Source of the DNA: a bacterium
GTDB lineage: Bacteria > Zhuqueibacterota > QNDG01 > JAGLOF01
Length of the DNA stretch: 64,000 bases
Direction: 5' to 3'
NCBI GenBank assembly: GCA_016934955.1
Contig: JAFGRY010000030.1
Coordinates: forward strand, 5,899 to 69,898
The position numbers and the translations under genes are program-made. Every line of letters starts with the position of its first letter. Positions within the stretch are counted from its first letter, which is position 1. The notes beneath the pieces are model-generated. The model was not told the DNA's origin, made no database searches, and worked only from the letters and a program-made list of their open reading frames with translations. Shown piece by piece: positions 1-64,000 of this stretch.

Positions 1-1
1 C

Positions 2-106
2 CCGGGGGAATACACCGTCCGCATGGTTGCCGGCAAGACGACGGCGGAGACGAGGGGCGTGCTGCTTGAAGCCCCCGTGTGGCCGGTGGGCAATCAGCGG
101 CGGTAG
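2..106 (+). CDS. 3' end of an upstream gene (partial, product unknown)
   Basis: Open frame enters the window: ...PGEYTVRMVAGKTTAETRGVLLEAPVWPVGNQRR, then TAG at 104-106. Too short to assign. Confidence 0.3.
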   Translation, partial: PGEYTVRMVAGKTTAETRGVLLEAPVWPVGNQRR

Positions 107-131
107 CCGCACCCCCGGAATCCGGCGAGGT

Positions 132-2033
132 TCAGCGCACGATGGTGCATTTTTTCGTGAGTGTGTCCCAGAAGGTTCTGAGCTGGTAGAAATAGAGGCC
201 TGACGGCAGCCCCTGTGCATTCCAGCTCACTGTATGCGTGCCTTCCCCCGCGTGACCGGTAAAGGGCACGGCCACCGGCTGTCCCAGAAGGTTGTATACG
301 GCAATGGTCACATCGGATTCATAGGCAAGATAGAACGAGATGGCGGTCGATCCTGACACAGGGTTCGGATAATTCTGGTGCAGTGTCGTCCATTCACTTT
401 CTTCCGGTTCCCAGTCATCGTCGATAACGGCCGCGTACCGCATCGGCATATAGCCGCTGAGGTCGTAGAGGGTTTTGATGCCATAGGATACATCCTCGAA
501 GGTTCCGTTGGCGTGCACGATGCTGATGCTCCCCGATCCGTTTCTGTAGACGATGAGCATGACATGGCCGGCGACCCTGTTGGCGATATCCCCCGGCTGA
601 ACATCCGCCCATCTTTCCAGGGGGACTGAAATATCCGGAAGCGATCCGGTCCAGTGCTTGACGGGCTGGTTCCAGGCCCGGGAAACGAAGCCGCTGCAGT
701 CGACACCAACACAGTAGAGATCGCCGGAACTGACGGTGTTGGGATTGTCGCGGTTCAGGTCGTCGGTATAGACATCTCCCGCGTAGCATCCTGCCTCGAT
801 CCTCTCCTCGAATATGTCCACATGAGTGAATCCGCCCCACTTGTAGGGAGTGCGTTTTTTCGGACCGATCGTGACCCAGTACGGCGTTTTGATGAGCGCT
901 CCGTCGGGCAGGGTGACGATTTCGTTGTCGCTGGTATTCGCCTCTCCGCACATCCATTCGATCTGCACATATGCGTCCGCGTTTTCCATGATCGCGCTTC
1001 TGCGAATGGGGTCGAGCATCGCCGGGCCCGAAAACGGTGTCGCCGGCGCGCTCATCCTGTCCCGTTCGGGCAGATGGTCATTGTAGTGGTATGCGGGTAT
1101 CGTCCCGGGAAAGAGTGTCTTCGGCACTCCCGGATCACGGCGCAGACTGTAGAGGGTCAGCGAATCCGGCGATGTCACCATACAGAACAGCCTGTCCCCG
1201 GAGCAGACAAGATCGGCCGCCAGCGGAAAAAATGCGCTCGGGGGCGGTTCAAAAGCGTCGAGAACCTGCCCGTCGCGGGTGGAAATGCAGGCGACCGTGC
1301 GGTTCACCTTCAGCGGGGACTGCCGCACGATCGTCTGGATCTCCAGGTAGAGGCAGCTGTCGACACTGCCGATCACCCGCAGAGATCCGAGCGGGTCCGC
1401 GGACTGCACGGGCAGGGCGACACTCTCCCCGTCCCGGTAGAGCCGGACTTCCGCGGTAAATTCCGTAAGGATCCGCGGATAGGCGGCGGTGCGGCTGTCC
1501 AGCATCCAGCCGCGTTTTCGGCCCTGCATCTGATCGTCGGCGTCCAGGGACCGTCCCTCCCGCCAGAGGGGGAATGAATACCCTTCCGCGGTGAGGGCGA
1601 AGAGAGTGGAATCGCTCCATGCCAGCCGGGAAATGAACCTGAGGGAGGGTGCGATGGGAAAAACGGCCTGCCGTACGCCTTCCCCGTCCAGGACCAGGAT
1701 GCTCTCGCGGCAGCGGACGAAAAAGCGGCTCCCGCTCCAGGTGAAATCCAGGGGCCGGACCGGCAGCTGAAGGGAGCGGAGGAGCCGTCCCTCCGGGATG
1801 CTGTAGACGGCGATCCGGTTCGTGCCGTTGCAGAGCAGAGCGAGCCGGTCATCCCCCAGCATTCTGAAGGCGGCGATGCCGGTGTTCCCGTCGCTCATCC
1901 GTCCGATGGCGATGTCCGGTGCGCCGCGGTAGGTGAGCAGGAAGCGCTGTGCAACGCGGTGCCCCGCCCGTCCGGCCGAAGCTGCCGCCATGATGATGCA
2001 GATGATCAGCGTGCGGGCCTGTTGAATCGGCAT
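132..2033 (-). CDS. Secreted NlpC/P60-domain protein with C-terminal T9SS sorting domain
   Basis: 633-aa ORF with a hydrophobic N-terminus. YKWGG...VGVDCSGFVSRAW...QPGDIANRVAGHVMLIV...IVHANG matches the NlpC/P60 Cys-His core. The C-terminus LHQNYPNPVSGSTAISFYL..VYNLLGQPVAV..SGLYFYQL..KKCTIVR is a T9SS type-A CTD. Confidence 0.8.
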   Translation of the reverse strand: MPIQQARTLIICIIMAAASAGRAGHRVAQRFLLTYRGAPDIAIGRMSDGNTGIAAFRMLGDDRLALLCNGTNRIAVYSIPEGRLLRSLQLPVRPLDFTWSGSRFFVRCRESILVLDGEGVRQAVFPIAPSLRFISRLAWSDSTLFALTAEGYSFPLWREGRSLDADDQMQGRKRGWMLDSRTAAYPRILTEFTAEVRLYRDGESVALPVQSADPLGSLRVIGSVDSCLYLEIQTIVRQSPLKVNRTVACISTRDGQVLDAFEPPPSAFFPLAADLVCSGDRLFCMVTSPDSLTLYSLRRDPGVPKTLFPGTIPAYHYNDHLPERDRMSAPATPFSGPAMLDPIRRSAIMENADAYVQIEWMCGEANTSDNEIVTLPDGALIKTPYWVTIGPKKRTPYKWGGFTHVDIFEERIEAGCYAGDVYTDDLNRDNPNTVSSGDLYCVGVDCSGFVSRAWNQPVKHWTGSLPDISVPLERWADVQPGDIANRVAGHVMLIVYRNGSGSISIVHANGTFEDVSYGIKTLYDLSGYMPMRYAAVIDDDWEPEESEWTTLHQNYPNPVSGSTAISFYLAYESDVTIAVYNLLGQPVAVPFTGHAGEGTHTVSWNAQGLPSGLYFYQLRTFWDTLTKKCTIVR

Positions 2034-2198
2034 ACTCTTCCTCCCGGTTCAGAGAGCGGTTTCGTCTGATGCAGGATACCGTCTATATACTATACGGATA
2101 TGAAGGTGAATGTTCCTGTCCGGGTGATTGATTTTTCTGAAAATAATGCGTACTTTGTCCTGATGCGGGGATTCAGAAGCGAAAACAGGAGAGAGAGC

Positions 2199-3044
2199 GT
2201 GCCGTTGTTCGGAGCACATGTGTCAATCGCCGGCGGGCTGGCGAACGCCATTGAGAGGGGGGAGGAACTGGGCTGTGAGGCGATCCAGATATTCAGCAGG
2301 AACCAGCGGCAGTGGCGCAGTCCGCCGATAAGCGGAGAAGAGGCCGGCCGTTTTCTCGAGCGTCTGACTGACAGCGGCATCGAGCAGGTGATCATTCACG
2401 ATTCCTACCTGATCAATCTTGCCCAGCCGGACCGGGACAAGCGGGAGCAATCGATTGAATCGTTCGCGGAGGAAATGCGGCGGGCCGACCTGCTGCGGGC
2501 CTCCGCCCTGGTGTTCCATCCCGGCTCGCATATGGGAGAAGGATACGAGGCGGGCATCAGCACGGCGGCCGCAAGTCTGAACCGGCTGCTCGACGCCGAT
2601 CAGGACGGGCGGGTCACGCTTGCCGCCGAGATCACCGCCGGCCAGGGGACCAACATCGGGTACCGCCTCGAGCAGCTGGCGGCGCTGCTCGATCTCGTTG
2701 AGCACCGGGAGCGGATGGGTGTCTGTTTCGACACGGCGCACGCCTTCGCCGCGGGATACGATATCACGGGCGAAGAGGGATACCGGGAGACCTTCGCCGC
2801 TCTTGAGGGGACCATCGGCCTGGACAAACTGGCCGTTTTTCATCTGAACGATTCGAAAACCCCGGCGGGCGGGCGGGTCGACCGGCACGACAACCTTGGA
2901 AGCGGACTGATGGGTGAAACACCGTTCAGACGCCTTGTCCGCGATGCCCGTTTCAAGGGGCTGCCGATGATCCTTGAGACGCCGGGGGGCGAGGTCATGT
3001 TCAGAAAAAACCTCGATCTGCTGCGCCGATTCAGAGGGGAATAA
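2199..3044 (+). CDS. nfo: Endonuclease IV (AP endonuclease, xylose-isomerase-like TIM barrel)
   Basis: FGAHVSIAGGL, IHDSYLINLA, FHPGSH, EITAGQG, CFDTAHAFAAGYD, HLNDSK, DRHDNLGSG and ILETP are all Nfo signatures. The ORF opens at 2100, but the GTG at 2199 follows AGGAGA and matches where homologues start. Confidence 0.9.
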   Translation: MPLFGAHVSIAGGLANAIERGEELGCEAIQIFSRNQRQWRSPPISGEEAGRFLERLTDSGIEQVIIHDSYLINLAQPDRDKREQSIESFAEEMRRADLLRASALVFHPGSHMGEGYEAGISTAAASLNRLLDADQDGRVTLAAEITAGQGTNIGYRLEQLAALLDLVEHRERMGVCFDTAHAFAAGYDITGEEGYRETFAALEGTIGLDKLAVFHLNDSKTPAGGRVDRHDNLGSGLMGETPFRRLVRDARFKGLPMILETPGGEVMFRKNLDLLRRFRGE

Positions 3045-3147
3045 AAATGCAGTTTTAGGTTGATTTTTACGGGATAATCCTTTAAATTGAACGACTGATT
3101 GAAAGAGATATTATTAAAAAATCATTAAATTCGGAGGTGCGTGTCCA

Positions 3148-3660
3148 GTGAAGATCACCCCTTTGGAAATAAAAAAGCAGGATTTCAAGATCAAGGTGCG
3201 CGGGTACGATCCCGCTGAGGTGGAATCGTTCCTGGAGATGGTCGCTGACGAATACGAGAATATGGTGAATGAGAAAAACGCGCTCGCGGAGCAGGTCGTG
3301 AAGCTGAAGACGCAGCTTGTTGATTATCAGCAGGTCGAGAAAACACTTCAGGATACGCTCATGAACGCCCAGGAGTCGGTCAGCCAGTCAAAGGAGAACT
3401 CGAAACGCGAGGCGATGATCCTCATCCGGGAGGCGGAATTGAAGGCGGAGCGCATTCTCGACGAAGCCCGGGAGCGGCTGGATAAAATGCGCAACGAACT
3501 GTCGATTCTCAGGACCCAGAAGGAGTCCTTCGCCCGGCGGCTGAAGCACCTGCTTGAATCCCAGGTTGAACTGGTCAAAGTGCTGGAAATGGACGACCTC
3601 GAGGCCGGCGGCAAGGGATCATCTTCATCGCGGCCTAAACCGGATGACAAGGGCGCCTGA
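3148..3660 (+). CDS. divIVA: DivIVA-domain protein
   Basis: N-terminus MKITPLEIKKQDFKIKVRGYDPAEVESFLEMV is the DivIVA lipid-binding motif, followed by coiled coil. GGAGG lies upstream of the GTG start. Confidence 0.85.
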   Translation: MKITPLEIKKQDFKIKVRGYDPAEVESFLEMVADEYENMVNEKNALAEQVVKLKTQLVDYQQVEKTLQDTLMNAQESVSQSKENSKREAMILIREAELKAERILDEARERLDKMRNELSILRTQKESFARRLKHLLESQVELVKVLEMDDLEAGGKGSSSSRPKPDDKGA

Positions 3661-3714
3661 TCCTGCCCGCTGCAGGGTGAACGAGCGCAGGGCGATAATT
3701 TCAGGGAGGCATCT

Positions 3715-4389
3715 ATGCAGGGTGTAAAATGGTGTGCGGTACTGCTGATCGTAGTGCTGACGGCTGTCGGCTGTTCCCGGTACGTGGTCGTGTCCTATGA
3801 TCAGGTCGAAAAGACCAACAGTGTCGAAATAGCGCTGAACAGCGGCGCCCGGATCAGCGGAGCGGTATTCAAGAAAGAACCGCATCAGCTGTCGCTGCTG
3901 ACCGACGACCGCAGAAGGGCGCTGGTGACCAAAGACAACATCATGTCGATCAAGCGGCTGCCTCCGGTGTATGACAGTTTCGGGAACGGTATCTCCGAGC
4001 TGGAAATCGCCGAATATAAAACCAACAGAAATGCCGTGATATACGGGATCGGCGGCGGTGCGCTCAGTTTAGGCACATCCTTCTTCCTCGGATCCATGCT
4101 GGCTGCCGATTCCAGCCGGGACGGCGGCGCCATTCTGGCCGGCTCCATGGCCGGTCTGGGCATTCCGGGAACCGTGCTGTTTGTTCGGGCCGGTATGGCA
4201 AAGGACAGAAAAGACGCCATCGAAAAAATCAATGACAAGCGGATCTCCGCCAAGCTTGAGGAGACCGGAGGGGGAGATCCCGCTCAGAGCGATAAAATGA
4301 TGGAATTGCAAAAAGAGAAAGAACGACAGGAAGCGCTCCGGAAGGAACGGGAACGGCTGCTTAAGGAGCTGGAGGAAAAGAAGAAGTGA
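3715..4389 (+). CDS. Hypothetical lipoprotein with glycine-zipper segment and charged coiled-coil tail
   Basis: Signal peptide ending LTAVGC (lipobox). G-rich hydrophobic stretch GIGGGALSLGTSFFLGS. C-terminal KEKERQEALRKERERLLKELEEKKK. Confidence 0.6.
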   Translation: MQGVKWCAVLLIVVLTAVGCSRYVVVSYDQVEKTNSVEIALNSGARISGAVFKKEPHQLSLLTDDRRRALVTKDNIMSIKRLPPVYDSFGNGISELEIAEYKTNRNAVIYGIGGGALSLGTSFFLGSMLAADSSRDGGAILAGSMAGLGIPGTVLFVRAGMAKDRKDAIEKINDKRISAKLEETGGGDPAQSDKMMELQKEKERQEALRKERERLLKELEEKKK

Positions 4390-4408
4390 ACGGGCGGCGG
4401 GCGGCGGC

Positions 4409-5305
4409 ATGAAACGAATCGGCATAATCGGCGGCAGCGGACTGTACGATATCGAGGGCATGGAGATAATCGAATCAGTCCCGATGGAAACACCGTTCGG
4501 TGCCCCTTCGGATGCCTATACAGTGGGCCGTCTGGCGGGCAGAGAGGTGGTGTTTCTGCCCCGGCACGGCAAAGGACACCGGTTTCTGCCTTCCGAGGTA
4601 AATTACCGGGCGAATGTCTGGGGCATGAAAAAACTCGGTGTTGAGTGGCTCATCTCCGTTTCAGCGGTGGGATCGCTTAAAAAGGAGATCAGGCCCCTGG
4701 ACATCGTCCTGGCCGACCAGTTCGTCGACCGCACCCGAAACCGGGAGCACACGTTCTTCGGAGACGGCATCGTCGCTCATATCGCCTTCGCCCACCCCAC
4801 CTGCTCCGGCCTGCGGGCGGTGCTGGTCGAGGCGGCGGAAGCGGCCGGTTTTTCCGCCGGACTGCACAACGGCGGCACCTACCTGAATATGGAAGGGCCC
4901 GCGTTTTCAACCAGGGCGGAATCTTCGCTTTTCCGTTCCTGGGGCATGGATGTGATCGGTATGACGACGATGACCGAAGCCCGGCTGGCCCGGGAAGCCG
5001 AGCTCTGCTTCGCGACCATGGCCCTGGTCACCGACTACGATTGCTGGTTCGAAGACGATCCCGAGGCGAGTGTGTCCGTTGAAATGGTAGTGCAGAATGT
5101 CGCCCGCAACGTCGAGCACGCCAAGGCCATCCTCAGGGAAGCGGTGTCGCGTCTGGGTGCTGAACGGGAATGCGATTGCGGCAGCGCGCTGGCAAACGCC
5201 GTGATGACCGATCCGGGATCGATCCCGAAGGCAGCCTGGAAGAAGCATGAGCTGCTGCTCTCAAAATATAATCTGAAGCAGGAAAAGCAGAAGGAGCTGG
5301 ATTGA
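4409..5305 (+). CDS. mtnP: S-methyl-5'-thioadenosine phosphorylase
   Basis: IGIIGGSGLYD, FLPRHGKGHRFLPSEVNYRANVWGMKKLGV, MEGPAFSTRAES and DVIGMTTMTEARLAREAELC are typical MTAP/PNP-family motifs. Confidence 0.9.
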   Translation: MKRIGIIGGSGLYDIEGMEIIESVPMETPFGAPSDAYTVGRLAGREVVFLPRHGKGHRFLPSEVNYRANVWGMKKLGVEWLISVSAVGSLKKEIRPLDIVLADQFVDRTRNREHTFFGDGIVAHIAFAHPTCSGLRAVLVEAAEAAGFSAGLHNGGTYLNMEGPAFSTRAESSLFRSWGMDVIGMTTMTEARLAREAELCFATMALVTDYDCWFEDDPEASVSVEMVVQNVARNVEHAKAILREAVSRLGAERECDCGSALANAVMTDPGSIPKAAWKKHELLLSKYNLKQEKQKELD

Positions 5306-8300
5306 GTTTCAAAGAAGTAAAAAGTCCCGTTGATTTTCCCGAGCTGGAAAAGCGGATCCTGGATTTTTGGAACGAGCACCGTATTTTTGAAAAGACGGTG
5401 GAATCCCGTCCGGCGGACAAACCGTTCATTTTCTACGAAGGACCGCCGACGGCCAACGGCAAACCGGGCATCCACCATGTCATCTCCCGCACCATCAAGG
5501 ATTTCACCTGCCGATACAAAACGATGCAGGGATTCAGGGTGAAGCGCAAGGCCGGCTGGGACACCCACGGCCTTCCGGTCGAGATCGAAGTCGAGAAAGC
5601 GCTTGGATTTGAAACCAAGGAGCAGATAGAAGCGTACGGCGTCGACAAATTCAATAAAAAGTGCCGTGAATCCGTATTCACCTATCTCAAGGAATGGAAT
5701 GAACTGACGCACCGGATCGGCTTCTGGGTCGATCTGGACGATGCATATATCACCTACAAGCAGGAGTATATCGAGACGGTCTGGCACCTGCTCTCGCAGA
5801 TGTGGGAAAAAGGGCTGCTCTATCTCGGGTTCAAGATCCTGCCCTACTGTTCCCGCTGTGAGACGGCGCTTTCCAGCCACGAAACGTCCATGGGATACAA
5901 GGATGTCAAGGACAGATCGATCACCGCCAAGTTCCCGCTGACCGAGGGTGAAAACCGTTTCATCCTCGCCTGGACGACCACACCCTGGACCCTGCCCGGA
6001 AATGTGGCGCTGGCCGTGGGCGCGGACATCGATTACGTGGAAATAGAGCAGAATGCCGGCGGCCGCAGGGAGATCTATTATCTCGCCGAGAACCGGCTGG
6101 AAGAGGTGAAAGGGGAGTACACGGTCCTGCGCACCCTCAAGGGTTCAGAGATGGAGGGGTGGCGGTACCGTCCCCTGTTTGACGGGATCGACCTCAGCGG
6201 CGAGGGAGAGCGGGCCTATCTGGTCGCCTGTGCGGATTTCGTCACCACCGAGGAGGGTACCGGGGTGGTGCATACAGCGGTCATGTACGGCGAAGACGAT
6301 TACCGGCTCGGCCGCGCCATCGGGCTCCCGGCGGTGCACACCGTGGATGAGAAGGGGCGCTTCAACGACTATGTGCCCCTCTGGACCGGGAGACATGTAA
6401 AGGATCCGGATGTGGAACAGGGCATTATCGACACGCTCCTGGAAAGCGGACGGCTCTACCGGGTTAAAACCTACGAACATTCCTATCCTCACTGCTGGCG
6501 CTGCGATTCGCCGCTTCTCTATTACGCGAAGAAGTCATGGTACCTGGAAACGACCAGGATCAAAGAGCGGATGATCGAGAACAATAACAGCATCCGCTGG
6601 ATACCCAAAGAGGTCGGGGAGGGCCGTTTCGGCCAGTGGCTGGAGAACAATATCGACTGGGCGCTCTCCAGGGACAGATTCTGGGGCACGCCCCTGAACA
6701 TGTGGCTCTGCGACGGCTGTGATCATAAAACAAGCATCGGCAGCGTTGCGGAACTGAAGGAGCGTTCCGGAAAAGAGACCATCGAAGACCTGCACAAGCC
6801 CTACATCGACGACATCACCTTTCCCTGCCCTGAATGCGGCGGCACCATGCGCAGGACGCCGGAAGTGATCGACTGCTGGTTCGATTCCGGGGCCATGCCT
6901 TACGCCCAGTTCCACTACCCCTTCAACACCGACGGCAGTTTTGAAGAGCAGTTCCCGGCCGACTTCATTGCCGAGGGCATCGATCAGACAAGGGGCTGGT
7001 TCTATTCGTTGCTGGCGATCTCGACCATGATATCCGGTACCCCTGCGTATAAGACCTGTATGTCTATAGAGATGATCCTCGACAAGAACGGCCAGAAGAT
7101 GTCCAAGAGCAGGGGCAACAGCGTCGATCCCTTCCTGATTCTCGACAAGGAGGGTGCCGATCCGCTGCGGTGGTATCTCTTCACCGTCAGTCCGCCCTGG
7201 GTGCCGACCCGTTTTGACCAGGAGGGCGTGGCCGAAGTGCACCGCAAGTTCTTCGGAACACTGGCGAATACATACAGTTTTTTCGTGATGTACGCAAATA
7301 TAGATGCGTTTGCCTATGAGACACCGATACCGGTGCCCGAACGGCCCGAGATCGACCGCTGGCTCATATCCACGGCAAACAGGCTGGTTCAGGATGTCGC
7401 AGGATACCTCGAGCAGTACGAAGTGACGCGGGCGGCCCGGCAGATCCAGAATTTCGTTCTCGATGACCTCTCGAACTGGTATGTGCGGCGCAACCGGCGG
7501 CGTTTCTGGAAAGCGGAGATGGGCCCTGACAAGACCGCGGCGTTTCAGACGCTCTACGAAGTGCTCATCATGACCGCCAAAATGGTGGCGCCGTTCGCGC
7601 CCTTCTTCGCCGAGGATATCTATCGCAATCTGAATCAGAACGGATACGAATCCGCCGAGAGTGTGCATCTCGCCATGTACCCGTCGCCGGATGACGAACG
7701 GTACCGGTACAGGGATATCGCCCTGGAAGAGCGTATGAATATGGCGCGGGAGATCGTCACGCTTTCCCATTCCGCGCGGAATGAAGCGAAAATCAAGGTG
7801 CGTCAGCCTCTCAGACGAGCGATTGCGGTAATTCCCGACCGCGAGAAAATCGATTCGGTGAGAACCCTGGAGCCGCTGATCCTGGAAGAGATCAACATGA
7901 GGAGCCTCGAATTCGTCGCCACTCCCGATGAGATCATGACGCAGACGGCCCTGCCGGTGTTCAAGAACCTCGGGCCGAAATTCGGCAAACAGGTCAATCA
8001 GGCCGCCGAACTGGTAAAGGCCTTCACTCCCGCCGAGATCAGGCGGCTGCAGGATGGCGGCAGTGTCGAGATTGCTCCGGACGGGGCGGCTCCGGCTGCG
8101 GTCACCATCGATGATATCGAGGTCGAGTCCAGGGCGGCGCCGGGACTGATGGTGCAGAGCGGCCGCTTGATGCATGTTGCCATCGACACCGGCCTCGATG
8201 ATGTGCTGATCAACGAAGGGCTGACCCGGGAATTCATCAACCGGGTGCAGAAGATGCGCAAGGAGGCCGGATTCGACGTGACCGACCGCATCCGCGTGTA

Positions 8301-8469
8301 CTATGATGCGGATGCCCGCATGGATACGGCAATCAGGGGCAGCCGCGGCTATATCCAGGATGAACTGCTGGCCGTCGAACTTGAGAACAATATGAAAGAG
8401 GCAGCGTATACGAAAAAGTGGAAGATCGAAGACAGTGATGTATCTGTTTCCATAGAAAAAGTACAATAA
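5302..8469 (+). CDS. ileS: Isoleucine--tRNA ligase (type 2)
   Basis: 1055 aa. HIGH-type motif PGIHHVISR, KMSKS motif QKMSKSRGN, and a CP1 editing region. The TTG start overlaps the mtnP stop (ATTGA). Confidence 0.97.
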   Translation: MSFKEVKSPVDFPELEKRILDFWNEHRIFEKTVESRPADKPFIFYEGPPTANGKPGIHHVISRTIKDFTCRYKTMQGFRVKRKAGWDTHGLPVEIEVEKALGFETKEQIEAYGVDKFNKKCRESVFTYLKEWNELTHRIGFWVDLDDAYITYKQEYIETVWHLLSQMWEKGLLYLGFKILPYCSRCETALSSHETSMGYKDVKDRSITAKFPLTEGENRFILAWTTTPWTLPGNVALAVGADIDYVEIEQNAGGRREIYYLAENRLEEVKGEYTVLRTLKGSEMEGWRYRPLFDGIDLSGEGERAYLVACADFVTTEEGTGVVHTAVMYGEDDYRLGRAIGLPAVHTVDEKGRFNDYVPLWTGRHVKDPDVEQGIIDTLLESGRLYRVKTYEHSYPHCWRCDSPLLYYAKKSWYLETTRIKERMIENNNSIRWIPKEVGEGRFGQWLENNIDWALSRDRFWGTPLNMWLCDGCDHKTSIGSVAELKERSGKETIEDLHKPYIDDITFPCPECGGTMRRTPEVIDCWFDSGAMPYAQFHYPFNTDGSFEEQFPADFIAEGIDQTRGWFYSLLAISTMISGTPAYKTCMSIEMILDKNGQKMSKSRGNSVDPFLILDKEGADPLRWYLFTVSPPWVPTRFDQEGVAEVHRKFFGTLANTYSFFVMYANIDAFAYETPIPVPERPEIDRWLISTANRLVQDVAGYLEQYEVTRAARQIQNFVLDDLSNWYVRRNRRRFWKAEMGPDKTAAFQTLYEVLIMTAKMVAPFAPFFAEDIYRNLNQNGYESAESVHLAMYPSPDDERYRYRDIALEERMNMAREIVTLSHSARNEAKIKVRQPLRRAIAVIPDREKIDSVRTLEPLILEEINMRSLEFVATPDEIMTQTALPVFKNLGPKFGKQVNQAAELVKAFTPAEIRRLQDGGSVEIAPDGAAPAAVTIDDIEVESRAAPGLMVQSGRLMHVAIDTGLDDVLINEGLTREFINRVQKMRKEAGFDVTDRIRVYYDADARMDTAIRGSRGYIQDELLAVELENNMKEAAYTKKWKIEDSDVSVSIEKVQ

Positions 8470-8495
8470 CGGCACAGGTAGGTTTTAGGAGAAGT

Positions 8496-8894
8496 GTGAT
8501 GGAGAAAACAAAGCTGGAAAAATATAAGAAGATTTTGCTGCAGAAACGGAAAGAACTCGTAGAGCACATGGAAGTGATCAAAGACAGCGACATGCAGCAG
8601 ACAACCAAAGAATCGTCGGGAGACCATTCATCATACGCCTTTCACATGGCGGATCAGGGCACTGACAACATGGAGCGGGAAAAGAGTTTTTTCTACGCCC
8701 AGCGTGACGGCCGGCTGATCTATCACATCGACAAGGCGCTTGAGCGAATCGAAGAAGGGACTTACGGCAGATGTCACTCGTGCAACGAGTATATCTCCGA
8801 CGCGCGGCTGGAAGCCGTCCCCCACGCGAGAATGTGTATCGCCTGTAAATCCGCCGAAGAGCAGAAAAAAGCCGCCAACGGCCGGGGAGGGTGA
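8496..8894 (+). CDS. DksA/TraR-family C4 zinc-finger protein
   Basis: C-terminal CHSCNEYISDARLEAVPHARMCIACK four-Cys finger after a helical N-terminus. Sits in the classical position between ileS and lspA. Confidence 0.85.
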   Translation: MMEKTKLEKYKKILLQKRKELVEHMEVIKDSDMQQTTKESSGDHSSYAFHMADQGTDNMEREKSFFYAQRDGRLIYHIDKALERIEEGTYGRCHSCNEYISDARLEAVPHARMCIACKSAEEQKKAANGRGG

Positions 8895-9385
8895 GCGTGC
8901 TCGTTTTTATCCTTTTTTTCTGCTCACTGGCTGCGGACCAGATCACCAAGTACGCCGTTCGCGAAACGATGGTGCTGGGCCAGTCAATTCCGGTGCTGGG
9001 CGATTTTTTCCGGCTGACCTATGTCGAGAATCCCGGAATCGCGTTCGGCATTCAGATCGGGAACGGGGCGGTGTTTACCGTCCTTTCCCTGCTGGCGAGT
9101 ATCGGCATTATCGTCTATCTGGCGACCCACTGGCATGAGTCGAACGGCATGAAGAACGGTCTGGCGCTTATTCTGGGCGGGGCTTTCGGTAATCTTATCG
9201 ACCGGATACTGCACGGGAGGGTGGTCGATTTTCTCGAAGTGGGCATTCGGCAGTACCGCTGGCCGGTTTTCAATGTCGCCGATTCGGCGGTGGTGATCGG
9301 GATGATCGTGCTGTTCATTACCGTGTTCAAGGCCGAGAAAGAGGCGAAAGAACGGGAAGGTGAGCATCTATCCGAAACAGAGTGA
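8891..9385 (+). CDS. lspA: Lipoprotein signal peptidase II
   Basis: FRLTYVENPGIAFG, GGAFGNLIDR, VVDF and FNVADSAV motifs with four hydrophobic segments. The GTG start overlaps the upstream stop. Confidence 0.9.
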   Translation: MSVLVFILFFCSLAADQITKYAVRETMVLGQSIPVLGDFFRLTYVENPGIAFGIQIGNGAVFTVLSLLASIGIIVYLATHWHESNGMKNGLALILGGAFGNLIDRILHGRVVDFLEVGIRQYRWPVFNVADSAVVIGMIVLFITVFKAEKEAKEREGEHLSETE

Positions 9386-10365
9386 CACACAGCCGGCAGC
9401 ATGTTTTTCAGGTGCCCGCGGGCAAGAAGAAAGAGAGACTCGACCAGTATCTGACCCAGTGCATTCCTGATATTTCCCGCAGTAAAATACAGAGGCTGAT
9501 CAGGGAAGGGTTCGTTCTTGTTAACGGTGAGTCAGTCAAGACAAGACACACTGTTCAGCCGTTCGAGCGCATAGAGGTGCAGCTGCCCACGGCCCGCCCG
9601 GCCGAGGCGCTGCCCGAAGATATCCCCCTTACCATTGTCTACGAAGATGATTCACTGCTGGTGATCGATAAACCGGCCGGTATGGTCGTGCATCCCGGAT
9701 CGGGCAATTTTACCGGCACGATGGTGAACGCGCTTCTCGGCCGGGGGACCGCGCTTTCCGGAGCGCCCGGAATGCTGCGTCCGGGGATCGTTCACCGCAT
9801 CGACAAGGAGACCTCGGGACTGCTGGTGGTGGCGAAAGACGACAGCACCCACCGGAAACTGGCGCTTCAGTTCGAAGAAAAAACCGCCACCCGCTTGTAT
9901 GAGAGTGTCGTCTGGACGAGGATCACACCCGGCAGCGGCAGGATCGAGGCGGCAATCGGACGGAGCACAAGGGACCGCAAGACCATGGCGGTGGACTCCC
10001 GGGGCAAGACGGCCGTAACGATCTTTACGGTGCTCGAACGGTTTACCTTCGCCACCTATCTGCAGCTGAAACTCGAAACGGGGCGTACCCATCAGATACG
10101 CGTGCATATGAAGCATATGGGCGCGCCCGTATTCGGAGATCAAACCTACGGGGGACGGGGAAGCGCCCTGGCCGGGCTGAATACTCACGACAAGGCCGCG
10201 GCCAAAGAGATGCTCGCGGTGATGACCCGTCAGGCGCTGCACGCGCGAACCCTGGGATTTCATCACCCGGCAACCGGATCCTTTATGGAGTTCAGCAGCG
10301 ACCTGCCCGGGGACTTTATTCGTCTGCTGAACATGATGCGACACGAGCGTCGGCAGCCGGACTGA
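9382..10365 (+). CDS. rluD: 23S rRNA pseudouridine synthase, RluA/RluD family
   Basis: N-terminal S4 domain (RLDQYL...SRSKIQRLIREGFVLVNG). Catalytic HRIDKETSGLLVVAK and THQIRVH motifs. Confidence 0.9.
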   Translation: MTHSRQHVFQVPAGKKKERLDQYLTQCIPDISRSKIQRLIREGFVLVNGESVKTRHTVQPFERIEVQLPTARPAEALPEDIPLTIVYEDDSLLVIDKPAGMVVHPGSGNFTGTMVNALLGRGTALSGAPGMLRPGIVHRIDKETSGLLVVAKDDSTHRKLALQFEEKTATRLYESVVWTRITPGSGRIEAAIGRSTRDRKTMAVDSRGKTAVTIFTVLERFTFATYLQLKLETGRTHQIRVHMKHMGAPVFGDQTYGGRGSALAGLNTHDKAAAKEMLAVMTRQALHARTLGFHHPATGSFMEFSSDLPGDFIRLLNMMRHERRQPD

Positions 10366-10399
10366 TCATTCTACGCCAACATGAAGCGAGGGGGAGCAT

Positions 10400-11152
10400 A
10401 TGCAGCTTTTGACAGTGAGCAGTTTTCTGGATGAACAGTTGCGCATTACTGATTTCGAGGACGCCGGCCTCAACGGTCTTCAGGTGGCCAATTCAGGGAG
10501 CGTGACAAAAATAGCCACGGCCGTAGATGCCTCGGTCGAGTCAATTCTCAAGGCCGCGGCGCTGAAAGCCGATATGCTGTTCGTGCATCACGGCCTGTTC
10601 TGGGGGAAGCCGGTTCCCGTCACCGGAGCCCTCTACAAGCGAATGGCACTGCTGATGCGTCATGACATGGCCCTTTATGCCGCCCATCTTCCGCTGGACC
10701 AGCATCCGGTGCTGGGCAATAACGCGCAGATCGAACATGTGCTCGGCTGGCCCGTCAGCGGTGATTTCGGCGATCACCATGGCAAAGCGATCGGTAAAGA
10801 GGTCGAATTCCGGGACGAAGTGCCGCTCACCGAGCTTGTCGACCGGCTTCGGGAAAGACTCGGAGTCGAGCCGGACGTCTGGGCGTTCGGGCCCGACCGG
10901 ATCAAACGGCTCGGCTATATCAGCGGCGGCGCCCTCACCATGCTGCAGCAGGCGATCGATGCGGGCCTCGACGCCTTCATTACCGGGGAACCGGCGCATG
11001 CGGCCTACTGGAACGCCCGGGAAGAGGAAATCACCGTCATTTTCGCCGGGCATTACGCCACCGAAACGCTCGGCGTCAAGGCCGTGGCCGATCTGCTGCG
11101 GCAGACGTTTGACATCGAGACGGTGTTCCTCGATCTTCCCACCGGATATTGA
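10400..11152 (+). CDS. Nif3-family dinuclear metal-centre protein (GTP cyclohydrolase 1 type 2 homologue)
   Basis: DAGLNGLQV, FVHHGLFWG, ITGE.. and GHYATE motifs; 250 aa. Confidence 0.85.
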   Translation: MQLLTVSSFLDEQLRITDFEDAGLNGLQVANSGSVTKIATAVDASVESILKAAALKADMLFVHHGLFWGKPVPVTGALYKRMALLMRHDMALYAAHLPLDQHPVLGNNAQIEHVLGWPVSGDFGDHHGKAIGKEVEFRDEVPLTELVDRLRERLGVEPDVWAFGPDRIKRLGYISGGALTMLQQAIDAGLDAFITGEPAHAAYWNAREEEITVIFAGHYATETLGVKAVADLLRQTFDIETVFLDLPTGY

Positions 11153-11183
11153 GCAGAGCCGGCTATCGTCCTGCTGCCGGAAA

Positions 11184-11594
11184 TCAGGCGGAGCAGTATA
11201 CCCGTATTGTATCACCGTTCTTTGAGGTGACGTTCACCTCCATCTCCGAAAGACTGCGAATGAGCGTTTCCACATCTTCCTGCCTGAGATTGGTCAGGTC
11301 GAACGAGATGCCCTGTTCGTTCAGGGACCGGTTGATCTCGTTCATGGCATCGTTGGGGATGAGGCTGGTCAGACGCATGCCCGCTCGAATGAGGCTCAGC
11401 GGCACCTTAATATCTACATTGTCGTTTTTTTCGCTGATCACTTTGACAAACAGGTAGTCCGGGAGTATCGTCCCGGTCTTGGGGGGGCGGTCGCCCGGTT
11501 CCTTTCCGGTTACGGCATCGAGGAGCTTTTCCGCCTCTTCCACGGTTACTTTTCCATTCGCGACCATCTGCAAGATTCGTGTGCGTTCATCCAT
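11184..11594 (-). CDS. Hypothetical protein with SHOCT-like helical N-terminus (third gene of DUF2089 operon)
   Basis: MDERTRILQMVANGKVTVEEAEKLLDAV motif. The ATG at 11594 is preceded by GGAGAA. The ORF extends to 11666, but that part overlaps the upstream gene. Confidence 0.6.
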   Translation of the reverse strand: MDERTRILQMVANGKVTVEEAEKLLDAVTGKEPGDRPPKTGTILPDYLFVKVISEKNDNVDIKVPLSLIRAGMRLTSLIPNDAMNEINRSLNEQGISFDLTNLRQEDVETLIRSLSEMEVNVTSKNGDTIRVYCSA

Positions 11595-11608
11595 GATATG
11601 TTCTCCAT

Positions 11609-11887
11609 TCAGATAATGATGAGCGTTGTTTTCCTGGCGCTTCCCGCCGGGCTCACCGTCACGCATGTGCCCCGCAGTTCCAGGGTGAGAGCCAGTACCG
11701 CGACCATCAGCCGCGTCAGCCTGAACCTGAAGAGGGTCAGCAGATCCGCCAGCAGGATCAGGAAAAAAGGGAGCGTCAGCAGAAGCAGAACCAGGGGCCA
11801 GAGAAGCACCACCGGGAGCCAGACGTGTATGGTTTTTTGCCGCGGCGGCGTGACCTTGACCACGATGAATGTCGGGGGGAGTCTCAT
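11609..11887 (-). CDS. Small integral membrane protein
   Basis: 92-aa ORF with two long hydrophobic runs (WLPVVLLWPLVLLLLTLPFFLILLADLL). Its start overlaps the DUF2089 stop by 4 nt. Confidence 0.55.
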   Translation of the reverse strand: MRLPPTFIVVKVTPPRQKTIHVWLPVVLLWPLVLLLLTLPFFLILLADLLTLFRFRLTRLMVAVLALTLELRGTCVTVSPAGSARKTTLIII

Positions 11888-12246
11888 TCCCGCATCCTTT
11901 CTATCGCTTCTTCGGCCGAGATCTCTCCTTTCTCCAGCAGGCCGAGAATGTCGGATTTCTTCGCGGTTATCTGCACATCCACCAGGCGGAGCTGGCCGCT
12001 GATCCGGTTCAGCCGGTTTTTAATCGTGGGATAACTGACGCCGAACAACACTTCCATCTGCTTGATCGATCCATGTGTTCTGATGAATGCGGCCGCGAAA
12101 ATCTGATCCTCGTAGGAGAGTCCGGCCAGGGGGGGGAGCTCGAAGGCGCCCTCGATGGTAACCCCTGATCCGTCGAGAGTGACTTTCGACACCGTTATCG
12201 CTTCGTTCCGGGTCATACCGGTCAATGTGCTCCATGGCTGCTTCAT
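11884..12246 (-). CDS. DUF2089-family HTH protein
   Basis: LSYEDQIFAAAFIRTHGSIKQMEVLFGVSYPTIKNRLNRISGQL is the DUF2089 HTH core. C-terminal LLEKGEISAEEAIERM. The ATG at 12246 follows AGGAG. Confidence 0.7.
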   Translation of the reverse strand: MKQPWSTLTGMTRNEAITVSKVTLDGSGVTIEGAFELPPLAGLSYEDQIFAAAFIRTHGSIKQMEVLFGVSYPTIKNRLNRISGQLRLVDVQITAKKSDILGLLEKGEISAEEAIERMRE

Positions 12247-12309
12247 AGTCGCTCCTGTTGTTGTCCTCGCGGGTATGATACAGTAAATAATTAAAAATGT
12301 CAAGTATTA

Positions 12310-12326
12310 AATTAATAAAATTAATT
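12310..12326. promoter_or_regulatory. Perfect inverted repeat AATTAAT-AAA-ATTAATT in an AT-rich divergent promoter region
   Basis: Read directly. It lies between the divergent DUF2089 operon and the ECF sigma gene. A direct repeat ATTGATT occurs at 12342-12348 and 12351-12357. Confidence 0.3.
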
Positions 12327-12483
12327 TTTAGTAGAAAAATTATTGATTTAATTGATTATTTCCATTGACGCTCAGCATGTCATGGGCGGGGCCGCCCTGT
12401 CCGGGGAAATTTTCGTTGCAGTTCACGCACATTTTTTTTACATTGACACAATAATACGATGATCATGCCGTTTACATGGGTGT

Positions 12484-13071
12484 ATGGGGATGAACGATTT
12501 CCAAACTGATGCCAGGCTGGTGCAATCATATCTGTCCGGGAAGCAGGCGGCTTTCGAGAAGATCTATGACCGGTACGAACGGCCGCTTTTCTCGTATATC
12601 CTGAAACTGCTCAGGGACAGAACCGCCGCTGAAGACGCGTTTCAGCAGACCTGGATGCAGGCGGTTAAGGCCCTTCCTGCGTATCGTGAACAATCGAGGT
12701 TTTCCAGCTGGCTTTTCGGCATTGCCCATAACTGCTGTATGGATCATCTTCGGCGGGAGACGACCCGTCGTGAAGACGGATTCCAGGCCGATCAGCTTGA
12801 CAGGCGTGAACATGACGGCGGCATGCCCGATTATCTGGCGGAAAAAAACGAAGAGCTGACGCACCTGGCCCGGGCAATCGATCAGCTCCCCGCGGAGCAG
12901 CGGGCGGTGGTCCTCATGCGTGTACACGGGGAGATCCCTTTCAAGGATATCGCGGAAGCGCTCGATTGCTCACTGAACACGGTCCTGGGCCGGATGCACT
13001 ACGCGGTGAAGAATTTGAGAAAACTGCTGAAAGAAAACATCGGGGAGGATCTGACCCATGTCCTGTCCTGA
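12484..13071 (+). CDS. ECF (sigma-70 family, group 4) RNA polymerase sigma factor
   Basis: Region 2 (YERPLFSYILKLLRDRTAAEDAFQQTW, FSSWLFGIAHNCCMDHLR) and region 4 (LPAEQRAVVLMRVHGEIPFKDIAEALDCSLNTVLGRMHYA). Confidence 0.9.
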   Translation: MGMNDFQTDARLVQSYLSGKQAAFEKIYDRYERPLFSYILKLLRDRTAAEDAFQQTWMQAVKALPAYREQSRFSSWLFGIAHNCCMDHLRRETTRREDGFQADQLDRREHDGGMPDYLAEKNEELTHLARAIDQLPAEQRAVVLMRVHGEIPFKDIAEALDCSLNTVLGRMHYAVKNLRKLLKENIGEDLTHVLS

Positions 13072-13633
13072 ATTCGAGAAATCAGGGCTCCTGTTTATCA
13101 GCGGCGAGCTGGAAAAGGAGGAAGCGAAGGCATACCGGATGCATCTGCGGGAATGTGACACATGTCTCGCGCTGGTCCGGGAGTACCGTGAACTCTTTGC
13201 CAAGACTGAAGGGCTCGCTGAGCTGTCGCCGGGGCCGGAGATCCGGGAGCGGGTCCTGGCGGCCGGAAGCCGGGCTGCGGTAAAAAGCGCTGCCGGAAAA
13301 GACACCGTTTTCAGCCGCCTGAGCCGGGCACTGTTTCCGGCCCCCTGGATGTGGGGCATTCCGGCCGCAGCGATCGTGGTGCTCATGCTGCTTCTCAATC
13401 CGTTCGCCCGGAACAGCGCTGAACTGGATGATGTGCTCGCGTGGAACGATGATTTTCTTCTGGAGTCGGCGATGATCGAAGCGGATATCGAGAACGTGAA
13501 AACACTGACCGCCACTCCCTACCTCGAAGAGGATGTCTACAGTCCGGTCCCGAACGTATCCACTCTGAATGATGAATTCATCAGCATACGCAACGGCATT
13601 GAAGATTTGCTTCAGGAAATTACAGGATTTTGA
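13058..13633 (+). CDS. Anti-sigma factor, zf-HC2 type
   Basis: Overlaps the sigma gene by 14 nt. N-terminal C-x..-H-x3-C-x2-C (CPEF...MHLRECDTC) and a central hydrophobic helix (WMWGIPAAAIVVLMLLL). Confidence 0.75.
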   Translation: MSCPEFEKSGLLFISGELEKEEAKAYRMHLRECDTCLALVREYRELFAKTEGLAELSPGPEIRERVLAAGSRAAVKSAAGKDTVFSRLSRALFPAPWMWGIPAAAIVVLMLLLNPFARNSAELDDVLAWNDDFLLESAMIEADIENVKTLTATPYLEEDVYSPVPNVSTLNDEFISIRNGIEDLLQEITGF

Positions 13634-13646
13634 GCGGAGGCTTGTC

Positions 13647-14246
13647 ATGAAACGGAATCACACGATAATCGCTGCGGCATGCGCGGCAGTGATCTTTTTA
13701 ACGGGATCTTCTGCCGCCCAGAACCGGGCCCGGCAGGTACGGCCGCGAACCGTCCCGGCCGTCACTGCGGCCAAACTGACGCCTGAGCAGGAAAAAGAGA
13801 CAATGGATTATCTCAGGAAGGAGTTTCCCGAAGAGGCGAAACGGTTCGAAGAGCTGAAAGTGATGCGGCCCGAGGCCTACCATACCGCATTGGTCAGGTA
13901 CTATGCGAAGCTGAAGCTGCTGGAGACGATCAAGCAGAACGATCCTGAACGGTATGAAGAGCTGATCAAGGAGCGGGAGCTCGACATCAAGAGCAGAGAG
14001 CTGGCCAGGAAGTACCGGGAAAGCAGCGATGAAGCGGAGAAGGAAAAGATCTCGGCTGAGCTGGAGCAGCTGCTCTACAAGATTTTTGAATACCGGCAGC
14101 TGAACCGGCAGGCCGAGATCGAACGGATCGAGAAAAAGCTGGAAGAGCTGAAAAAAGAGAACGCCCTGCGGCTGGAGAGCAAGGACGAGATGGTGCGGCG
14201 CCAGCTCGCCAAGCTGCTGGGAGAACAAGAGGAACTGGAATGGTGA
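13647..14246 (+). CDS. Secreted helical protein with LTXXQ motif (Spy/CpxP-like)
   Basis: The ATG at 13647 follows GGAGG. Signal peptide MKRNHTIIAAACAAVIFLTGSSAAQ, an LTPEQ motif and a highly charged coiled coil. Third gene of the ECF operon. Confidence 0.7.
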   Translation: MKRNHTIIAAACAAVIFLTGSSAAQNRARQVRPRTVPAVTAAKLTPEQEKETMDYLRKEFPEEAKRFEELKVMRPEAYHTALVRYYAKLKLLETIKQNDPERYEELIKERELDIKSRELARKYRESSDEAEKEKISAELEQLLYKIFEYRQLNRQAEIERIEKKLEELKKENALRLESKDEMVRRQLAKLLGEQEELEW

Positions 14247-14273
14247 CACTCTCCAGGCACTGATAATAACAGC

Positions 14274-14303
14274 GGGGACCGCCGGAACGGTCCCCTTTTT
14301 TTT
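14274..14303 (+). terminator. Rho-independent terminator
   Basis: GGGGACC-N8-GGTCCCC followed by eight T, lying between convergent genes. Confidence 0.7.
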
Positions 14304-14306
14304 CGT

Positions 14307-15062
14307 TCAGGCGGTACGCCGCGGCAGCAGTGTGCGTATGGCCATGAGTGCGGCCAGGACAGCACCCGTCCACGCGCCTGTGGAGATCAGCGCGTGCGCC
14401 GACTGCTTCACGCCGATGCCCGCGAGCGCCCAGACGAACACCAGCAGAAAGGCGGTGTCCCTGCGCTGCAGGAGCATGAAGAGGGCGAGCACCACGGTGA
14501 CAGTCAGCAGGGCAAGCGTCCAGATGACCGGACTGATGCCCCATCCGTCCCACTGCAGGGAGTAGAGCGTCGACGATATATTTGCGATGGTCGCCACGCA
14601 TATCCAGCCGAGATACAGGCTTACCGGGATGTGCAGGCACCATTTTTCCGCCCGTGACACCGCCGTTTTCCCGATGTCCAGGCGCAGGTAGACGAGAATC
14701 AGCAGCACCAGCAGGGCGAGCATCACGGGGACGGTCCAGGGAAACCGCTCGTAATGCCAGAGAAAGAGCCAGCCTGCATTGGCCGCGCCGGTCATGACAA
14801 GCAGCCAGCCGGTTCGGGCAAGGCCGCGATGATCCCGCTGAGCCGGCAGCGACTGAAACACCGCCAGGGCGATCAGTCCGATATAGATGATCCCCCAGAT
14901 GGAGAAAACGTAGCCCGCGGGAACGAAGAGAACCTGAAACCGGTCGGAAATCTCTCCGGTATTCAATCCGTTCAGCGGCAGATAATTGGCGAGAAAATTG
15001 ACGAAGATCGTTCCCGCCACCGACAGGGGCAGCAGCCAGCGGCGGATGCCGTTCATGTTCAT
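14307..15062 (-). CDS. TspO/MBR-related tryptophan-rich membrane protein
   Basis: Polytopic. NFLANYLPLNGLNTGEISDRF..FVPAGYVFSIWGIIY is the motif I associate with long TspO-like proteins. Trp-rich. Confidence 0.6.
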   Translation of the reverse strand: MNMNGIRRWLLPLSVAGTIFVNFLANYLPLNGLNTGEISDRFQVLFVPAGYVFSIWGIIYIGLIALAVFQSLPAQRDHRGLARTGWLLVMTGAANAGWLFLWHYERFPWTVPVMLALLVLLILVYLRLDIGKTAVSRAEKWCLHIPVSLYLGWICVATIANISSTLYSLQWDGWGISPVIWTLALLTVTVVLALFMLLQRRDTAFLLVFVWALAGIGVKQSAHALISTGAWTGAVLAALMAIRTLLPRRTA

Positions 15063-15080
15063 ATCTCCTCCTTTGCGTGT

Positions 15081-15944
15081 CTACGATTCCAGTGCATTTC
15101 TGATTTTCTCGATGGTGAGCGGTGCCGAGCCTTCGTAGTGATTGTTCACATTGAGGTAAATGCTGAGGCCCTGCCCGATGAGACCGGTGATACTGGCGAT
15201 TATTTCCGTGAGTTCGGCATCTTTGGGTGCGGCAATACGGTTCCACTGTTTTTTTGTCACCGCTTCGATTCCCGCGCGATCCGGGCCGTGCAGTCTGATG
15301 ACGACGGTGCCCGAGAGCAGGTCCTTATGTGCCGCCAGCACCTGCGGAACCGGCGGCATGTAGTATCCCTGGAGAAAGACGGGGATCAGACCGCGCTCCG
15401 CGAGAAAGACGAAAAAAGCGCGGTCGAGATAGCCGGGATTGCGTATTTCGATGCCGTATGGCCGCCCGGGCGGGGTCGCGCGGAAGAAGGTGTCCAGGCG
15501 CTTCAGGAACGTGTCCTGATCGGGCATCTTGCGTGTATTGAGATATTCGAACTGGAACATCAGCGGACCGGCTTTCTCGCCCAGGGGGGCGATCCGTTCC
15601 AGAAATGCGTCCAGCACGGACGGTGAGAGAAAATGGGGATTGGCCGTGAGGGGCTGTTTCCTGTCCTGCTGATAGTAATGGGTGAGGGTGAGCGCGTTGG
15701 GCACCTTGATGCTGAATCTGAAACCGGCGGGCACACTCGCGGCGTAATCGGATACGTCAGCGGGATCGGGCAATCGCACCGTCCCCCCGGGGAACAGGGA
15801 CCAGAACCACTGGTCGATCTCAACCGTATCGAAACGGGCGGCATATTCCCGCAGATAGTCGGCCGGTTTCGGCGACGAGTAGACGATGCCGGCCCAGGAC
15901 GGATACTTCCAGCTGCACGTGCCGATGCGGAGTGGATCTGGCAT
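15081..15944 (-). CDS. DUF72 (UPF0759) family protein
   Basis: LRIGTCSWKYPSWAGIVYS, YLREYAARFDTVEIDQWFW and VIRLHGPD are DUF72 signatures. The start is taken at the ATG at 15944; the longer ORF to 16229 has a non-protein-like N-terminus. Confidence 0.85.
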   Translation of the reverse strand: MPDPLRIGTCSWKYPSWAGIVYSSPKPADYLREYAARFDTVEIDQWFWSLFPGGTVRLPDPADVSDYAASVPAGFRFSIKVPNALTLTHYYQQDRKQPLTANPHFLSPSVLDAFLERIAPLGEKAGPLMFQFEYLNTRKMPDQDTFLKRLDTFFRATPPGRPYGIEIRNPGYLDRAFFVFLAERGLIPVFLQGYYMPPVPQVLAAHKDLLSGTVVIRLHGPDRAGIEAVTKKQWNRIAAPKDAELTEIIASITGLIGQGLSIYLNVNNHYEGSAPLTIEKIRNALES

Positions 15945-16130
15945 ATCGCTTTTCTCTTTCGTGGTGACGGTATAAGGAATGCGCTCCGGTGCCCTCGGGC
16001 CGGAGTGTTTACCATAACTAACGATTATTTGGGAAAAAAGCAACAATGAATCGATGGTGCCCTGCTCGGCTCTCCCTGCAGGCACCTGTGCGCTTTTCCG
16101 GTTCATCGGAAGGCCCATGTCACTTTCGTC

Positions 16131-16159
16131 TTGACATGAATGACGACGGTGCGTATATT
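16131..16159 (+). promoter_or_regulatory. Candidate sigma-70-type promoter for the GH13-phosphorylase operon
   Basis: TTGACA (16131-16136), a 17-nt spacer, then TATATT (16154-16159), 46 nt upstream of the ATG at 16205. Confidence 0.45.
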
Positions 16160-16204
16160 GCAAATTATTCGCTGTCATTATCCGCAGGTTAGGGAGGACA
16201 CAGC

Positions 16205-18193
16205 ATGGAAAAAGACAGGCGTGTCGCATGGCCGGGACTCTTTTTTTATTTTATTTTGGTAGCGCTTCCATATTTCGGCTGTCACCGCCGTGCACCGGCG
16301 CTGCGCCAGGTGACGGTCACCTACCAGCCGGTGATCGCCGGTGAACTCGATGTATTCATTGCCGGTACGTTCAACGACTGGAACTCGACGCTCAACCGCA
16401 TGACAGACGAAGACGGAGATGGTGTATATGAGGCCAGTCTGCTGCTGGCTCCCGGACGGTACGAATACAAATTCGTTGTCAATGGCGAGTGGAAAACCGA
16501 TTTCAACGCCGAAGAGTTCATGGGCGCTGGTCAGGAGGGCGACAATGCCGTGCTCTATGTGGATGACCGTTATACGGCGGTGAGCCTTTCCCGGGGAGAC
16601 GGTGATATATACTATCGTGATCTGCACCTTGAAACCGGCTACCGGATGCTCGATCCCTATGCCGACGGATCGCTGCGTGTGACGGTGCCGGCGATGAAGC
16701 AGGATGTCGAACGGGTCCGGATGCACTGGAGCGGGGTGAACGGGGCTCAGGGAACCGTTGCCGATATGGAACTGAAAGCGACCGGTCCGCTCTTTGATTA
16801 CTATCAGGTGCTCCTGGATCCGGGCGGACGGGGGGGCATTCGATTTTTCTTCAGCTATGAGGATGGCGACTCCTGCGTATATGCCGGTGCGGGGGGATTT
16901 TCGGCCGCGGCACCGGCCCCGGACCAGTGGTTTGTCTACGATCCTGAACAGCTGGCTCCCTTCAAAACCCCCGACTGGGCCAAGGAAGGCATTTTTTACC
17001 AGATATTCCCCGATCGGTTTCGCAACGGGGATCCGGACAACGATCCGGATTTTTCCGAATCCTACTTCCGGGGCAGGCATACACTGCCCCCGGGCGGCAA
17101 GACCAACGATGAATACTTTCACATGGAGGCCTGGGATTCCATAGGAGGGCTGGTACACAGTCCCTACCGCACGGACGGGAAACCAGACTATTACTCATTT
17201 TACGGCGGCGACATCGCGGGAGTGATGGAGAAACTGGATTACCTTGAAGAGCTGGGTGTCACCATTATCTATTTCAATCCTCTCAATCAGGCGAAGTCAA
17301 ACCACAAATATGATCCGGTTGATTATCTGAAGATCGATTCCCATTTCGCGGATGAGCCGCTGTTTAAGCGGTTCACCGCAGCCGCCAGGGAGCATGGGAT
17401 ACGGATAATCGTCGACAAGGCGTTCAACCATACCGGTGACGAACATTTCGCGTTCGTCGATACCAGGGAGCGGGGAGAAGCCTCTCCCTACTGGCATTGG
17501 TACGAATGGCACACGTGGCCCCTGCCGCCGGAAGGGGCGCCTACGCCCAACGACTATTATGACTGCTGGTGGGGATTTCCGCTGCATCCCAACCTGAATT
17601 TCGACCTCTCCCGGCCGAATCGCGATGAAAACATGATTCGCGACATCACCGCCGCAACCCCCAACCGTGAAGTGGTGGAGTATCTGCTTTCCGTTGCCGA
17701 TTACTGGATCGGCACCCTGGGAATAGATGGGTTCCGTCTCGATGTCCCCAATGAAGTGCCTTTCTGGTTCTGGAAACTGTTCAGGCAGCGAGTGGAATCA
17801 CTTGACAGGGACGCCTACCTTATCGGCGAGATCTGGGGTGATGCGCTGCCGTGGCTGGGTGAAGACGGATTTCACTCTACCATGAATTATAAATACTTCC
17901 GGGATCCGGTACTCGATTTTTTCGCCAGTCGTAAAACGGATGCGCAACAGTTCGATGAAGCCATGGCCCCGGGCCGGGTCCTGTATCCGCGAGAAGCGCT
18001 GCTGGCAATGATGAATCTTATAGACAGTCACGACACCGTGAGATTCCTGACACAGGCCGGCGGTGATATCCGTCGACTGGAGCTGGCGGTGCTTTTCCAG
18101 ATGACCTATGTCGGTATCCCTCAAATCTATTACGGCGATGAGGTGGCGCTGCAGGGCGGCAAGGATCCCGATAACCGGCGTCCGTTTCCCTAG
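16205..18193 (+). CDS. GH13 alpha-amylase-family enzyme (neopullulanase/cyclomaltodextrinase-like) with N-terminal CBM48-like module, ended by an in-frame TAG
   Basis: Hydrophobic N-terminus ending YFGC. AMPK-beta/CBM48-like FIAGTFNDWN..GRYEYKFVVNGEW. GH13 regions FNHTGDEH, GFRLDVPNEV, GEIWGD and LIDSHDT. Ends ...GKDPDNRRPFP-TAG. Confidence 0.9.
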   Translation: MEKDRRVAWPGLFFYFILVALPYFGCHRRAPALRQVTVTYQPVIAGELDVFIAGTFNDWNSTLNRMTDEDGDGVYEASLLLAPGRYEYKFVVNGEWKTDFNAEEFMGAGQEGDNAVLYVDDRYTAVSLSRGDGDIYYRDLHLETGYRMLDPYADGSLRVTVPAMKQDVERVRMHWSGVNGAQGTVADMELKATGPLFDYYQVLLDPGGRGGIRFFFSYEDGDSCVYAGAGGFSAAAPAPDQWFVYDPEQLAPFKTPDWAKEGIFYQIFPDRFRNGDPDNDPDFSESYFRGRHTLPPGGKTNDEYFHMEAWDSIGGLVHSPYRTDGKPDYYSFYGGDIAGVMEKLDYLEELGVTIIYFNPLNQAKSNHKYDPVDYLKIDSHFADEPLFKRFTAAAREHGIRIIVDKAFNHTGDEHFAFVDTRERGEASPYWHWYEWHTWPLPPEGAPTPNDYYDCWWGFPLHPNLNFDLSRPNRDENMIRDITAATPNREVVEYLLSVADYWIGTLGIDGFRLDVPNEVPFWFWKLFRQRVESLDRDAYLIGEIWGDALPWLGEDGFHSTMNYKYFRDPVLDFFASRKTDAQQFDEAMAPGRVLYPREALLAMMNLIDSHDTVRFLTQAGGDIRRLELAVLFQMTYVGIPQIYYGDEVALQGGKDPDNRRPFP

Positions 18194-18529
18194 AACTGGC
18201 AGGATGATGAGGTACGCAACGATGTTCACGCGTGCTACCGTCGCCTGATTCACATCAGACGGTCACAGCCCTGCCTCATATACGGAACGTACGAGACCCT
18301 GTACGCCCGGGACCGTCAAATCGCCTACCTGAGGGCGCTGCGGGGAGAACGTATGCTCATTCTGATCAATAACAGCGGCACCCGCGAATCCCTGGCATTT
18401 CCTGCGGACGCGGGAAAAAAGATCACCGGCAGCTGGAAGAACCTGCTCGATGGGCGGGAATACACCTTTGATGCAACACCGACTGTTGCGCTGGACCCCT
18501 GGGAAGGACTGCTGCTCATTCACCAGTAG
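18194..18529 (+). other. In-frame continuation of the GH13 gene encoding its C-terminal domain (pseudogene fragment or read-through extension)
   Basis: Same frame, with 111 sense codons after the TAG: NWQDDEVRNDVHACYRRLIHIRRSQPCLIYGTYETLY...DPWEGLLLIHQ. The stop is at 18527-18529, 20 nt before glgP. Confidence 0.75.
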
Positions 18530-18548
18530 AAATAATTGAGGTGCCTAC

Positions 18549-20687
18549 ATGCCTGATTCTCATACCACGACCGTCCCGTTCATCCCCGCCAGATTGCAGC
18601 GGCTCAGGGATCTTGCCGATAATCTGGCCTTCAGCTGGAACGATCAGACCCTTGGCCTCTTTGCCGCTCTCGATGAACGTCTCTGGCATATCGTCAATCA
18701 CAACCCGGTGCGGCTGCTGATGGAAATCGATCCCGGCAGACTCATGCAGGCGGCTGAAGACGAGAGCGTGCTCTCACTGTATGATGCAGCGGTCAGCCGA
18801 TTCGACGATGAGATGGGGATGGAGAAAACATGGTTCAGTCAGCAATACGCGCATCGCAAGGGACATCTTATTGCCTATTTCAGCATGGAGTTCGGGCTGC
18901 ATGAAAGCCTGCCCGTCTATTCGGGAGGGCTGGGAATTCTGGCCGGGGACCACCTGAAGACGGCCAGCAGCATGGGCATACCCATGATCGGGGTCGGGCT
19001 GCTCTACCGTGTGTCCTATTTCAAGCAGTTCATCGCCTCGGACGGCAGGCAGCAGGCGGTCTATGAAGGGGCGGAGTTTTCCGGATTGCCCTTGAAACTC
19101 GTTACCGACGAGGTGCGGCGGCCGGTCGTCGTCCGCATTCCGGTACAGGATCGGGAGATCAGTGTCCGGGTCTGGAAGGCCGAAGTGGGCCGGGTACCGC
19201 TGCTGCTGCTCGATACCGATTTCCCCGCAAACCGGGCATCGGACCGGATCATCACCGAACGTCTGTACGATGCGGACCGCACCTACCGGCTGCTCCAGGA
19301 ACTGGTTCTCGGCGTCGGCGGTGTCCGTATGCTGGAGGCGCTCGATCTGCCGGTGAGTATATACCACCTCAACGAGGGGCACAGCGCCCTCCTCTCCATC
19401 GAACGGATGCAGCAGCTGACGGCTGCCGGCAGAAAGTGGGAGGAGGCGCTCTCCGCGGTGCGGGAATCAACGGTGTTTACCACCCATACACCCGTTCCGG
19501 CCGGGAATGAAGTGTTTGAGCGGGAGCGGATGGAACGGGTGCTCAGTGCCCGGCATCGGGGAATCCTCGATCACAACGGGGGCAGCGGCTGGCGTCTGGG
19601 ACAGTGCGCCGATGAAGAGGAAACGGGAACCTTCAACCTGACCATCCTGGCGCTGCGCACATCCCGTAAAAGCAACGCGGTGAGTGTGCTGCACGGAGAC
19701 GTGTCGCGGCGGATGTGGCAGCGTGTCTGGCCGGACCTGCCGCTGGAGAACGTGCCGATGGACGCGGTGACCAACGGTGTCCATGCACCGACCTGGATAC
19801 ATCCATCTTTCAAGGGGGTGTTCCGGCGCTATCTGGAAGAAAGCTGGCATCAGCATCTCGATGATCCGGAATTCTGGTCGCGTATGGATGCCGTGCCCGA
19901 CGAGACGATCTGGAGTGTGCACCGGGAGATCAAAAAAAGCATGCTCAGGGAGGTGCGGCGGCGGGTCGCGGCTCTGCGGGACAGAAATGGCGAGGATGCC
20001 GCCGCCGTGTGCGGGGCCGCGGGTATCCTGGGTGATGATGTTCTGACCATCGGTTTCGCGCGCCGGTTCGCCCCCTACAAACGGGCGACGCTGCTGCTGC
20101 ACGATCCGGAGAGGCTGAAGCGGCTTCTCGGCAACGAAGACCGGCCGGTTCAATTTATCTTCGCGGGCAAAGCTCACCCCGCAGACAGTGACGGGAAGCA
20201 GATCCTGCGGTATCTCTACGAGTTCAGCCGGGATGCGGGCATCGCAGATCGTCTCGTATTCGTGGAAAACTATGATATGGCTCTTTCCCGCCTGCTCATT
20301 GCCGGATGCGACTGCTGGCTCAATACGCCGCGGCGTCCCTATGAGGCCAGCGGCACCAGCGGCATGAAGGCGGCGATGAACGGCTGCCTCAATATAAGCA
20401 TCAAGGACGGATGGTGGGCCGAGGCGAGTGATACCGCCTACGGGTGGACCATCGGCGATGATACGCAGGATCCCGATCACGGCCGGCAGGATGAACGGGA
20501 CAGCGGCGCCCTCTATGCGCTGCTGGAATCAGAGGTGATCCCCGCGTATTATCAGCGTAACGGCAGCCCCTGGAGCAGCCGCTGGGTCGATATGATGAAA
20601 CGGTCCATCTCCGCATTGACGCCCCGCTTCAGTACGGTCAGAATGCTGCGGGAATATGTCGGGACCTGTTATTTCCCGAACCGGTGA
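18549..20687 (+). CDS. glgP: Alpha-glucan phosphorylase (GT35, alpha-glucan family)
   Basis: YFSMEFGLHESLPVYSGGLGILAGDHLKTASSMGIPMIGVGLLY, HLNEGHSA, FARRFAPYKR and EASGTSGMKAAMNG (PLP lysine region). Confidence 0.9.
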   Translation: MPDSHTTTVPFIPARLQRLRDLADNLAFSWNDQTLGLFAALDERLWHIVNHNPVRLLMEIDPGRLMQAAEDESVLSLYDAAVSRFDDEMGMEKTWFSQQYAHRKGHLIAYFSMEFGLHESLPVYSGGLGILAGDHLKTASSMGIPMIGVGLLYRVSYFKQFIASDGRQQAVYEGAEFSGLPLKLVTDEVRRPVVVRIPVQDREISVRVWKAEVGRVPLLLLDTDFPANRASDRIITERLYDADRTYRLLQELVLGVGGVRMLEALDLPVSIYHLNEGHSALLSIERMQQLTAAGRKWEEALSAVRESTVFTTHTPVPAGNEVFERERMERVLSARHRGILDHNGGSGWRLGQCADEEETGTFNLTILALRTSRKSNAVSVLHGDVSRRMWQRVWPDLPLENVPMDAVTNGVHAPTWIHPSFKGVFRRYLEESWHQHLDDPEFWSRMDAVPDETIWSVHREIKKSMLREVRRRVAALRDRNGEDAAAVCGAAGILGDDVLTIGFARRFAPYKRATLLLHDPERLKRLLGNEDRPVQFIFAGKAHPADSDGKQILRYLYEFSRDAGIADRLVFVENYDMALSRLLIAGCDCWLNTPRRPYEASGTSGMKAAMNGCLNISIKDGWWAEASDTAYGWTIGDDTQDPDHGRQDERDSGALYALLESEVIPAYYQRNGSPWSSRWVDMMKRSISALTPRFSTVRMLREYVGTCYFPNR

Positions 20688-20749
20688 TTCTCCCCGGCGG
20701 CAGCCGCCGGCGGGAGAACAGTAAAAAAACCGCTTGCTTTCCGCGGTTT
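20688..20749 (+). terminator. Two hairpins downstream of glgP (possible terminator)
   Basis: First hairpin: TTCTCCC/CGGCGG-cag-CCGCCG/GGGAGAA, with a bulge. Second hairpin: AAACCGC-N9-GCGGTTT followed by TTTG. No long U-run. Confidence 0.35.
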
Positions 20750-20770
20750 GAATTAGTATAATACACCATA

Positions 20771-20788
20771 TTTGGAAGCCCTTCCAAA
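20771..20788. promoter_or_regulatory. Perfect palindrome TTTGGAAG-CC-CTTCCAAA upstream of the LacI gene (candidate operator)
   Basis: Read directly. It sits just downstream of a possible TTGCTT-17-TATAAT promoter (20734-20762) and 48 nt upstream of the LacI ATG. Confidence 0.35.
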
Positions 20789-20835
20789 ATTTGCGTGTTT
20801 TATACACTCTCGTACCACAAGACAGGACCAGACGT

Positions 20836-21861
20836 ATGGCTGTGACTATTTACGATATAGCCGAAAAAGCGGGTGTCGGTATCGGCACCGTCTCCCGGGC
20901 CCTCAATAATAGTCCCCATATTTCCCTGCGAACCAAAGAAAAGGTCCAGGCGGTTATCACAGAGCTCGGGTATCAGCCGCACGCCATGGCCCGGGGCCTC
21001 GCCAAGCAGAAAACCTATACTTTCGCGGTGATCGTTCCCGTGTTTACCGGTTATTTTTTCATGGAAGTGCTGCGGGGTGTACAGCAGGAGGTCACCAAGG
21101 CGCACTATGACATGATTCTCTACAGCGTCGATCACAGTGACAAGACCGACCTCTTTCTGAAAAAGGTTACCAGAGAAAAGCGGGTCGATGGTGCGCTTCT
21201 CATCTCGCTCGGTATCAGTGACGTTCAGGCGTCCGCCTGCACACGGTTACGATTCCCCATCGTGCTGGTCGACAGCACGCACCCGTCACTCGATTCCATC
21301 ACGGTTCAGAACCGTCAGGGCGCGGAACGGGCCACGTCCCATCTTATTTCGCTGGGACATACAAAAATCGGCATGATCGATGCGCAGCTCAAGAGTTCTC
21401 CGGCGCAGGTCCGGCTTGAGGGATACCGGGATGCGCTGAAAAAGCACGGCTTGCCGCTGGATGAAAAATACCTCATCATCAGCGATCAGATCGCCGGCCA
21501 GCACGGCTTCAACCGGGAGTCGGGCTATCTGGCAATGAAACAGCTGCTGCAGCTCGGCAGTGAGCGCCCCACCGCGGTGTTTGTCTCCAGCGATATTCAG
21601 GCGGCCGGCGCGGTGCGCGCAATCAGTGAAGAGGGATTGACCATACCCGAAGACGTCTCGCTGATCGGGTTCGATGATATTGAGATTGCGGAATACCTGG
21701 AATTGACCACCATGAGGCAGCCCATGTTCCAGCTCGGGCAGCTGGGGGTCCGGAGACTGCTGGAGCGAATCGCCAATCCCGATCTCGAGCGGTTCCATCG
21801 CAGTTTCGATACAGAACTGGTCATCAGGCAGAGCTGCGGAATTGTGACGTCCACCAACTGA
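20836..21861 (+). CDS. LacI-family transcriptional regulator
   Basis: N-terminal HTH TIYDIAEKAGVGIGTVSRALNN, then a periplasmic-binding-protein-like sugar-binding fold (FVSSDIQAAGAVRAI, IGFDDIEIAEY). Confidence 0.9.
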   Translation: MAVTIYDIAEKAGVGIGTVSRALNNSPHISLRTKEKVQAVITELGYQPHAMARGLAKQKTYTFAVIVPVFTGYFFMEVLRGVQQEVTKAHYDMILYSVDHSDKTDLFLKKVTREKRVDGALLISLGISDVQASACTRLRFPIVLVDSTHPSLDSITVQNRQGAERATSHLISLGHTKIGMIDAQLKSSPAQVRLEGYRDALKKHGLPLDEKYLIISDQIAGQHGFNRESGYLAMKQLLQLGSERPTAVFVSSDIQAAGAVRAISEEGLTIPEDVSLIGFDDIEIAEYLELTTMRQPMFQLGQLGVRRLLERIANPDLERFHRSFDTELVIRQSCGIVTSTN

Positions 21862-21984
21862 ATCTCTGTTTCACCGCCTTCGGCTATCGCTTCCCGGTTT
21901 CACTGCAGCCCCGTCCCCCGGAAACGGGGAACACTTTCAGATGTAGATAACCGTTTACATATGTTAAATATGGAGCTGACAACA

Positions 21985-24900
21985 ATGAGAGGTGTACAAA
22001 GAACCGTTGCCATCGGACTGATGCTTTTCACGGTCTGTCTCGCGTCATTGCCTGTCTTCGCGGGAAATTCGGGAAAGATCACCGGCGTTGTCTATGATAA
22101 AGCAACCGGAGCGCCGCTGTATTACGCAAATGTCGTGATACAGGGCACCAATAAGGGGGCGGCCTGCGATGCCAACGGAAAATACACGATCATCAATGTT
22201 CCGGCCGGCGTCTATACACTGGTGGCGACCTACATCGGGTATTCGACGACAAAGGTGGAAAACGTCCGGGTCATGACCGATTTAACCACGACCATCGATA
22301 TTTACCTCGAACCGGGAGGCCTGACCGGTCAGACGGTCACGGTAGTGGCTGAGAGACCGATCGTTCAGAAAGACCTGACCGCCACTACCGCTGTGGTCGG
22401 TTCCGAAGAGATCAGGAATCTGCCGGTTACGGAAATCGCGGACGCGGTGGAACTGCAGGCAGGCCTGGTCAAGGATGCCGGCGGCGGACTCCATGTTCGG
22501 GGAGGGCGCAGCGGTGAAGTCAGCTACTGGATCGACGGCGTACCGGTAACAGACATGTACGACGGCGGCACTGTGGTTGATGTCAATAAAGACATGGTAC
22601 AGGAGCTGCAGGTTGTCAGCGGCGCATTCAATGCCGAATACGGCCAGGCAATGTCGGGGATCGTCAACATTACCACCAAACGGGGCAGCAACGAATTCGG
22701 CGGCAACATCACCACCTATTTCGGAGATCACGTCAGCTCTCACAATACTATTTTCATGGACGTCGGCAGCGTCAATCCCGTTTCCATAAGAAATGTCGAG
22801 GGAAGCCTTTACGGTCCCCTGATCAAGGATAAACTGTACTATTACGTGAACGGCCGCTATATCTATTTCGACGGCTGGCTGAACGGGCGGCGTCTCTACA
22901 ATCCCAATGCCGTTACCGGTCAGATAACCGCTACCAGGGATTTCATTGAATATTACGCCCCTGAATATCTTGACCGGGCGATTCGCCAGGATGACGGAAG
23001 TTACGCGTTTCAGTATGTGGTGGGGAGCAATGCCTACGTGGATTCACTGGTCACCTATTTCAATCTGCCCCAGGCCAAAGCGACGAACCCCGATTCGCTT
23101 GCCGCCTATTATGAGAAACTGCGCAACAACAACAAGGACGCTCTCGGAGACGGGAAATATATCCCCATGAACTGGAACCGGAAGATATACACCCAGGGAA
23201 AACTCATCTACCGGATCATGCCGACCATGGATCTTTCCTACAATTATATTCTCGACGATGTCAACTACAATGATTATGAACGGGATTACATCTTCAATCC
23301 CGACGGCGCGTCCCGGAAATTCAGGAGCGGTACAACCCATATTCTGAAACTCAATCATTCCCTGAGCAGCAGGACGTTCTACAATCTCGGTATTTCCTAT
23401 TTTATCAAAGGATTCCAGCGGTACCTGTATGAAGACACCCACGATGAGCGGTATGTCCACCCCTATCTGGAACTGCAGGATCCCTACTCGTTCAAAACCG
23501 GGGGCACACAGCTGGTGCATTTCAGAAGAAAAACCAGGACCATGCTGGCAAAATTCGATCTCACCAGCCAGATAACCGATCAGCACCAGCTCAAGGGAGG
23601 CATCGAGTACCGGCAGCACAATATCTTTCAGGAAGACATCAATCTGCGGCCGGCTGCCGGACAGACCGATATAACCCTGCCCTTCGACAGTCCCTATATC
23701 GATACCCGTGTTTTGGCGGACAGCACCATTTACTACAGCACCTACCGTCATAAGCCCGTGGAGTTTTCCGCGTATCTGCAGGACAAGATGGAGTTCAAGA
23801 GTCTCATCGTCAACCTGGGAGTGCGCATGGATTATTTCACCCCGGACGGTATTATTCTCACCGATGAGAGTGATCCCAATATCTATAATCCCATCAAGCC
23901 GCAAAACCGCTATCATGACTGGGGAACCGATGGTGTTCCCGGCACCTACGATGCAGACGGCAGCGAGGGGAACGGCACCCAGGATCCCGGCGAGCCGAAT
24001 GTGACGCTTGCCGAGCGGCAGGAGTACTGGTACCGGGATGCGACCTCCAAACTCCAGATAAGTCCCCGTATCGGTGTCAGCTTTCCCATTACCGAGCGGG
24101 GAATCATTCACTTTTCCTATGGTCACTTTTTTCAGCTGCCCCGGTTTGAACTGCTCTACCAGAATCCGGATTTCGAGCTGGGCTCCGGTACGGGCAACGT
24201 CGGTGTGATCGGCAATGCCGATCTGGAGCCGGAACAGACCATCAGCGGCGAGCTGGGGCTGCAGCAGGGGCTCACCGATGACATATCGCTGTCGGTGACC
24301 GCGTATTTCCGGGATATTCGCAACCTGACCGGAACAAAGGCGGATGAGATTCTTCTCTATGGCGGGGCAGCCCGCTACAGCAAGCTGACGAACAGCGATT
24401 TCGGATTCATCAAGGGAGTCATCCTCGCCCTGAACAAGCGGTTCTCAGGCGGGTTCGGCGCCTCGGTGGACTATACATTTCAGATCGCGGACGGCACCAA
24501 CTCCGATCCGGAGCAGGCGCGGAACGCCCTGGCGGGGGGGTCACTGCCGGAAGTGCAGCTGGTGCCCCTCAACTGGGACCAGACACACACCGTTAATGCC
24601 TCATTCACCTATGGCGGCAGAAACTGGGGCGCCAGTGTGATCGGCCAGTGGGGCAGCGGGCTGCCCTACACACCCCGGGCCTCAACCGATCTGAGCACGC
24701 TGCTGGTAAACAGCCAGCGCAAACCGGGAACAGTCAATGTCGATTTGCGAGCCTATTACGATGTTTCGCTTCCGTTCGGAAACGGGACATTCTTCGTGCG
24801 CGTGTTCAACCTGTTTGACACGCTGAACGAAATCAATGTGTTCAATGATACCGGCCGGGCCGGATTTACCACCGATCAGCTGGTAGCGGAGCGGTCCAAC

Positions 24901-24999
24901 CCGATTCTTTCCGTCAACACCCTCGATCAGTGGTTCACCAATGCAACCCACTATTCCGAACCGAGACGGATAGAAGTCGGCTTTACCTATAATTTTTAG
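21985..24999 (+). CDS. TonB-dependent outer-membrane receptor with N-terminal carboxypeptidase-regulatory-like domain
   Basis: Signal peptide MRGVQRTVAIGLMLFTVCLASLPVFA. GKITGVVYDKATGAPLYYANVVIQGT..GKYTIINVPAGVYTL matches CarbopepD_reg. The plug reads LQAGLV..LHVRGGRSGEVSYWIDGVPV. The barrel ends with the canonical ...GFTYNF. Alternative ATG at 21961. Confidence 0.9.
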   Translation: MRGVQRTVAIGLMLFTVCLASLPVFAGNSGKITGVVYDKATGAPLYYANVVIQGTNKGAACDANGKYTIINVPAGVYTLVATYIGYSTTKVENVRVMTDLTTTIDIYLEPGGLTGQTVTVVAERPIVQKDLTATTAVVGSEEIRNLPVTEIADAVELQAGLVKDAGGGLHVRGGRSGEVSYWIDGVPVTDMYDGGTVVDVNKDMVQELQVVSGAFNAEYGQAMSGIVNITTKRGSNEFGGNITTYFGDHVSSHNTIFMDVGSVNPVSIRNVEGSLYGPLIKDKLYYYVNGRYIYFDGWLNGRRLYNPNAVTGQITATRDFIEYYAPEYLDRAIRQDDGSYAFQYVVGSNAYVDSLVTYFNLPQAKATNPDSLAAYYEKLRNNNKDALGDGKYIPMNWNRKIYTQGKLIYRIMPTMDLSYNYILDDVNYNDYERDYIFNPDGASRKFRSGTTHILKLNHSLSSRTFYNLGISYFIKGFQRYLYEDTHDERYVHPYLELQDPYSFKTGGTQLVHFRRKTRTMLAKFDLTSQITDQHQLKGGIEYRQHNIFQEDINLRPAAGQTDITLPFDSPYIDTRVLADSTIYYSTYRHKPVEFSAYLQDKMEFKSLIVNLGVRMDYFTPDGIILTDESDPNIYNPIKPQNRYHDWGTDGVPGTYDADGSEGNGTQDPGEPNVTLAERQEYWYRDATSKLQISPRIGVSFPITERGIIHFSYGHFFQLPRFELLYQNPDFELGSGTGNVGVIGNADLEPEQTISGELGLQQGLTDDISLSVTAYFRDIRNLTGTKADEILLYGGAARYSKLTNSDFGFIKGVILALNKRFSGGFGASVDYTFQIADGTNSDPEQARNALAGGSLPEVQLVPLNWDQTHTVNASFTYGGRNWGASVIGQWGSGLPYTPRASTDLSTLLVNSQRKPGTVNVDLRAYYDVSLPFGNGTFFVRVFNLFDTLNEINVFNDTGRAGFTTDQLVAERSNPILSVNTLDQWFTNATHYSEPRRIEVGFTYNF

Positions 25000-25035
25000 A
25001 CGATGTCTATCACCGCAGCCAATCGGAGCGTTATT

Positions 25036-28000
25036 ATGAAAAGAACTGGAATCATTACCCCGTTAGTTATCGGCAGCCTGCTCTGCCTCGCGGCGGGCCG
25101 CCTTCCCGCCCAGAGCGGACCGCAGTATCAGCGGTCGGCCATCATGCGCGGCAATCTGGTGAAAACGGTGTTCGGCAACTGGGGCGTGATCGGGCAGCCT
25201 GCGGATAAAGGCGCCCGCGGTGCCTGGATATACGACAATAACGGGTATATCGGGGATGTCAGTCCCATGGTCGGCGCCGAGGTTACCACTGCCGACGGCA
25301 CCACTTTTCATTCAGTGGTGGTATGTCCCGTGGACCGGCCCACACGGCGTCACGAACAGTCGAACTCGGGCGAGTACTGGGGTTTTCAGCCTGTCGCCGG
25401 CTACTTCAATGAGAATCAGGAGGGTGTCGCCCTCTACAGTGATCCGACATCATGGCCCGCGATGTGGCCGGACAAGATGGACGATGCCAACGATCCCGGC
25501 TGGAACGGATCCTGGAACGGTTTTTTCGGCAAGACGACAACGGCCGCGGATGAGGCGTTTTTCGTCATGGATGACAACAATGACGAAGAATTCAACTATG
25601 CCGAGAATAACCGCTGGCACGTTTCGTTCAAGCCCGACGCGAACGATCTCTCCCGGAACGGCCTCGGCCTGGAAGTGAAAGTGCGGGCGATGCAGTGGGC
25701 CGATTTTCTGGCCCAGGACTGCATCTTCTGGCTTTATGAAATCACCAACACCAGCACCACCGATTACACCAAGGTCGTGTTCGGCATGCTTGTGGGTACC
25801 TATATCGGAGTGACCTCAACCGAGGATTACCGGGAGTACGAAGACGATTACTCGTTTTTTGATGTCGACAAGGATCTCACCTACACCGCCGATTTCGATG
25901 ACAACGCCAGCAGAAATCCCCTCTGGACCGGTGATGTGGGTGTGGTGGGATATGCGTTTCTGGAAAGTCCGGGCAACCAGTATGACGGCATCGACAATGA
26001 CGGCGACGCAGATGAAAATCCGCTGCTTCCCGGTACTGGCCCCTATTTTACTGCCGACGATTTTGTCCCCAGGGTGATCAGGGCCGGGGACAAGATCGTA
26101 CTGATAGACCGGTCATATAACCGTACGGTACAGACTCTGGGAAGCAGTCCCGTTACCGTCGTCACCTTCGGCGACAGTATCGACATCGTTCCCGGATCGA
26201 CGACGCTGGCGGAGGGGAATGTCATCATTCAGCAGGGCCGGGAGATCATCAACCCCAATGCCTACGATGGAATCGACAATGATCTCGACGGCGTTATCGA
26301 CGAAAACTACTACCTGCACTACCGCCAGATCCGCAAGGATCAGGAGGGTAACGTGCTCATCGACAAACTCAGTCCGGTTCGGCATAAAGACTATATCTCC
26401 GGGCTGGGAGTTGCCGATCCGCTCATCGACGAGCGCCGGGATGACGGTATCGACAATGACGGCGACTGGAACCCCGAATTCGACGATGTGGGCAACGACG
26501 GTCTCATCGGCACCAATGATCCGGGCGAGGGTGACGGATTCCCCACGCCGGGAGAGCCCAATTTCGATCAGACCGATGTGGACGAGTCCGACCAGATCGG
26601 ACTGACCAGCTTCGAATATTTCACCCCGGCGGTGGAATTTTCCATGGCGGACGACGAAGAGCTGTGGCAGCGTCTCGCCCCCGGTTTTTTCGAAGTGCCC
26701 GAATCGATCGTCAACAACAAACCCGAACGGGGAGAAGACGGTGATTTTATCTACGGCTCCGGGTATTTCCCCCTGCGGGCGGGAGAGACCCAGCGCTTTT
26801 CCCTGGCCCTGGTGTACGGCGAGGGCGGCGGCAAGGACGTCGATATCGCAGACCTGCTCAACAACCGGGAGACGGTGCAGAAGATCTATGACAGCGATTA
26901 CCGTTTTCCGCCCGCGCCTGACAAGCCGACACTGGTTGCGGTGCCCGGTGACGGAAAAGTCACCCTCTACTGGGACCGGAAGGCGGAAAAAAGTTTTGAC
27001 CCGGTGCTGAAGCGGTATGATTTCGAGGGTTACAAGATCTACAAGGCGACGGACCACAATTTCAATGAGGTGTTCGATATCACCGATGCATCGGGTAATC
27101 CGGTGGGATACAAGCCGCTGGCCCAGTTCGACATGGATGACGGTATCGAAGGCTACTTCCGGGCCAGTAACGATCTCTTCCAGCAAAGCAGGGGCGCTTC
27201 CTTTTATCTTGGCGATGACAGCGGGCTCGAGCATTCCTTTGTCGACACCGACGTGGAAAACGGCCGGCGGTATTTTTACGCGGTGGTCGCCTATGACCAG
27301 GGTGACGAGACCGCGGATATCTTTCCCAAGGAGAATGACAAGCGGATCGATATCGCCCCCTCGGGCACGGTTCGTACATTCCAGAACACCGCGGTGGTGA
27401 TCCCCAATGCCGAAACCGCCGGGTATGAACCCCCGGAAAACAGTATCGAGATCACCGGCGGCAGCGGTGTTGGAACCGGGCGGATTTATTACAAGGTCGT
27501 CGATGAAACCGTTCTCAAGGATCATCAGTACCGGCTCGAGTTCCTCGATACATCCAATGACGGTATTGACAACAACGGCAACTGGAACGTTCTCACCGAC
27601 GATGTGGGCAGTGACGGCATTGCCGGCACCTCGGATGCGGACGGCAGCGAGAGCAACGGAATCCCCGATCCCGGAGAACCGAACCTGGACCACCGGGACA
27701 GCCTGGAATATTTTGTACCGGTGACCACAGCCTATTCGGTGCGTGATGTCACCGGGCTCAGCGAGACCTTCACCGGCTCGGATACGTTCGCCGTACGTCT
27801 CTCGGTGCCGCATATCATTACCGAGACGGTGTCGGTTACCGATTACAACGGCAACACGGTCGATCCCGCAGAGTATATCCTTGACGGCATCAACGGTAAA
27901 ATACGGGGAAGCGCGCCGGGAGACATCGCATACGGACGCAATTACACGGTCAGCTATCAGTACTACCCGGTGTTTACCAGTCCCTATATTCAGAAGAGCC

Positions 28001-28887
28001 CCTACGCGGAAGAGACCCTTGATTCCGATATTTTCGACGGTATGTGGCTCTCGTTCAACAATCACTGGAAAATAACCCTCGATACCACCCGTACGTACTG
28101 GTCCGACTCCTCAAAGAGCTATAATTTTTCCTTCAACGTGATCGATACCTATTTCGGGGCTGACCGGCTCCTGGGACTCCGTCATCCGGCAGACTACGAC
28201 ATCATTTTCGCAGACGGTGTCATCGATACGTCCCTGACCATGCCCGAGCTGTTCGTGCAGGGGATACCGGTGAATTTCACCGTCTACAACCTGACCGATG
28301 AGCGGGATGTGGATTTTATTTTCGTCGATCTCGACCGCAATGCGCGGCTTTCACCCTATGACGAGATTGTATTTGTGGAAGAGGGGGAAGCCGGCAGTCG
28401 GATATTTACCTGGGATCTCTTTTTTACAAGCATGCTCGATACATCCTATATATACGGCACCGGTGATACACTGGCCATACGGTTGAAGAAGCCGTTCAGA
28501 AGCGGTGACGTATTCGAGTTTACTCCGGATGTCCCCGATGTTGACAGGACACTGCCCGCCGATTCCCTGCTCGACATGATCCGGGTGGTACCCAATCCCT
28601 ATGTCGTCGCCACCTCCCACGAACTGCCGCTGCCTCCGGCCATCACCAGCGGCAGGGGTGAGCGGAAAATCGATTTCATTCATCTGCCGCCGGGTGCCAC
28701 GGTCTATATTTTTACTTCCAGAGGGGACCTGGTACGCACACTGGAGCATGATAACAATATTTTTGACGGAACGCTTTCCTGGAACCTGAAAACATGGGAA
28801 AACCTCGATATCGCCGCCGGTATCTACTTTTACGTGGTAGAATCCTCCATCGGTATCAAGAGGGGTAAATTAGCGGTCATTAAATAA
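25036..28887 (+). CDS. Giant secreted acidic-repeat (Ca2+-binding-like) protein with C-terminal T9SS-type sorting domain
   Basis: Signal peptide MKRTGIITPLVIGSLLCLAAGRLPAQS. Four D-G-I-D-N-D/N-G-D/N type acidic loops. The C-terminus VVPNPYVV...VYIFTSRGDLVRTL..GTLSWNL..AGIYFYVVES..KLAVIK resembles a T9SS CTD. The ORF opens at 25003. Confidence 0.85.
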   Translation: MKRTGIITPLVIGSLLCLAAGRLPAQSGPQYQRSAIMRGNLVKTVFGNWGVIGQPADKGARGAWIYDNNGYIGDVSPMVGAEVTTADGTTFHSVVVCPVDRPTRRHEQSNSGEYWGFQPVAGYFNENQEGVALYSDPTSWPAMWPDKMDDANDPGWNGSWNGFFGKTTTAADEAFFVMDDNNDEEFNYAENNRWHVSFKPDANDLSRNGLGLEVKVRAMQWADFLAQDCIFWLYEITNTSTTDYTKVVFGMLVGTYIGVTSTEDYREYEDDYSFFDVDKDLTYTADFDDNASRNPLWTGDVGVVGYAFLESPGNQYDGIDNDGDADENPLLPGTGPYFTADDFVPRVIRAGDKIVLIDRSYNRTVQTLGSSPVTVVTFGDSIDIVPGSTTLAEGNVIIQQGREIINPNAYDGIDNDLDGVIDENYYLHYRQIRKDQEGNVLIDKLSPVRHKDYISGLGVADPLIDERRDDGIDNDGDWNPEFDDVGNDGLIGTNDPGEGDGFPTPGEPNFDQTDVDESDQIGLTSFEYFTPAVEFSMADDEELWQRLAPGFFEVPESIVNNKPERGEDGDFIYGSGYFPLRAGETQRFSLALVYGEGGGKDVDIADLLNNRETVQKIYDSDYRFPPAPDKPTLVAVPGDGKVTLYWDRKAEKSFDPVLKRYDFEGYKIYKATDHNFNEVFDITDASGNPVGYKPLAQFDMDDGIEGYFRASNDLFQQSRGASFYLGDDSGLEHSFVDTDVENGRRYFYAVVAYDQGDETADIFPKENDKRIDIAPSGTVRTFQNTAVVIPNAETAGYEPPENSIEITGGSGVGTGRIYYKVVDETVLKDHQYRLEFLDTSNDGIDNNGNWNVLTDDVGSDGIAGTSDADGSESNGIPDPGEPNLDHRDSLEYFVPVTTAYSVRDVTGLSETFTGSDTFAVRLSVPHIITETVSVTDYNGNTVDPAEYILDGINGKIRGSAPGDIAYGRNYTVSYQYYPVFTSPYIQKSPYAEETLDSDIFDGMWLSFNNHWKITLDTTRTYWSDSSKSYNFSFNVIDTYFGADRLLGLRHPADYDIIFADGVIDTSLTMPELFVQGIPVNFTVYNLTDERDVDFIFVDLDRNARLSPYDEIVFVEEGEAGSRIFTWDLFFTSMLDTSYIYGTGDTLAIRLKKPFRSGDVFEFTPDVPDVDRTLPADSLLDMIRVVPNPYVVATSHELPLPPAITSGRGERKIDFIHLPPGATVYIFTSRGDLVRTLEHDNNIFDGTLSWNLKTWENLDIAAGIYFYVVESSIGIKRGKLAVIK

Positions 28888-28929
28888 TATGCTGGGTATG
28901 CTGATTCACTTAGACAAGTGGAGATAGAT

Positions 28930-29952
28930 ATGATCACCACACGGAACATTCGCAGTGCTCTCACCCTGACGCTGGTCCTCTGCGGGAGCTCCCTGCTCCA
29001 GGGTCAGGCCAAAGTGGGGACAACCGCAGCGCCATTCCTGGGGATATCGGTGTCTCCGCGGGCCGCCGCCATGGGTAGCGCGTATGCAGCCATGGCTTCG
29101 GACGCCACCGGCATGTACTACAACCCGGGCGGGATCAGCCGCTCCGGCACATCGCAGTTCGTGTTCGCCCATACCAGCTGGCTGGTCAACACCGATCTGA
29201 ACTGGTTCGGGTTCGTGCTCAACCTCGGTGAGAGCGCTCTCGGCATAAGCGTCACCCAGCTGGATTACGGTGAAGAGATGGTGACCACCGTTCTGGAGCC
29301 GGAAGGAACGGGTGAGCGCTGGGCGGCCCGGGATCTGGCGGCCACGGTTTCGTTTGGACGCAACCTGACCGACCGGTTTTCCCTGGGCGGGAATGTCAAA
29401 TACATCCACCAGAAAATCTGGAATGAGACGGGTTCCGCATTCGCCGTTGATCTGGGCCTGCTCTATATCACCCCCTTCAATGACATGCGGATCGGCATGA
29501 GCATTTCCAATTTCGGCAGTGATCTCAGAATGGAGGGGAAGGACCTGATCCAGCGTGTGGATCTGGATCCGACGGCCACCGGCCACAATGAGACGATCGT
29601 CGGTAATCTGAAAACCGATCCCTGGCCGCTGCCGCTTTTCTTCAGAGTCGGTGTCGCTATGGATGTCATCCGCATGAGCCGCAACCGGCTGACCGTTGCT
29701 GTAGATGCCTTCCGCCCCAGTGACAACACGGAAACGCTGAATGCCGGAGCCGAGCTCGCGGTTATGGATATGTTTTTTCTCCGCGCAGGCTACAAGTCGC
29801 TCTTTCGGGAAGACAGTGAGGCCGGACTCACCATGGGTATGGGAGTGACCATGGCGCTGGCCGGAAGCGTGCAGTGGCATCTGGACTATACGTTTATCAA
29901 CTACGGCCTTTTTGAAGACATCCATATGCTGGCCGTGGCAGTGGGATTTTAA
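28930..29952 (+). CDS. PorV/PorQ-family outer-membrane beta-barrel protein
   Basis: Signal peptide, then AKVGTTAAPFLGISVSPRAAAMGSAYAAMASDATGMYYNPGGIS, the N-terminal signature I associate with PorV/PorQ. Alternating beta-strand pattern ending ...MLAVAVGF. Alternative GTG at 28918. Confidence 0.7.
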   Translation: MITTRNIRSALTLTLVLCGSSLLQGQAKVGTTAAPFLGISVSPRAAAMGSAYAAMASDATGMYYNPGGISRSGTSQFVFAHTSWLVNTDLNWFGFVLNLGESALGISVTQLDYGEEMVTTVLEPEGTGERWAARDLAATVSFGRNLTDRFSLGGNVKYIHQKIWNETGSAFAVDLGLLYITPFNDMRIGMSISNFGSDLRMEGKDLIQRVDLDPTATGHNETIVGNLKTDPWPLPLFFRVGVAMDVIRMSRNRLTVAVDAFRPSDNTETLNAGAELAVMDMFFLRAGYKSLFREDSEAGLTMGMGVTMALAGSVQWHLDYTFINYGLFEDIHMLAVAVGF

Positions 29953-30116
29953 CAGTATCAATAGATATGTCGATGAGACCGTATGGAAAGGAGGTGAGAG
30001 GAAAACCGCTATTGCAATACGAAAGAGCAATGGAAAGGAGGTGGTTCAGTAAAAACGTGCAGTACGATAATGTGTCAAGGGAGAATAATCGCTATTAACG
30101 TAAAGGGGTTTTATTC

Positions 30117-30953
30117 ATGAAACGGTTGCTATTAGTTACGCTTGCGGTAGTGCTGCTGGCCGGTCTCGCATTCGGACAGGTCAATGTAACCTACCGTATC
30201 AACATTTCCACCGTTGCCGGCGTCGGTATCGCCGACTCCTCGCATCAGGTACAGGTCTGCGGTTCCGAAGTCGGTCCCGTGGGCCAGGATCTGTGGGAGA
30301 ATTCGTACCTCACCTGGGACGATGCTTCTCCGCTGGCCACCCATGTCAGCGGCGACATCTGGGAATTGACCATTTCCTATCCCGAATCGTATGTCGGCTG
30401 GCGGATGGCGTATAAGATCCGCTATAAATCGAATATGGCCGATGGATTCAGCTGGGAAAACGGCGACAACCGCATGTGGGTCATGCCCGCCCACGACACG
30501 ACCCTGGCGATGGCGTACGTGAACAATGCCTGGGATCCTCCGTACCGGGTTACGGACAGTGTCGACGTCTACTTCAGGGTTGATATGAGCGCCCATGAAA
30601 CATTCGATCCCGATAACGATATCGTCTATATCGTCGGCGCCTTCCCCGGACCGGACGGGGCCGACAATATGTGGGTGCCCGACAAATATGCCCTGACCCC
30701 GGAAACACCCGCAAATCTCATGTGGGGTTTCGACCTGAAACTGGATGCGGCCAGCGCACCCTATTTACAGACGATGTACCGGTTCACGCTCGGCGCCTGG
30801 GACAACAGCGAGCAGGTTTTCGGTCACGGCATGTTCCCGGATAACGAGAACCGCGGTATTTCCGTATACGGCGACACAACAGTCAACTGGGTATGGTGGA
30901 ACGACGTCGCACCCCTCCAGGTCGATCACGGTGACACCATGGTCGTCACCTAG
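30117..30953 (+). CDS. N-terminal part (signal peptide plus repeated beta-sandwich, CBM-like modules) of a surface protein, ended by an in-frame TAG
   Basis: MKRLLLVTLAVVLLAGLAFGQ signal. Modules begin VNVTYRINIS and VDVYFRVDMS. There is no sorting or anchor domain before the TAG at 30951-30953. Confidence 0.8.
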   Translation: MKRLLLVTLAVVLLAGLAFGQVNVTYRINISTVAGVGIADSSHQVQVCGSEVGPVGQDLWENSYLTWDDASPLATHVSGDIWELTISYPESYVGWRMAYKIRYKSNMADGFSWENGDNRMWVMPAHDTTLAMAYVNNAWDPPYRVTDSVDVYFRVDMSAHETFDPDNDIVYIVGAFPGPDGADNMWVPDKYALTPETPANLMWGFDLKLDAASAPYLQTMYRFTLGAWDNSEQVFGHGMFPDNENRGISVYGDTTVNWVWWNDVAPLQVDHGDTMVVT

Positions 30954-30962
30954 CACGCCGAT

Positions 30963-32111
30963 ATGGCCAAAGCGATCGCCAGCCAGGGTTTCTCATTCGG
31001 CGACACGCTGGAAGTGTCACACGGCTATTTCGGCACCGCTTCGGGCGTCAGAACCAAGATGATGCTGCGTCAGGGTCTCTCCACTGTTTACGCAGCGACC
31101 GACACGGTAGTCGGCACCATCGGTGAAGATCTCGACTATCAGTACTACCTCACCAAGAACGGTAATGAATATCGCGAGATCTACTACAACTTCTACTATT
31201 CCGGAAACACCACCGGAGAAGCGGAACGGCGGATTTATTACGGCATAGATGACGGCGCGGTCATCGAAGACATCGTTGACAGTCAGTCGGAAGAACGCCG
31301 CATGCCCATTTTCAGGAATACCAGCATTCTCGATCGGGATGTCCTGGTTACCTTTGAATGCGATCTGCGGCCGGCTTACTATCAGGTAATGGCCGGTGAC
31401 AGTCTCGTCGATATTCAGAGCGTTTTCACGGTACGTCAGCCTGAAGAAGTGATTACCTGGGGCGTTGCCATGAACGGCCCCGCCACCGGAGAGTGGGGCA
31501 CCTGGGGTGCCGGACTCATGCAGACCGACGATCACCGCATGTACGATGACGGCACCCACGGCGATGCCACGGCCGGTGACACGATCTACACGATGCAGGT
31601 GCAGTTCTATGCGGACAGTACCAATAACGTGGTCGGCCAGGAGTTCAAATTCGGGATCGGCGGCGGTGACAACGAAGGCGGGTACGGGAACAATCACATC
31701 GCCAATATCGATGATGCCGGTGCCGCCTATACGATCTACACCCAGTTCGGCAGCATCGACCCGGTATTCTATGATGCCTGGGACTTCGATCTCATGATGC
31801 CCACCGATGTGGATGATGCGGGCAGTCAGCCGCTGACGTTCCAGCTGAATCAGAACTATCCCAATCCATTCAATCCGGAAACCAGGATCAGCTATACGAT
31901 TCCCCGGGATGTTACCGTGACCCTGTCCGTCTACAATCTGCTCGGGCAGAAGATCGCCACCCTCGTCGACGGCCGCATGACCGCCGGCAGCCATGTGGTG
32001 ACCTGGAACGGCAAAGATCAGTTCGGCCGTCAGGTAGGCACCGGTGTCTACATCTACCGTATCGATGCGGGCACCTTCAATGCCACAAACAAGATGCTTC
32101 TGATGAAGTAG
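30963..32111 (+). CDS. C-terminal part of the same surface protein, carrying the T9SS sorting domain
   Basis: Same frame as 30117..30953, 3 codons after the TAG. No signal peptide. Module VLVTFECDL. C-terminus LNQNYPNPFNPETRISYTIPRDVTVTLSVYNLLGQKIATL..GTGVYIYRI..NKMLLMK is a T9SS type-A CTD. Confidence 0.8.
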   Translation: MAKAIASQGFSFGDTLEVSHGYFGTASGVRTKMMLRQGLSTVYAATDTVVGTIGEDLDYQYYLTKNGNEYREIYYNFYYSGNTTGEAERRIYYGIDDGAVIEDIVDSQSEERRMPIFRNTSILDRDVLVTFECDLRPAYYQVMAGDSLVDIQSVFTVRQPEEVITWGVAMNGPATGEWGTWGAGLMQTDDHRMYDDGTHGDATAGDTIYTMQVQFYADSTNNVVGQEFKFGIGGGDNEGGYGNNHIANIDDAGAAYTIYTQFGSIDPVFYDAWDFDLMMPTDVDDAGSQPLTFQLNQNYPNPFNPETRISYTIPRDVTVTLSVYNLLGQKIATLVDGRMTAGSHVVTWNGKDQFGRQVGTGVYIYRIDAGTFNATNKMLLMK

Positions 32112-32145
32112 CACCATGTCACAAATCTGAAACAGACAGAGGAAT

Positions 32146-32181
32146 CCGGGGGAGAAGGGGCGTCCCTTCTCCCCCGGTTTT
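32146..32181 (+). terminator. Strong hairpin plus T4 (terminator or attenuator) ending 3 nt before the next start codon
   Basis: CCGGGGGAGAAGGG-gcgt-CCCTTCTCCCCCGG is a perfect 14-bp stem, followed by TTTT. The ATG of the next gene is at 32185. Confidence 0.6.
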
Positions 32182-32184
32182 AGC

Positions 32185-35019
32185 ATGAAGATACGATACG
32201 TATCACTATTCTTAATTGCCGGTTTTTTACAAGCCCAGGTGCTGACCTGGTCCCCCCAGTTCGCGACCCGCAGCGACACGATCACGATCGTCTATGACGC
32301 AACTGGAGGCAACGCAGGTCTTACGGGAGCGACGGAAGTGTATGCCCATACCGGCGTGATCACCAACCTGAGCAGTAATTCCACTGACTGGCGCTACGTG
32401 AAGACCAGCTGGGGGCAGAATACGGCCGATACTCGTCTGACCAGCCTGGGCGGCGATCGCTGGTTGCTGAAGATGCATATAGAAAGCTACTACGGCGTAC
32501 CTGCAGGGGAAACCATCGAGCAGCTGGCCTTCGTTTTTCGCAACGGTTCCGCGTCGCGGGCGGGCAGGGCCGCTGATGGAGGTGATCTCTTCATTCCCGT
32601 ATATCTGGAGGGACTCCAGGTAGCGGTGATATCCCCCGCGGAAACACCCCTGTTCGGCGATGTCGGAGACACGCTGCATGTCACCGCCGTGGGCAGCAAT
32701 GCCTCCCGTATGAGCATCAGCGTCAACAGTGTCGATATCTTTGAAACAGACGGCGACAGCCTCTCTTGCACGCTCACGGCATCGGCCGCTGGCCGGCAGG
32801 AGGTACGTGTGTCGGCGTTTGACGCCACGAACGCCAGGAAAGAGACGACATTCGACTGGGTCATCAATCCTGATATTACCATCGCGCCTTTGCCCGAAAG
32901 TGTCCGGGACGGCATTACTGTCACCGGAGCCGCCGAGGCGGTGCTGGCACTCTATGCGCCCCGAAAGGAGTTCGTCTATGTGATCGGGTCGTTCAATGAG
33001 TGGAAGTGCGGCCTCGACGGTTTCATGCACCTGACACCTGATTCCAGCCGCTGGTGGCTGACCCTGAGCGGGCTAGATCCTGATTCCCTTTACCGGTTCC
33101 AGTATCTTGTAGACGGACGGATAAAAATCGCCGATCCTTATGCGGAACTCATCCTCGACCCCTGGTATGACAGCAACATCCCTGAATCCGTCTATCCCGG
33201 CCTTCCTTCCTATCCGGCGGGGAAGACAACGGAAGCGGTTGGCGTGTTCACCACTGCTCCTGATACATTCGCCTGGACCGATGCGTCCTACGAGCCCCCG
33301 GAAAAGACGAATCTGGTTATCTATGAACTGCTCATTCGGGATTTTCTGGCCGCGCATGATTATGCAACCCTCATCGATACACTCGATTATCTGGAACGTC
33401 TTGGCGTCAGTGCCGTGGAGCTGATGCCGGTCAATGAATTCGAAGGCAACAGCAGCTGGGGGTACAATCCCTCTTTTTACTTCGCCCCTGACAAGTTTTA
33501 CGGGCCCGCCCGTGATCTCAAGCGGTTTGTGAACGAGGCCCACCGGCGCGGCATGGCGGTGATTCTCGATATGGTTCTCAATCATGCATATGGAGAATGT
33601 CCGCTGGTACGGCTGTACTGGGACGGCGCCAACAACAGGCCTGCCGCAGAAAACCCCTGGTTCAATGCCGTGTCGCCAAATCCCGTCTACAGCTGGGGGA
33701 ACGATTTCAATCATGAGAGCGAGGCGACCCGCGCATTCTGCGACCGGGTGCTGGCATACTGGGTGGAGCGCTTCCATATCGACGGGTATCGTCTCGATTT
33801 CACCAAGGGTTTCACAAACAGATACGGGGACGGGTGGTCCTATGACGCGGGCAGGATCTCGATACTGAAACGGCTTGCCGATCAGCTCTGGAATATCGAT
33901 CCTGAATGCCGCATCATTCTGGAGCATTTTTGTGAAAACAGCGAAGAGATGGAGCTGGTAACCCATGGCATGATGATCTGGGGCAATATGAACACCGCCT
34001 ACAGTCAGTCCTCCATGGGCTGGCTCAATGACTCCCAGCGTCCCTCGGGTCTCTCCGGGGGGTATTACAAGGCGCGCGGCTGGCCGGAACCGGGTCTGGT
34101 TACCTATATGGAGAGCCATGACGAACCGTGGCTTATCTACAAGAATCTGCAGTACGGCCGTTTCGGGAACGGCTATTCAATTCGAGATCTCGATACAGCT
34201 CTCGAGCGTTACGCCCTGGCGGCCGCTTTTTTCCTCACCCTGCCCGGTCCGAAGATGATGTGGCAGTTCGGCGAGCTGGGATATGATGAGTACCTCCCTG
34301 AAGCGGGCCTTGAGCGGGTCGCTCCCAAGCCGCTTCACTGGGAGTATTTCCAGGAGCGGAACAGACGGCGGCTGTATGACACTATCGCCGCTCTGAACCG
34401 GCTGCGACGGAAGCACGCGCTCTTCAGGGACGGATCAACCACAGTCACCATGCGCGCCGGCCAGAATCAGTACGACCGCTGGATCCATCTGGCCAATGAT
34501 ACCATGAGAGCGACCGTGATCGGTAATTTTGATATTGTTTCCCGGGGGCTGACCCCCGTGTTCCAGCACAGCGGAATGTGGTACGACTATTTTGCCGGCG
34601 ATTCCCTGGAAATTACGGCACCTAACGTGGAACTGGTGCTGCAGCCCGGCGAGTTCCGAATCTACCTCGACCGCGCGGAGACCCGTCCGCTGCTCACCGG
34701 TGTTGACGATCCGGGTCCGGGGACCGACACAGGTATGCCGGCCGATTGTGAGCTGTACCAGAACTATCCCAACCCCTTCAACGGCAGTACGGTGATCAGT
34801 TACCGTCTGGGAAGAGAGTGCGACGTCACCGTTGACGTGCTCAACCTGAGGGGGCAGGTGGTCGCGGTCCCGGTATCCGGCGTCCGGGCCGCCGGTGTTC
34901 ATCAGGTTTCCTGGGGGGGGCGGAACGATGCGGGAGCGAGGCTGGCCAGCGGGGTGTACTTTGTCCGGCTGCGTCAGGGAAGGCAGTTGAGAACGGCGAA
35001 GATGATCCTGTTACAATAG
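32185..35019 (+). CDS. GH13 pullulanase/amylase-like enzyme with E-set/CBM48-like module and T9SS sorting domain
   Basis: YAPRKEFVYVIGSFNEW..YRFQYLVDG (E-set). NSSWGYNPSFYFAPDKFYG, AVILDMVLNHA, GYRLDFTKGF, ILEHF and YMESHDE (GH13 regions). C-terminal LYQNYPNPFNGSTVISYRL..VLNLRGQVVAV..SGVYFVRL..KMILLQ. Confidence 0.9.
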   Translation: MKIRYVSLFLIAGFLQAQVLTWSPQFATRSDTITIVYDATGGNAGLTGATEVYAHTGVITNLSSNSTDWRYVKTSWGQNTADTRLTSLGGDRWLLKMHIESYYGVPAGETIEQLAFVFRNGSASRAGRAADGGDLFIPVYLEGLQVAVISPAETPLFGDVGDTLHVTAVGSNASRMSISVNSVDIFETDGDSLSCTLTASAAGRQEVRVSAFDATNARKETTFDWVINPDITIAPLPESVRDGITVTGAAEAVLALYAPRKEFVYVIGSFNEWKCGLDGFMHLTPDSSRWWLTLSGLDPDSLYRFQYLVDGRIKIADPYAELILDPWYDSNIPESVYPGLPSYPAGKTTEAVGVFTTAPDTFAWTDASYEPPEKTNLVIYELLIRDFLAAHDYATLIDTLDYLERLGVSAVELMPVNEFEGNSSWGYNPSFYFAPDKFYGPARDLKRFVNEAHRRGMAVILDMVLNHAYGECPLVRLYWDGANNRPAAENPWFNAVSPNPVYSWGNDFNHESEATRAFCDRVLAYWVERFHIDGYRLDFTKGFTNRYGDGWSYDAGRISILKRLADQLWNIDPECRIILEHFCENSEEMELVTHGMMIWGNMNTAYSQSSMGWLNDSQRPSGLSGGYYKARGWPEPGLVTYMESHDEPWLIYKNLQYGRFGNGYSIRDLDTALERYALAAAFFLTLPGPKMMWQFGELGYDEYLPEAGLERVAPKPLHWEYFQERNRRRLYDTIAALNRLRRKHALFRDGSTTVTMRAGQNQYDRWIHLANDTMRATVIGNFDIVSRGLTPVFQHSGMWYDYFAGDSLEITAPNVELVLQPGEFRIYLDRAETRPLLTGVDDPGPGTDTGMPADCELYQNYPNPFNGSTVISYRLGRECDVTVDVLNLRGQVVAVPVSGVRAAGVHQVSWGGRNDAGARLASGVYFVRLRQGRQLRTAKMILLQ

Positions 35020-35056
35020 AAATCACCAAGAACGACTCTTACTGAGGAGGAGACAG

Positions 35057-37273
35057 ATGGCAGGCATTGATTATGTGATCGTCATTTTATATCTCAGCGC
35101 GATGGTGTTTATCGGCATAATGATGCAGCGGAAAGCGTCGAAGGATATCGATTCGTACTTTCTCGGTAACCGGGGCATGCCCTGGTGGGCGCTGGGCGCT
35201 TCCGGCATGGCCTCAAATCTCGATGTCAGCGGTACGATGATCAATACCGCCTGGATTTTTGCCCTGGGCACGGCAGGCATGTTCATCGAAATACGGGGCG
35301 GAGTCACCCTGATCATGGCCTTCCTCATGATTTTTATGGGAAAATGGAACCGCAGGGCGAAAGTGATGACCATGGCCGAATGGATGCATTTCCGTTTCGG
35401 GAAAGGCAACGAAGGGCACGTGGCGCGGCTGATCGCGGCCGTTTCGATCCTCATCATTACGGTGGCCATGATCACCTATTTCGCCGTTGGATCGGGCAAG
35501 TTTATCAGCACCTTTCTAGGTATCCCCGATATCGGGCGGGTCGAGAAGCAGCTTGACAGTGATGATCTCGCTTCCCTGGACAAGGGATTCACCGGGATCA
35601 ATATGGCCCTGGTAGATGTCAACGAACTGATCGATGGGCAGAGAATCGAGGTCAGTGAACAGAAAGCCCTCAACCGTTCCTGGACTGAACTTGATAAAAG
35701 CTGGGATCTCCTGCGGGGCAATCCCGGACAGCTGAGCGCGATGGTGGCATTCGAAGACAAGCTGCTCTCCTTTGACATGACCTCCCGTTCGGCACGGGCG
35801 GCTCTGCGACACGCCCTTCCCGACCAGGATTCCCCGGAAGCCCGCAGCCTCACCTTCCAGATCAATCATGTCGTGGATCAGGTGGAAGCGATTACAAGCT
35901 TTTATCACCGGGAAGCCGTGTACTCGATTATTATCACAGCGCAGTTTATGGCGGCCCTCCTGATGATGAGCCTGGCCATGATCTACACGGTGGCGAGCGG
36001 TCTCTACGGGGTTGTCTGGACGGATATCTTCCAGGGATTCCTTATTTTCGCCACAATCATGTATATCTGTTTCACGGCCGCCCTCCACTTCACTGTTCCC
36101 GATATCTTTTCCATATCGGTTCCCATGCGGGACGGTACATTTCAGGCTTTGCAAACGACCAGGGAGGCGTGGACCAGCTTTGTCCCGCCGTGGAAACTCG
36201 ATTTCCCCCAGGATTCACTCTACTCGATTTACAATCTTTTCGGGATCGCCATCCTGTTCTACCTGATCAAGGTGATCATCGAAGGAAGCGGCGGTACTTC
36301 CGGCTACATGATCCAGCGTTATTTCGCCTGCCGCAGTGACCGTGAGGCGGGCCTTCTTTCGCTTTTCTGGACCTTCCTCCTCTCCTTCCGCTGGCCCTTT
36401 ATCGCGGCCATTGCCATCATGGGGGTGTCGTACGGCGCAAGCAACGGAGTGATCAATGATCCCGAAACCGTATTGCCGGTGGTCGTCAATCAGCTGATTC
36501 CCATGGGTCTCAAGGGCCTGCTGGTGGCGGGTCTGATGGCCGCAGCCATGTCGACCTTCGATTCCACGGTGAACGCGGGTGCATCCTACTGGGTAAAAGA
36601 CATTTATCAGGCGTATATCAATCCCCGGGCCGATGACCGCAAACTCATGCTCCACAGCCGCTGGGCGTCGATTCTCCTTGTCGTATTCGGATTGCTTTTC
36701 AGCATGGCAATTCGTAATATCAATGAGATCTGGGGGTGGATCACCATGAGCATTGGAGCCGGCATGTTCATCCCCACGCTCATTCGCTGGTACTGGTGGC
36801 GCATGAACGGCTGGGGATTCGCGGCGGGGACGGCCGCCGGTATGATTGCCGCCGTGATACAGCGTCTTGTGTTTCCGCAGGTGCCTGAATATGTGTCATT
36901 TCTCTTTGCCAGCGGTATATCGCTGCTGGCGACGATCATCGGCACCTATCTTACAAAGCCGACGGATATTGATGTCCTCGTTGCGTTTTACCGGACAACC
37001 CGGCCGTTCGGCTTCTGGAAACCGGTGAAGGAACGGCTGCAGAGCCGGGTCATCGAGCAGATGGACAAGGAAAACCGGCGTGATAAATTGTCCATCTTTC
37101 TGGCGGTGCCCTGGCAGATCGTCCTTTTTCTCATGTGGATTTCCGTGATGATGAAACGCTGGGATCAGGCGGGGCTGCTTCTGGCTGTGCTGATCGCGCT
37201 CTCCGTCGGGCTCTATTTTGCCTGGTTCCGGCATCTCTCGACGGAAGTGACCCTCGATTCCGCGGAATCATGA
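35057..37273 (+). CDS. Sodium:solute symporter (SSS) family transporter with a large hydrophilic insertion
   Basis: DYVIVILYLSAMVFIGI..SYFLGNRGMPWWALGASGMASNLDVSG is an SSS N-terminus. There are many TM segments. A hydrophilic stretch of about 130 aa lies at 35528-35920. Confidence 0.85.
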   Translation: MAGIDYVIVILYLSAMVFIGIMMQRKASKDIDSYFLGNRGMPWWALGASGMASNLDVSGTMINTAWIFALGTAGMFIEIRGGVTLIMAFLMIFMGKWNRRAKVMTMAEWMHFRFGKGNEGHVARLIAAVSILIITVAMITYFAVGSGKFISTFLGIPDIGRVEKQLDSDDLASLDKGFTGINMALVDVNELIDGQRIEVSEQKALNRSWTELDKSWDLLRGNPGQLSAMVAFEDKLLSFDMTSRSARAALRHALPDQDSPEARSLTFQINHVVDQVEAITSFYHREAVYSIIITAQFMAALLMMSLAMIYTVASGLYGVVWTDIFQGFLIFATIMYICFTAALHFTVPDIFSISVPMRDGTFQALQTTREAWTSFVPPWKLDFPQDSLYSIYNLFGIAILFYLIKVIIEGSGGTSGYMIQRYFACRSDREAGLLSLFWTFLLSFRWPFIAAIAIMGVSYGASNGVINDPETVLPVVVNQLIPMGLKGLLVAGLMAAAMSTFDSTVNAGASYWVKDIYQAYINPRADDRKLMLHSRWASILLVVFGLLFSMAIRNINEIWGWITMSIGAGMFIPTLIRWYWWRMNGWGFAAGTAAGMIAAVIQRLVFPQVPEYVSFLFASGISLLATIIGTYLTKPTDIDVLVAFYRTTRPFGFWKPVKERLQSRVIEQMDKENRRDKLSIFLAVPWQIVLFLMWISVMMKRWDQAGLLLAVLIALSVGLYFAWFRHLSTEVTLDSAES

Positions 37274-37314
37274 AAAGCGGCTGAACGCCTAACGAAAAGG
37301 ATGTAACGAAAGAA

Positions 37315-38823
37315 ATGGATAAGCGCGGCGCAGGCATTCTCCTGCACATCACTTCTATTCCCGGACGCTTCGGTATCGGCGATCTCGGCCCGGAGGCGTT
37401 CCGGTTCGTGGATTTTCTCGCAGACACGGGACTGCGGTTCTGGCAGATTCTTCCCCTTAATCCGACCAACGAACTCAATGACAACTCGCCCTACAAGAGT
37501 ATTTCCGCATTCGCCTTCAATCCCCTGCTCATCAGCCCTGAACTTCTGATCGAGGATGGATTCCTGAGCCGGGGGGAAGTGCCGGCGAGAGGGATCCGGA
37601 CAGGATCACAGGTCGATTACGGAATGGCCACCCGGATAAAGGGAGAACTGCTGCGTCGCGCCTGGGAACAATTCGAGCGGGGAGCGAACCACCCCGAATT
37701 CAGGACCTTTTGCCGGAAAAACAGCAGCTGGCTGGATGACTTCGCCCTGTTCAGCGCCCTGCACGAACATTTTTCCGGACGTATCTGGAATCTCTGGCCC
37801 GCCGCTGTCAGGGACCGGCAGGAAGATGAATTGGCACGATATCGGAACCTGCTTCATGATGATATCGAAAAGGCGAAGTTTTTTCAGTTTCTCTTCCTTA
37901 AGCAGTGGGAGCGCCTGAAGGCGTACTGCGCCGACCGGGATATTCAGATCATCGGCGACATCCCAATCTATGTTGCCCTTGACAGTGCCGATGTCTGGAC
38001 GCATCCCCATCTGTTTAAACTCGATCGGGAAAAGCAGCCGCAGTATATCGCCGGTGTTCCGCCCGATTATTTCAGTGAGACAGGCCAGCTGTGGGGCAAT
38101 CCGGTGTACCGTTGGGATATTATGCATAAAAACGGGTACGCCTGGTGGCTGAAGCGGCTGGAGCACAATCTGGCTCGTTTCGATATCGTCCGGATCGATC
38201 ATTTCCGCGGGCTCGTGGGCTACTGGCAGGTGCCTCAGGGAGAGGAGACGGCCATCAACGGTGAATGGATCAAGGCTCCGGCGGACGATTTCCTTTCGAC
38301 CGTGGTGGGACGGTTCAGCGACCTGCCCATCATCGCTGAAGACCTGGGGCTGATCACCCCCGACGTGCGGGCGATCATGAAGAAGTACGGACTCCCCTGC
38401 ATGAAAGTGTTGCAGTTCGGGTTCAGCGGATCCGTGGGGGAAAATGAACACGCGCCGCACAACGCGGTGAAAAACTGTTTTCTTTTTACCGGCACTCATG
38501 ACAACAATACCGCCCGGGGCTGGTATGCCGAAGATGCCACCAGGGAAGAGCGGAGGAACATTTCCCGGTATCTCGGAAGACGGATTCGCAGGGGCACCAT
38601 CCACAGGGAGCTGATCAGGGCGGCGATGATGTCGGTGTCAAACACGGTGATCATTCCCATGCAGGATTTTCTCGGTCTGGGAAGCCGGGCCCGCATGAAC
38701 AGACCCTTTATGTATACGGGGAACTGGCGCTGGCGAATGCGGCCGGGGGGGCTGACCGCCGCATTGGTAGCGAACATCCGGCGGCTGATGACACTGTACG
38801 GACGTGATACCCGGTCCGCCTGA
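37315..38823 (+). CDS. malQ: 4-alpha-glucanotransferase (amylomaltase, GH77)
   Basis: GAGILLHITSIPGRFGIGDLG, WQILPLNP, IIGDIPIYV, LWGNPVYRW, VRIDHFRG, IIAEDLG and TGTHDN motifs. Confidence 0.92.
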   Translation: MDKRGAGILLHITSIPGRFGIGDLGPEAFRFVDFLADTGLRFWQILPLNPTNELNDNSPYKSISAFAFNPLLISPELLIEDGFLSRGEVPARGIRTGSQVDYGMATRIKGELLRRAWEQFERGANHPEFRTFCRKNSSWLDDFALFSALHEHFSGRIWNLWPAAVRDRQEDELARYRNLLHDDIEKAKFFQFLFLKQWERLKAYCADRDIQIIGDIPIYVALDSADVWTHPHLFKLDREKQPQYIAGVPPDYFSETGQLWGNPVYRWDIMHKNGYAWWLKRLEHNLARFDIVRIDHFRGLVGYWQVPQGEETAINGEWIKAPADDFLSTVVGRFSDLPIIAEDLGLITPDVRAIMKKYGLPCMKVLQFGFSGSVGENEHAPHNAVKNCFLFTGTHDNNTARGWYAEDATREERRNISRYLGRRIRRGTIHRELIRAAMMSVSNTVIIPMQDFLGLGSRARMNRPFMYTGNWRWRMRPGGLTAALVANIRRLMTLYGRDTRSA

Positions 38824-39092
38824 AACGGCTGTCATCCCTTCACGGGGCGGCTGCACCCCCCGGAATATGAGGACTCACCCCCAGGATGACGGGCTCCCGC
38901 TCAGTCTTTTCTATCACTTCCATGATAAATGCTCTCGCGCGGGGGTCATTCCAGTTCGTCTCAAAATTCTGCATCAGGTACCCCATTCCCTCACCAGCGT
39001 ATAGCCTGATGTCCCCGAAGCGTGAGATCGCGGCTGCGGTTTTTTCGCAGCGCCTCCAGGCGGACCGGAGGCGGGGTCCTGGATGTCATTGT

Positions 39093-39392
39093 TCATCTGA
39101 GTTGCGGACCCTGTTTCCTGGCCGACGCCGGATGCGCCATCTTCATATAGACGCCGCCTTCCTCCAGTTCGGCAAGCATCCGGTCGAGACGCTTTCGCTG
39201 CGTCTCGGGCCGTTTGGCCCGGCTGATCCATCCCAGATAATCGTTCTGCTGGTAGGCGGGCCGCGCCAGATAGTCGTCCATGAGCCCGCGTTCCTCCAGG
39301 GCCTCCCTGACGAAATCGGGCATGGGATGGCGCGCGCGGCTGAGCCGGCTGAAATCTCGCTTCGTCATGCCGGATCCTTTTTCATCGTTCAT
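39093..39392 (-). CDS. YdeI/OmpD-associated (OmdA-like) family protein
   Basis: PMPDFVREALEERGLMDDYLARPAYQQNDYLGWISRAKRPETQRKRLDRMLAELEEG is the typical OmdA-domain pattern. The start may be the ATG at 39368. Confidence 0.6.
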   Translation of the reverse strand: MNDEKGSGMTKRDFSRLSRARHPMPDFVREALEERGLMDDYLARPAYQQNDYLGWISRAKRPETQRKRLDRMLAELEEGGVYMKMAHPASARKQGPQLR

Positions 39393-39795
39393 TCTGATTC
39401 CGCTGCGGCTGCTGCTGCCTCAGTTCGGCCAGCCGTTTTTTCACCCCGGTGTTTTCCAGGTCGCGGAGCAGGGGAAGGGCCGACCGGTAGAGATGGATCG
39501 CTTTTCGGTACAGGTCTTTATCGCGTCCGTCGGGACCCTCGCTCGCTTCCCGCAGCAGTTCCGCGGCCATGTAACGGCGCAGGTAGTCAGGCTCTCCGGA
39601 CGACGTCAGCAGCTGCTGAACGGCCTCGGCCGGGAGTGAGCGAAGCAGCTCCAGGTCGAGCCCCAGGTAACGGGATGCGAGTTCGCCCAGCTCCGCCGGC
39701 ACCGCCCGCTGTTCCCGTTTGCGGATGAGGAGAACGCGGATGAGGGCGCTGATAAACTCCTCGAGCATGCGCATGAGATAGTCATCATGGATCAT
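39382..39795 (-). CDS. Hypothetical helical protein
   Basis: 137-aa ORF, MIHDDYLMRMLEEFISALIRVLL..., with protein-like composition. No family recognised with confidence. Confidence 0.55.
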   Translation of the reverse strand: MIHDDYLMRMLEEFISALIRVLLIRKREQRAVPAELGELASRYLGLDLELLRSLPAEAVQQLLTSSGEPDYLRRYMAAELLREASEGPDGRDKDLYRKAIHLYRSALPLLRDLENTGVKKRLAELRQQQPQRNQNER

Positions 39796-39835
39796 GGTCC
39801 GCGTTCCTTTCCCGCGGCCGGTCCCGGATACGCGG

Positions 39836-41362
39836 TCACTGTATCCACTCAGGCAGCCGTTCCGATATGAGCCCGAAAACGGGTACCGCCACCAGGTAGA
39901 TAATGATCGTCGTGAGCAGCATGCCGGCGATATTGAGCCAGAATCCGGTCCGGGCCATCTGCGGCAGGGTGACCGCGCCGGAGCTGAAGATAACGGCGTT
40001 CGGCGGTGTGGCCGCGGGCAGCATGAAGGCCAGGGAGGCGGCGATGGTGCCGGCGATCATCAGCAGGTAGGGATGCACGCCCATGGCCAGGGAGGTGGCC
40101 GCGAGAATGGGCATGAAGATGCTGGCCACCGCCGTGTTGGATGTCACTTCCGTGAGAAAGTCGATCAGCCCCACCACCAGCAGTACCGCCAGAACCACGG
40201 GCAGCGTCTGAAGCAGGGTGAGCCGCGATCCGATCCACTGGGTAAGCCCTGAGCTCTGGAATCCGGCGGCGAGCGCGAGGCCGCCTCCGAACAGCAGAAG
40301 GATGCCCCAGGGAATCTTGAGGGCCGATTCCCAGTCCAGCAGCCTGGTGCCCTTTCTGTCTCCCGGAAGCAGAAAGAGCAGCACCGCCGCCAGTACGGCA
40401 ACCGTGCTGTCGTGCACCGCTGATTCGAGGCCGAGGAGGTTCGACCATCCGGGGATGGTGAACGATGCAATGACGATGTCTCTCCGGAACATCCAGCCGA
40501 GGGCGGTGAGCACGAAAACGGTGAGGACACCTTTTTCGCCCCCGCTCATGGGCCCGAGAGACCGCAGCCGTTCCCTGATCAGCCCTTTGCCTCCGGGCAG
40601 CGTCCGCATGCGGACGGAGTGGGCGAGTCTGACCAGGTAGAACCAGGTAAACGGGAGAAACAGCAGTACCAGCGGAAAGCCCACCAGAAACCAGCGGAAA
40701 AAACTTATTTCCGGGGCTCCGGGAAAGAGACGCTGTACGGCCGAGGCGAAGATGATGTTCGGCGGCGTTCCGATGAGGGTGCCGATACCGCCGATGCTGG
40801 CCGCGTACCCGATGCCGAACATGAGAGCCCTTCCGAACGGCAGGGTTTCTTTCCGTTCATCCGGGGAAAGAGGCAGAGATTCGGTATGTCTGAGCAGGGC
40901 GAGGGCGATGGGAAGCATCATCATGGCGGTGGCGGTGTTCGATATCCACATGGAGAGAAAGGCGGTGGCCGCCATCATGCCGAAAATAATCGTGCGGGGA
41001 CTGGTGCCCAGCACCGCCACCGTTTTCAGGGCGATACGTTTGTGCAGGTCCCATTTCTGGATAGCGGCGGCGAGAAGAAATCCGCCGAGAAAGAGGAAAA
41101 TGTTCCGGTCCCCGTACTGGGATGCGACATCCCCTGCCGATTGAACACCCATCAGGGGAAAGAGCACCACGGGCAGAAGGGCCGTTGCCGGAATGGGGAT
41201 CGCTTCCGTGATCCACCAGAAGGCCATCAGCGCGGTGACGGCCAGCGTGTTCCGGGCGGGGAGAGACATGCCCTCCGGAGGGGGCAGGATACAGAGCAGC
41301 GTGAACAGTACCAGCCCGCCGGCCAGGGCGGCGTATTTTTTTTGACTATCGGAGAGTGTCAT
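39836..41362 (-). CDS. SLC13/DASS-family anion:sodium symporter
   Basis: 508 aa, polytopic. WWITEAIPIPATALLP, SNTATAMMMLPIALAL and SNTAVASIFMPI hairpin-loop motifs are typical of the DASS family. Confidence 0.85.
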   Translation of the reverse strand: MTLSDSQKKYAALAGGLVLFTLLCILPPPEGMSLPARNTLAVTALMAFWWITEAIPIPATALLPVVLFPLMGVQSAGDVASQYGDRNIFLFLGGFLLAAAIQKWDLHKRIALKTVAVLGTSPRTIIFGMMAATAFLSMWISNTATAMMMLPIALALLRHTESLPLSPDERKETLPFGRALMFGIGYAASIGGIGTLIGTPPNIIFASAVQRLFPGAPEISFFRWFLVGFPLVLLFLPFTWFYLVRLAHSVRMRTLPGGKGLIRERLRSLGPMSGGEKGVLTVFVLTALGWMFRRDIVIASFTIPGWSNLLGLESAVHDSTVAVLAAVLLFLLPGDRKGTRLLDWESALKIPWGILLLFGGGLALAAGFQSSGLTQWIGSRLTLLQTLPVVLAVLLVVGLIDFLTEVTSNTAVASIFMPILAATSLAMGVHPYLLMIAGTIAASLAFMLPAATPPNAVIFSSGAVTLPQMARTGFWLNIAGMLLTTIIIYLVAVPVFGLISERLPEWIQ

Positions 41363-41406
41363 GGATCCCTCGTGATTGCGATGCGAACAGTGGGCCTCCG
41401 GCCGCC

Positions 41407-42207
41407 TCAGAACCGGCGTATCTCAACAGTCCGGAATTCCGTGGGATGACTCTCCGCCTGAAGGGCGATGTACCCGCGCTTCAGGAACACAGGTGCGCCC
41501 TCATCGAGACGTTTCCGCGCGTCCGGGTCGGCCGGGTCGAGCTGCGGGTTTTCATAGGTGATGACCGTGTCTCCGTTGACGATATGCCTGATGAGCGAGT
41601 CGCCGTATACCTGGACCTCCATGGTGACCCACTGGTCCCCGTGGAACGTTTTTGAGCGGGAACCGGTGCAGTGACGGGTCACCAGCTCCCCGTTCATGAC
41701 AATATGGGTGCCCGGTGTGCAGACATTACCGGTCGTCCGTTCGTCCACGCCGTTACCCCCGAGCATCTGGGCTTCCACCGACACGGGAAAATGCTGGGTG
41801 AGGCCCATGCTTTCAGGGCTCTGGCTGTGGATCATGATCCCGTTGTTGCGAAAGCCCCATTCCGGCCCGCCGGCGACCTGGTTGCCCGTAAAGCGGTACT
41901 CCACCCGAACGGCATAATTGTCATAGACTGAATCATGGAAGATATGGCCGAATGTATCGTCGAATGTGTCATACTGATCATAGGAGACCTTCAGGATGCC
42001 GTCTTCCACCCGGAAAGTGTTTTTATAGTTTACGCCCATGTCATGGCCGCTGAATTTGACGGTCCAGCCGTCGAGATCGCGCCCGTTGAATATGCTGGTC
42101 CACTGCTGGCGGGGTTCCGTGGCGCAGCGGGCGCCGGACAGCAGGACCGCCGCCAGGACGGGCAGCAGGCATAGACAGCGGGTGATGTGCCGGGAAACGG
42201 TGTGCAT
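41407..42207 (-). CDS. DUF1080 (3-keto-disaccharide hydrolase-like, concanavalin fold) secreted protein
   Basis: Signal peptide. WTSIFNGRDLDGWTVKF..FRVEDGILKV...GYIALQAESHPTEFRTVEIRRF is the DUF1080 pattern. Confidence 0.85.
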   Translation of the reverse strand: MHTVSRHITRCLCLLPVLAAVLLSGARCATEPRQQWTSIFNGRDLDGWTVKFSGHDMGVNYKNTFRVEDGILKVSYDQYDTFDDTFGHIFHDSVYDNYAVRVEYRFTGNQVAGGPEWGFRNNGIMIHSQSPESMGLTQHFPVSVEAQMLGGNGVDERTTGNVCTPGTHIVMNGELVTRHCTGSRSKTFHGDQWVTMEVQVYGDSLIRHIVNGDTVITYENPQLDPADPDARKRLDEGAPVFLKRGYIALQAESHPTEFRTVEIRRF

Positions 42208-42258
42208 AGTATCATTCCTTATATATGGACAAGAGAAGCCGGGATACCCCGGCCGGTA

Positions 42259-42822
42259 TCAGTGAGCAGCGGACTGAACCGGCCCCGGCCGCATTATCCG
42301 GGCGACGACCAGACCGACCGCTGTCCATTGCAGGATTCGGTTCAGCGCCAGCAGCAGGGCGGTCCCGTACGGGTACCCGCCGATGCCCGCCTGGGCCAGG
42401 TCGGCGAAGAAGGCGATGAGCAGGCCGATACCGGCAAAGAAAAGGATCCGTCCGCCGAAACCGGCCGTAGCTTCCGGCCCGCTGCGGGTGAGCAGCCAGG
42501 CCGCGATGCCGGGGGCGAGGAAGAACAGCACCATGCCGATGAGCATCTCCCGCCCGGCCGCTTCATGTCCGAACCCGCTGTAGGAGATGCTGAAGACCGG
42601 TTCACCTTCGGGATACCGGTCCAGGAGATTCAGAGGGGGATTGCACACGTACCGTCCCGGTTCCCTGATATTCTCCCTGAGCACTTCATACACGGTGTTT
42701 TCATTGGCGATCTGTTTCATCATCAGATTGCTGCCGAACCCGAGCATGCCGTTGACGATGAAAGCCCAGAGTACAAGGGTCAGGCCGCCGAACAGCGTCG
42801 AGAGCACTATTTTTTCCCCCAT
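42259..42822 (-). CDS. Hypothetical integral membrane protein
   Basis: The ATG at 42822 follows GAGGAGG. Several hydrophobic helices (LSTLFGGLTLVLWAFIVNGMLGF, MLIGMVLFFLAPGIAAWLL, ILFFAGIGLLIAFF). Confidence 0.65.
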   Translation of the reverse strand: MGEKIVLSTLFGGLTLVLWAFIVNGMLGFGSNLMMKQIANENTVYEVLRENIREPGRYVCNPPLNLLDRYPEGEPVFSISYSGFGHEAAGREMLIGMVLFFLAPGIAAWLLTRSGPEATAGFGGRILFFAGIGLLIAFFADLAQAGIGGYPYGTALLLALNRILQWTAVGLVVARIMRPGPVQSAAH

Positions 42823-43321
42823 GGAAGCCTCCTCATTGATCCATCCGGGGCCTCGATATCTCTCACAATGCGGTGTACGGCCCCCCGGTATCACGGCGGT
42901 ATGCCGCCTGAAAACGCGGATTGGACAGGTGACGTGCGGTAGTGCAGCGGAATGCTAGAATGTAAAGAAAAATAATCTTGATTACAAGATATTATCCGCG
43001 CGGGTATTCCGCCGCGCAGGGCGCCGCCGAACAAAAGGAAGCGCATACAGCCACTGATCCCTGAGCGGTAAGGCGGGCCGGGCCGGCGATATACCCTCTG
43101 TCGCTGTACCGGCAGGGGCGGAGGATTGAACGGAACACCGGTAATCTGATTTTTGCCTTTCATATTGTCGGGAAAATGGCTATCTTACGACACAGATTCC
43201 ACATCACATGACATGAACACCCCCTTAATCCACGGATGTATCCTTCGCGGCAGCGGATACTCTCCGGCTGTCGTTCTTCCGGCAGCCGGTCCGGGATACT
43301 AATGGTACAGCGGAGGCAGGG

Positions 43322-45007
43322 ATGACCTATGACATGATCATTGTCGGAGGAGGACTCGCGGGCATGCGGGCGGCCATCGCCGCCGCGGACCTGGGAGTGA
43401 AACCGGTGGTGCTTTCAATGGTGTATCCGGTCCGTTCCCATTCCGTGGCAGCCCAGGGAGGGATCAACGCCGCCCTCAACAACGTGAGTGATGAGGACTC
43501 CTGGGAACGCCACGCCTTTGACACGGTCAAGGGGAGCGATTATCTGGCGGACCAGCGGGCGGTGTCCATTCTCACCCGGGAGGCGATTCCCCGGGTCTAT
43601 GAAATGGAGGCCTGGGGCGTGCCCTTTTCCCGTCTTCCCGACGGCAGGATCGCCCAGCGGCCCTTCGGGGGGGCGGCCTTCCCCCGCACCTGCTATGCCG
43701 AGGACCGGACCGGGCACAATCTGCTGCACACCATGTATCAGCAGTGCCTCAGGCGTGACATCGCCTTTCTCAACGAGTGGCTGGCGACCGATCTGGCGGT
43801 AGAGGACGGGCGCTGCCGGGGGCTGATCGCGCTGGATATGCAGAAGGCGCGGTTTCACGAGCTGAGAGCCGATACGGTTATCCTGGCCACGGGAGGCGCC
43901 GGCCGCATCTACCGGCAGTCGACGAACGCGCTCATCAACAACGGCAGCGGCATCGCCCTGGCATTCCGGGCCGGCGTTCCCCTCAAGGATATGGAGTTCG
44001 TGCAGTTTCATCCCACCACCCTCTACGGGACAAATATCCTTATCACCGAAGGCGCCCGCGGCGAAGGCGGGTATCTGCTGAACAGCAAAGGCGAGCGGTT
44101 CATGGAGCGGTACGCGCCGAAGGCGATGGAACTGGCGCCCCGGGATATCGTGGCCCGGTCCATCGCCACCGAGATCAACGAGGGGCGCGGCATCGCCGAC
44201 GCGTATGTTCATCTCGATCTCACCCATTTGTCCGCGAAAAAGATCATGGAACGGCTTCCCGGCATCCATGAGATCGCCCTGCGCTTCGCCGGCATCGATA
44301 TTCGCAAACAGCCCATGCCGGTGCAGCCGGGGCAGCACTACACCATGGGCGGTGTCGACTGCAACGAACAATGCGAGACGAATGCTGCCGGTCTCTACAC
44401 CTGCGGCGAGTGCTCCTGCGTATCGGTGCATGGATCGAACCGGCTGGGGGGCAATTCACTCCTGGAAACCATTGTGTTCGGAAAGATCGCCGGCGAGAAC
44501 GCTGCCGTATTCGCACAAGCACAGCAGAAGAAGAAAGCGGGCTCCACCCTTCTGAAAGAGCTGTACAGGCGGCGTCTCGACGCATTCGCCCCCGCAGGGA
44601 GCGCGGGCACACCGGTGGGGGAACTGTTCAATCGGCTGCGGAGCGTCATGATCGAGAAGGTGGGTGTCTTCAGGCAGAAAAAGGATCTGACGGCAGCGGT
44701 CCAGGCGGTTCGGGAGGTGGGGGAGGCTTTCAGCGGCCGCCGCATTGTCTGGAACAATCGTCCGTTCGATCTGGGCCTGGCAACGAGCCTTGAATTCGCC
44801 GGGATGATCGATCTGGCGCTCATCGTGGCCCAGGGGGCGCTGCGGCGGGAGGAGAGCCGGGGATCGCACGCAAGGACCGATTTCCCTGAACGGGATGACG
44901 GGCGCTGGCTCAGCCACACCATCGCAGAACCCGGTGAAGACGGTCCCCGCTTCTCGGCGAAAGCGGTGGATCTCTCCATCTGGGAACCAAAGGAAAGGAC
45001 CTATTGA
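43322..45007 (+). CDS. sdhA: Succinate dehydrogenase / fumarate reductase flavoprotein subunit
   Basis: [15 protein letters not shown] (FAD fold), [15 protein letters not shown] (covalent-FAD His region), [18 protein letters not shown], and RLGGNSL. Confidence 0.9.
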
Positions 45008-45008
45008 G

Positions 45009-45743
45009 ATGACACGGAAGAATGCTCTGTTCCGGATCAAGCGGTTTACGCCCGGAGACGACAGCTCCCGGCTGCAGGACTACACGGTGCCCCTCAGCGA
45101 GGGACTCACCGTCCTGGAGGGGCTCTGGTATATTGTCCACTACCGTGACGACTCGCTCAGTTTCCGGTACTCCTGCCGGGGCGGGGTGTGCGGCTCCTGC
45201 GCCATGATCATCAATGAAACGATCCGGCTTGCCTGCAACACCCAGGTTGCCTCCCTGGAAAGCGATACGGTGCTGATCGAGCCGCTGCCGCGCATGCGGG
45301 TGCTGAAAGATCTCGTTGTCGACATGGACCGGTTCCTGGAAAAATACCGTTCAATCGATCCCTGGCTGCTGCACGGAGCCGCCCATGAGCGGGAAGTCGT
45401 CCAGACGCCCGACGAGCGGCGGCGCATATTCGACTCGGTGAAGTGTATTCTCTGCGCCAGCTGTCACGCGGCCTGTCCCCTGACCGCGGTCCATGATGAT
45501 TATCTGGGCCCGGCGGCGCTCACCGCGGCCCAGCGGTTGGCGTTCGACAGCCGCCATGACGCCCGCGATGCCGTGCTGGCGTCGGTAAACGATGCTCACG
45601 GTGCCGACGGCTGCAGAACCATCAGCCGCTGCACCGAGGTATGTCCCAGGGAGATCGCGCCGTCCGAGCGCATCAAGGAGCTGAAGGAGCGTATCGCAGC
45701 CCGCAGCGTCGACGGCACACTGAAGAGACAGAGCCGGGAGTAG
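45009..45743 (+). CDS. sdhB: Succinate dehydrogenase / fumarate reductase iron-sulfur subunit
   Basis: The ATG lies 2 nt after the sdhA stop. CRGGVCGSCAMIING-like 2Fe-2S motif (SCRGGVCGSCAMIINE), CILCASCHAACP and CTEVCP cluster motifs. Confidence 0.9.
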   Translation: MTRKNALFRIKRFTPGDDSSRLQDYTVPLSEGLTVLEGLWYIVHYRDDSLSFRYSCRGGVCGSCAMIINETIRLACNTQVASLESDTVLIEPLPRMRVLKDLVVDMDRFLEKYRSIDPWLLHGAAHEREVVQTPDERRRIFDSVKCILCASCHAACPLTAVHDDYLGPAALTAAQRLAFDSRHDARDAVLASVNDAHGADGCRTISRCTEVCPREIAPSERIKELKERIAARSVDGTLKRQSRE

Positions 45744-45749
45744 AAGCGT

Positions 45750-46949
45750 ATGGACAACCGATACATTGCGGAAGTGAAGAACGGGATCTACTGGGTCGGA
45801 TCCGTGGACTGGAACCTGAGGGATTTTCACGGCTTTACCACTCCCCGGGGCGCGAGCTACAACGCCTTTCTCATCAAGGGAAGCGAACCGATCCTGGTGG
45901 ATACGGTGAAGCGGCCCTTCACCGGGGAACTGCTGGCAAAGGCGGCCGCCGTCACCGATCTGAAAAACATCAGGCACCTGATCATCAATCATATCGAACC
46001 CGACCACTCGGGTGCCTTTCCGGAAGTGATCAGGCATCTGCCGAACTGCAGGATATATGCGAGCGAGATCGGCAAGATCGGGCTGCACCGGTATTATGAT
46101 TTCGAGCGGGATATCCAGGTCGTTCGCAGCGGCGAAACGCTTGCCCTCGGGGACCGGACCGTCCGGTTCGTGGAAACCCCCATGGCACACTGGCCCGACA
46201 GCATGGTCACCTGGATGCCGGACGAAAAGGTGCTTTTTTCCTCGGATATTTTCGGGCAGTTTCTGGCCACGTCCGAGCGGTTCGATGACGAGAGCGATCC
46301 GCCCTTCCTGGATGCCGCGGTCTATTACGCCAACATCGTGTTCCCCTTCAACCGGGAAGTGATCGCCACCCTGGATCTGGTGAAGCAGTTGAAGCTCAAT
46401 CCTGAATATGTGCTGCCGGATCACGGCATTCTCTGGAAGAAGCATATCGCCGGCATCATGGACCGCTATCGCAGCTGGGCCACCGGCGCCTGCGCCGAAG
46501 GCGTGCTGATCCTCTACGATACCATGTGGGGATCGACGGAGATCATGGCGGGCAGCATCCACGATTCACTGGTACGGCGCGGTGTAACGGTTCGTAAACT
46601 GAGGATCCGCAGCAGCAGCCTCAGCGATATCATGCGGGAGGTCCTCTTTTCCAGGGTGGTCCTGATCGGCACTCCGACCATCAACAACACCGTGTTCCCA
46701 GCGGTGGGGCAGGTGCTCATCTACATGCAGGGGCTCGATCCCGGGCCCGGACGGCTCTGGGGCGCCTTCGGCTCCTACGGCTGGGGGGGAGGAGGCGTTG
46801 AGTACGTCTCCCGCTGGCTCCGGCAGAACCGGTACGAGGTCATCCATGCGCCGGTAGAATCGCAGTTTACGCCCAATAAAGCGCTGCTGGCGGCGTGTGA
46901 CGAGTATGCCGAGGCGGTGGCAGGAAAAATAGCAAACATGAAGCAATAG
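45750..46949 (+). CDS. fprA: A-type flavoprotein (flavodiiron protein, metallo-beta-lactamase plus flavodoxin domains)
   Basis: SYNAFLIKGSEPILVDTV, INHIEPDHSGAF (diiron ligands), FSSDIFGQ. C-terminal flavodoxin-like ILYDTMWGSTE...IGTPTINN. Confidence 0.88.
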   Translation: MDNRYIAEVKNGIYWVGSVDWNLRDFHGFTTPRGASYNAFLIKGSEPILVDTVKRPFTGELLAKAAAVTDLKNIRHLIINHIEPDHSGAFPEVIRHLPNCRIYASEIGKIGLHRYYDFERDIQVVRSGETLALGDRTVRFVETPMAHWPDSMVTWMPDEKVLFSSDIFGQFLATSERFDDESDPPFLDAAVYYANIVFPFNREVIATLDLVKQLKLNPEYVLPDHGILWKKHIAGIMDRYRSWATGACAEGVLILYDTMWGSTEIMAGSIHDSLVRRGVTVRKLRIRSSSLSDIMREVLFSRVVLIGTPTINNTVFPAVGQVLIYMQGLDPGPGRLWGAFGSYGWGGGGVEYVSRWLRQNRYEVIHAPVESQFTPNKALLAACDEYAEAVAGKIANMKQ

Positions 46950-47016
46950 ACAGGAAAGGCGCGTAGCGACGATTGCTTTCTGAGACAGGATTGGCTCGCG
47001 GACCATCCTGTACTCT

Positions 47017-47088
47017 TTCTGTCCGCCATTATTTTTTCGTGGTTTTCGTGTTTTCCGTCGGCCTCATTCGGAGGTGGCGGGGTCGGGG
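47017..47088. repeat. Copy A (solo arm) of the CGAAA/TTTCG-rich intergenic repeat family
   Basis: TTCTGTCCGCCATTATTTTTTCGTGGTTTTCGTGTTTTCCGTCGGC aligns with the right arms of copies B and D. It is followed by ...GGCGGGG, as in copy D. Confidence 0.55.
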
Positions 47089-47112
47089 TCTGTCTGCCGC
47101 CTCCCGTCTCCT

Positions 47113-48621
47113 CTAACTGTCAAGCAGTTCTTTAAGAATCGCCGTGGACCGCTCGAGGGCGGCGTCGTGGAGTGAATTGCCCTGCGCGTCCATGGTGACG
47201 ATCACGGGAAAATCCTTCACTTCCAGCTCCCAGACTGCCTCCGGCAGCCCGAACTCTTCCAGCCTGACACTGTGAACCGCGCTGATACAGTCCGCGTAGA
47301 CCTGGGCCGCGCCTCCCACCGCGTGCAGGTAGAGGCAGCCCTCTTCCCTGCAGGCCCGCAGGGTTTCCGGACCCATGCCGCCTTTCCCGATAACGGCTTT
47401 CAATCCATAGGTCCGGATATTATCCGGCAGATAGGGCTCTTCCCGCATCGAGGTAGTGGGTCCCGCGGCCAGCGGCGTCCATCCGCCCGCTGCCCGGCGC
47501 ATGATCGGTCCGCAGTGGTAGAGCACCCCTCCCCGCAGACAGTCCAGACAGTTCCCCTCGTACAGGTATTTGTGCACCGCGTCCCTGCCGGTGAAGATCC
47601 TGCCGGATACGGCGAGCATGTCGCCGATCCGCACTGTATGCACGTCGGTGTCTGAAAGGGGCAGGGAAACGGAAGTGAACCCGGCAGCTCCCGACCCGGT
47701 TTCATGAACCGTCGCCGGATCGGTCCAGGCATCGCAGAGCCAGCGGTCTATGGCGCCGTCCCGGTCAAGTCGGACACCGCTGCGGCGATAGGCCCAGCAC
47801 ATATAGGCGACGGAAACGAAATAACTGGCGGGAATCCTGTTGCGAAACCCGATGGTGCATCCTGCCAGGGTAGGGCGGCCGCCGAATCCCATGGGGCCGA
47901 TATTCAGGGCCTCGGCATCGGTGAGGATCCGCCGCTCCAGCACTGCCAGTTCCGGCACCGGATTGATCCTGTCAAGGGGGAGAAAGAACTGTTTTTTCGC
48001 CTCGAGCAGGCCCGAAGCCCGGTCGCCCCCGATGCAGACGCCGGCGAACCCGGGACTGCATCCTTTCCCCTGGGCCCTGTTCACGGCATCCAGTACGCAG
48101 GCATGCACTCCATCCAGGTCCCTGCCGAAGAGCCGGCCGCCGATACGAGCCGGCAGCGTGTACTGGGCGGTCATATTTTCGCAGCCGCCCCCCTTCTGAA
48201 GCAGCCGGACCTCCGTGCCGGGCGATGCATGAAACTCGTAGTGAATGTCGGGGGTGCCCGGCCCGAGATTATTGCCGGAGTTTCCGCCCGATACCGGATC
48301 GACACTGTTGCTTCGGAGCAGCCCCGTTTCAGTGGCCCGGGCCACCGCCGCTTCCACGGCAGCGGTCATACCGGCGGTGTCACCGCCCTCAGGCAGGGTG
48401 ATGAGGAAAAAGAGGTGGCCGGTATCCTGGCAGAGGGGACGGGTCCGCTCAGCCGCACGCCGGCAGTTTTCCCGAATGATATTCAGTGCGGCCCCGCCGG
48501 CCGACGCGTCCGAACCGTGGTCACGGCCGCGGAAGAGGGCGGCGCCCGCGTCTTCGGGCAGGTGCGCGGTGTTGCGCTCGATGAGGGAGAATATGCTCTT
48601 TTTCAGAACCTCGAACTGCAT
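47113..48621 (-). CDS. Class I (Fe-S) fumarate hydratase, fused alpha/beta domains
   Basis: LCQDTGHLFF and GGGCENM motifs in the N-terminal (alpha) domain. C-terminal beta-domain SGRIFTGRDAVHKYL..GPTTS.R..IGKGGM. Confidence 0.88.
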   Translation of the reverse strand: MQFEVLKKSIFSLIERNTAHLPEDAGAALFRGRDHGSDASAGGAALNIIRENCRRAAERTRPLCQDTGHLFFLITLPEGGDTAGMTAAVEAAVARATETGLLRSNSVDPVSGGNSGNNLGPGTPDIHYEFHASPGTEVRLLQKGGGCENMTAQYTLPARIGGRLFGRDLDGVHACVLDAVNRAQGKGCSPGFAGVCIGGDRASGLLEAKKQFFLPLDRINPVPELAVLERRILTDAEALNIGPMGFGGRPTLAGCTIGFRNRIPASYFVSVAYMCWAYRRSGVRLDRDGAIDRWLCDAWTDPATVHETGSGAAGFTSVSLPLSDTDVHTVRIGDMLAVSGRIFTGRDAVHKYLYEGNCLDCLRGGVLYHCGPIMRRAAGGWTPLAAGPTTSMREEPYLPDNIRTYGLKAVIGKGGMGPETLRACREEGCLYLHAVGGAAQVYADCISAVHSVRLEEFGLPEAVWELEVKDFPVIVTMDAQGNSLHDAALERSTAILKELLDS

Positions 48622-48641
48622 CGAATGCTCCCGGCGGCCGG

Positions 48642-50198
48642 TCAGCGGAGACGCGGAGGATGCCGGTGGCCGGTGTGCTGCTCATAGGCGTAGGCGCACC
48701 TGATCAGCGTCGGCTCATCGAACATGCGGCCCAGAAACTGTATTCCCGCGGGCAGGTCTCCCGGCGCATATCCCATCGGCACGGTGATCGCCGGCTGACC
48801 GGTGTGGGGCGCGATCACCTGATTGTTGTCACCTTTGTACTGAACGCGGAATGAATCGATGGGGGCCGGGATGTTGCTCCAGGTCGGGTAGACGACAGCG
48901 TCAAGACGCAGCCGGTCCATTTCATCCTCAATAGCCCTGCGAAAGGCGACCCGCCGCACATCGTGCCAGGCGTCGAGAGCGGGAATCTCCGGATGTTCTT
49001 CCCGGCCGCTGTTTTCGGCGTAAAAGGCGAGACATTCGGCCGCGTAGTCCGATGTCGTGCCGGCCCGAATGATATCCTCAAGTGTCTTCAGCGTGTCCCG
49101 TTTGACCCAGGCCGCCAGATAATCCTCGATGTCCATGCGAAAATCGGAGCTCCACTGATCTATGGCCAGATCGCTGAATCCGGGGATCTCCAGCGGATCG
49201 ACGATTTCCGCGCCCAGCGATTGCAGGTCGGCAAGGGCCGTCCCGAAGAGCTCCCGGATCGGTTCGTCGGGATCGTTATCACTGAGGGCCCGCAGCACCC
49301 CGATGCGCGCGCCCCGCAGCCCGTCTTTCCGCAGGAACTGCCGGTACCCGTTCTCGGGGATATTACCCCGGGAGTGCGCGGTAATCGCGTCATCCGGATC
49401 ATACCCGGCGATCACCTCCAGCACCCGCACCGCATCCTCCACGCTGCGGCACATGGGGCCGGCCACGTCGTTCCTCTGGTAGAGCGGGACGATGCCGCTT
49501 CGGCTCACCAGTCCGATGGTGGAGCGAATGCCCGCGAGGGCGCAGTGGGATGAAGGGCCCCGGATCGAGTTGCCGGTGTCCGTGCCGATGCCGACCGCCG
49601 CCAGACTGGCGGCCACCGCGGCCGCGGTGCCGCCGCTGGAACCCGCGGGCACGTACCCGGTGTTGTAGGGATTCCTCGTGGTGCCGAAGGTCGAGCTTTC
49701 CGTGTGCATGGGGCTGAATGCCCATTCGGCCATATTTGATTTTGCGATCACCACCGCGCCCGCTTCTTTGAGCCGGTGGACAAGAAATGCGTCCTGCCCC
49801 GGAATGAAATCCCGCAGGGCAAGAGAGCCCGCGGTGGTGAGCATGCCCGCGGTATTGATGTTGTCCTTGATGATCACGGGAATACCGTGCAGGGGCCGCA
49901 GGTCGCCGGTTTCGGCGAATTCCCGGTCAAGCTCCCGGGCCTCCTCGAGCGCCCGGGGATTGAGCACGGTAACGGCGTTGATTTTTTCATCCAGCGATGC
50001 AATGCGCCGCAGATACGCGGTCACCAGCTGTTCAGCGGTGTAGCGGCCCCGGCGGAACGCGGTATGGATGTCGGCGATGGTCAGTTCCCTCACGTCCGGT
50101 GCACGTGAGTCAGGCTTGACGCTGCACGCAATCAGGAGGAGCATCAGCGGCAGCGCCGTCCGTGCGGACAGCGGATAACGGATAGGTTCTGATTTCAT
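48642..50198 (-). CDS. Amidase-signature family amidase with N-terminal signal or anchor
   Basis: GGSSGGTAAAVAASLAAVGIGTDTGNSIRGPSS is the AS-family Gly/Ser-rich signature. LHGIPVIIKDNI. Hydrophobic N-terminus ALPLMLLLIACS. Confidence 0.85.
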   Translation of the reverse strand: MKSEPIRYPLSARTALPLMLLLIACSVKPDSRAPDVRELTIADIHTAFRRGRYTAEQLVTAYLRRIASLDEKINAVTVLNPRALEEARELDREFAETGDLRPLHGIPVIIKDNINTAGMLTTAGSLALRDFIPGQDAFLVHRLKEAGAVVIAKSNMAEWAFSPMHTESSTFGTTRNPYNTGYVPAGSSGGTAAAVAASLAAVGIGTDTGNSIRGPSSHCALAGIRSTIGLVSRSGIVPLYQRNDVAGPMCRSVEDAVRVLEVIAGYDPDDAITAHSRGNIPENGYRQFLRKDGLRGARIGVLRALSDNDPDEPIRELFGTALADLQSLGAEIVDPLEIPGFSDLAIDQWSSDFRMDIEDYLAAWVKRDTLKTLEDIIRAGTTSDYAAECLAFYAENSGREEHPEIPALDAWHDVRRVAFRRAIEDEMDRLRLDAVVYPTWSNIPAPIDSFRVQYKGDNNQVIAPHTGQPAITVPMGYAPGDLPAGIQFLGRMFDEPTLIRCAYAYEQHTGHRHPPRLR

Positions 50199-50303
50199 AA
50201 ATGAGCATCTCCCTGCAGTCGGTTAACCCTGAAGGCGGACCCTGTCCTCTCCCGCGAACCCGCGGGCGTATCACGATTAGGCGTTACAGGCGGGGACGGA
50301 TCG

Positions 50304-50615
50304 TCAGATAACGTCATTGACCCAGCTGATTCCCGCGACCACCGTGGGAAATCCGATGGTCGTGGTAAGCAGGATCAGGGTGTGATAGATCTCATCCTTA
50401 TGAGCGCCGGCGGCCACGGCCCGTTTGGCGTGGCTGTGGACGGCTCCTTCACTTCTCACGGCCACCGCTGCGGCCAGCTGGATCAGGTGCGCGGTCTTTT
50501 CATCGAGCGGGCCCTCCATGCGGGTTTTTCGGGCCAGTTCTTCCACCGCCGCCAGAAACCCGGGGTGTCGTTCCTTGACGATCTGATATGTTTTCGGAGG
50601 TGTTGTGTCAGGCAT
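50304..50615 (-). CDS. Carboxymuconolactone decarboxylase (AhpD-like) family protein
   Basis: EKTAHLIQLAAAVAVRSEGAVHSHAKRAVAAGAHKDEIYHTL is the CMD-domain pattern. The ATG at 50615 follows GGAGAT. Confidence 0.75.
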   Translation of the reverse strand: MPDTTPPKTYQIVKERHPGFLAAVEELARKTRMEGPLDEKTAHLIQLAAAVAVRSEGAVHSHAKRAVAAGAHKDEIYHTLILLTTTIGFPTVVAGISWVNDVI

Positions 50616-50723
50616 GATGATCTCCTTCCGTACACTCACGAATCGCGGCGGATCGCCGCCGGTAGACAAGCTGATAAAGTGGGGTTACTGGGAGAAGATA
50701 GCGAAAAAAACCGGGAGAAGCAA

Positions 50724-50749
50724 GCGGCAGCTGATCCTTCAGCTGCCGC
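50724..50749. terminator. Perfect 11-bp hairpin between two minus-strand genes
   Basis: GCGGCAGCTGA-tcct-TCAGCTGCCGC. On the minus strand a T7 run follows after 13 nt. Confidence 0.4.
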
Positions 50750-50804
50750 TGCCTGAACAGTAGTTGGGGGTTCGATGAGGACATACCGCCGGTATGTCCT
50801 TTAT

Positions 50805-51563
50805 TCAGTCAATGGGATCCGCCATGGCGACGGTCTTGTCGCGGAATCCCCAGTAGAGCCGGGTGTCTCTGAAGCAGAGGCCCGTGAGCGTGTCCGCGGG
50901 TACGGGTAGGTGCATCTGAACCGCGAGAGACATATCAGTGAGCAGCAGCACATCCGTGTCAGCCGTGTCCCTGCCGAGAATATAGAGCAGGTCATCCTCA
51001 CCCAGGTCGATGGCGTACGCGCCGGTGCCGGAGTCGAACCCGGGAAGCGGTGCGCTCGCTTTCAGGGTCCATTTGGAAGGATCGTCTTTATTGACGCAGC
51101 GGAGCTCGTAGAGAGCGCCGGCGCCCGGTCTGCTGAGGACAAGGAGCGAGTCGTGAGCCTCGCTGCAGCAGATGCCGCTTCCCACGGAAGCGGCGGCCCC
51201 GGAGATTTCCCGGTTGTAAAACGGTTCGCCCGCGGGGGAGCGTTTCATGATGGTGTTGAACCGCCTGCTCTGCAGGTAGAGATTATGTCCGTCATTGGTA
51301 ATGGCAAGATACCCCTGGCCGTTCATCTTCAGGTCGGCCAGGGACTGAATGGTCCTGCCGTTGTCGGCGATGGTGTAGAGCACGATCTGCGGTCCCGCAA
51401 GTGTGCTCGTGTCAACGTTCGTTGTGTAGAACACGCCGTTGAGCCAGGTAATGTCTCCGATAGTGTCCCGGGCCGTATCGGTGAATACGTTCACTGAATT
51501 GTCACTGGTGCAGCTCAGCAATACAGCCGCCAGGAAAATGAATGGCAACAGCAGCTTTCTCAT
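50805..51563 (-). CDS. Hypothetical lipoprotein (beta-rich)
   Basis: MRKLLLPFIFLAAVLLSC lipobox. No recognisable family. Confidence 0.65.
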   Translation of the reverse strand: MRKLLLPFIFLAAVLLSCTSDNSVNVFTDTARDTIGDITWLNGVFYTTNVDTSTLAGPQIVLYTIADNGRTIQSLADLKMNGQGYLAITNDGHNLYLQSRRFNTIMKRSPAGEPFYNREISGAAASVGSGICCSEAHDSLLVLSRPGAGALYELRCVNKDDPSKWTLKASAPLPGFDSGTGAYAIDLGEDDLLYILGRDTADTDVLLLTDMSLAVQMHLPVPADTLTGLCFRDTRLYWGFRDKTVAMADPID

Positions 51564-51768
51564 GGCATCATCTCCCTTGTTGTGTGTTTTTGCCTGTGAT
51601 GATTACGCAATACTCTGTTCCTCTGCGGGTAACGTCCTGTTCACGGTGGAAGTTCCCCGGACATCGTGCGATCCCTTCGCTGCCGGGAATTTCGCCGCCC
51701 TCCTTTTCGAGCGGCAGGTGCCGCTGAATAAACCCCGCTCGTATGCGTGATTGCCGCTGATATCACCA

Positions 51769-52365
51769 TCAATCCCTGAGGCAGCGAACGGAGAGGCCGC
51801 AGCGTTTCCCGAGACAGGCGCCCCGCCTGATGCTCGTTTCGTTGTACCAGAGTTCCCAGGCCAGGGCGTACATCACCGGCATCTCACCGCCATCGAGATC
51901 ATCCCACCTGTCTTCCGACGCTGACCAGAAATGGGCGAATTCTCCCAGTCCGATGAAGGAACCGTAACAGTCGATATAGCCGCCGGGGAGGGCCTGGAAA
52001 CGAGTGGAATCCTCGGCGCCGATGTTCCCGGGGAGCCAGTGTCTGGTTCCCTTCTCCTTGAGGCGGCCGCCCGCGGCGAGCTGTCCCCCCAGGTGTTCGA
52101 TCAGCAGCTGCCATTCACCATCAGAGGGGATATGCCATCCGGCAGGCGCCAGTCCCCGTTGATCATGGACTGCGTACCAGTTGTACAGTTTGCCGTAGAC
52201 GTCACTGTTCGCCGGATCATCGCCGTAATCGCACCAGGCACCGCTGCCGGCGGTTTTCCAGGCTGCACCACCCGTAAGCGAGGGGATGGGATCGCCGTTC
52301 CGGTAATGGTCCACATTGAGATTGACCGCACTCCACACCTGCTTCCCGATGGTTACCGTTTTCAT
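51769..52365 (-). CDS. Fibrobacter succinogenes major paralogous domain (FISUMP) protein
   Basis: VTIGKQVWSAVNLNV..YRNGDPI, GKLYNWYAV, LAPAGWHIPSDGEWQLL, and C-terminal ..GLSVRCLRD are hallmark FISUMP motifs. Confidence 0.8.
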   Translation of the reverse strand: MKTVTIGKQVWSAVNLNVDHYRNGDPIPSLTGGAAWKTAGSGAWCDYGDDPANSDVYGKLYNWYAVHDQRGLAPAGWHIPSDGEWQLLIEHLGGQLAAGGRLKEKGTRHWLPGNIGAEDSTRFQALPGGYIDCYGSFIGLGEFAHFWSASEDRWDDLDGGEMPVMYALAWELWYNETSIRRGACLGKRCGLSVRCLRD

Positions 52366-52671
52366 GATTGTCTCCCCGCGGCAATGGTGCCCGCGTTATG
52401 GTGAGATACATCGTCACGTGAATGTCACTGTCCGGCACGAATGCCGGCAGAAGAAGGAGCATGCGGTGAACAGAAGCGAATGTCACGAACTAAGAAGGAT
52501 CGGTGCCGGGGGAGATGTGGAGAATGTTGTGCAGAACCGATGGGCATTCGTTGTCACGGGAGGACCGGCCGCAGGTTCCAATGTGATATTATATGTAACC
52601 AGTTCGCTCAAATATAGGAAATGCGGGGTAATTTGGCAAGCGGTTTTTAGCGCGGTGCGCGTCATTCCGGT

Positions 52672-53334
52672 TCAGAGGCTTCCCCGGGGAATATCCAGTT
52701 CGGCGAACCGCTCCTGCTGGGCGTTCACGAAGGCAACGATTCTTTCCGCCACCTTTGCCGGATCCATAAATGTGCCGTATTCGGGATTGGGAAAGCGATC
52801 CCAGAGGCCGGTTTTCATTCCCCCGGGCAGTACCAGGGTGATTTTCAGATTGTCGCTGCGGTTCTCCAGGCCGAGGCTGCGGATCAGGCCGACCTGGGCG
52901 AACTTGCTGGCGGCGTAGACCGCCTCGTCGCTGCGGGCCTTCTTCCCGGATGATGAGGCAACGGCGACGATCCGGCGCAGGCTGTCGGCGCTTCCCATCC
53001 TCTGCCAGAGATAGTGCACCAGCGGCAGCACGTTCCTGACATTGATATCCATGGTTTCCAGGATCGCCCGTTCCTCCTGCACGGCAAAATCCCCTTTGAG
53101 AAGACGCCCCGCCACCCAGTAAAACTGATCGACGGGCGGCAGCGCATCCAGCTGCGCCATGAGAGCGGAGACGCTTGTGGACGAGGAAAGGTCCACGTTC
53201 AGAAACGTACGCCGGCCCTCACGGCCGTTTTCCAGGCTGCTGCCGGTTTCAATGGTGTCATGTCCGTCCCGGCGGCAGATACGGGCGATCTCCCGGCCCA
53301 GGCCCCTGGTTGCACCGAGGATGAGGATGGTCAT
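52672..53334 (-). CDS. Short-chain dehydrogenase/reductase (SDR)
   Basis: ILILGATRGLGREIA (TGxxxGxG-like), SSSG..., YAASKFA (YxxxK) and PGGMKT. Confidence 0.85.
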   Translation of the reverse strand: MTILILGATRGLGREIARICRRDGHDTIETGSSLENGREGRRTFLNVDLSSSTSVSALMAQLDALPPVDQFYWVAGRLLKGDFAVQEERAILETMDINVRNVLPLVHYLWQRMGSADSLRRIVAVASSSGKKARSDEAVYAASKFAQVGLIRSLGLENRSDNLKITLVLPGGMKTGLWDRFPNPEYGTFMDPAKVAERIVAFVNAQQERFAELDIPRGSL

Positions 53335-53364
53335 GTCTGCTCCATATTTTTTCAGTAAAAGAAA

Positions 53365-53488
53365 GCCAACGAAAGGCACAAAAAACTCGAAACACAGAAC
53401 CTGAGAACTTCAGAACGTGAGAGCGTGGGCACCTATATCCGGTGTCATATGGTATTTCTGTCTTTTCCTTTTCGTGTTTTTCGTTGGC
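53365..53488. repeat. Copy B of the intergenic repeat family (complete hairpin)
   Basis: Left arm GCCAACGAAAGGCACAAAAAACTCGAAACACAGAA. Right arm TTCTGTCTTTTCCTTTTCGTGTTTTTCGTTGGC. These are imperfect inverted repeats around a spacer of about 57 nt. Confidence 0.65.
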
Positions 53489-53502
53489 TATTCCTATGCT
53501 GC

Positions 53503-56500
53503 TCAACGTTCCTGAATGAAAAGGAACAACCCCTGTCCGGCCGGGACGGGGATCGTGTCCACCGAATCAAACTCCTGATATTCCTGCAGTCCGTTTACCG
53601 CCGGGGCGGTGATGAAGACACGCGAGGGATCGAGTCCCAGCGCGTTCCAGTCAACGGCGAGCCGGATGGTTTCATCCTGCGCGGACCAGGAGGCGAGGCT
53701 GAACAGGGCCGCGTTTTTCCTGGAGTAGGCGGTGACCAGTATGTCCGGCCGTCCCGTCCGTACCGGACAGTGCTTCACCCAGTATCCGATCATGCGGCTT
53801 TCCGCGATCCCGAATTCGTCCCACATGCGCCAGACCGGACGGGGATCGTAGGTGCCGTAGACCCGGGTGGTCATGCCGTAGAGCATGCCCCGGTAGGGGT
53901 GCCCGCCGTCCTGGAGCATCTCTCCGGTGAGACCGAAGGGTATGCCGGATACTTCCGTTAGATAGTAATCGGGTCCCTGATCATAATCGAAGTATTCCCC
54001 GAACCAGAGCCTGGTGATGAAAGGGAAGTGCTCCATGTAGAGGAACGCGGAATTGATGTACCCGTCCCGGGGGTTGTACTGGTTGGCCGAGTGAAGATCG
54101 ATGACCGCGCCGGGCCTGCTGCGGTTGAGCACCGAAACCATCCGCTTGACGGTTTCCCGGCTGAAGGCGATGTCATCGAGATAGAGTCCGTCGATGTGCT
54201 GATTCCGGGCCAGCCAGTCCAATCCTTCGATGTAGTAGTTGGTCCAGCGGGAGGTGCCCTTGTTCAGGATCGCCGCGTCATCGACCCGCCAGGCGTGCCA
54301 GGCGCTGTGATAGCGGTCCTGCAGATGCTCCTGCAGCCAGGGATGGCCGCCGCCCTCGCCGTCGTTGAATATCTCGTCGCCGAGACTGCGCAGGGCAAAG
54401 AGCTCATAACACCTGTAGGTCAGCTCCCTGATGGTGTTGTAGAGTTTTACCTTGATGCCCCTGGCGTGTGCTTCACTGATATAGGCGGTCTGTTGTTCCA
54501 GATTGTAAAAAGGGTAGTTGATATAGGGATTGATCTCGTTCGCGTGGTGAATGTTGACCACCGTGCCGCCCCATGCCGCCACCGAATCGACGGGAACATA
54601 CGCATGGACGAAGCGGGTGGTGAAGTGCGCTTTCGTATCCAGATAGGTGAAGGGGGTGATGAGAAAACGGATATTGAACTGCAGGGTGTCGCCCCGGTTC
54701 AGGCGGCGGGCACCGCTGTAGTTATTGGCAGTCACCTCACTGTCCGAAGCAGTGATGGTGATGCCCCCCCGGCCGCCGTTGTACCAGGAAGACGGCAGTT
54801 TCAGCGGTTTCTGCTGATAGAAATTGGTGTTCAGGGGCCGCTCGTAGGTGTCGTCCCGCAGCACATACTGCAGGCCGCGGTTGACCGCTCCCAGCCAGAC
54901 TCCCTCCTGATGACGGGTGATGTCCCATTTCCAGTTGACCTGCCCGGGCCGTTTCTGTCCCGGATACCCCAGGCCCAGCATGTATTCCGCGGCTTCGGGC
55001 AGCATGGGCACTGACAAGTGCATATCGTCCGCCGGGAAGGGTTCTCTGGCGGTCAGTGTCAGCCGGCAGCTGAGCATGCCGTCGTATTCGAGGGTCCCTT
55101 CCAGGGTGAGCCGGGCGGACTTCGATTCGCTGCGTGCCGTCCAGACCGCGCGGCCGGCATGATCGCGAGTGACGGCAAAGGGCTGGGATACCCACGGTTC
55201 CGCGGCGCCGTCTCTGATAATGCTGAATTGAAGGGGCCGGGCGAGAATGTCCCGGGGCGCGTTCGCCGGGCCGGTCATCTCCTCGCTGAACCACGACTGG
55301 ATGCGTGCGGGCAGTCCCTCCGGTCCCAGGGTGATATCTCTTCCCAGAATACGCAGCCCGTGCCCGTCCACGCGCACGGGCGTATAGGGAGGCATGATAT
55401 AATCCGGATCGGAGCCCAGAGTCGAATTCAGCCAGCGAAGCCGTGACATCAGCCGCGGATCATCGTCCCCATGATCGGCACAGCGCCCCGAAAGCACGGT
55501 CAGGGCGACGTGTACGGTTTCAGGAGGAGTGCTTTCGGCCGCCACGGTAACGGTGCCTTCGTAGAGACCCGGCTTCTGATCCGGATCGACCGCCGCTCCG
55601 AACCAGAGCGGCTGTACCGTTCCCTTTTCGACGCTGATCTTCTTTGCAAAGGGACGTCCTGAAAGGTCGATCCCCCCGGTGTTGAAACAGGTGATGCTGT
55701 CTCGGGGAATGGCGGCGGCGGACTCCCGTAACCCGGTCCATTCAACGGAGAGTACGCCGAGCGGTTTTCGCGGCGCATAGACCGCCACCTGCCAGGTGAC
55801 GTATTCACCCCGGCGGGCGCTGAAGACCAGGGTGTCCCGGGGGCCCTGCCTGGCCCAGTGGACCGGAATATGCGAACGCATCCGTACGGGATACTCCCGG
55901 AATTCAGGGAAGAGAAGGAAGGCATCTTCGTGTTCGGAAAGGAGCGAGGCAAGTTCATCCCCCGTGGCGGCGACCTCCATGGGAAAGAAGCTGTGAAAGG
56001 CATTCTGCGACTGGATCGCGATGACCCGGGCCGCCGGAAGGGAGGCAAGGTCCCCGGGGGCAAGATGGTTCTGCAGCCGCAGCCAGCTGCTGTCGGAACA
56101 GGCCGCTGCCCGCAGATGGGAAACCCTGGGATAGTAGCCGCCGCTGGTCCGGTAGGGCAGATAGTAACAGTAGTAGCGGGTGCTGCCGGAATCGGCCTGA
56201 AAGAGGATGTCTCCCTGTTCCGCGGTAACGGCCCGCGGGCAGACCCGCTCGATCTCTTTACCGGTATCCCCGTTGACCAGTATGACAGCTGTTTCCCGGG
56301 GGTCGGGATCGTGCCGCCGCCAGGGAATGAGCGCCCGGTGAACGCCTTGATCTCCGGCGGTTTCCAGCACGGCCCGGTGATAACCCCGGGAGACGCCCGC
56401 GCTTCCCGAAGGCAGGTCATGCTCCCAGCGGCCATCTTCCCAGACGACACCGTCGATGGTGTCGGGTATGACCGGCGGCGCGGGGGCGGCGCTGTCTCCT

Positions 56501-56568
56501 GCCCTGCGGCAGCTGCACAGGGTGAGCATGCAGGCAATAATGACGAGAGAACCGATGCGGATGGTCAT
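53503..56568 (-). CDS. Large lipoprotein, putative glycoside-hydrolase-like (TIM-barrel, DUF4091/GH123-like) protein
   Basis: Signal with lipobox (MLTLCSC). The C-terminal half (NIHHANEINPYINYPFYN..ARGIKVKLYNTIRELT..HIDGLYLDDIAF) looks like a glycosidase barrel. The family assignment is tentative. Confidence 0.5.
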   Translation of the reverse strand: MTIRIGSLVIIACMLTLCSCRRAGDSAAPAPPVIPDTIDGVVWEDGRWEHDLPSGSAGVSRGYHRAVLETAGDQGVHRALIPWRRHDPDPRETAVILVNGDTGKEIERVCPRAVTAEQGDILFQADSGSTRYYCYYLPYRTSGGYYPRVSHLRAAACSDSSWLRLQNHLAPGDLASLPAARVIAIQSQNAFHSFFPMEVAATGDELASLLSEHEDAFLLFPEFREYPVRMRSHIPVHWARQGPRDTLVFSARRGEYVTWQVAVYAPRKPLGVLSVEWTGLRESAAAIPRDSITCFNTGGIDLSGRPFAKKISVEKGTVQPLWFGAAVDPDQKPGLYEGTVTVAAESTPPETVHVALTVLSGRCADHGDDDPRLMSRLRWLNSTLGSDPDYIMPPYTPVRVDGHGLRILGRDITLGPEGLPARIQSWFSEEMTGPANAPRDILARPLQFSIIRDGAAEPWVSQPFAVTRDHAGRAVWTARSESKSARLTLEGTLEYDGMLSCRLTLTAREPFPADDMHLSVPMLPEAAEYMLGLGYPGQKRPGQVNWKWDITRHQEGVWLGAVNRGLQYVLRDDTYERPLNTNFYQQKPLKLPSSWYNGGRGGITITASDSEVTANNYSGARRLNRGDTLQFNIRFLITPFTYLDTKAHFTTRFVHAYVPVDSVAAWGGTVVNIHHANEINPYINYPFYNLEQQTAYISEAHARGIKVKLYNTIRELTYRCYELFALRSLGDEIFNDGEGGGHPWLQEHLQDRYHSAWHAWRVDDAAILNKGTSRWTNYYIEGLDWLARNQHIDGLYLDDIAFSRETVKRMVSVLNRSRPGAVIDLHSANQYNPRDGYINSAFLYMEHFPFITRLWFGEYFDYDQGPDYYLTEVSGIPFGLTGEMLQDGGHPYRGMLYGMTTRVYGTYDPRPVWRMWDEFGIAESRMIGYWVKHCPVRTGRPDILVTAYSRKNAALFSLASWSAQDETIRLAVDWNALGLDPSRVFITAPAVNGLQEYQEFDSVDTIPVPAGQGLFLFIQER

Positions 56569-56601
56569 GAGTGATACTCCCTTGCAGATGCGGACGCTCC
56601 T

Positions 56602-57660
56602 TCAAAGATAGGGCGCCAGTTTTTTATTCACGTTTTCCGCGCACCGGCACAGCAGCTGCTTTTCCGGGTCGGAGAGCCCGATCTCCACGATCTTTTCGAC
56701 TCCCTGATTGCTGAGGATGAAGGGGACGCCGATGGTCGAATCGATGCCGTGAAACGCGCCCTTCGTGGTGAGCTGGCCGCTGATAAAGGCGTCGTGTCCG
56801 GTGGTAAGGGCGTGAATGAACTCCAGGGTCGCGTTGGCAGTGCCGACGACGGTCTTGGCCCCGCTGTAATGAGTGATAAACGGCCGGACCACGGTCCGAA
56901 TATCCGGCGGATAGCGCTCGATGGTCTGGTAGCACTTTTTAATGTCACCCCGGCCGATCATGCGGATGACCTCTTTTCGAATAGCGGCGACTTCATCCGG
57001 AAAACGGTCGAGATCGTACCCGCGGCGAATCTTGAAGAGTGCGTTTTCCAGCAGGTCACCCTGGAATCCGTAAATGTGGACCCCGCTCCAGACCGGGATC
57101 ATGTCTGCCCCGTGTTCTCCGATCATGAAGGCGTGAATACGCTGCCTGCGAATACCCAGATCCAGGGCGATCTCCTTGCGGAAGCGCAGAGAGTCGAGAA
57201 AGGATCCCATCCCGATAACCCGGGCATTATCCAGATGCTTCGCGAAGACCGCGGTCGCCAGCTCATTGGGATTGGAGATACAGATCACGATTTCATTGCC
57301 GTGGCCGTATTTTGCCAGGGCCGAGGCATAATATTCAAATACCGGGATGTTTTCGTCCGCGAGAGCGGCCCGGCCCCCGCCGCCTTCATCGAGGGAGAGG
57401 GGAATGGTTTTTCCCGCGGCCATGATGATCAGGTCGCCCTTGATGTGAGCGGGATCGTCGAGCACGGTCAGCCGCGGACAGGTCCCGGCATAGGCGTCCA
57501 TGAGATCGGCAGCGAATCCGTGCAGGCTCTGTTTACTGCTGCCTTCGGGATTGCCGATCAGTTCCAGGTGCTGGTTCCGGTCCAGCAGCCGCTCCGCGAT
57601 GATAAGCTGGGTGATGACGCGGCCAACGCCGCCGCCGGCACCGATAACGGTTACATTCAT
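56602..57660 (-). CDS. Lactate/malate dehydrogenase-family NAD(P) oxidoreductase, atypical substrate loop
   Basis: VTVIGAGGGVG Rossmann motif, ICISNPNE, LDSLRFR and GEHGADMIPVWS (catalytic His). The loop reads GKTIPLSLDEGGGGRAAL instead of the canonical GxPRKPGMSRDDL. Confidence 0.8.
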   Translation of the reverse strand: MNVTVIGAGGGVGRVITQLIIAERLLDRNQHLELIGNPEGSSKQSLHGFAADLMDAYAGTCPRLTVLDDPAHIKGDLIIMAAGKTIPLSLDEGGGGRAALADENIPVFEYYASALAKYGHGNEIVICISNPNELATAVFAKHLDNARVIGMGSFLDSLRFRKEIALDLGIRRQRIHAFMIGEHGADMIPVWSGVHIYGFQGDLLENALFKIRRGYDLDRFPDEVAAIRKEVIRMIGRGDIKKCYQTIERYPPDIRTVVRPFITHYSGAKTVVGTANATLEFIHALTTGHDAFISGQLTTKGAFHGIDSTIGVPFILSNQGVEKIVEIGLSDPEKQLLCRCAENVNKKLAPYL

Positions 57661-57745
57661 GAGATCCTCACTGCCATTCAGGGGGACGAGCCTGTCCCGT
57701 GTTCACGGTTACATTCCGATCCGCTGATGTCTGCCGTGAAAGATG

Positions 57746-58252
57746 TCAGGGAACCCACTGCGAGACCTCCTGAAAGCGGGTGACGTGAAAATAGCGGATC
57801 ACATCCACCCTGAACAGGGCGGTGCTTTCGGCTTCCAGAAATACCTGCAGATAGGGGTGCCGCTCTTTGAGCAGCGCCTTGCCGGCTTCATATTCCTGAC
57901 CGTTCTCCAGCGGCACGGCACGACCGGTAACGGTAACCGCGGAGATCTGTTTCATGTCTTTCAGGCCGCTGCTGCGGCTGTCGATGACCAGCGCCACCTG
58001 CCCGCATTCAGCAAGCAGCCGGTGTTTCCTGGTGGCTTTCGGTGTGGTAAAGTAGAAATTCCTCAGATCATCGCTGCAGGCGTACGCGATCAGCGAGCCG
58101 TAGGGCTGCCCCTGCCCCTGGGTGCAAAGAACGCAGAACGGCTGGCTGCGGAGGAGCTTCTCGATCTGCCGCTTCAGATTTTTATACAGCGTCGGTTCTC
58201 TGTCCTGCCGGCCGTGCCGGGCATCGAGTACCGGTTCGTCGCCTGATGTCAT
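57746..58252 (-). CDS. Pyridoxamine 5'-phosphate oxidase-like FMN-binding split-barrel protein
   Basis: FCVLCTQGQGQPYGSLIAYACSDDLRNFYFTTPKATRKHRLL..GQVALVID is the pattern of PNPOx-like split barrels. Confidence 0.7.
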   Translation of the reverse strand: MTSGDEPVLDARHGRQDREPTLYKNLKRQIEKLLRSQPFCVLCTQGQGQPYGSLIAYACSDDLRNFYFTTPKATRKHRLLAECGQVALVIDSRSSGLKDMKQISAVTVTGRAVPLENGQEYEAGKALLKERHPYLQVFLEAESTALFRVDVIRYFHVTRFQEVSQWVP

Positions 58253-58394
58253 TCTTCCTCCACTGCAGAATGCCGTATATCGTGACCCGGACCGGGGAGC
58301 GTCGAGCGCCCGGGGTCCGGGTTTCCACGGTGATCATCCCCTGCCGGGTTGAGGTGTCCGGATAGTGGGTATGTCCGGCAGGTCGTCATGCAAA

Positions 58395-61300
58395 TTAGAG
58401 CGCGAGCATGCGCCTGAGAATACTGAACTCGATACCCGAGAACAGGCGCGGATGGGTCGTTTCCAGCCGTTCCATTCCAGCACCGTCAGCCTCGATCAGG
58501 GCCCGGTTCCATTCGCTCCAGGGCGATCCGTCCGTAAAAGAGGCGGGCAGTTTTGCCGCTTTCTTTTCATGTCCGGCATGCATCAGCGCCAGGTAGGTCA
58601 GCGCCGTATACATGCTGTTCCCCGATGATTCCCCGCCGGGGCAGGCGGTGACGCTTGTAAAAAATTGCGCGGCCTCACGCACCCTTCCGCTGCGTTCATG
58701 GCAGATGCCCAGCAGGTAATCGAAGAGCCGCCGGTCTGGCTCATAGGGGCGGCCCTGTCCCAGATGTTCCGGCCAGTCCGCGCCCTCGTTCAGGACGCTG
58801 ACGGCGGCTTCGTATTTGTTCTCTTCGATCAGGTCCAGCGCGCAGTGCAGATGGGCCCATTCCCAGAGCCGGTGGCTGAGGGCCGCGTTTTCCGACGGCA
58901 GAACAGTGGTCTTCTGCAGCACGGCGACGGCTTCTCTGTACGATCCGGTATGGATGAGCGAGCGGGCGTGCAGCAGGGCGGTGTTGAAATCATCTCCGAA
59001 CCGCCGGTACGCCGCGGTTGAGTATGTGAGCGCGTTTTCCCAGTCGCCGGAATCCGCGTAGCCGTCCACAAGAGCCAGATAATTACGCCGGTCCGGGGAG
59101 ATGCGAAGCGCTTTCTTCAGGTCTTCGAGGCCGTTGACCTGGTTGGGACTGCGGTAGAGATGCGCGCGGCAGGTGTAGAAGGGGGCGTAATCGGGCGTCT
59201 CCTCCGGGTGCTTTAAGAGCCTCGCCGCCTCGTCGTCACGGGTACGGGCCCAGAGATTCAGCGCGAGCCAGTATTGAAATTTCCAGTGCGGTTTCTCGAT
59301 CAGGGCCCACTGCAGCACCTCGATGGTTTCCCGGCGGAAGGGGAAGACAAAGCCGGGATCCATGTCGGCCGCTGTATCCAGAAGGCCGGCGGCGCCGTCC
59401 GGATCGTCATCAGCGATGAGAAAAGCGAGCCAGAGATCCAGGAGGGGATTCACAATGCCCGGCCGCTCCAGGCGCAGCAGGCTGACAGCGTCATGCCTCA
59501 GCCCCCGGTTCGCGTAGGAGATGGCCAGTTCAAGCAGCGTCTGATCAGGATACTCGCTGCGGAGAGCCGTGAGAAATGTCTCCGGGTTCGTCCCGGATGG
59601 ATCGAGCAGCACCCGCTCGAACCGCACCCAGTGGTGCAGCGGGTCCAGGGAGAGGAGTCTCTCCAGCAGCCGGACGGCCTCGTCTTTCTGTCCTGATTTG
59701 CGCGCCGCAAGAGCGGCCGCTTCCAGCGCCGGCAGGCAGCGGGTATCGCTGTTCAGGGCGGCGGCGGCCCAGCGGGCGGCATCTGGCCAGTCATGCCGCT
59801 GCAGGGCGATCTCGGCCAGCTGCACCGCGGCGGCAGTCCGGAACCCGGGCGAACGGGCCGCCCAGCCCTGACATTCCCGGGCATTGACCAGGTCGCCGGA
59901 GAAGCGGTGGAGCAGGCCGGCCGTGTAGTTCGCTTCGGGGTCGTAGGTGTCGATTTCCAGCACCCGGGTGATGCGCTCGAGTCCCTTTTCATAGAGTCCG
60001 CTCCGGCAGCGGATATCGGCCAGGGCCGTGTTCGCTTTTCTGTGGCCGGGATACTCCTTCACGATGCCGGTGAGGATCGCTTCCGCCTCTTTGTACCGCC
60101 GTGCCTTCAGCAGCTCTTCAGCCTCGAGCATGGCCCGGTCCGATGCCGGCATCGTCTCCAGCGCGTTCGCCGGTGTTTCAAAAGGGCGCGCGAGGCCGTG
60201 GCCGGGTTCGTCCGAATCGTAGGTGAGAGCGAGGGCCGGTACGGTGATCCGGTATGGTCCCGGAACATCGCGGGAGAAGGCCGCTTCAGCAGGTTCCAGG
60301 GGGGTGATGCTGAAATCCTGTTGCGCGACGGTATCACCGCCGGCCTCCAGAAACACCGTGCCCGCGGTTTTTTCAAAGGCGTTGAGGCGGACGGTCACGG
60401 AACCGCTCTCTTCGCTGACGAACATGACACCGAAGGGGGAAGCATCGCTGAGGCCGCCGGTTTCCCTGACCGGGAACCAGACTTCCTTCCAGCGGTCTCC
60501 GCTGCAGGGGGCGAACGCTGCCTGTCGAATGGGGGTGAGGTCCCGGCCGGGTGCATACTGCACCAGGTAGCGTCCGGCCTGCCATTCGATGTACTGGCCG
60601 TCGGTGTCGGTGAGCAGGTCTTCCCAGATACCGCCGGCCCGGGAAAGGGCCCAGAGCCAGAGTTTCTGACCGGGCATATCCGCGTAATCGGCCCAGTGGC
60701 CGAATCCTTCCCGCAGGCCGCTGTAGTAGCCGCCGAAGAAATCACGCTCCCGGCCGACGACGTGGTATGATTTGTTGTCTCCGAAGTCGTTCTCTGCATA
60801 GAAGGAAAGGTCACGCCCCCGGGTATCGACGGGCCAGGAGTGAGCCCTGCCCCCGTGTTCCAGGTAGCGGTCGCCGGGCATGAACATGCGCAGATCGTCC
60901 CGGGCCGGGGCAGCCGCGTTCATCCAGGTATAGGCGGCATGCATGAAGGGGCCGGGATTGTCCCAGGCCGCTTCGGTTTCAAAACAGGCCCTGTCCGGAG
61001 AGAGCGTGACGGTGACCCGCCAGCGGGTGCGGGACGGCAGATCCAGGGCGCCGACGGTGCAGAAAACACCGCCGTCTTCGCTGGAACCGAACGTATAGTC
61101 CACGGGAGTGGCGCCGGCGGGAGTGTGCCCGATGATGCCGAAATTGAACTCCACGCCGCCGCTGGTCCAGGGACCGCGCAGGGCGATGTTGCGGAATTTC
61201 AGCACTTCGTTGCGATAGATGAATTCGAACCCGGTCGTTTTGTCCACCGCCCCCCAGATTTTGCCGCCGACCTCAGGGAGAATGTACACGGCGATACCTT

Positions 61301-61535
61301 CGTTCTCCAGGGTGATCACTTTCCACTCCCGGGGCGTGCTCGTGTGACTGTACCCGTCGAAAAGGTGATAGGGATAGAGCCTGGCGTCCCGGGTCAGAAT
61401 GGGAACGGGATTGGGGTCGGAGAAGGGGTAGGTCTCAATGATCCTGATCTCTTCCCTGACGACAGCCCGGCCCCCCTGCGCGGAAAGCAGGGAGGGTGCC
61501 AGCACCAGGGCGGCAAGCAGCAGGCGGATGGGCAT
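58395..61535 (-). CDS. Secreted DUF5107-domain protein with C-terminal TPR repeats
   Basis: Signal peptide. ETYPFSDPNPVP..YPY..WKVITLENEGIAVYILPEVGGKIWGAVDKTTGFEFIY.N.VLKFRNIALRGPWTSGGVEFNFG matches DUF5107. A long TPR-like helical region follows. Confidence 0.8.
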   Translation of the reverse strand: MPIRLLLAALVLAPSLLSAQGGRAVVREEIRIIETYPFSDPNPVPILTRDARLYPYHLFDGYSHTSTPREWKVITLENEGIAVYILPEVGGKIWGAVDKTTGFEFIYRNEVLKFRNIALRGPWTSGGVEFNFGIIGHTPAGATPVDYTFGSSEDGGVFCTVGALDLPSRTRWRVTVTLSPDRACFETEAAWDNPGPFMHAAYTWMNAAAPARDDLRMFMPGDRYLEHGGRAHSWPVDTRGRDLSFYAENDFGDNKSYHVVGRERDFFGGYYSGLREGFGHWADYADMPGQKLWLWALSRAGGIWEDLLTDTDGQYIEWQAGRYLVQYAPGRDLTPIRQAAFAPCSGDRWKEVWFPVRETGGLSDASPFGVMFVSEESGSVTVRLNAFEKTAGTVFLEAGGDTVAQQDFSITPLEPAEAAFSRDVPGPYRITVPALALTYDSDEPGHGLARPFETPANALETMPASDRAMLEAEELLKARRYKEAEAILTGIVKEYPGHRKANTALADIRCRSGLYEKGLERITRVLEIDTYDPEANYTAGLLHRFSGDLVNARECQGWAARSPGFRTAAAVQLAEIALQRHDWPDAARWAAAALNSDTRCLPALEAAALAARKSGQKDEAVRLLERLLSLDPLHHWVRFERVLLDPSGTNPETFLTALRSEYPDQTLLELAISYANRGLRHDAVSLLRLERPGIVNPLLDLWLAFLIADDDPDGAAGLLDTAADMDPGFVFPFRRETIEVLQWALIEKPHWKFQYWLALNLWARTRDDEAARLLKHPEETPDYAPFYTCRAHLYRSPNQVNGLEDLKKALRISPDRRNYLALVDGYADSGDWENALTYSTAAYRRFGDDFNTALLHARSLIHTGSYREAVAVLQKTTVLPSENAALSHRLWEWAHLHCALDLIEENKYEAAVSVLNEGADWPEHLGQGRPYEPDRRLFDYLLGICHERSGRVREAAQFFTSVTACPGGESSGNSMYTALTYLALMHAGHEKKAAKLPASFTDGSPWSEWNRALIEADGAGMERLETTHPRLFSGIEFSILRRMLAL

Positions 61536-61663
61536 GGAAAGCCTCTCTCAGTATTTTATATAAACGGGGGTTTCTTAAAGATAGTGAATTTTCAGGTTGA
61601 GGGCAAGTAATAGAAGGAGACCGGAGACAGGGTGTCGTCCTGAACACTGAAGCGATCTATTTT

Positions 61664-61814
61664 CAGTCGCTCTTCGTTTATCGCTCTCGGTATCGCTATC
61701 GCAATCGGAAGGACAAAGTCCCCGCCACACCCAAAATGTGCCAACGAAAAACGCGAAAGACACGAAAAATATCCATTCCCTTATTCCTTCCGTGATCTTC
61801 GTTTCTTCCGTTGG
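61664..61814. repeat. Copy C of the intergenic repeat family (hairpin plus GCGAT-iterated extension)
   Basis: Arms: CCAACGAAAAACGCGAAAGACACGAAAAAT ... TTCCGTGATCTTCGTTTCTTCCGTTGG. The left extension carries TCGCT/ATCGC iterations. The reverse complement aligns with copy D. Confidence 0.7.
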
Positions 61815-61846
61815 TAATTTCGGGGTGCGGTGACTTTATCCTTGCT

Positions 61847-62197
61847 TTAAAACGTTATGACCTCGTACCCCTCCTCCATATACCTCCCCAGGCCGGGGTG
61901 CCCTTTCATCTCGCCGCACAGGGGCAGTCCCTGGGCTTCGGCGGCGGCCAGGGAGCCCATTTTCGCACTGCAGGCTTTGCAGACGCAGTCGATGAGGCCG
62001 CCGTCCCTGACCGCGATATACAGTTCTCCGAAGGGTTTGTCCGGATCGTTCATTTCCTGCACCAGCCTGGTGGCGGTGCCTTCTATGATGACCTTTACAT
62101 CCCACCCTTTTGCCCGCATATCCATCGCGTTGAGCAGTACGTGGGCGAAGCACATGGGTTCTCCGTTGAAGGCGACGAGGGCGACGCGTTTTTTCAT
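61847..62197 (-). CDS. DsrE/DsrF-like (DrsE_2-type) small protein
   Basis: 116 aa. VALVAFNGEPMCFAHVLLNA..VKVIIEGTATRL..CVCKACSAKMG..LPLCGEMKGHPG. The pattern resembles DsrE-fold proteins. Tentative. Confidence 0.6.
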   Translation of the reverse strand: MKKRVALVAFNGEPMCFAHVLLNAMDMRAKGWDVKVIIEGTATRLVQEMNDPDKPFGELYIAVRDGGLIDCVCKACSAKMGSLAAAEAQGLPLCGEMKGHPGLGRYMEEGYEVITF

Positions 62198-62237
62198 GAC
62201 AGTCTCCGATGCCAGTGATTGTCCGGCTGAAAGGCAG

Positions 62238-63662
62238 CTACCGCTGCAGCAGCAGTTTTATCGATTGAGTGTGCGTTTCCGTAGACAGGCGGCAGATGTA
62301 GACGCCGCTGGCAAAGCCTGCCGCGTTCCAGGTGGAACGGTGGGTGCCTGCCGTGAAGAGACCATCTTCTATCACCGCGATCTTACGGCCCCTGGTGTCG
62401 AAGACGGTCAGGACGGCCCCTCCGTCCCGTGGCAGGGAGAAGGTGATGACCGTCTCGCCGTTAAAGGGATTGGGAAAGTTCTGTGCCAGCGTACACGTTT
62501 CCGGTGTCCCGGACACTTCTCCGTCCCGTACATCTACGAACATCGATCCGTACTCGTAAGCCCCCATATCGATGAGAACGCTTCCGTTTCCATCCCCGTC
62601 GTGCACGCGGTACCTGCCGTCCAGATCGGTGACGAGCGGCACCGGAGCGGGTGCGCCCGCGTCGATGCAGGGGGATCCGGCCGCGAGGCGGTAGTTGCCC
62701 CCGGCCATGTCCTGAAAGAGCGGATCCGAATCCATGACCGGTGTGGAAGCGTATCCGCCCTGAATGTTGCAATTGGTGATATTCGGCGTGCCGCCCCAGC
62801 CGTTGAAGTTGTAGGCGGTGCCGGCCGAGTCGCTGTTATACCAGATGATGCAGTTGGTGAGCGTCGGGGTCGACCGGATAAAATAGATGCCGCCCATCAG
62901 GCCGGGTGATGCCGTATTGCAGACCACGGTGTTGTTCGCGAACAGGGGTTCCGCATCCTGAAACCCGGCCCCGGCGGTGTTGTGGCAACGATTGCGGGCG
63001 ATGAGACAGCCGGCTACGAGCGGTGCGCCGCCGGAAATGCCGATGCCGCCGTAATACCCGGTGGCGTCGTTGTCGGTGATACTGCAGGTGAAAATACTTG
63101 CATGGGAGTTGTGCGCCGATATGCCGCCGCATCCGCCGTTGTTTATGTCCTGCCCGAGGGCGCTGTTGAAACGAATGATGCAGTCCTGAACGATCGAATA
63201 GGTCTGTTCCAGCCGCATGCCGCCCCCCAGCCCGTTGCTGCATTCGGCGATGTTGTGTTCGATGATGCAGTTGGAGACCCGGGGATCGGCACGGTAAATA
63301 AGGATACCTCCGCCGTAATCGGCGTATCCGTTCCTGATCGTCAATCCCGCCAGCCATGTTCCGGCGTCTTCATCGCTATTAATGGTAATCACCCGGCCCG
63401 TACCGGATCCGTCGATTATGGTCTGCCGTATGTAGGATGTGTCCATGGTGGTAATATAGAGTGACGCCAGGGTGACGCATTTCCCGTTGAAGTCGACGTT
63501 TTCGTAGTAGATATCGGGCTGCAGCAGAACGGTGTCGCCTTTCACCGATGCGTCGATCGCCTCCTGGATGGTGGCGTACTCCCCGGGCACGTGGCGGATC
63601 TCCGCGTCAAGATTCACGATGAAGAAGACAGCCGTGATACAAACCGAGAGAGCGTGTTTCAT
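62238..63662 (-). CDS. Right-handed parallel beta-helix repeat protein with T9SS sorting domain
   Basis: Signal peptide. Repeated NCII/NNTV/GGGI beta-helix turns. C-terminal LAQNFPNPFNGETVITFSLPRDGGAVLTVFDTRGRKIAVI..SGVYICRL..IKLLLQR. Confidence 0.85.
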   Translation of the reverse strand: MKHALSVCITAVFFIVNLDAEIRHVPGEYATIQEAIDASVKGDTVLLQPDIYYENVDFNGKCVTLASLYITTMDTSYIRQTIIDGSGTGRVITINSDEDAGTWLAGLTIRNGYADYGGGILIYRADPRVSNCIIEHNIAECSNGLGGGMRLEQTYSIVQDCIIRFNSALGQDINNGGCGGISAHNSHASIFTCSITDNDATGYYGGIGISGGAPLVAGCLIARNRCHNTAGAGFQDAEPLFANNTVVCNTASPGLMGGIYFIRSTPTLTNCIIWYNSDSAGTAYNFNGWGGTPNITNCNIQGGYASTPVMDSDPLFQDMAGGNYRLAAGSPCIDAGAPAPVPLVTDLDGRYRVHDGDGNGSVLIDMGAYEYGSMFVDVRDGEVSGTPETCTLAQNFPNPFNGETVITFSLPRDGGAVLTVFDTRGRKIAVIEDGLFTAGTHRSTWNAAGFASGVYICRLSTETHTQSIKLLLQR

Positions 63663-63864
63663 GGTGACCTCCTCGTCAGGGGTGAGACATCGATCAGCGG
63701 AAGGGAAGTGAAAATTATAGCGGCAGATGCATGCGTGTCCGCACGTTCCTGAGCAGAAATTGTTTTATATGGTATCAAATAAATATACGCAATCACGACC
63801 TGAAGTGCAAGGGTGAAATGACGGAGACAGGATACCTGGCCATGCCCCGCCACTCCCGGTAATT

Positions 63865-63990
63865 CCAACGAAATACACGAAAATCACGGAAGCAATGAGG
63901 GAATTGATGTTTTCGTGTCTTTTGCGTTTTCCGTTGGCACATTTTAGGCGGGGCAGGGCAGGCCCGATTCCGGCTTCCGATCAGCGACTG
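63865..63990. repeat. Copy D of the intergenic repeat family, inverted relative to copy C
   Basis: CCAACGAAATACACGAAAATCACGGAAG...TTTTCGTGTCTTTTGCGTTTTCCGTTGGCACATTTTAGGCGGGG.... It shares runs TTTTCGTGTCTTT, CGTTGGCACATTTT, ATCACGGAAG and GGCGGGG with the reverse complement of copy C. Confidence 0.7.
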
Positions 63991-64000
63991 CCGATGCCGG

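Follow-up and report, generated by a model that had tools for sequence, protein, structure and literature searches.

Hotspots of amber mutation in the lacI gene of E. coli were reportedly traced by Coulondre, Miller and colleagues in 1978 to the deamination of 5-methylcytosine at CCWGG. Dcm-type C5-methyltransferases methylate the inner cytosine of this motif, and the deamination of 5-methylcytosine gives thymine in a T:G mismatch, which is easily fixed as a mutation. When the inner cytosine changes to T, a CAG codon becomes TAG, and so does a TGG codon if the cytosine lies on the opposite strand; the same type of change is likely in the locus described here. Background on the Dcm/Vsr systems is given in PMC2715241. 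Two other groups of systems are also close to our case. In UAG recoding systems (pyrrolysine, suppressor tRNAs, TAG-recoded phages) the in-frame TAG likewise lies within otherwise intact genes. In niche-driven loss, nonsense pseudogenes of PUL carry, as here, single inactivating point mutations in an otherwise intact syntenic locus, with intact orthologues.

The window, i.e. the whole 64-kb stretch of DNA that was analysed, carries an alpha-glucan locus which is conserved across the order of this bacterium (Table 1). Two of its genes contain one in-frame TAG each, at the positions referred to as site 1 and site 2; as the preliminary description had it, each codon is in frame and interrupts a longer reading frame of its own. 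In the relative G006 synteny is kept and the locus is fully intact; it is also intact in all other relatives searched. The phosphorylase-like gene is missing at the equivalent position in the syntenic locus of G006. We note that the 1294-aa protein occupies the slot of the SusD-like gene in a Bacteroidota PUL.

Table 1. Genes of the alpha-glucan locus and internal stops. Positions are those of the window; the last two lines give contig and position.
Feature	Position	Strand	Observations
GH13 neopullulanase/cyclomaltodextrinase-like gene, 774 codons, one in-frame TAG	16205..18529	+	PF00128, Malt_amylase_C
Site-1 TAG at invariant Trp position	18191..18193	+	context TTTCCC TAG AACTGG
Alpha-glucan phosphorylase-like gene (DUF3417 + Phosphorylase), intact	18549..20687	+	domain matches
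LacI-family regulator of the locus, intact	20791..21861	+	78% identical to syntenic G006 gene
TonB-dependent receptor (CarboxypepD_reg + Plug), intact, genuine terminal TAG	21961..24999	+	
1294-aa protein with T9SS-type C-terminal signal, intact	25003..28887	+	77% identical to G006 orthologue
PorV-like outer-membrane protein, intact	28918..29952	+	
T9SS-sorted surface protein of the alpha-glucan locus, 664 codons, one in-frame TAG	30117..32111	+	signal peptide, sorting domain
Site-2 TAG at aromatic position	30951..30953	+	context GTCACC TAG CACGCC
Second GH13 with CBM48-like and T9SS sorting domains, intact, genuine terminal TAG	32185..35019	+	
Sodium:solute symporter-family transporter, intact, end of syntenic block	35057..37273	+	
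Internal TAG in ArsP_1 permease, Gln in relative	C17(-):49598	-	context AGC TAG G
Internal TGA in GH97 glycosidase, Trp in 9/9 orthologues	C5:8923		census + orthologues

At site 1 the TAG replaces residue 663 and thus falls inside the PF00128 alpha-amylase domain (residues 266–665 of the 774-aa GH13), upstream of the Malt_amylase_C domain at residues 694–741. Read literally, the gene gives a 662-aa product without the C-terminal beta-sandwich domain, and this product, as written, is predicted to be non-functional. The aligned residue is Trp in 118 of 118 database homologues and in 9 of 9 orthologues from related genomes, which bears out the earlier expectation of Trp at this codon; in all nine relatives the orthologue is full length and stop-free. 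The pentamer CCTAG at this site corresponds to CCTGG in which the G opposite the inner cytosine has become A.

The TAG at site 2 splits the surface protein into an N-terminal part of 278 aa with the signal peptide and a C-terminal part of 385 aa with the T9SS sorting domain, and a start codon follows the stop. Some members of this protein family also have CBM20. In its split form the protein is, to judge from its domains, non-functional. The family column reads F 102, W 9, Y 4, V 2, I 2, so that the expectation of Tyr or Phe in the preliminary description holds for the family (F 102, Y 4). For the immediate ancestor it probably does not hold: the two nearest orthologues, with 75% and 73% identity, both have Trp here, and the orthologues run over the full length without a stop. 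Because these two close orthologues have Trp and the stop lies in the CC-TAG context, Trp is the likely immediate ancestor despite the Phe-dominated family. The pentamer is again CCTAG, i.e. CCTGG mutated at the position equivalent to site 1. With Trp invariant at site 1 and present in the nearest orthologues at site 2, both changes are therefore most simply TGG to TAG.

Each interrupted gene has a single lesion and no frameshift, which points to events that are probably recent. Orthologues from 40 relatives have no stop at either site. Sequence of the same species was sought elsewhere: protein matches never rise above 68% and 75% identity, and exact-pattern scans of genome contigs and metagenome contigs give no same-species DNA. 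We suggest that each gene should be annotated as one pseudogene (or flagged as a possible error) and not as a pair of ORFs.

In the census of internal stops all 14,583 same-frame stop junctions of the MAG were compared with 2.43 Mb of G006; it reaches about one-third of the coding sequence, namely genes with an orthologue in ~79% of the G006 genome. In the testable part of the 4.4 Mb MAG it finds only four strong internal stops, three TAG and one TGA, which are those of sites 1 and 2, the ArsP_1 permease and the GH97 glycosidase. By this census the 64-kb window holds no further internal stop, as had been claimed. Three of the four interrupted genes (site 1, site 2 and GH97) are exported and of alpha-glucan type. 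We suggest that the GH97 enzyme serves starch use, and this role is only presumed, because alpha-galactosidases also belong to the GH97 family. It would be unlikely by chance, about 1–2% by a rough estimate, that two of some four internal stops fall within one 13-kb locus. The reverse census of G006 needed a coding-frame filter; unfiltered, it was dominated by off-frame ORFs that are conserved in the GC-rich subject. Ab initio scans of same-frame ORF pairs (codon log-odds; 3-periodic 4th-order Markov) were set aside as too noisy in this 57% GC genome; they cannot tell abutting from interrupted genes where the stop is followed by a start codon, which is the case at site 2. Genome-wide, these scans give no large TAG excess among the ORF pairs.

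In the window, both stops are TAG codons at sites of an aromatic residue, and the remainder of each gene beyond the stop is intact, as would be expected if UAG were decoded, e.g. as Trp, by programmed amber suppression or low-level read-through that tunes the starch genes. The MAG lacks tRNA-Trp and ~10% of the genome, and a suppressor tRNA might sit in the missing part. However, no tRNA with a CUA anticodon is found in the ~90% complete MAG, either among 38 ARAGORN tRNAs at default settings or among 198 relaxed candidates, and none is found in the 2.43 Mb of G006. PylS and PylD are also not found in the MAG (TIGR02367 best 24.7 bits with a cut-off of 178; TIGR03911 best 21.4 bits with a cut-off of 150). 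Unlike in UAG recoding systems, RF1 is present (C6:11373-12107, PAT and GGQSVN motifs, tblastn); RF2 with its SPF motif is on C47. TAG is a common terminator, ending 345 of 1652 long ORFs (21%) genome-wide. The six TAG terminators cited in the window (24997-24999, 32109-32111, 35017-35019, 62238-62240, 15081-15083 and 47113-47115), three of which lie on the minus strand, are all verified. Wholesale reassignment, already doubted in the preliminary description, is excluded by the presence of RF1, by the lack of tRNA-CUA and of PylS/PylD in these searches, and by the lack of TAG excess in the ORF pairs.

A phenomenon confined to amber codons, or amber suppression tuned for expression, is likewise not upheld. 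The effect is not amber-specific, because in GH97 an invariant Trp is replaced by TGA, and the third TAG sits at Gln in an unrelated permease; nor is it residue-specific. Moreover, TAG is expected for 46–67% of one-step nonsense mutations from the codon usage of the genome alone. The base after the stop varies over the four sites (A, C, G and G), and therefore they share no read-through context. The absence of stops at both positions in the 40 relatives also speaks against suppression, as does the small number of internal TAGs, three genome-wide, with TGA showing the same pattern. The literature searched holds nothing relevant on stop-codon recoding in KSB1, and a nanopore paper on Klebsiella found there gives no information specific to Dcm. 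Hence, we regard decoding of these UAG codons as scarcely credible.

After restoring the ancestral codon, all four internal stops sit in CCWGG, and in three of them the inner C is struck. The GH97 TGA strikes the outer cytosine, which is normally unmethylated. Among all possible transition-type nonsense mutations in this genome the expected share is 8.9% for the inner C and 13.4% for any CCWGG cytosine, which gives a probability of 0.0026 for at least three of four at the inner C and of 0.0003 for four of four in CCWGG. CTAG is depleted five-fold (observed/expected 0.19) and CCWGG is not depleted (1.05). CC precedes TAG in just 5 of the 345 TAG-terminated long ORFs, site 1 being one of the five, and in the genuine TAG terminators cited in the window the preceding base is never C.

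The genome has one C5-methyltransferase (G000:C37), 51% identical to E. coli Dcm over the catalytic and target-recognition regions; in the PDB it matches Dcm-type enzymes best. The Dcm-like gene is directly followed by the gene of a Vsr homologue that shares 42% identity with the E. coli protein. We infer that the methyltransferase is specific for CCWGG, and its conserved target-recognition region indicates that the inner C of CCWGG is probably methylated in this organism. The adjacent dcm-vsr pair, the strong CTAG depletion and the simple nonsense alleles make this genome similar to the known Dcm/Vsr systems. However, unlike in the classical Dcm hotspots, the host is an uncultured non-enterobacterial MAG for which methylation and its specificity are predicted, one hit (the TGA of GH97) falls on the outer cytosine, and the hits are concentrated in one metabolic function.

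We suggest that both TAGs are ordinary nonsense mutations at a Dcm-type hotspot which persist in dispensable or decaying alpha-glucan genes, and we consider this the probable explanation. At each site a Trp codon TGG that follows CC would have become TAG by a single G:C-to-A:T transition. The base affected lies opposite the inner cytosine of CCWGG, presumably the Dcm-methylated position; deamination of the 5-methylcytosine would yield a T:G mismatch and then a fixed nonsense allele. Most such mutations would be repaired or purged, and these alleles would persist because the genes of alpha-glucan utilisation are dispensable or being lost in the sampled population. In the preliminary description a G-to-A bias was offered as the common cause of the two stops in case TGG had been the ancestral codon at both sites; this is supported here and can be sharpened to a change of CC-TGG to CC-TAG at the Dcm-type CCWGG cytosine. 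Transcription-associated deamination was set aside, as for TGG to TAG the deaminated cytosine lies on the template strand.

This mechanism presupposes that the changes exist in the cells themselves and not only in the consensus, as we infer, and that selection on starch use is presumably relaxed. A consensus or sequencing artefact would mean that the cells carry TGG or CAG and that the assembly reports A or T; possible routes are miscalls of the C-to-T/G-to-A type that methylation induces in an assembly from long reads only, or a consensus following a minority strain. All four changes are indeed G:C to A:T at a probably methylated motif, and base modifications are reported to cause substitution errors of the C-to-T type in some bacterial assemblies made from nanopore data only (PMC11610603). 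However, base accuracy within CCWGG is ~99% with current basecalling models (PMC11610603). When ~1150 genes are set against those of a relative, frameshifts are nearly absent (three weak candidates, one at a contig end), which is evidence against a noisy long-read-only assembly. Only 148 CCTAG/CTAGG sites stand against 16,588 CCWGG sites, and only three of the former, judged by eye, are internal stops. Random errors would also not put three of four stops in alpha-glucan-type genes. We therefore consider an artefact unlikely, although not negligible.

The concentration of three of four nonsense hits in exported alpha-glucan-type proteins, all at CCWGG, can also be read as the result of selection for loss-of-function alleles (‘cheater’ or Black-Queen), possibly reversible, with the CCWGG codons acting as a crude two-way switch. 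The single lesion per gene fits this reading, as does the report that Vsr stimulates CTAGG-to-CCAGG changes (PMC2715241). However, nothing beyond relaxed selection is needed to explain these observations. In addition, the permease that took the fourth hit is unrelated, and the GH97 change falls on the outer C, which is unmethylated. We find selected alleles improbable. Slightly more doubtful still is the bolder claim that in-frame CCWGG codons (CC-TGG, C-CAG-G) form a methylation-driven, partly reversible switch or mark selected ‘cheater’ alleles in the degradation of starch as a public good. In such a switch the forward step would be the deamination of 5-methylcytosine and the reverse step the Vsr-biased repair of CTAGG to CCAGG. 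If it were true, the set of metabolic traits that flicker or decay in this uncultured bacterium of the sediment would be shaped by its methylome.

For ordinary hotspot mutations under relaxed selection the meaning is more general. Clustered amber codons in a MAG can mimic recoding or suppression, and a textbook hotspot together with relaxed selection explains those found here, which calls for caution. We also note that the signature of the Dcm/Vsr hotspot, with CC-TAG internal stops, CTAG depletion and a dcm-vsr pair, is visible in an uncultured lineage remote from the enterobacteria, in which it was defined. Unlike in the described PUL pseudogenes, the decay is at a very early stage, and the regulator, the receptor, the transporter and the second GH13 are still intact. 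Among the options of the preliminary description, the best supported is that the starch locus is in incipient decay, a third enzyme of alpha-glucan type, the GH97, also having a nonsense codon. Hence, our data suggest incipient decay of the alpha-glucan locus in a population that is losing, or does not need, starch/glycogen foraging.

Each of two genes in the window is interrupted by a single in-frame TAG, as the preliminary description had noted. The first encodes a GH13 neopullulanase-like enzyme (Pfam). Site 1 is residue 663, inside the catalytic-domain match (266-665), and the C-terminal amylase domain is encoded past it. All nine GH13 orthologues in related genomes are full length and stop-free with Trp at this position, and Trp occupies the column in 118 of 118 database homologues. 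The second gene encodes a 664-aa surface protein with the signal peptide upstream of site 2 and the T9SS sorting domain downstream; full-length, unbroken copies occur in several relatives. The earlier expectation of Trp at site 1 is thus borne out. That of Tyr/Phe at site 2 agrees with the Phe-rich family column (F 102, W 9, Y 4, V 2, I 2); in the two closest orthologues, however, which are 75% and 73% identical, the residue is Trp. Given the invariant Trp at site 1 and these two orthologues, TGG to TAG is the simplest reading at both sites, and the G-to-A change at TGG proposed earlier fits both, also by their CC-TAG context. As written, the GH13 enzyme would lose its C-terminal domain, and the N-terminal half of the surface protein would be exported without the sorting domain. 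Its C-terminal half might start at an ATG four codons past the stop, without a signal peptide.

The window is positions 5899-69898 of contig C51 in the MAG (G000; 4.4 Mb, 52 contigs, completeness roughly 90%), which was then surveyed for internal stops. Ab initio methods were dropped, as they do not separate interrupted genes from abutting ones. All 14,583 same-frame stop junctions were compared by tblastn with 2.43 Mb (about 79%) of the relative G006; a junction was kept if the alignment extended at least 12 residues past the stop on both sides, the subject was stop-free and the frame was coding by a Markov model. With about 1150 well-matched G006 ORFs and 441,000 aligned residues, the census reaches roughly a third of the coding sequence. 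Eight junctions pass: four convincing ones, one likely selenocysteine site, and three that are weak or join neighbouring kinase/regulator genes. At the GH97 stop, nine of nine orthologues have Trp, and the more than 50 homologues from 40 relatives all lack a stop. A TAA at C35:41548 (-) separates a response-regulator receiver domain from a PAS-like continuation, start codons being absent for 33 codons, and is read through with Asp in G006 (34% identity). This TAA lies outside a CCWGG context and may be a fifth nonsense lesion. The reverse census gives about four internal stops in the 2.43 Mb of G006, and those listed all lie outside CCWGG. Nonsense pseudogenes are hence normal in this group at a handful per MAG.

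Internal stops and the methyltransferase-endonuclease gene pair (contigs of G000 unless G006 is named)
Feature	Location	Strand	Context	Restored motif	Mutated cytosine	Remarks
TAG, GH13 (site 1)	window 18191-18193	+	CCC TAG	CCTGG	inner C, opposite strand	single stop in frame 16205-18529; census-convincing
TAG, T9SS surface protein (site 2)	window 30951-30953	+	ACC TAG	CCTGG	inner C, opposite strand	single stop in frame 30117-32111; census-convincing
TAG, ArsP_1 permease	C17:49598	-	AGC TAG G	CCAGG	inner C, coding strand	83% identity, Gln in G006; census-convincing
TGA, GH97 glycosidase (Pfam)	C5:8923		GCC TGA	CCTGG	outer C, opposite strand	census-convincing
TGA, thioredoxin-like protein	C35:103806	+				census junction
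TAGs, BNR-repeat-like gene	G006 C51:3152 and 4214	-				same gene; aligned to W and Y
TAG	G006 C87:8707	+				Gln position
TAA, aldehyde-dehydrogenase-like gene	G006 C27:4805	-
dcm-vsr-like pair	C37:23669-24958					outside the window; methyltransferase stop codon directly abuts vsr start codon

At the selenocysteine junction, the stop falls opposite the first cysteine of a CxxC motif in G006 (FWKAK*RDC vs FWDTWCPPC), and some 400 bp further downstream is the sole tRNA-Sec gene of the MAG (C35:104181-104276). The interrupted frame is likely a selenoprotein gene beside its tRNA. A second Sec-like in-frame TGA occurs at C29:85990 (+; ..NYFSGSG*GSQAC..), close to the start of a 516-codon frame, where a start codon is absent for 53 codons.

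Sequence context is the common denominator of the four convincing stops. Our null set comprises every transition-type nonsense mutation possible in the 1652 long ORFs, 8.9% of which fall at the inner cytosine of CCWGG and 13.4% at any of its cytosines. The probability of at least three of four stops at the inner C is 0.0026, and that of all four in the motif is 0.0003. CTAG is depleted five-fold (observed/expected 0.19), CCWGG is at expectation (1.05), and CC precedes the terminal TAG in only five of 345 TAG-ended long ORFs, site 1 among them. Inspection by eye of all CCTAG/CTAGG sites whose TAG closes a coding ORF gave no internal stops beyond the known three. Deamination of 5-methylcytosine at Dcm sites, here putatively methylated, classically leaves this signature. 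The MAG encodes exactly one C5-cytosine methyltransferase, for which the best matches among solved structures are Dcm-type enzymes. It shares 51% identity with E. coli Dcm, the specificity-setting stretch between motifs VIII and IX included. A homologue of E. coli Vsr, at 42% identity, comes after the methyltransferase gene without a gap. The methyltransferase also carries an N-terminal helix-turn-helix-like extension outside the region aligned to Dcm. The lacI amber hotspots are reportedly a precedent for such deamination; Dcm, Vsr and CTAGG-to-CCAGG conversion are treated in PMC2715241.

The main rival is that the four stops are consensus artefacts, and we regard this as unlikely. Some nanopore-only assemblies contain C-to-T errors caused by base modification, but the same study reports a CCWGG accuracy of about 99% with current models (PMC11610603). 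Moreover, the MAG has almost no frameshifts (three weak candidates vs G006, one at a contig end), and functional clustering of the hits is not what random errors would give. The collections searched yielded no second assembly of the species.

Programmed suppression of TAG is very unlikely. Long ORFs end in TAG 345, TGA 768 and TAA 539 times, the six window TAG terminators cited earlier are all correct, and both RF1 (PAT motif, GGQSVN) and RF2 (SPF motif) are encoded. ARAGORN finds 38 tRNAs, one tmRNA and one tRNA-Sec and, even at relaxed thresholds, no CUA-anticodon tRNA in this roughly 90% complete MAG; PylS and PylD models score far under cut-offs. The earlier view that wholesale reassignment is unlikely therefore stands. 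In same-frame ORF pairs, a scan proposed with it, the stop codons occur in nearly the proportions seen at ordinary terminators. The amber suppression raised earlier does not hold up. Nor is the pattern confined to amber codons: of the four stops, the GH97 one is a TGA where Trp is invariant, and in the permease a TAG stands in place of Gln. TAG makes up 46-67% of all one-step nonsense mutations expected from codon usage, the range reflecting the assumed transition bias, so the two window TAGs need no special mechanism. The RF2 open frame (C47:170058-171140) begins without its N-terminal part, as expected if prfB has its usual programmed +1 frameshift. tRNA-Trp, absent at default thresholds, usually lies downstream of tuf; a contig end falls inside a tuf-like gene (C22:2-598) just beyond a Thr-Gly-Tyr-Thr tRNA cluster, which probably explains the absence.

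Three of the four lesions hit alpha-glucan-type functions (GH13 and the T9SS surface protein in one locus, and a GH97), and to this extent the incipient decay of the starch locus suggested earlier holds. The locus (16205-38823) is collinear with contig C28 of G006 at 62-79% amino-acid identity, and every G006 gene in it is intact, with the genomes about 21 GC points apart (57% and 36%). The common order is GH13, LacI, TonB-dependent receptor, 1294-aa T9SS protein, PorV-like, surface protein, second GH13 and symporter. The GlgP-like gene 18549-20687 is present in the G000 locus only, and a GH97 paralogue adjoins GH13 in G006 and in another relative, G017. Within 21961-29952, the T9SS-signal and PorV-like genes come after the TonB-dependent receptor, where no SusD-like gene follows; this PUL-like architecture lacking SusD is kept in G006.

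Over its 664 codons the surface protein retains 11 sites of the form CC|TGG or C|CAG|G, above the genome-wide load of about 5.4 per 1000 codons. GH13 is average in at-risk codons, and the clustering therefore needs more than mutational supply. With one lesion per gene and no frameshift, the events are recent. A selected or reversible switch at the stops seems to us highly improbable. As the simplest account, we suggest that putatively methylated CCWGG sites would give a high supply of nonsense mutations, and that nonsense alleles would survive only in genes dispensable in this habitat. The finding would then be an unremarkable case, in a new lineage, of a mutational mechanism that is already known.

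Follow-up and report, generated by a model that had tools for sequence, protein, structure and literature searches.

We describe here a set of three adjacent genes, encoding a TonB-dependent receptor, a giant secreted protein and an outer-membrane beta-barrel of the PorV/PorQ family, which on balance probably constitutes the outer-membrane core of a SusD-less, T9SS-dependent nutrient-utilisation locus. The C-terminal domain (CTD) of the giant protein would be kept on a private barrel, so that ligand is captured beside the receptor. In the window (the whole 64,000-nucleotide stretch of DNA that was analysed) the nutrient would be an alpha-glucan or a maltodextrin.

The three open reading frames occupy positions 21961-29952 of the window, all on the + strand and in the order receptor, giant protein, barrel, with spacings of 3 nt (receptor/giant protein) and 30-42 nt (giant protein/barrel) and no terminator-like sites in the intergenic segments among them. 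The original prediction had placed three co-directional genes with gaps of 3-42 nt after a LacI gene in an alpha-glucan locus, and all of these ORFs are present. The trio indeed sits inside a locus under LacI control: the gene of a LacI-family regulator (20791..21861, +; Pfam LacI, Peripla_BP_1 and Peripla_BP_3) lies directly upstream, and a homologue of it precedes the receptor in approximately 33 related loci. Upstream of this regulator, Pfam and NCBIfam models identified a GH13 neopullulanase/maltodextrin-glucosidase-like enzyme (16205-18193, +) and an alpha-glucan phosphorylase (18549-20687, +). Downstream of the trio are genes for a secreted enzyme of family GH13, in which a type A CTD accompanies CBM48-like and DUF4961 regions (32185..35019, +; Pfam/NCBIfam), a sodium:solute symporter (SSS; 35057-37273, +; Pfam) and a GH77 4-alpha-glucanotransferase (37315-38823, +; Pfam). 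Since at least four proteins of the window have above-cutoff matches to type A CTDs, the organism uses a T9SS; no T9SS core genes were found within the 64-kb window.

As the original interpretation required, the three genes stay together, both in orthologous loci and in paralogous trios with differing sets of catabolic genes beside them. The receptor gene is directly upstream of that of the giant protein in all 72 testable loci, and the barrel gene is directly downstream in 76 of 78, the remaining two having it no more than 5 kb away. Orthologous trio loci span KSB1, Ignavibacteriota, Marinimicrobia/Fidelibacterota, Calditrichota and Cloacimonetes. The recurrence of this gene order in approximately 80 related and 10 paralogous loci places it far beyond chance. 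Some paralogous trios adjoin further alpha-glucan genes, while others are found next to GH38 and GH130 genes (mannoside) or GH94 and GH144 genes (beta-1,2-glucan), and one adjoins an Opp-type peptide ABC importer; therefore the module is not glycan-specific. Locus L085 contains a tandem pair of trios, with two barrels in one 15-kb stretch. Among the paralogous loci, L090 is an exception, in which the receptor and giant protein are present with no barrel within 10 kb, and in L084 and L086 other CTD proteins stand between the giant protein and the barrel. In several paralogous loci a SurA-like PPIase gene is located directly upstream of the receptor. We thus regard the trio as a module of general use that brings its own dedicated barrel, and found no published description of it in the literature.

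The receptor gene (21961..24999, +) encodes 1012 aa, with a probable start at position 21985 (Met9 of this ORF). Its expected CarbopepD_reg-plug-barrel architecture was confirmed by Pfam matches PF13715 (CarbopepD_reg_2, 3.8e-19), PF13620 (CarboxypepD_reg) and PF07715 (Plug, 1.4e-09), together with matches of its C-terminal part to models of the CirA and FepA barrels; a Plug followed by a large beta-barrel is what generally defines TonB-dependent receptors. The best PDB sequence matches are to the plug regions of CirA, YncD and PqqU, and the paralogous receptors carry PF00593 or PF25183. The receptor is not a member of the SusC/RagA family (TIGR04056), with 62.1 bits vs a cutoff of 368 and a match restricted to N-terminal model positions 2-209 of 981. 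As predicted for the surroundings of the receptor, no SusD-family match was obtained with Pfam among the ORFs scanned across the window, nor was one present in the Pfam-annotated neighbourhoods of the 10 paralogous loci. These lineages are not simply SusD-free, since genuine susCD pairs of Ignavibacteriae and of Gemmatimonadetes are recorded in PULDB (PMC5753385). An acidic insert of the receptor (residues 653-690; 23917..24030, +), present only in the window and in its closest relative, L001, is 58% identical to residues 867-904 of the giant protein (BLASTP, E=6e-9).

The gene of the giant protein (25003..28887, +) has 1294 codons and a probable start at 25036 (Met12), the database copy of the protein being 1283 aa long; its signal peptide is of the signal peptidase I type. 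The view that this protein lies outside characterised families withstood both sequence searches (Pfam, NCBIfam, PDB) and a fold search (Foldseek): CHU_C was the sole Pfam match (20.9 bits, under the cutoff of 27), there were no matches to NCBIfam models or PDB sequences, and the fold search revealed neither a carbohydrate-binding module nor a known fold. More than 3,565 homologues were found, of which all named ones are labelled hypothetical. They form 1,785 clusters at 50% identity and occur in at least 597 species genomes of KSB1, Ignavibacteriota, Marinimicrobia, Calditrichota, Cloacimonetes and WOR-3.

Aspartate accounts for 11% of the residues of the giant protein. The four acidic DGIDN-type loops noticed originally were recovered by a regular expression (DGIDN(D/N)x(D/N)) applied to the translation, at residues 328, 422, 481 and 853 (25984-26007, 26266-26289, 26443-26466 and 27559-27582; total span 25984..27582, +), and their residues are invariant or nearly so in family alignments A1 and A3. 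They form part of a conserved core (residues 37-866; 25111..27600, +), which comprises an all-beta N-domain, the acidic calcium-type loops and an FN3 domain, was modelled by AF2 with a pLDDT of 87.6 and a pTM of 0.83, and shares 37-45% identity with the paralogues. The most divergent part, residues 867-1190 (27601..28572, +), consists of two beta-sandwich-like domains (pLDDT 83-92 in the full-length model) and is only 26-34% identical to the paralogues over approximately 200 residues; comparison of the paralogues revealed no pattern in this region that tracks the neighbouring enzymes.

In this family numerous Asp, Glu and Trp residues are invariant and overall conservation is very high, as would suit a new surface enzyme, e.g. 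one with an unrecognised glycan-processing activity, whose products the receptor just imports. The N-domain also weakly resembles the N-terminal beta-supersandwich of GH94, GH149, GH144 and GH15-like enzymes, FN3 domains being the other weak Foldseek matches of the core. However, none of the PDB neighbours of the core model is significant (best E=1.6e-3) and the enzyme matches are confined to a non-catalytic domain. Moreover, the acidic residues that are invariant belong to loops of the DxDxDG type, as commonly found at calcium-binding sites, and the occurrence of the same core beside alpha-glucan, mannoside, beta-1,2-glucan and peptide loci argues against one shared catalytic chemistry. We therefore regard an enzymatic function as improbable.

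Of the three proteins, the giant one is conserved best (mean identity across loci of 55%, compared with 52% for the barrel and 51% for the receptor), and it exceeds the receptor in 53 of 59 loci. Together with the strict pairing with one receptor subfamily whatever the substrate, and with the SurA-like PPIase genes mentioned above, this is what might be expected if the giant protein and barrel served receptor biogenesis or gating, e.g. as an extracellular cap, plug or assembly factor for that subfamily. Such a role appears equally improbable, as no T9SS cargo of 130 kDa is known to help assemble a TonB-dependent transporter, and CarboxypepD_reg-plug-barrel receptors of other phyla function without partners of this kind.

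The giant protein ends with a probable T9SS CTD, divergent and type-A-like, containing a family-specific insert (PNPY...SGRGER; 28573..28887, +). The T9SS-like CTD proposed originally has profile matches that fall below the curated cutoffs of both types: 19.2 bits vs 23 for the type A model TIGR04183, and 20.9-24 bits vs 27 for the type B model CHU_C (PF13585). Among 28 family CTDs, TIGR04183 and CHU_C each matched 15 at E<=0.01 (those to CHU_C all sub-threshold), the type A Pfam model PF18962 (cutoff 27 bits) matched one and TIGR04131 matched none. The CTDs of PorU and PorZ matched 18 and 24 of the 28, respectively, a likeness that is non-discriminating because type A CTDs of the ordinary kind, taken from these loci as a control, match both too (PorU 14/14, PorZ 9/14), besides the type A model (14/14). 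What distinguishes the CTD of the giant protein is its conservation, with a mean column identity across paralogues of 65% vs 41% for the ordinary type A CTDs of the same loci. Paralogues are 46-54% identical in this domain, which is at least as conserved as the core, and residues E16, R27, G28 and R30 of the insert are invariant (alignment A4). To judge from these sequence features, the unusual conservation and the insert fit retention of the CTD on a cognate barrel.

If the CTD were a signal to be cut off and lost, conservation equal to that of the core and an invariant family-specific insert would be surprising. This makes it rather unlikely that the barrel is a dedicated shuttle and not an anchor, required only for picking up such an unusually large or divergent cargo at the T9SS translocon. 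In that case the giant protein would be released, or cleaved and attached to lipopolysaccharide, and would still assist the receptor from the surface or in secreted form. Such shuttles do have precedents, in that PorV shuttles type A cargo (PMC5562754) and cognate PorP/SprF shuttles are required to secrete their own type B cargo (PMC12618676), and the type-A-like character of the CTD in 15 of the 28 family members also speaks for this alternative.

The third gene (28918..29952, +) starts with GTG at 28918 or ATG at 28930 and encodes a barrel of 344 aa with a signal peptide. Its assignment to the PorV/PorQ family proved correct, with 198.7 bits to NF033709 (cutoff 90) and a match covering positions 1-325 of the 326 in the model, which was also hit by each of the 16 trio barrels compared with it (best E=4.4e-74). 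The more specific names do not apply: the scores are 97.3 bits vs a cutoff of 220 for PorQ proper (NF033711), the highest among the equivalog models, 76.4 vs 250 for PorV proper (NF033710), each in the N-terminal half only, and 51 vs 325 for PorV2. In the PDB, PorV (6h3i_F) matches with E=0.006. The PorP/SprF family was rejected, as PorV-family models alone matched.

The barrel is module-specific and not a housekeeping PorV, because each trio has its own barrel, L085 has two, and the scores remain under the PorV and PorQ equivalog cutoffs. The same observations bear on the idea that it is the general PorV/PorQ of the genome, or an unrelated FadL-like channel, located here by chance. PorV-like barrels are FadL-fold proteins, this barrel belongs to the PorV/PorQ family, and UPF0164 and Toluene_X are Pfam co-matches of barrels from the paralogous trios. 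Nevertheless, the synteny with the giant protein across phyla already contradicts chance, and with a separate barrel for each paralogous trio, two of them within 15 kb in L085, and scores so far below the equivalog cutoffs, we consider this explanation extremely unlikely.

The gene that follows the barrel (30117..32111, +) codes for another secreted protein, whose CTD is of type A; it is interrupted by an in-frame TAG at 30951-30953, so that only the first ORF has the signal peptide and only the second the CTD. The counterpart is a single unbroken ORF in 43 of 44 related loci, and the TAG of the window corresponds to TGG in L001. Since its counterparts in paralogous loci show faint Pfam matches to CBM20/CBM48, this protein is as good a candidate for a surface glycan-binding role as the giant protein.

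The trio resembles the SusC/SusD core of the polysaccharide utilisation loci of Bacteroidota. In both, a TonB-dependent transporter of approximately 1000 residues has a CarboxypepD_reg-like extension at its N-terminus, its gene directly precedes that of a surface partner (a putative one in the trio), and the surrounding locus is regulated and comprises glycoside hydrolases, secreted as well as periplasmic, and a transporter of the inner membrane. Both also show paralogous expansion, with one pair per substrate. The trio differs in that the receptor is outside the SusC/RagA family, the partner is an all-beta protein of approximately 1,280 residues with a T9SS CTD and not a TPR lipoprotein of approximately 550 residues, a third, obligatory gene is present, and the module is also found beside a peptide importer. 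A TonB-dependent transporter with a co-encoded, surface-exposed capture protein is likewise known outside the Bacteroidota, e.g. from TbpA/TbpB. There, however, the dedicated partners are lipoproteins delivered via Slam or Lol routes; their ligands are iron proteins of the host, and they lack both an associated barrel anchor and a T9SS signal.

In the T9SS attachment complex of P. gingivalis, the barrels PorQ and PorV hold PorZ and PorU, respectively, at the surface (PMC5562754, PMC10947112), i.e. a PorV/PorQ-family barrel is paired with one CTD-bearing surface protein, as proposed here. In contrast, PorZ (beta-propellers) and PorU (a sortase) are housekeeping T9SS parts of different folds, present once per genome, while the trio pair is a proposed cargo-plus-anchor unit on a nutrient receptor, multiplied per genome. 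Large surface proteins encoded beside their own outer-membrane barrel, in several pairs per genome, are also represented by SprB-SprF and PG1035-PorP. In these, type B CTD cargo stays bound to the cognate, adjacently encoded PorP/SprF barrel, which is required for its secretion and holds it without lipopolysaccharide attachment (PMC9143113, PMC12618676). Unlike the trio, they involve PorP/SprF barrels, and not a PorV/PorQ-family barrel with a type-A-like, insert-bearing CTD whose CHU_C matches are only sub-threshold, and they function in adhesion and gliding and not together with a TonB-dependent receptor.

In the mechanism that we favour, the giant protein would be exported by Sec and would then cross the outer membrane by the T9SS via its CTD, which would be neither cleaved nor exchanged for a lipopolysaccharide anchor. 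By staying bound to the private, adjacently encoded PorV/PorQ-type barrel, the CTD would hold the protein on the cell surface, where it could contact the receptor and, beside or atop it, capture or position oligomers freed by the T9SS-secreted GH13 enzyme with the aid of the neighbouring secreted CTD protein. The receptor would take up these oligomers, and the SSS symporter, GH13, GH77 and phosphorylase would complete their breakdown under LacI control. Several of the above results count against this mechanism: the CTD scores below both cutoffs and the non-discriminating likeness to PorU and PorZ, the negative search of the giant protein for carbohydrate-binding modules and known folds, the missing relation of its most divergent part to the neighbouring enzymes, the exceptional loci L090, L084 and L086, and a window devoid of T9SS core genes. 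The original interpretation is partly supported: the genes and their association stand as described above, while tethering by the barrel, glycan binding and the replacement of SusD by the giant protein are what we infer from them.

The trio looks like an undescribed, SusD-less way to build a surface nutrient-capture machine in little-studied relatives of the Bacteroidota. More tentatively, and with somewhat less than even confidence, we suggest that the non-Bacteroidia FCB phyla (KSB1, Ignavibacteriota, Marinimicrobia, Calditrichota, Cloacimonetes and WOR-3) may perform TonB-dependent uptake of glycan and peptide polymers via a third, undescribed architecture, in which a 130-kDa, T9SS-delivered, calcium-binding protein, anchored through an intact CTD to a PorV/PorQ-type barrel of its own, acts as the receptor's extracellular capture or lid element, in the role that the SusD lipoprotein has in Bacteroidota. 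If this is true, PorV-family barrels would be general cargo-specific surface anchors, with a significance beyond T9SS housekeeping.

The three co-directional, adjoining ORFs of the original prediction were confirmed in every detail. A gene for a TonB-dependent receptor (plus strand, 21961-24999; 1012 aa, with CarbopepD_reg_2, CarboxypepD_reg and Plug domains) is followed on the same strand by a gene of 1294 codons encoding a giant protein with a signal peptide (25003-28887), and then by a gene for a 344-aa barrel (28918-29952). The gaps within this trio are 3 nt and, according to the barrel start chosen, 30-42 nt, and no terminator-like site was found in either of these intergenic regions. The trio is embedded in an alpha-glucan locus, with genes for GH13, alpha-glucan phosphorylase and LacI upstream, and genes for a secreted protein carrying a T9SS-type C-terminal domain (CTD), a GH13 enzyme with CTD, an SSS symporter and GH77 downstream. 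The C-terminal half of the receptor matches TonB-dependent barrel models; against the SusC/RagA model TIGR04056 it reaches 62 bits (cutoff 368), and it is therefore not a SusC/RagA protein. The predicted absence of SusD was borne out, since none of the scanned ORFs of the 64-kb window gave a SusD-family domain. The barrel matches the PorV/PorQ family model NF033709 over its full length (198.7 bits, cutoff 90) and stays under the equivalog cutoffs for PorQ (97 vs 220), PorV (76 vs 250) and PorV2 (51 vs 325). T9SS core genes are not among the genes of the window. Two further type A (TIGR04183) CTD proteins without other Pfam domain are encoded on the minus strand at the window ends (132-2033 and 62238-63662), and a separate minus-strand cluster (53503-61535) contains a GH123-like gene (1021 aa), an Ldh/Mdh-like gene and a gene for a DUF5107-TPR protein (1046 aa).

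In 80 orthologous loci the three genes follow each other as receptor, giant protein and barrel wherever the contig reaches. In the synteny counts, which cover 87 loci (these 80 plus the first 7 paralogous ones), the receptor gene lies directly upstream of the giant-protein gene in all 72 testable cases, including the adjacency in the related locus L012, while the barrel gene lies directly downstream in 76 of 78 and not more than 5 kb away in the other two. A LacI gene upstream and a secreted CTD protein gene downstream are also frequent among the related loci. Mean identity to the window proteins is 55% for the giant protein, 52% for the barrel and 51% for the receptor; the giant protein is thus the best conserved of the three, its identity exceeding that of the receptor in 53 of 59 loci. 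Single additional genes were also noted: in L050 the LacI gene is immediately preceded by a second barrel gene (2-931), and in L033 a second receptor gene lies downstream (18237-19595).

A profile of distant giant-protein subfamilies was used to find paralogous loci, and the Pfam-annotated neighbourhoods of ten of them (L081-L090) were read. The receptor gene is directly upstream of the giant-protein gene in all ten, and nine of the receptors show CarboxypepD_reg and Plug matches (that of L090 has a TonB barrel match only). A PorV-family barrel is present in nine neighbourhoods, and the general PorV/PorQ model is matched by each of the 16 trio barrels that were tested (best E=4.4e-74). The adjoining genes point to alpha-glucan in L081, L084, L086, L088 and L089 (GH13, GH57 or CBM20), to a mannoside in L082 (GH38 and GH130) and to beta-1,2-glucan in L087 (GH94 and GH144, with LacI and ExbBD-TonB). 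In L083 (7315-19374) the trio is directly followed by genes for an oligopeptide ABC importer of the Opp type (SBP_bac_5, a pair of permeases and a pair of oligo_HPY ATPases), which shows that the module is not confined to glycans. Genomes carry several trios, as in L085 (1-15837), where two complete trios lie in tandem, their giant proteins (1362 and 1597 aa) having faint Reg_prop matches. No PorV-family gene occurs within 10 kb of the receptor-giant pair of L090 (7622-23411), which is located in the complete genome CP070762.1 (5.2 Mb). The pair is followed by a region of many short ORFs without Pfam matches; this locus may represent a disrupted or rearranged module.

Given the variety of catabolic genes adjoining these ten loci, the trio is a generic module, which has been duplicated and joined to different catabolic sets. 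Orthologous and paralogous loci agree on a point that the original prediction had left to a survey of gene neighbourhoods, i.e. that the trio is conserved as a unit beside differing gene sets. It is hardly credible that the barrel is a housekeeping PorV co-located by chance, as this is contradicted by the synteny and by the presence of a PorV-family barrel in 9 of 10 paralogous trios; the barrel is part of the module. An interpretation of the giant protein as a novel enzyme is improbable, because the same core (residues 37-866) accompanies unrelated substrates. Another reading, according to which the giant protein and the barrel serve the biogenesis or gating of the receptor, derives some support from the SurA-like PPIase genes (SurA_N and Rotamase) directly upstream of the receptor gene in L081 (5731-7104), L086 (5555-7276) and L089 (5527-7266), and we give it an outside chance. 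A further gene of this type is found in L085 (19096-20826), where the second barrel gene precedes it by approximately 3.3 kb. The SurA-like PPIase may be a dedicated periplasmic chaperone of the module.

The giant protein contains four DGIDN(D/N)x(D/N) motifs (residues 328, 422, 481 and 853), and its Asp content is 11%. The original prediction, that it lies outside any characterised family, stood up to Pfam, NCBIfam, PDB and Foldseek searches, none of which gave an assignment: the only Pfam match is a sub-threshold one to CHU_C at the C-terminus, and no match was obtained in NCBIfam or, by sequence, in the PDB. It nevertheless represents a large family, with more than 3,565 homologues at E<=1e-5 in a word-indexed search and source labels of candidate division KSB1, Gemmatimonadota, Ignavibacteriae and Bacteroidota; the best 120 of them are 54-100% identical over the full length, and all named ones are "hypothetical protein". 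When 1.84 billion representatives were scanned exhaustively with HMMER, 1,785 clusters at 50% identity were obtained (E<=1e-3), 451 of which reach E<=1e-30, and average-linkage clustering of the 107 listed representatives with at least 950 residues separated 13 groups at the chosen cut. When a single genome of each GTDB species was scanned, relatives were present in at least 597 species, the best 80 of which belong to KSB1, Ignavibacteriota, Marinimicrobia/Fidelibacterota, Calditrichota, Cloacimonetes and unclassified MAGs, the taxon labels being coarse in many MAG records. The closest relatives (70-78% identity) come from MAGs that are KSB1-labelled or unlabelled, and an origin of the window in this lineage is therefore probable. 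The search for a cultured carrier, using a profile with Ignavibacteria and Calditrichia orthologues as query, gave MAG proteins only among the best 120 matches, and an exact-sequence look-up of the window's protein returned no record.

A near-full-length model built from 43 sequences was mediocre (pLDDT 72.8), and Foldseek matched it to FN3/Ig fragments only. The model of the core, based on 106 orthologues and paralogues, was good (pLDDT 87.6, pTM 0.83) and predicts an almost entirely beta structure, in which a large N-terminal sandwich is accompanied by an inserted beta region, by acidic loops, and by a helix and an FN3 domain. When this model was compared with the PDB, Foldseek gave nothing at E<=1e-3; the best matches (E 1.6e-3 to 3e-2, approximately 310-630 aligned columns) were to a GH15-like dextran dextrinase and to GH94, GH149 and GH144 enzymes. 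Since the query core is almost all beta, the overlap probably falls within the N-terminal beta-supersandwich of these enzymes, a weak lead towards a carbohydrate-associated fold rather than an assignment.

The last ~100 residues of the giant protein are strikingly conserved across subfamilies, with a mean column identity of 65% and the consensus VVPNPY..A..WEP.....SGRGER.I.FIHLP..CTIRIFT.RGELV.T..H.....DG..SW.L.TKD.LD.AYGIYIYHV.APG.G.K.GKFAIIK. Paralogues are 46-54% identical to the window protein in this CTD vs 37-45% in the core. The notion that the divergent C-terminal region (residues 867-1190) follows the substrate was unsupported, as its identity is 26-34% to all paralogues regardless of context. 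When 28 family CTDs were scanned singly, 15 matched CHU_C (type B), below threshold, and 15 matched TIGR04183 (type A); with models of the T9SS attachment complex, 18 matched the PorU CTD and 24 the PorZ CTD. However, ordinary type A CTDs taken as a control from the same loci (n=14) matched TIGR04183 (14/14), PorU (14/14) and PorZ (9/14) as well. The PorZ/PorU resemblance is therefore not specific, and it was dropped as discriminating evidence. What is specific to the family CTD, as judged from the alignments, is its high conservation (mean column identity is 41% in the control CTDs) and a ~15-residue insert after the PNPY motif, with an invariant Glu and Arg-Gly-x-Arg. Such conservation argues for a domain that is kept bound to a partner, as there is no reason for it in a signal that is cleaved and discarded.

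Precedents for such retention are known. In P. gingivalis, PorQ holds PorZ and PorV holds PorU at the surface (PMC5562754, PMC10947112), while type B CTD cargo of P. gingivalis and F. johnsoniae stays bound to its cognate, adjacently encoded PorP/SprF barrels, which are needed for its secretion (PMC9143113, PMC12618676). By analogy, the giant protein would be T9SS cargo, collected at the translocon by its private PorV/PorQ-type barrel, which would hold it on the surface via the retained CTD; there it might bind ligands and assist the adjacent receptor by capturing or positioning them or by acting as a lid, with the receptor importing the oligomers. We give this mechanism as a whole slightly better than an even chance. 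It is rather unlikely that the barrel acts as a shuttle only, the giant protein being afterwards released or lipopolysaccharide-anchored.

An acidic stretch of the receptor, DWGTDGVPGTYDADGSEGNGTQDPGEPN (residues 653-690; window 23917-24030), is 58% identical (E=6e-9) to a repeat of the giant protein (residues 867-904; window 27601-27714). Of the other loci fetched, L001, the closest relative, is the only one whose receptor has the insert's GEPN motif. A conserved handshake between receptor and giant protein through the shared motif was thus rejected as a general feature, the receptor copy being confined to the window and L001; the insert looks like a recent transfer between the neighbouring genes.

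Downstream of the barrel gene (30117-32111) are two ORFs that share a reading frame, with only one TAG (30951-30953) between them: the first encodes 278 aa with a signal peptide and no CTD, the second 382 aa with a type A CTD and no signal peptide. Since 43 of 44 related loci have one uninterrupted ORF of ~670 aa, with a sense codon at this position (TGG in L001, Phe in other relatives), programmed read-through was rejected, and the TAG reflects either a sequencing error or a nonsense mutation, in the gene for a conserved secreted CTD protein. Faint CBM20/CBM48 Pfam matches are seen in the proteins encoded at the equivalent position of paralogous loci.

Like SusC/SusD, the trio comprises a transporter and a co-encoded surface partner, expanded per substrate within regulated catabolic loci, but its receptor is not SusC/RagA and its loci lack SusD, so it does not belong to that class. 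It resembles PorQ-PorZ in pairing a barrel with a cognate CTD protein, although the barrel is under the PorQ and PorV equivalog cutoffs and the giant cargo is unrelated to PorZ and PorU. The same pairing is seen in PorP/SprF barrels with type B cargo, but the trio barrel is not PorP/SprF and its cargo is unrelated to SprB. Genuine susCD tandems of Ignavibacteriae and Gemmatimonadetes are recorded in PULDB (PMC5753385), and in some of these phyla the trio may therefore occur alongside classical PULs. Three genes of a starch operon of Melioribacter roseus (Mros0761-0759) have been annotated as SusC/D/E (PMC3534657); they may be genuine Sus homologues or a trio of the present type named after its gene positions. 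The trio is not mentioned in the Caldithrix genome paper (PMC5317091). Full-text searches, over an incomplete set of journals, revealed no published account of either the trio or the giant family. What is new here is that TonB-dependent nutrient loci with a surface partner, themselves of a known kind, are built from T9SS parts.

Polysaccharide utilisation loci are found using SusC/SusD pairs as a marker, and a lineage that lacks such pairs is generally rated as having few of these loci. If the trio is a functional equivalent, the capacity for glycan and peptide uptake has been systematically missed in abundant lineages of sediment, soil, ocean and bioreactors, among others Marinimicrobia, KSB1, Ignavibacteriota and Calditrichota, and the trio would provide a simple three-gene signature for finding such loci. 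A family comprising no fewer than 1,785 clusters at 50% identity would acquire a function, the known tasks of PorV/PorQ-type barrels would be widened from T9SS housekeeping to cargo-specific anchoring, and type IX secretion would be tied directly to TonB-dependent import.
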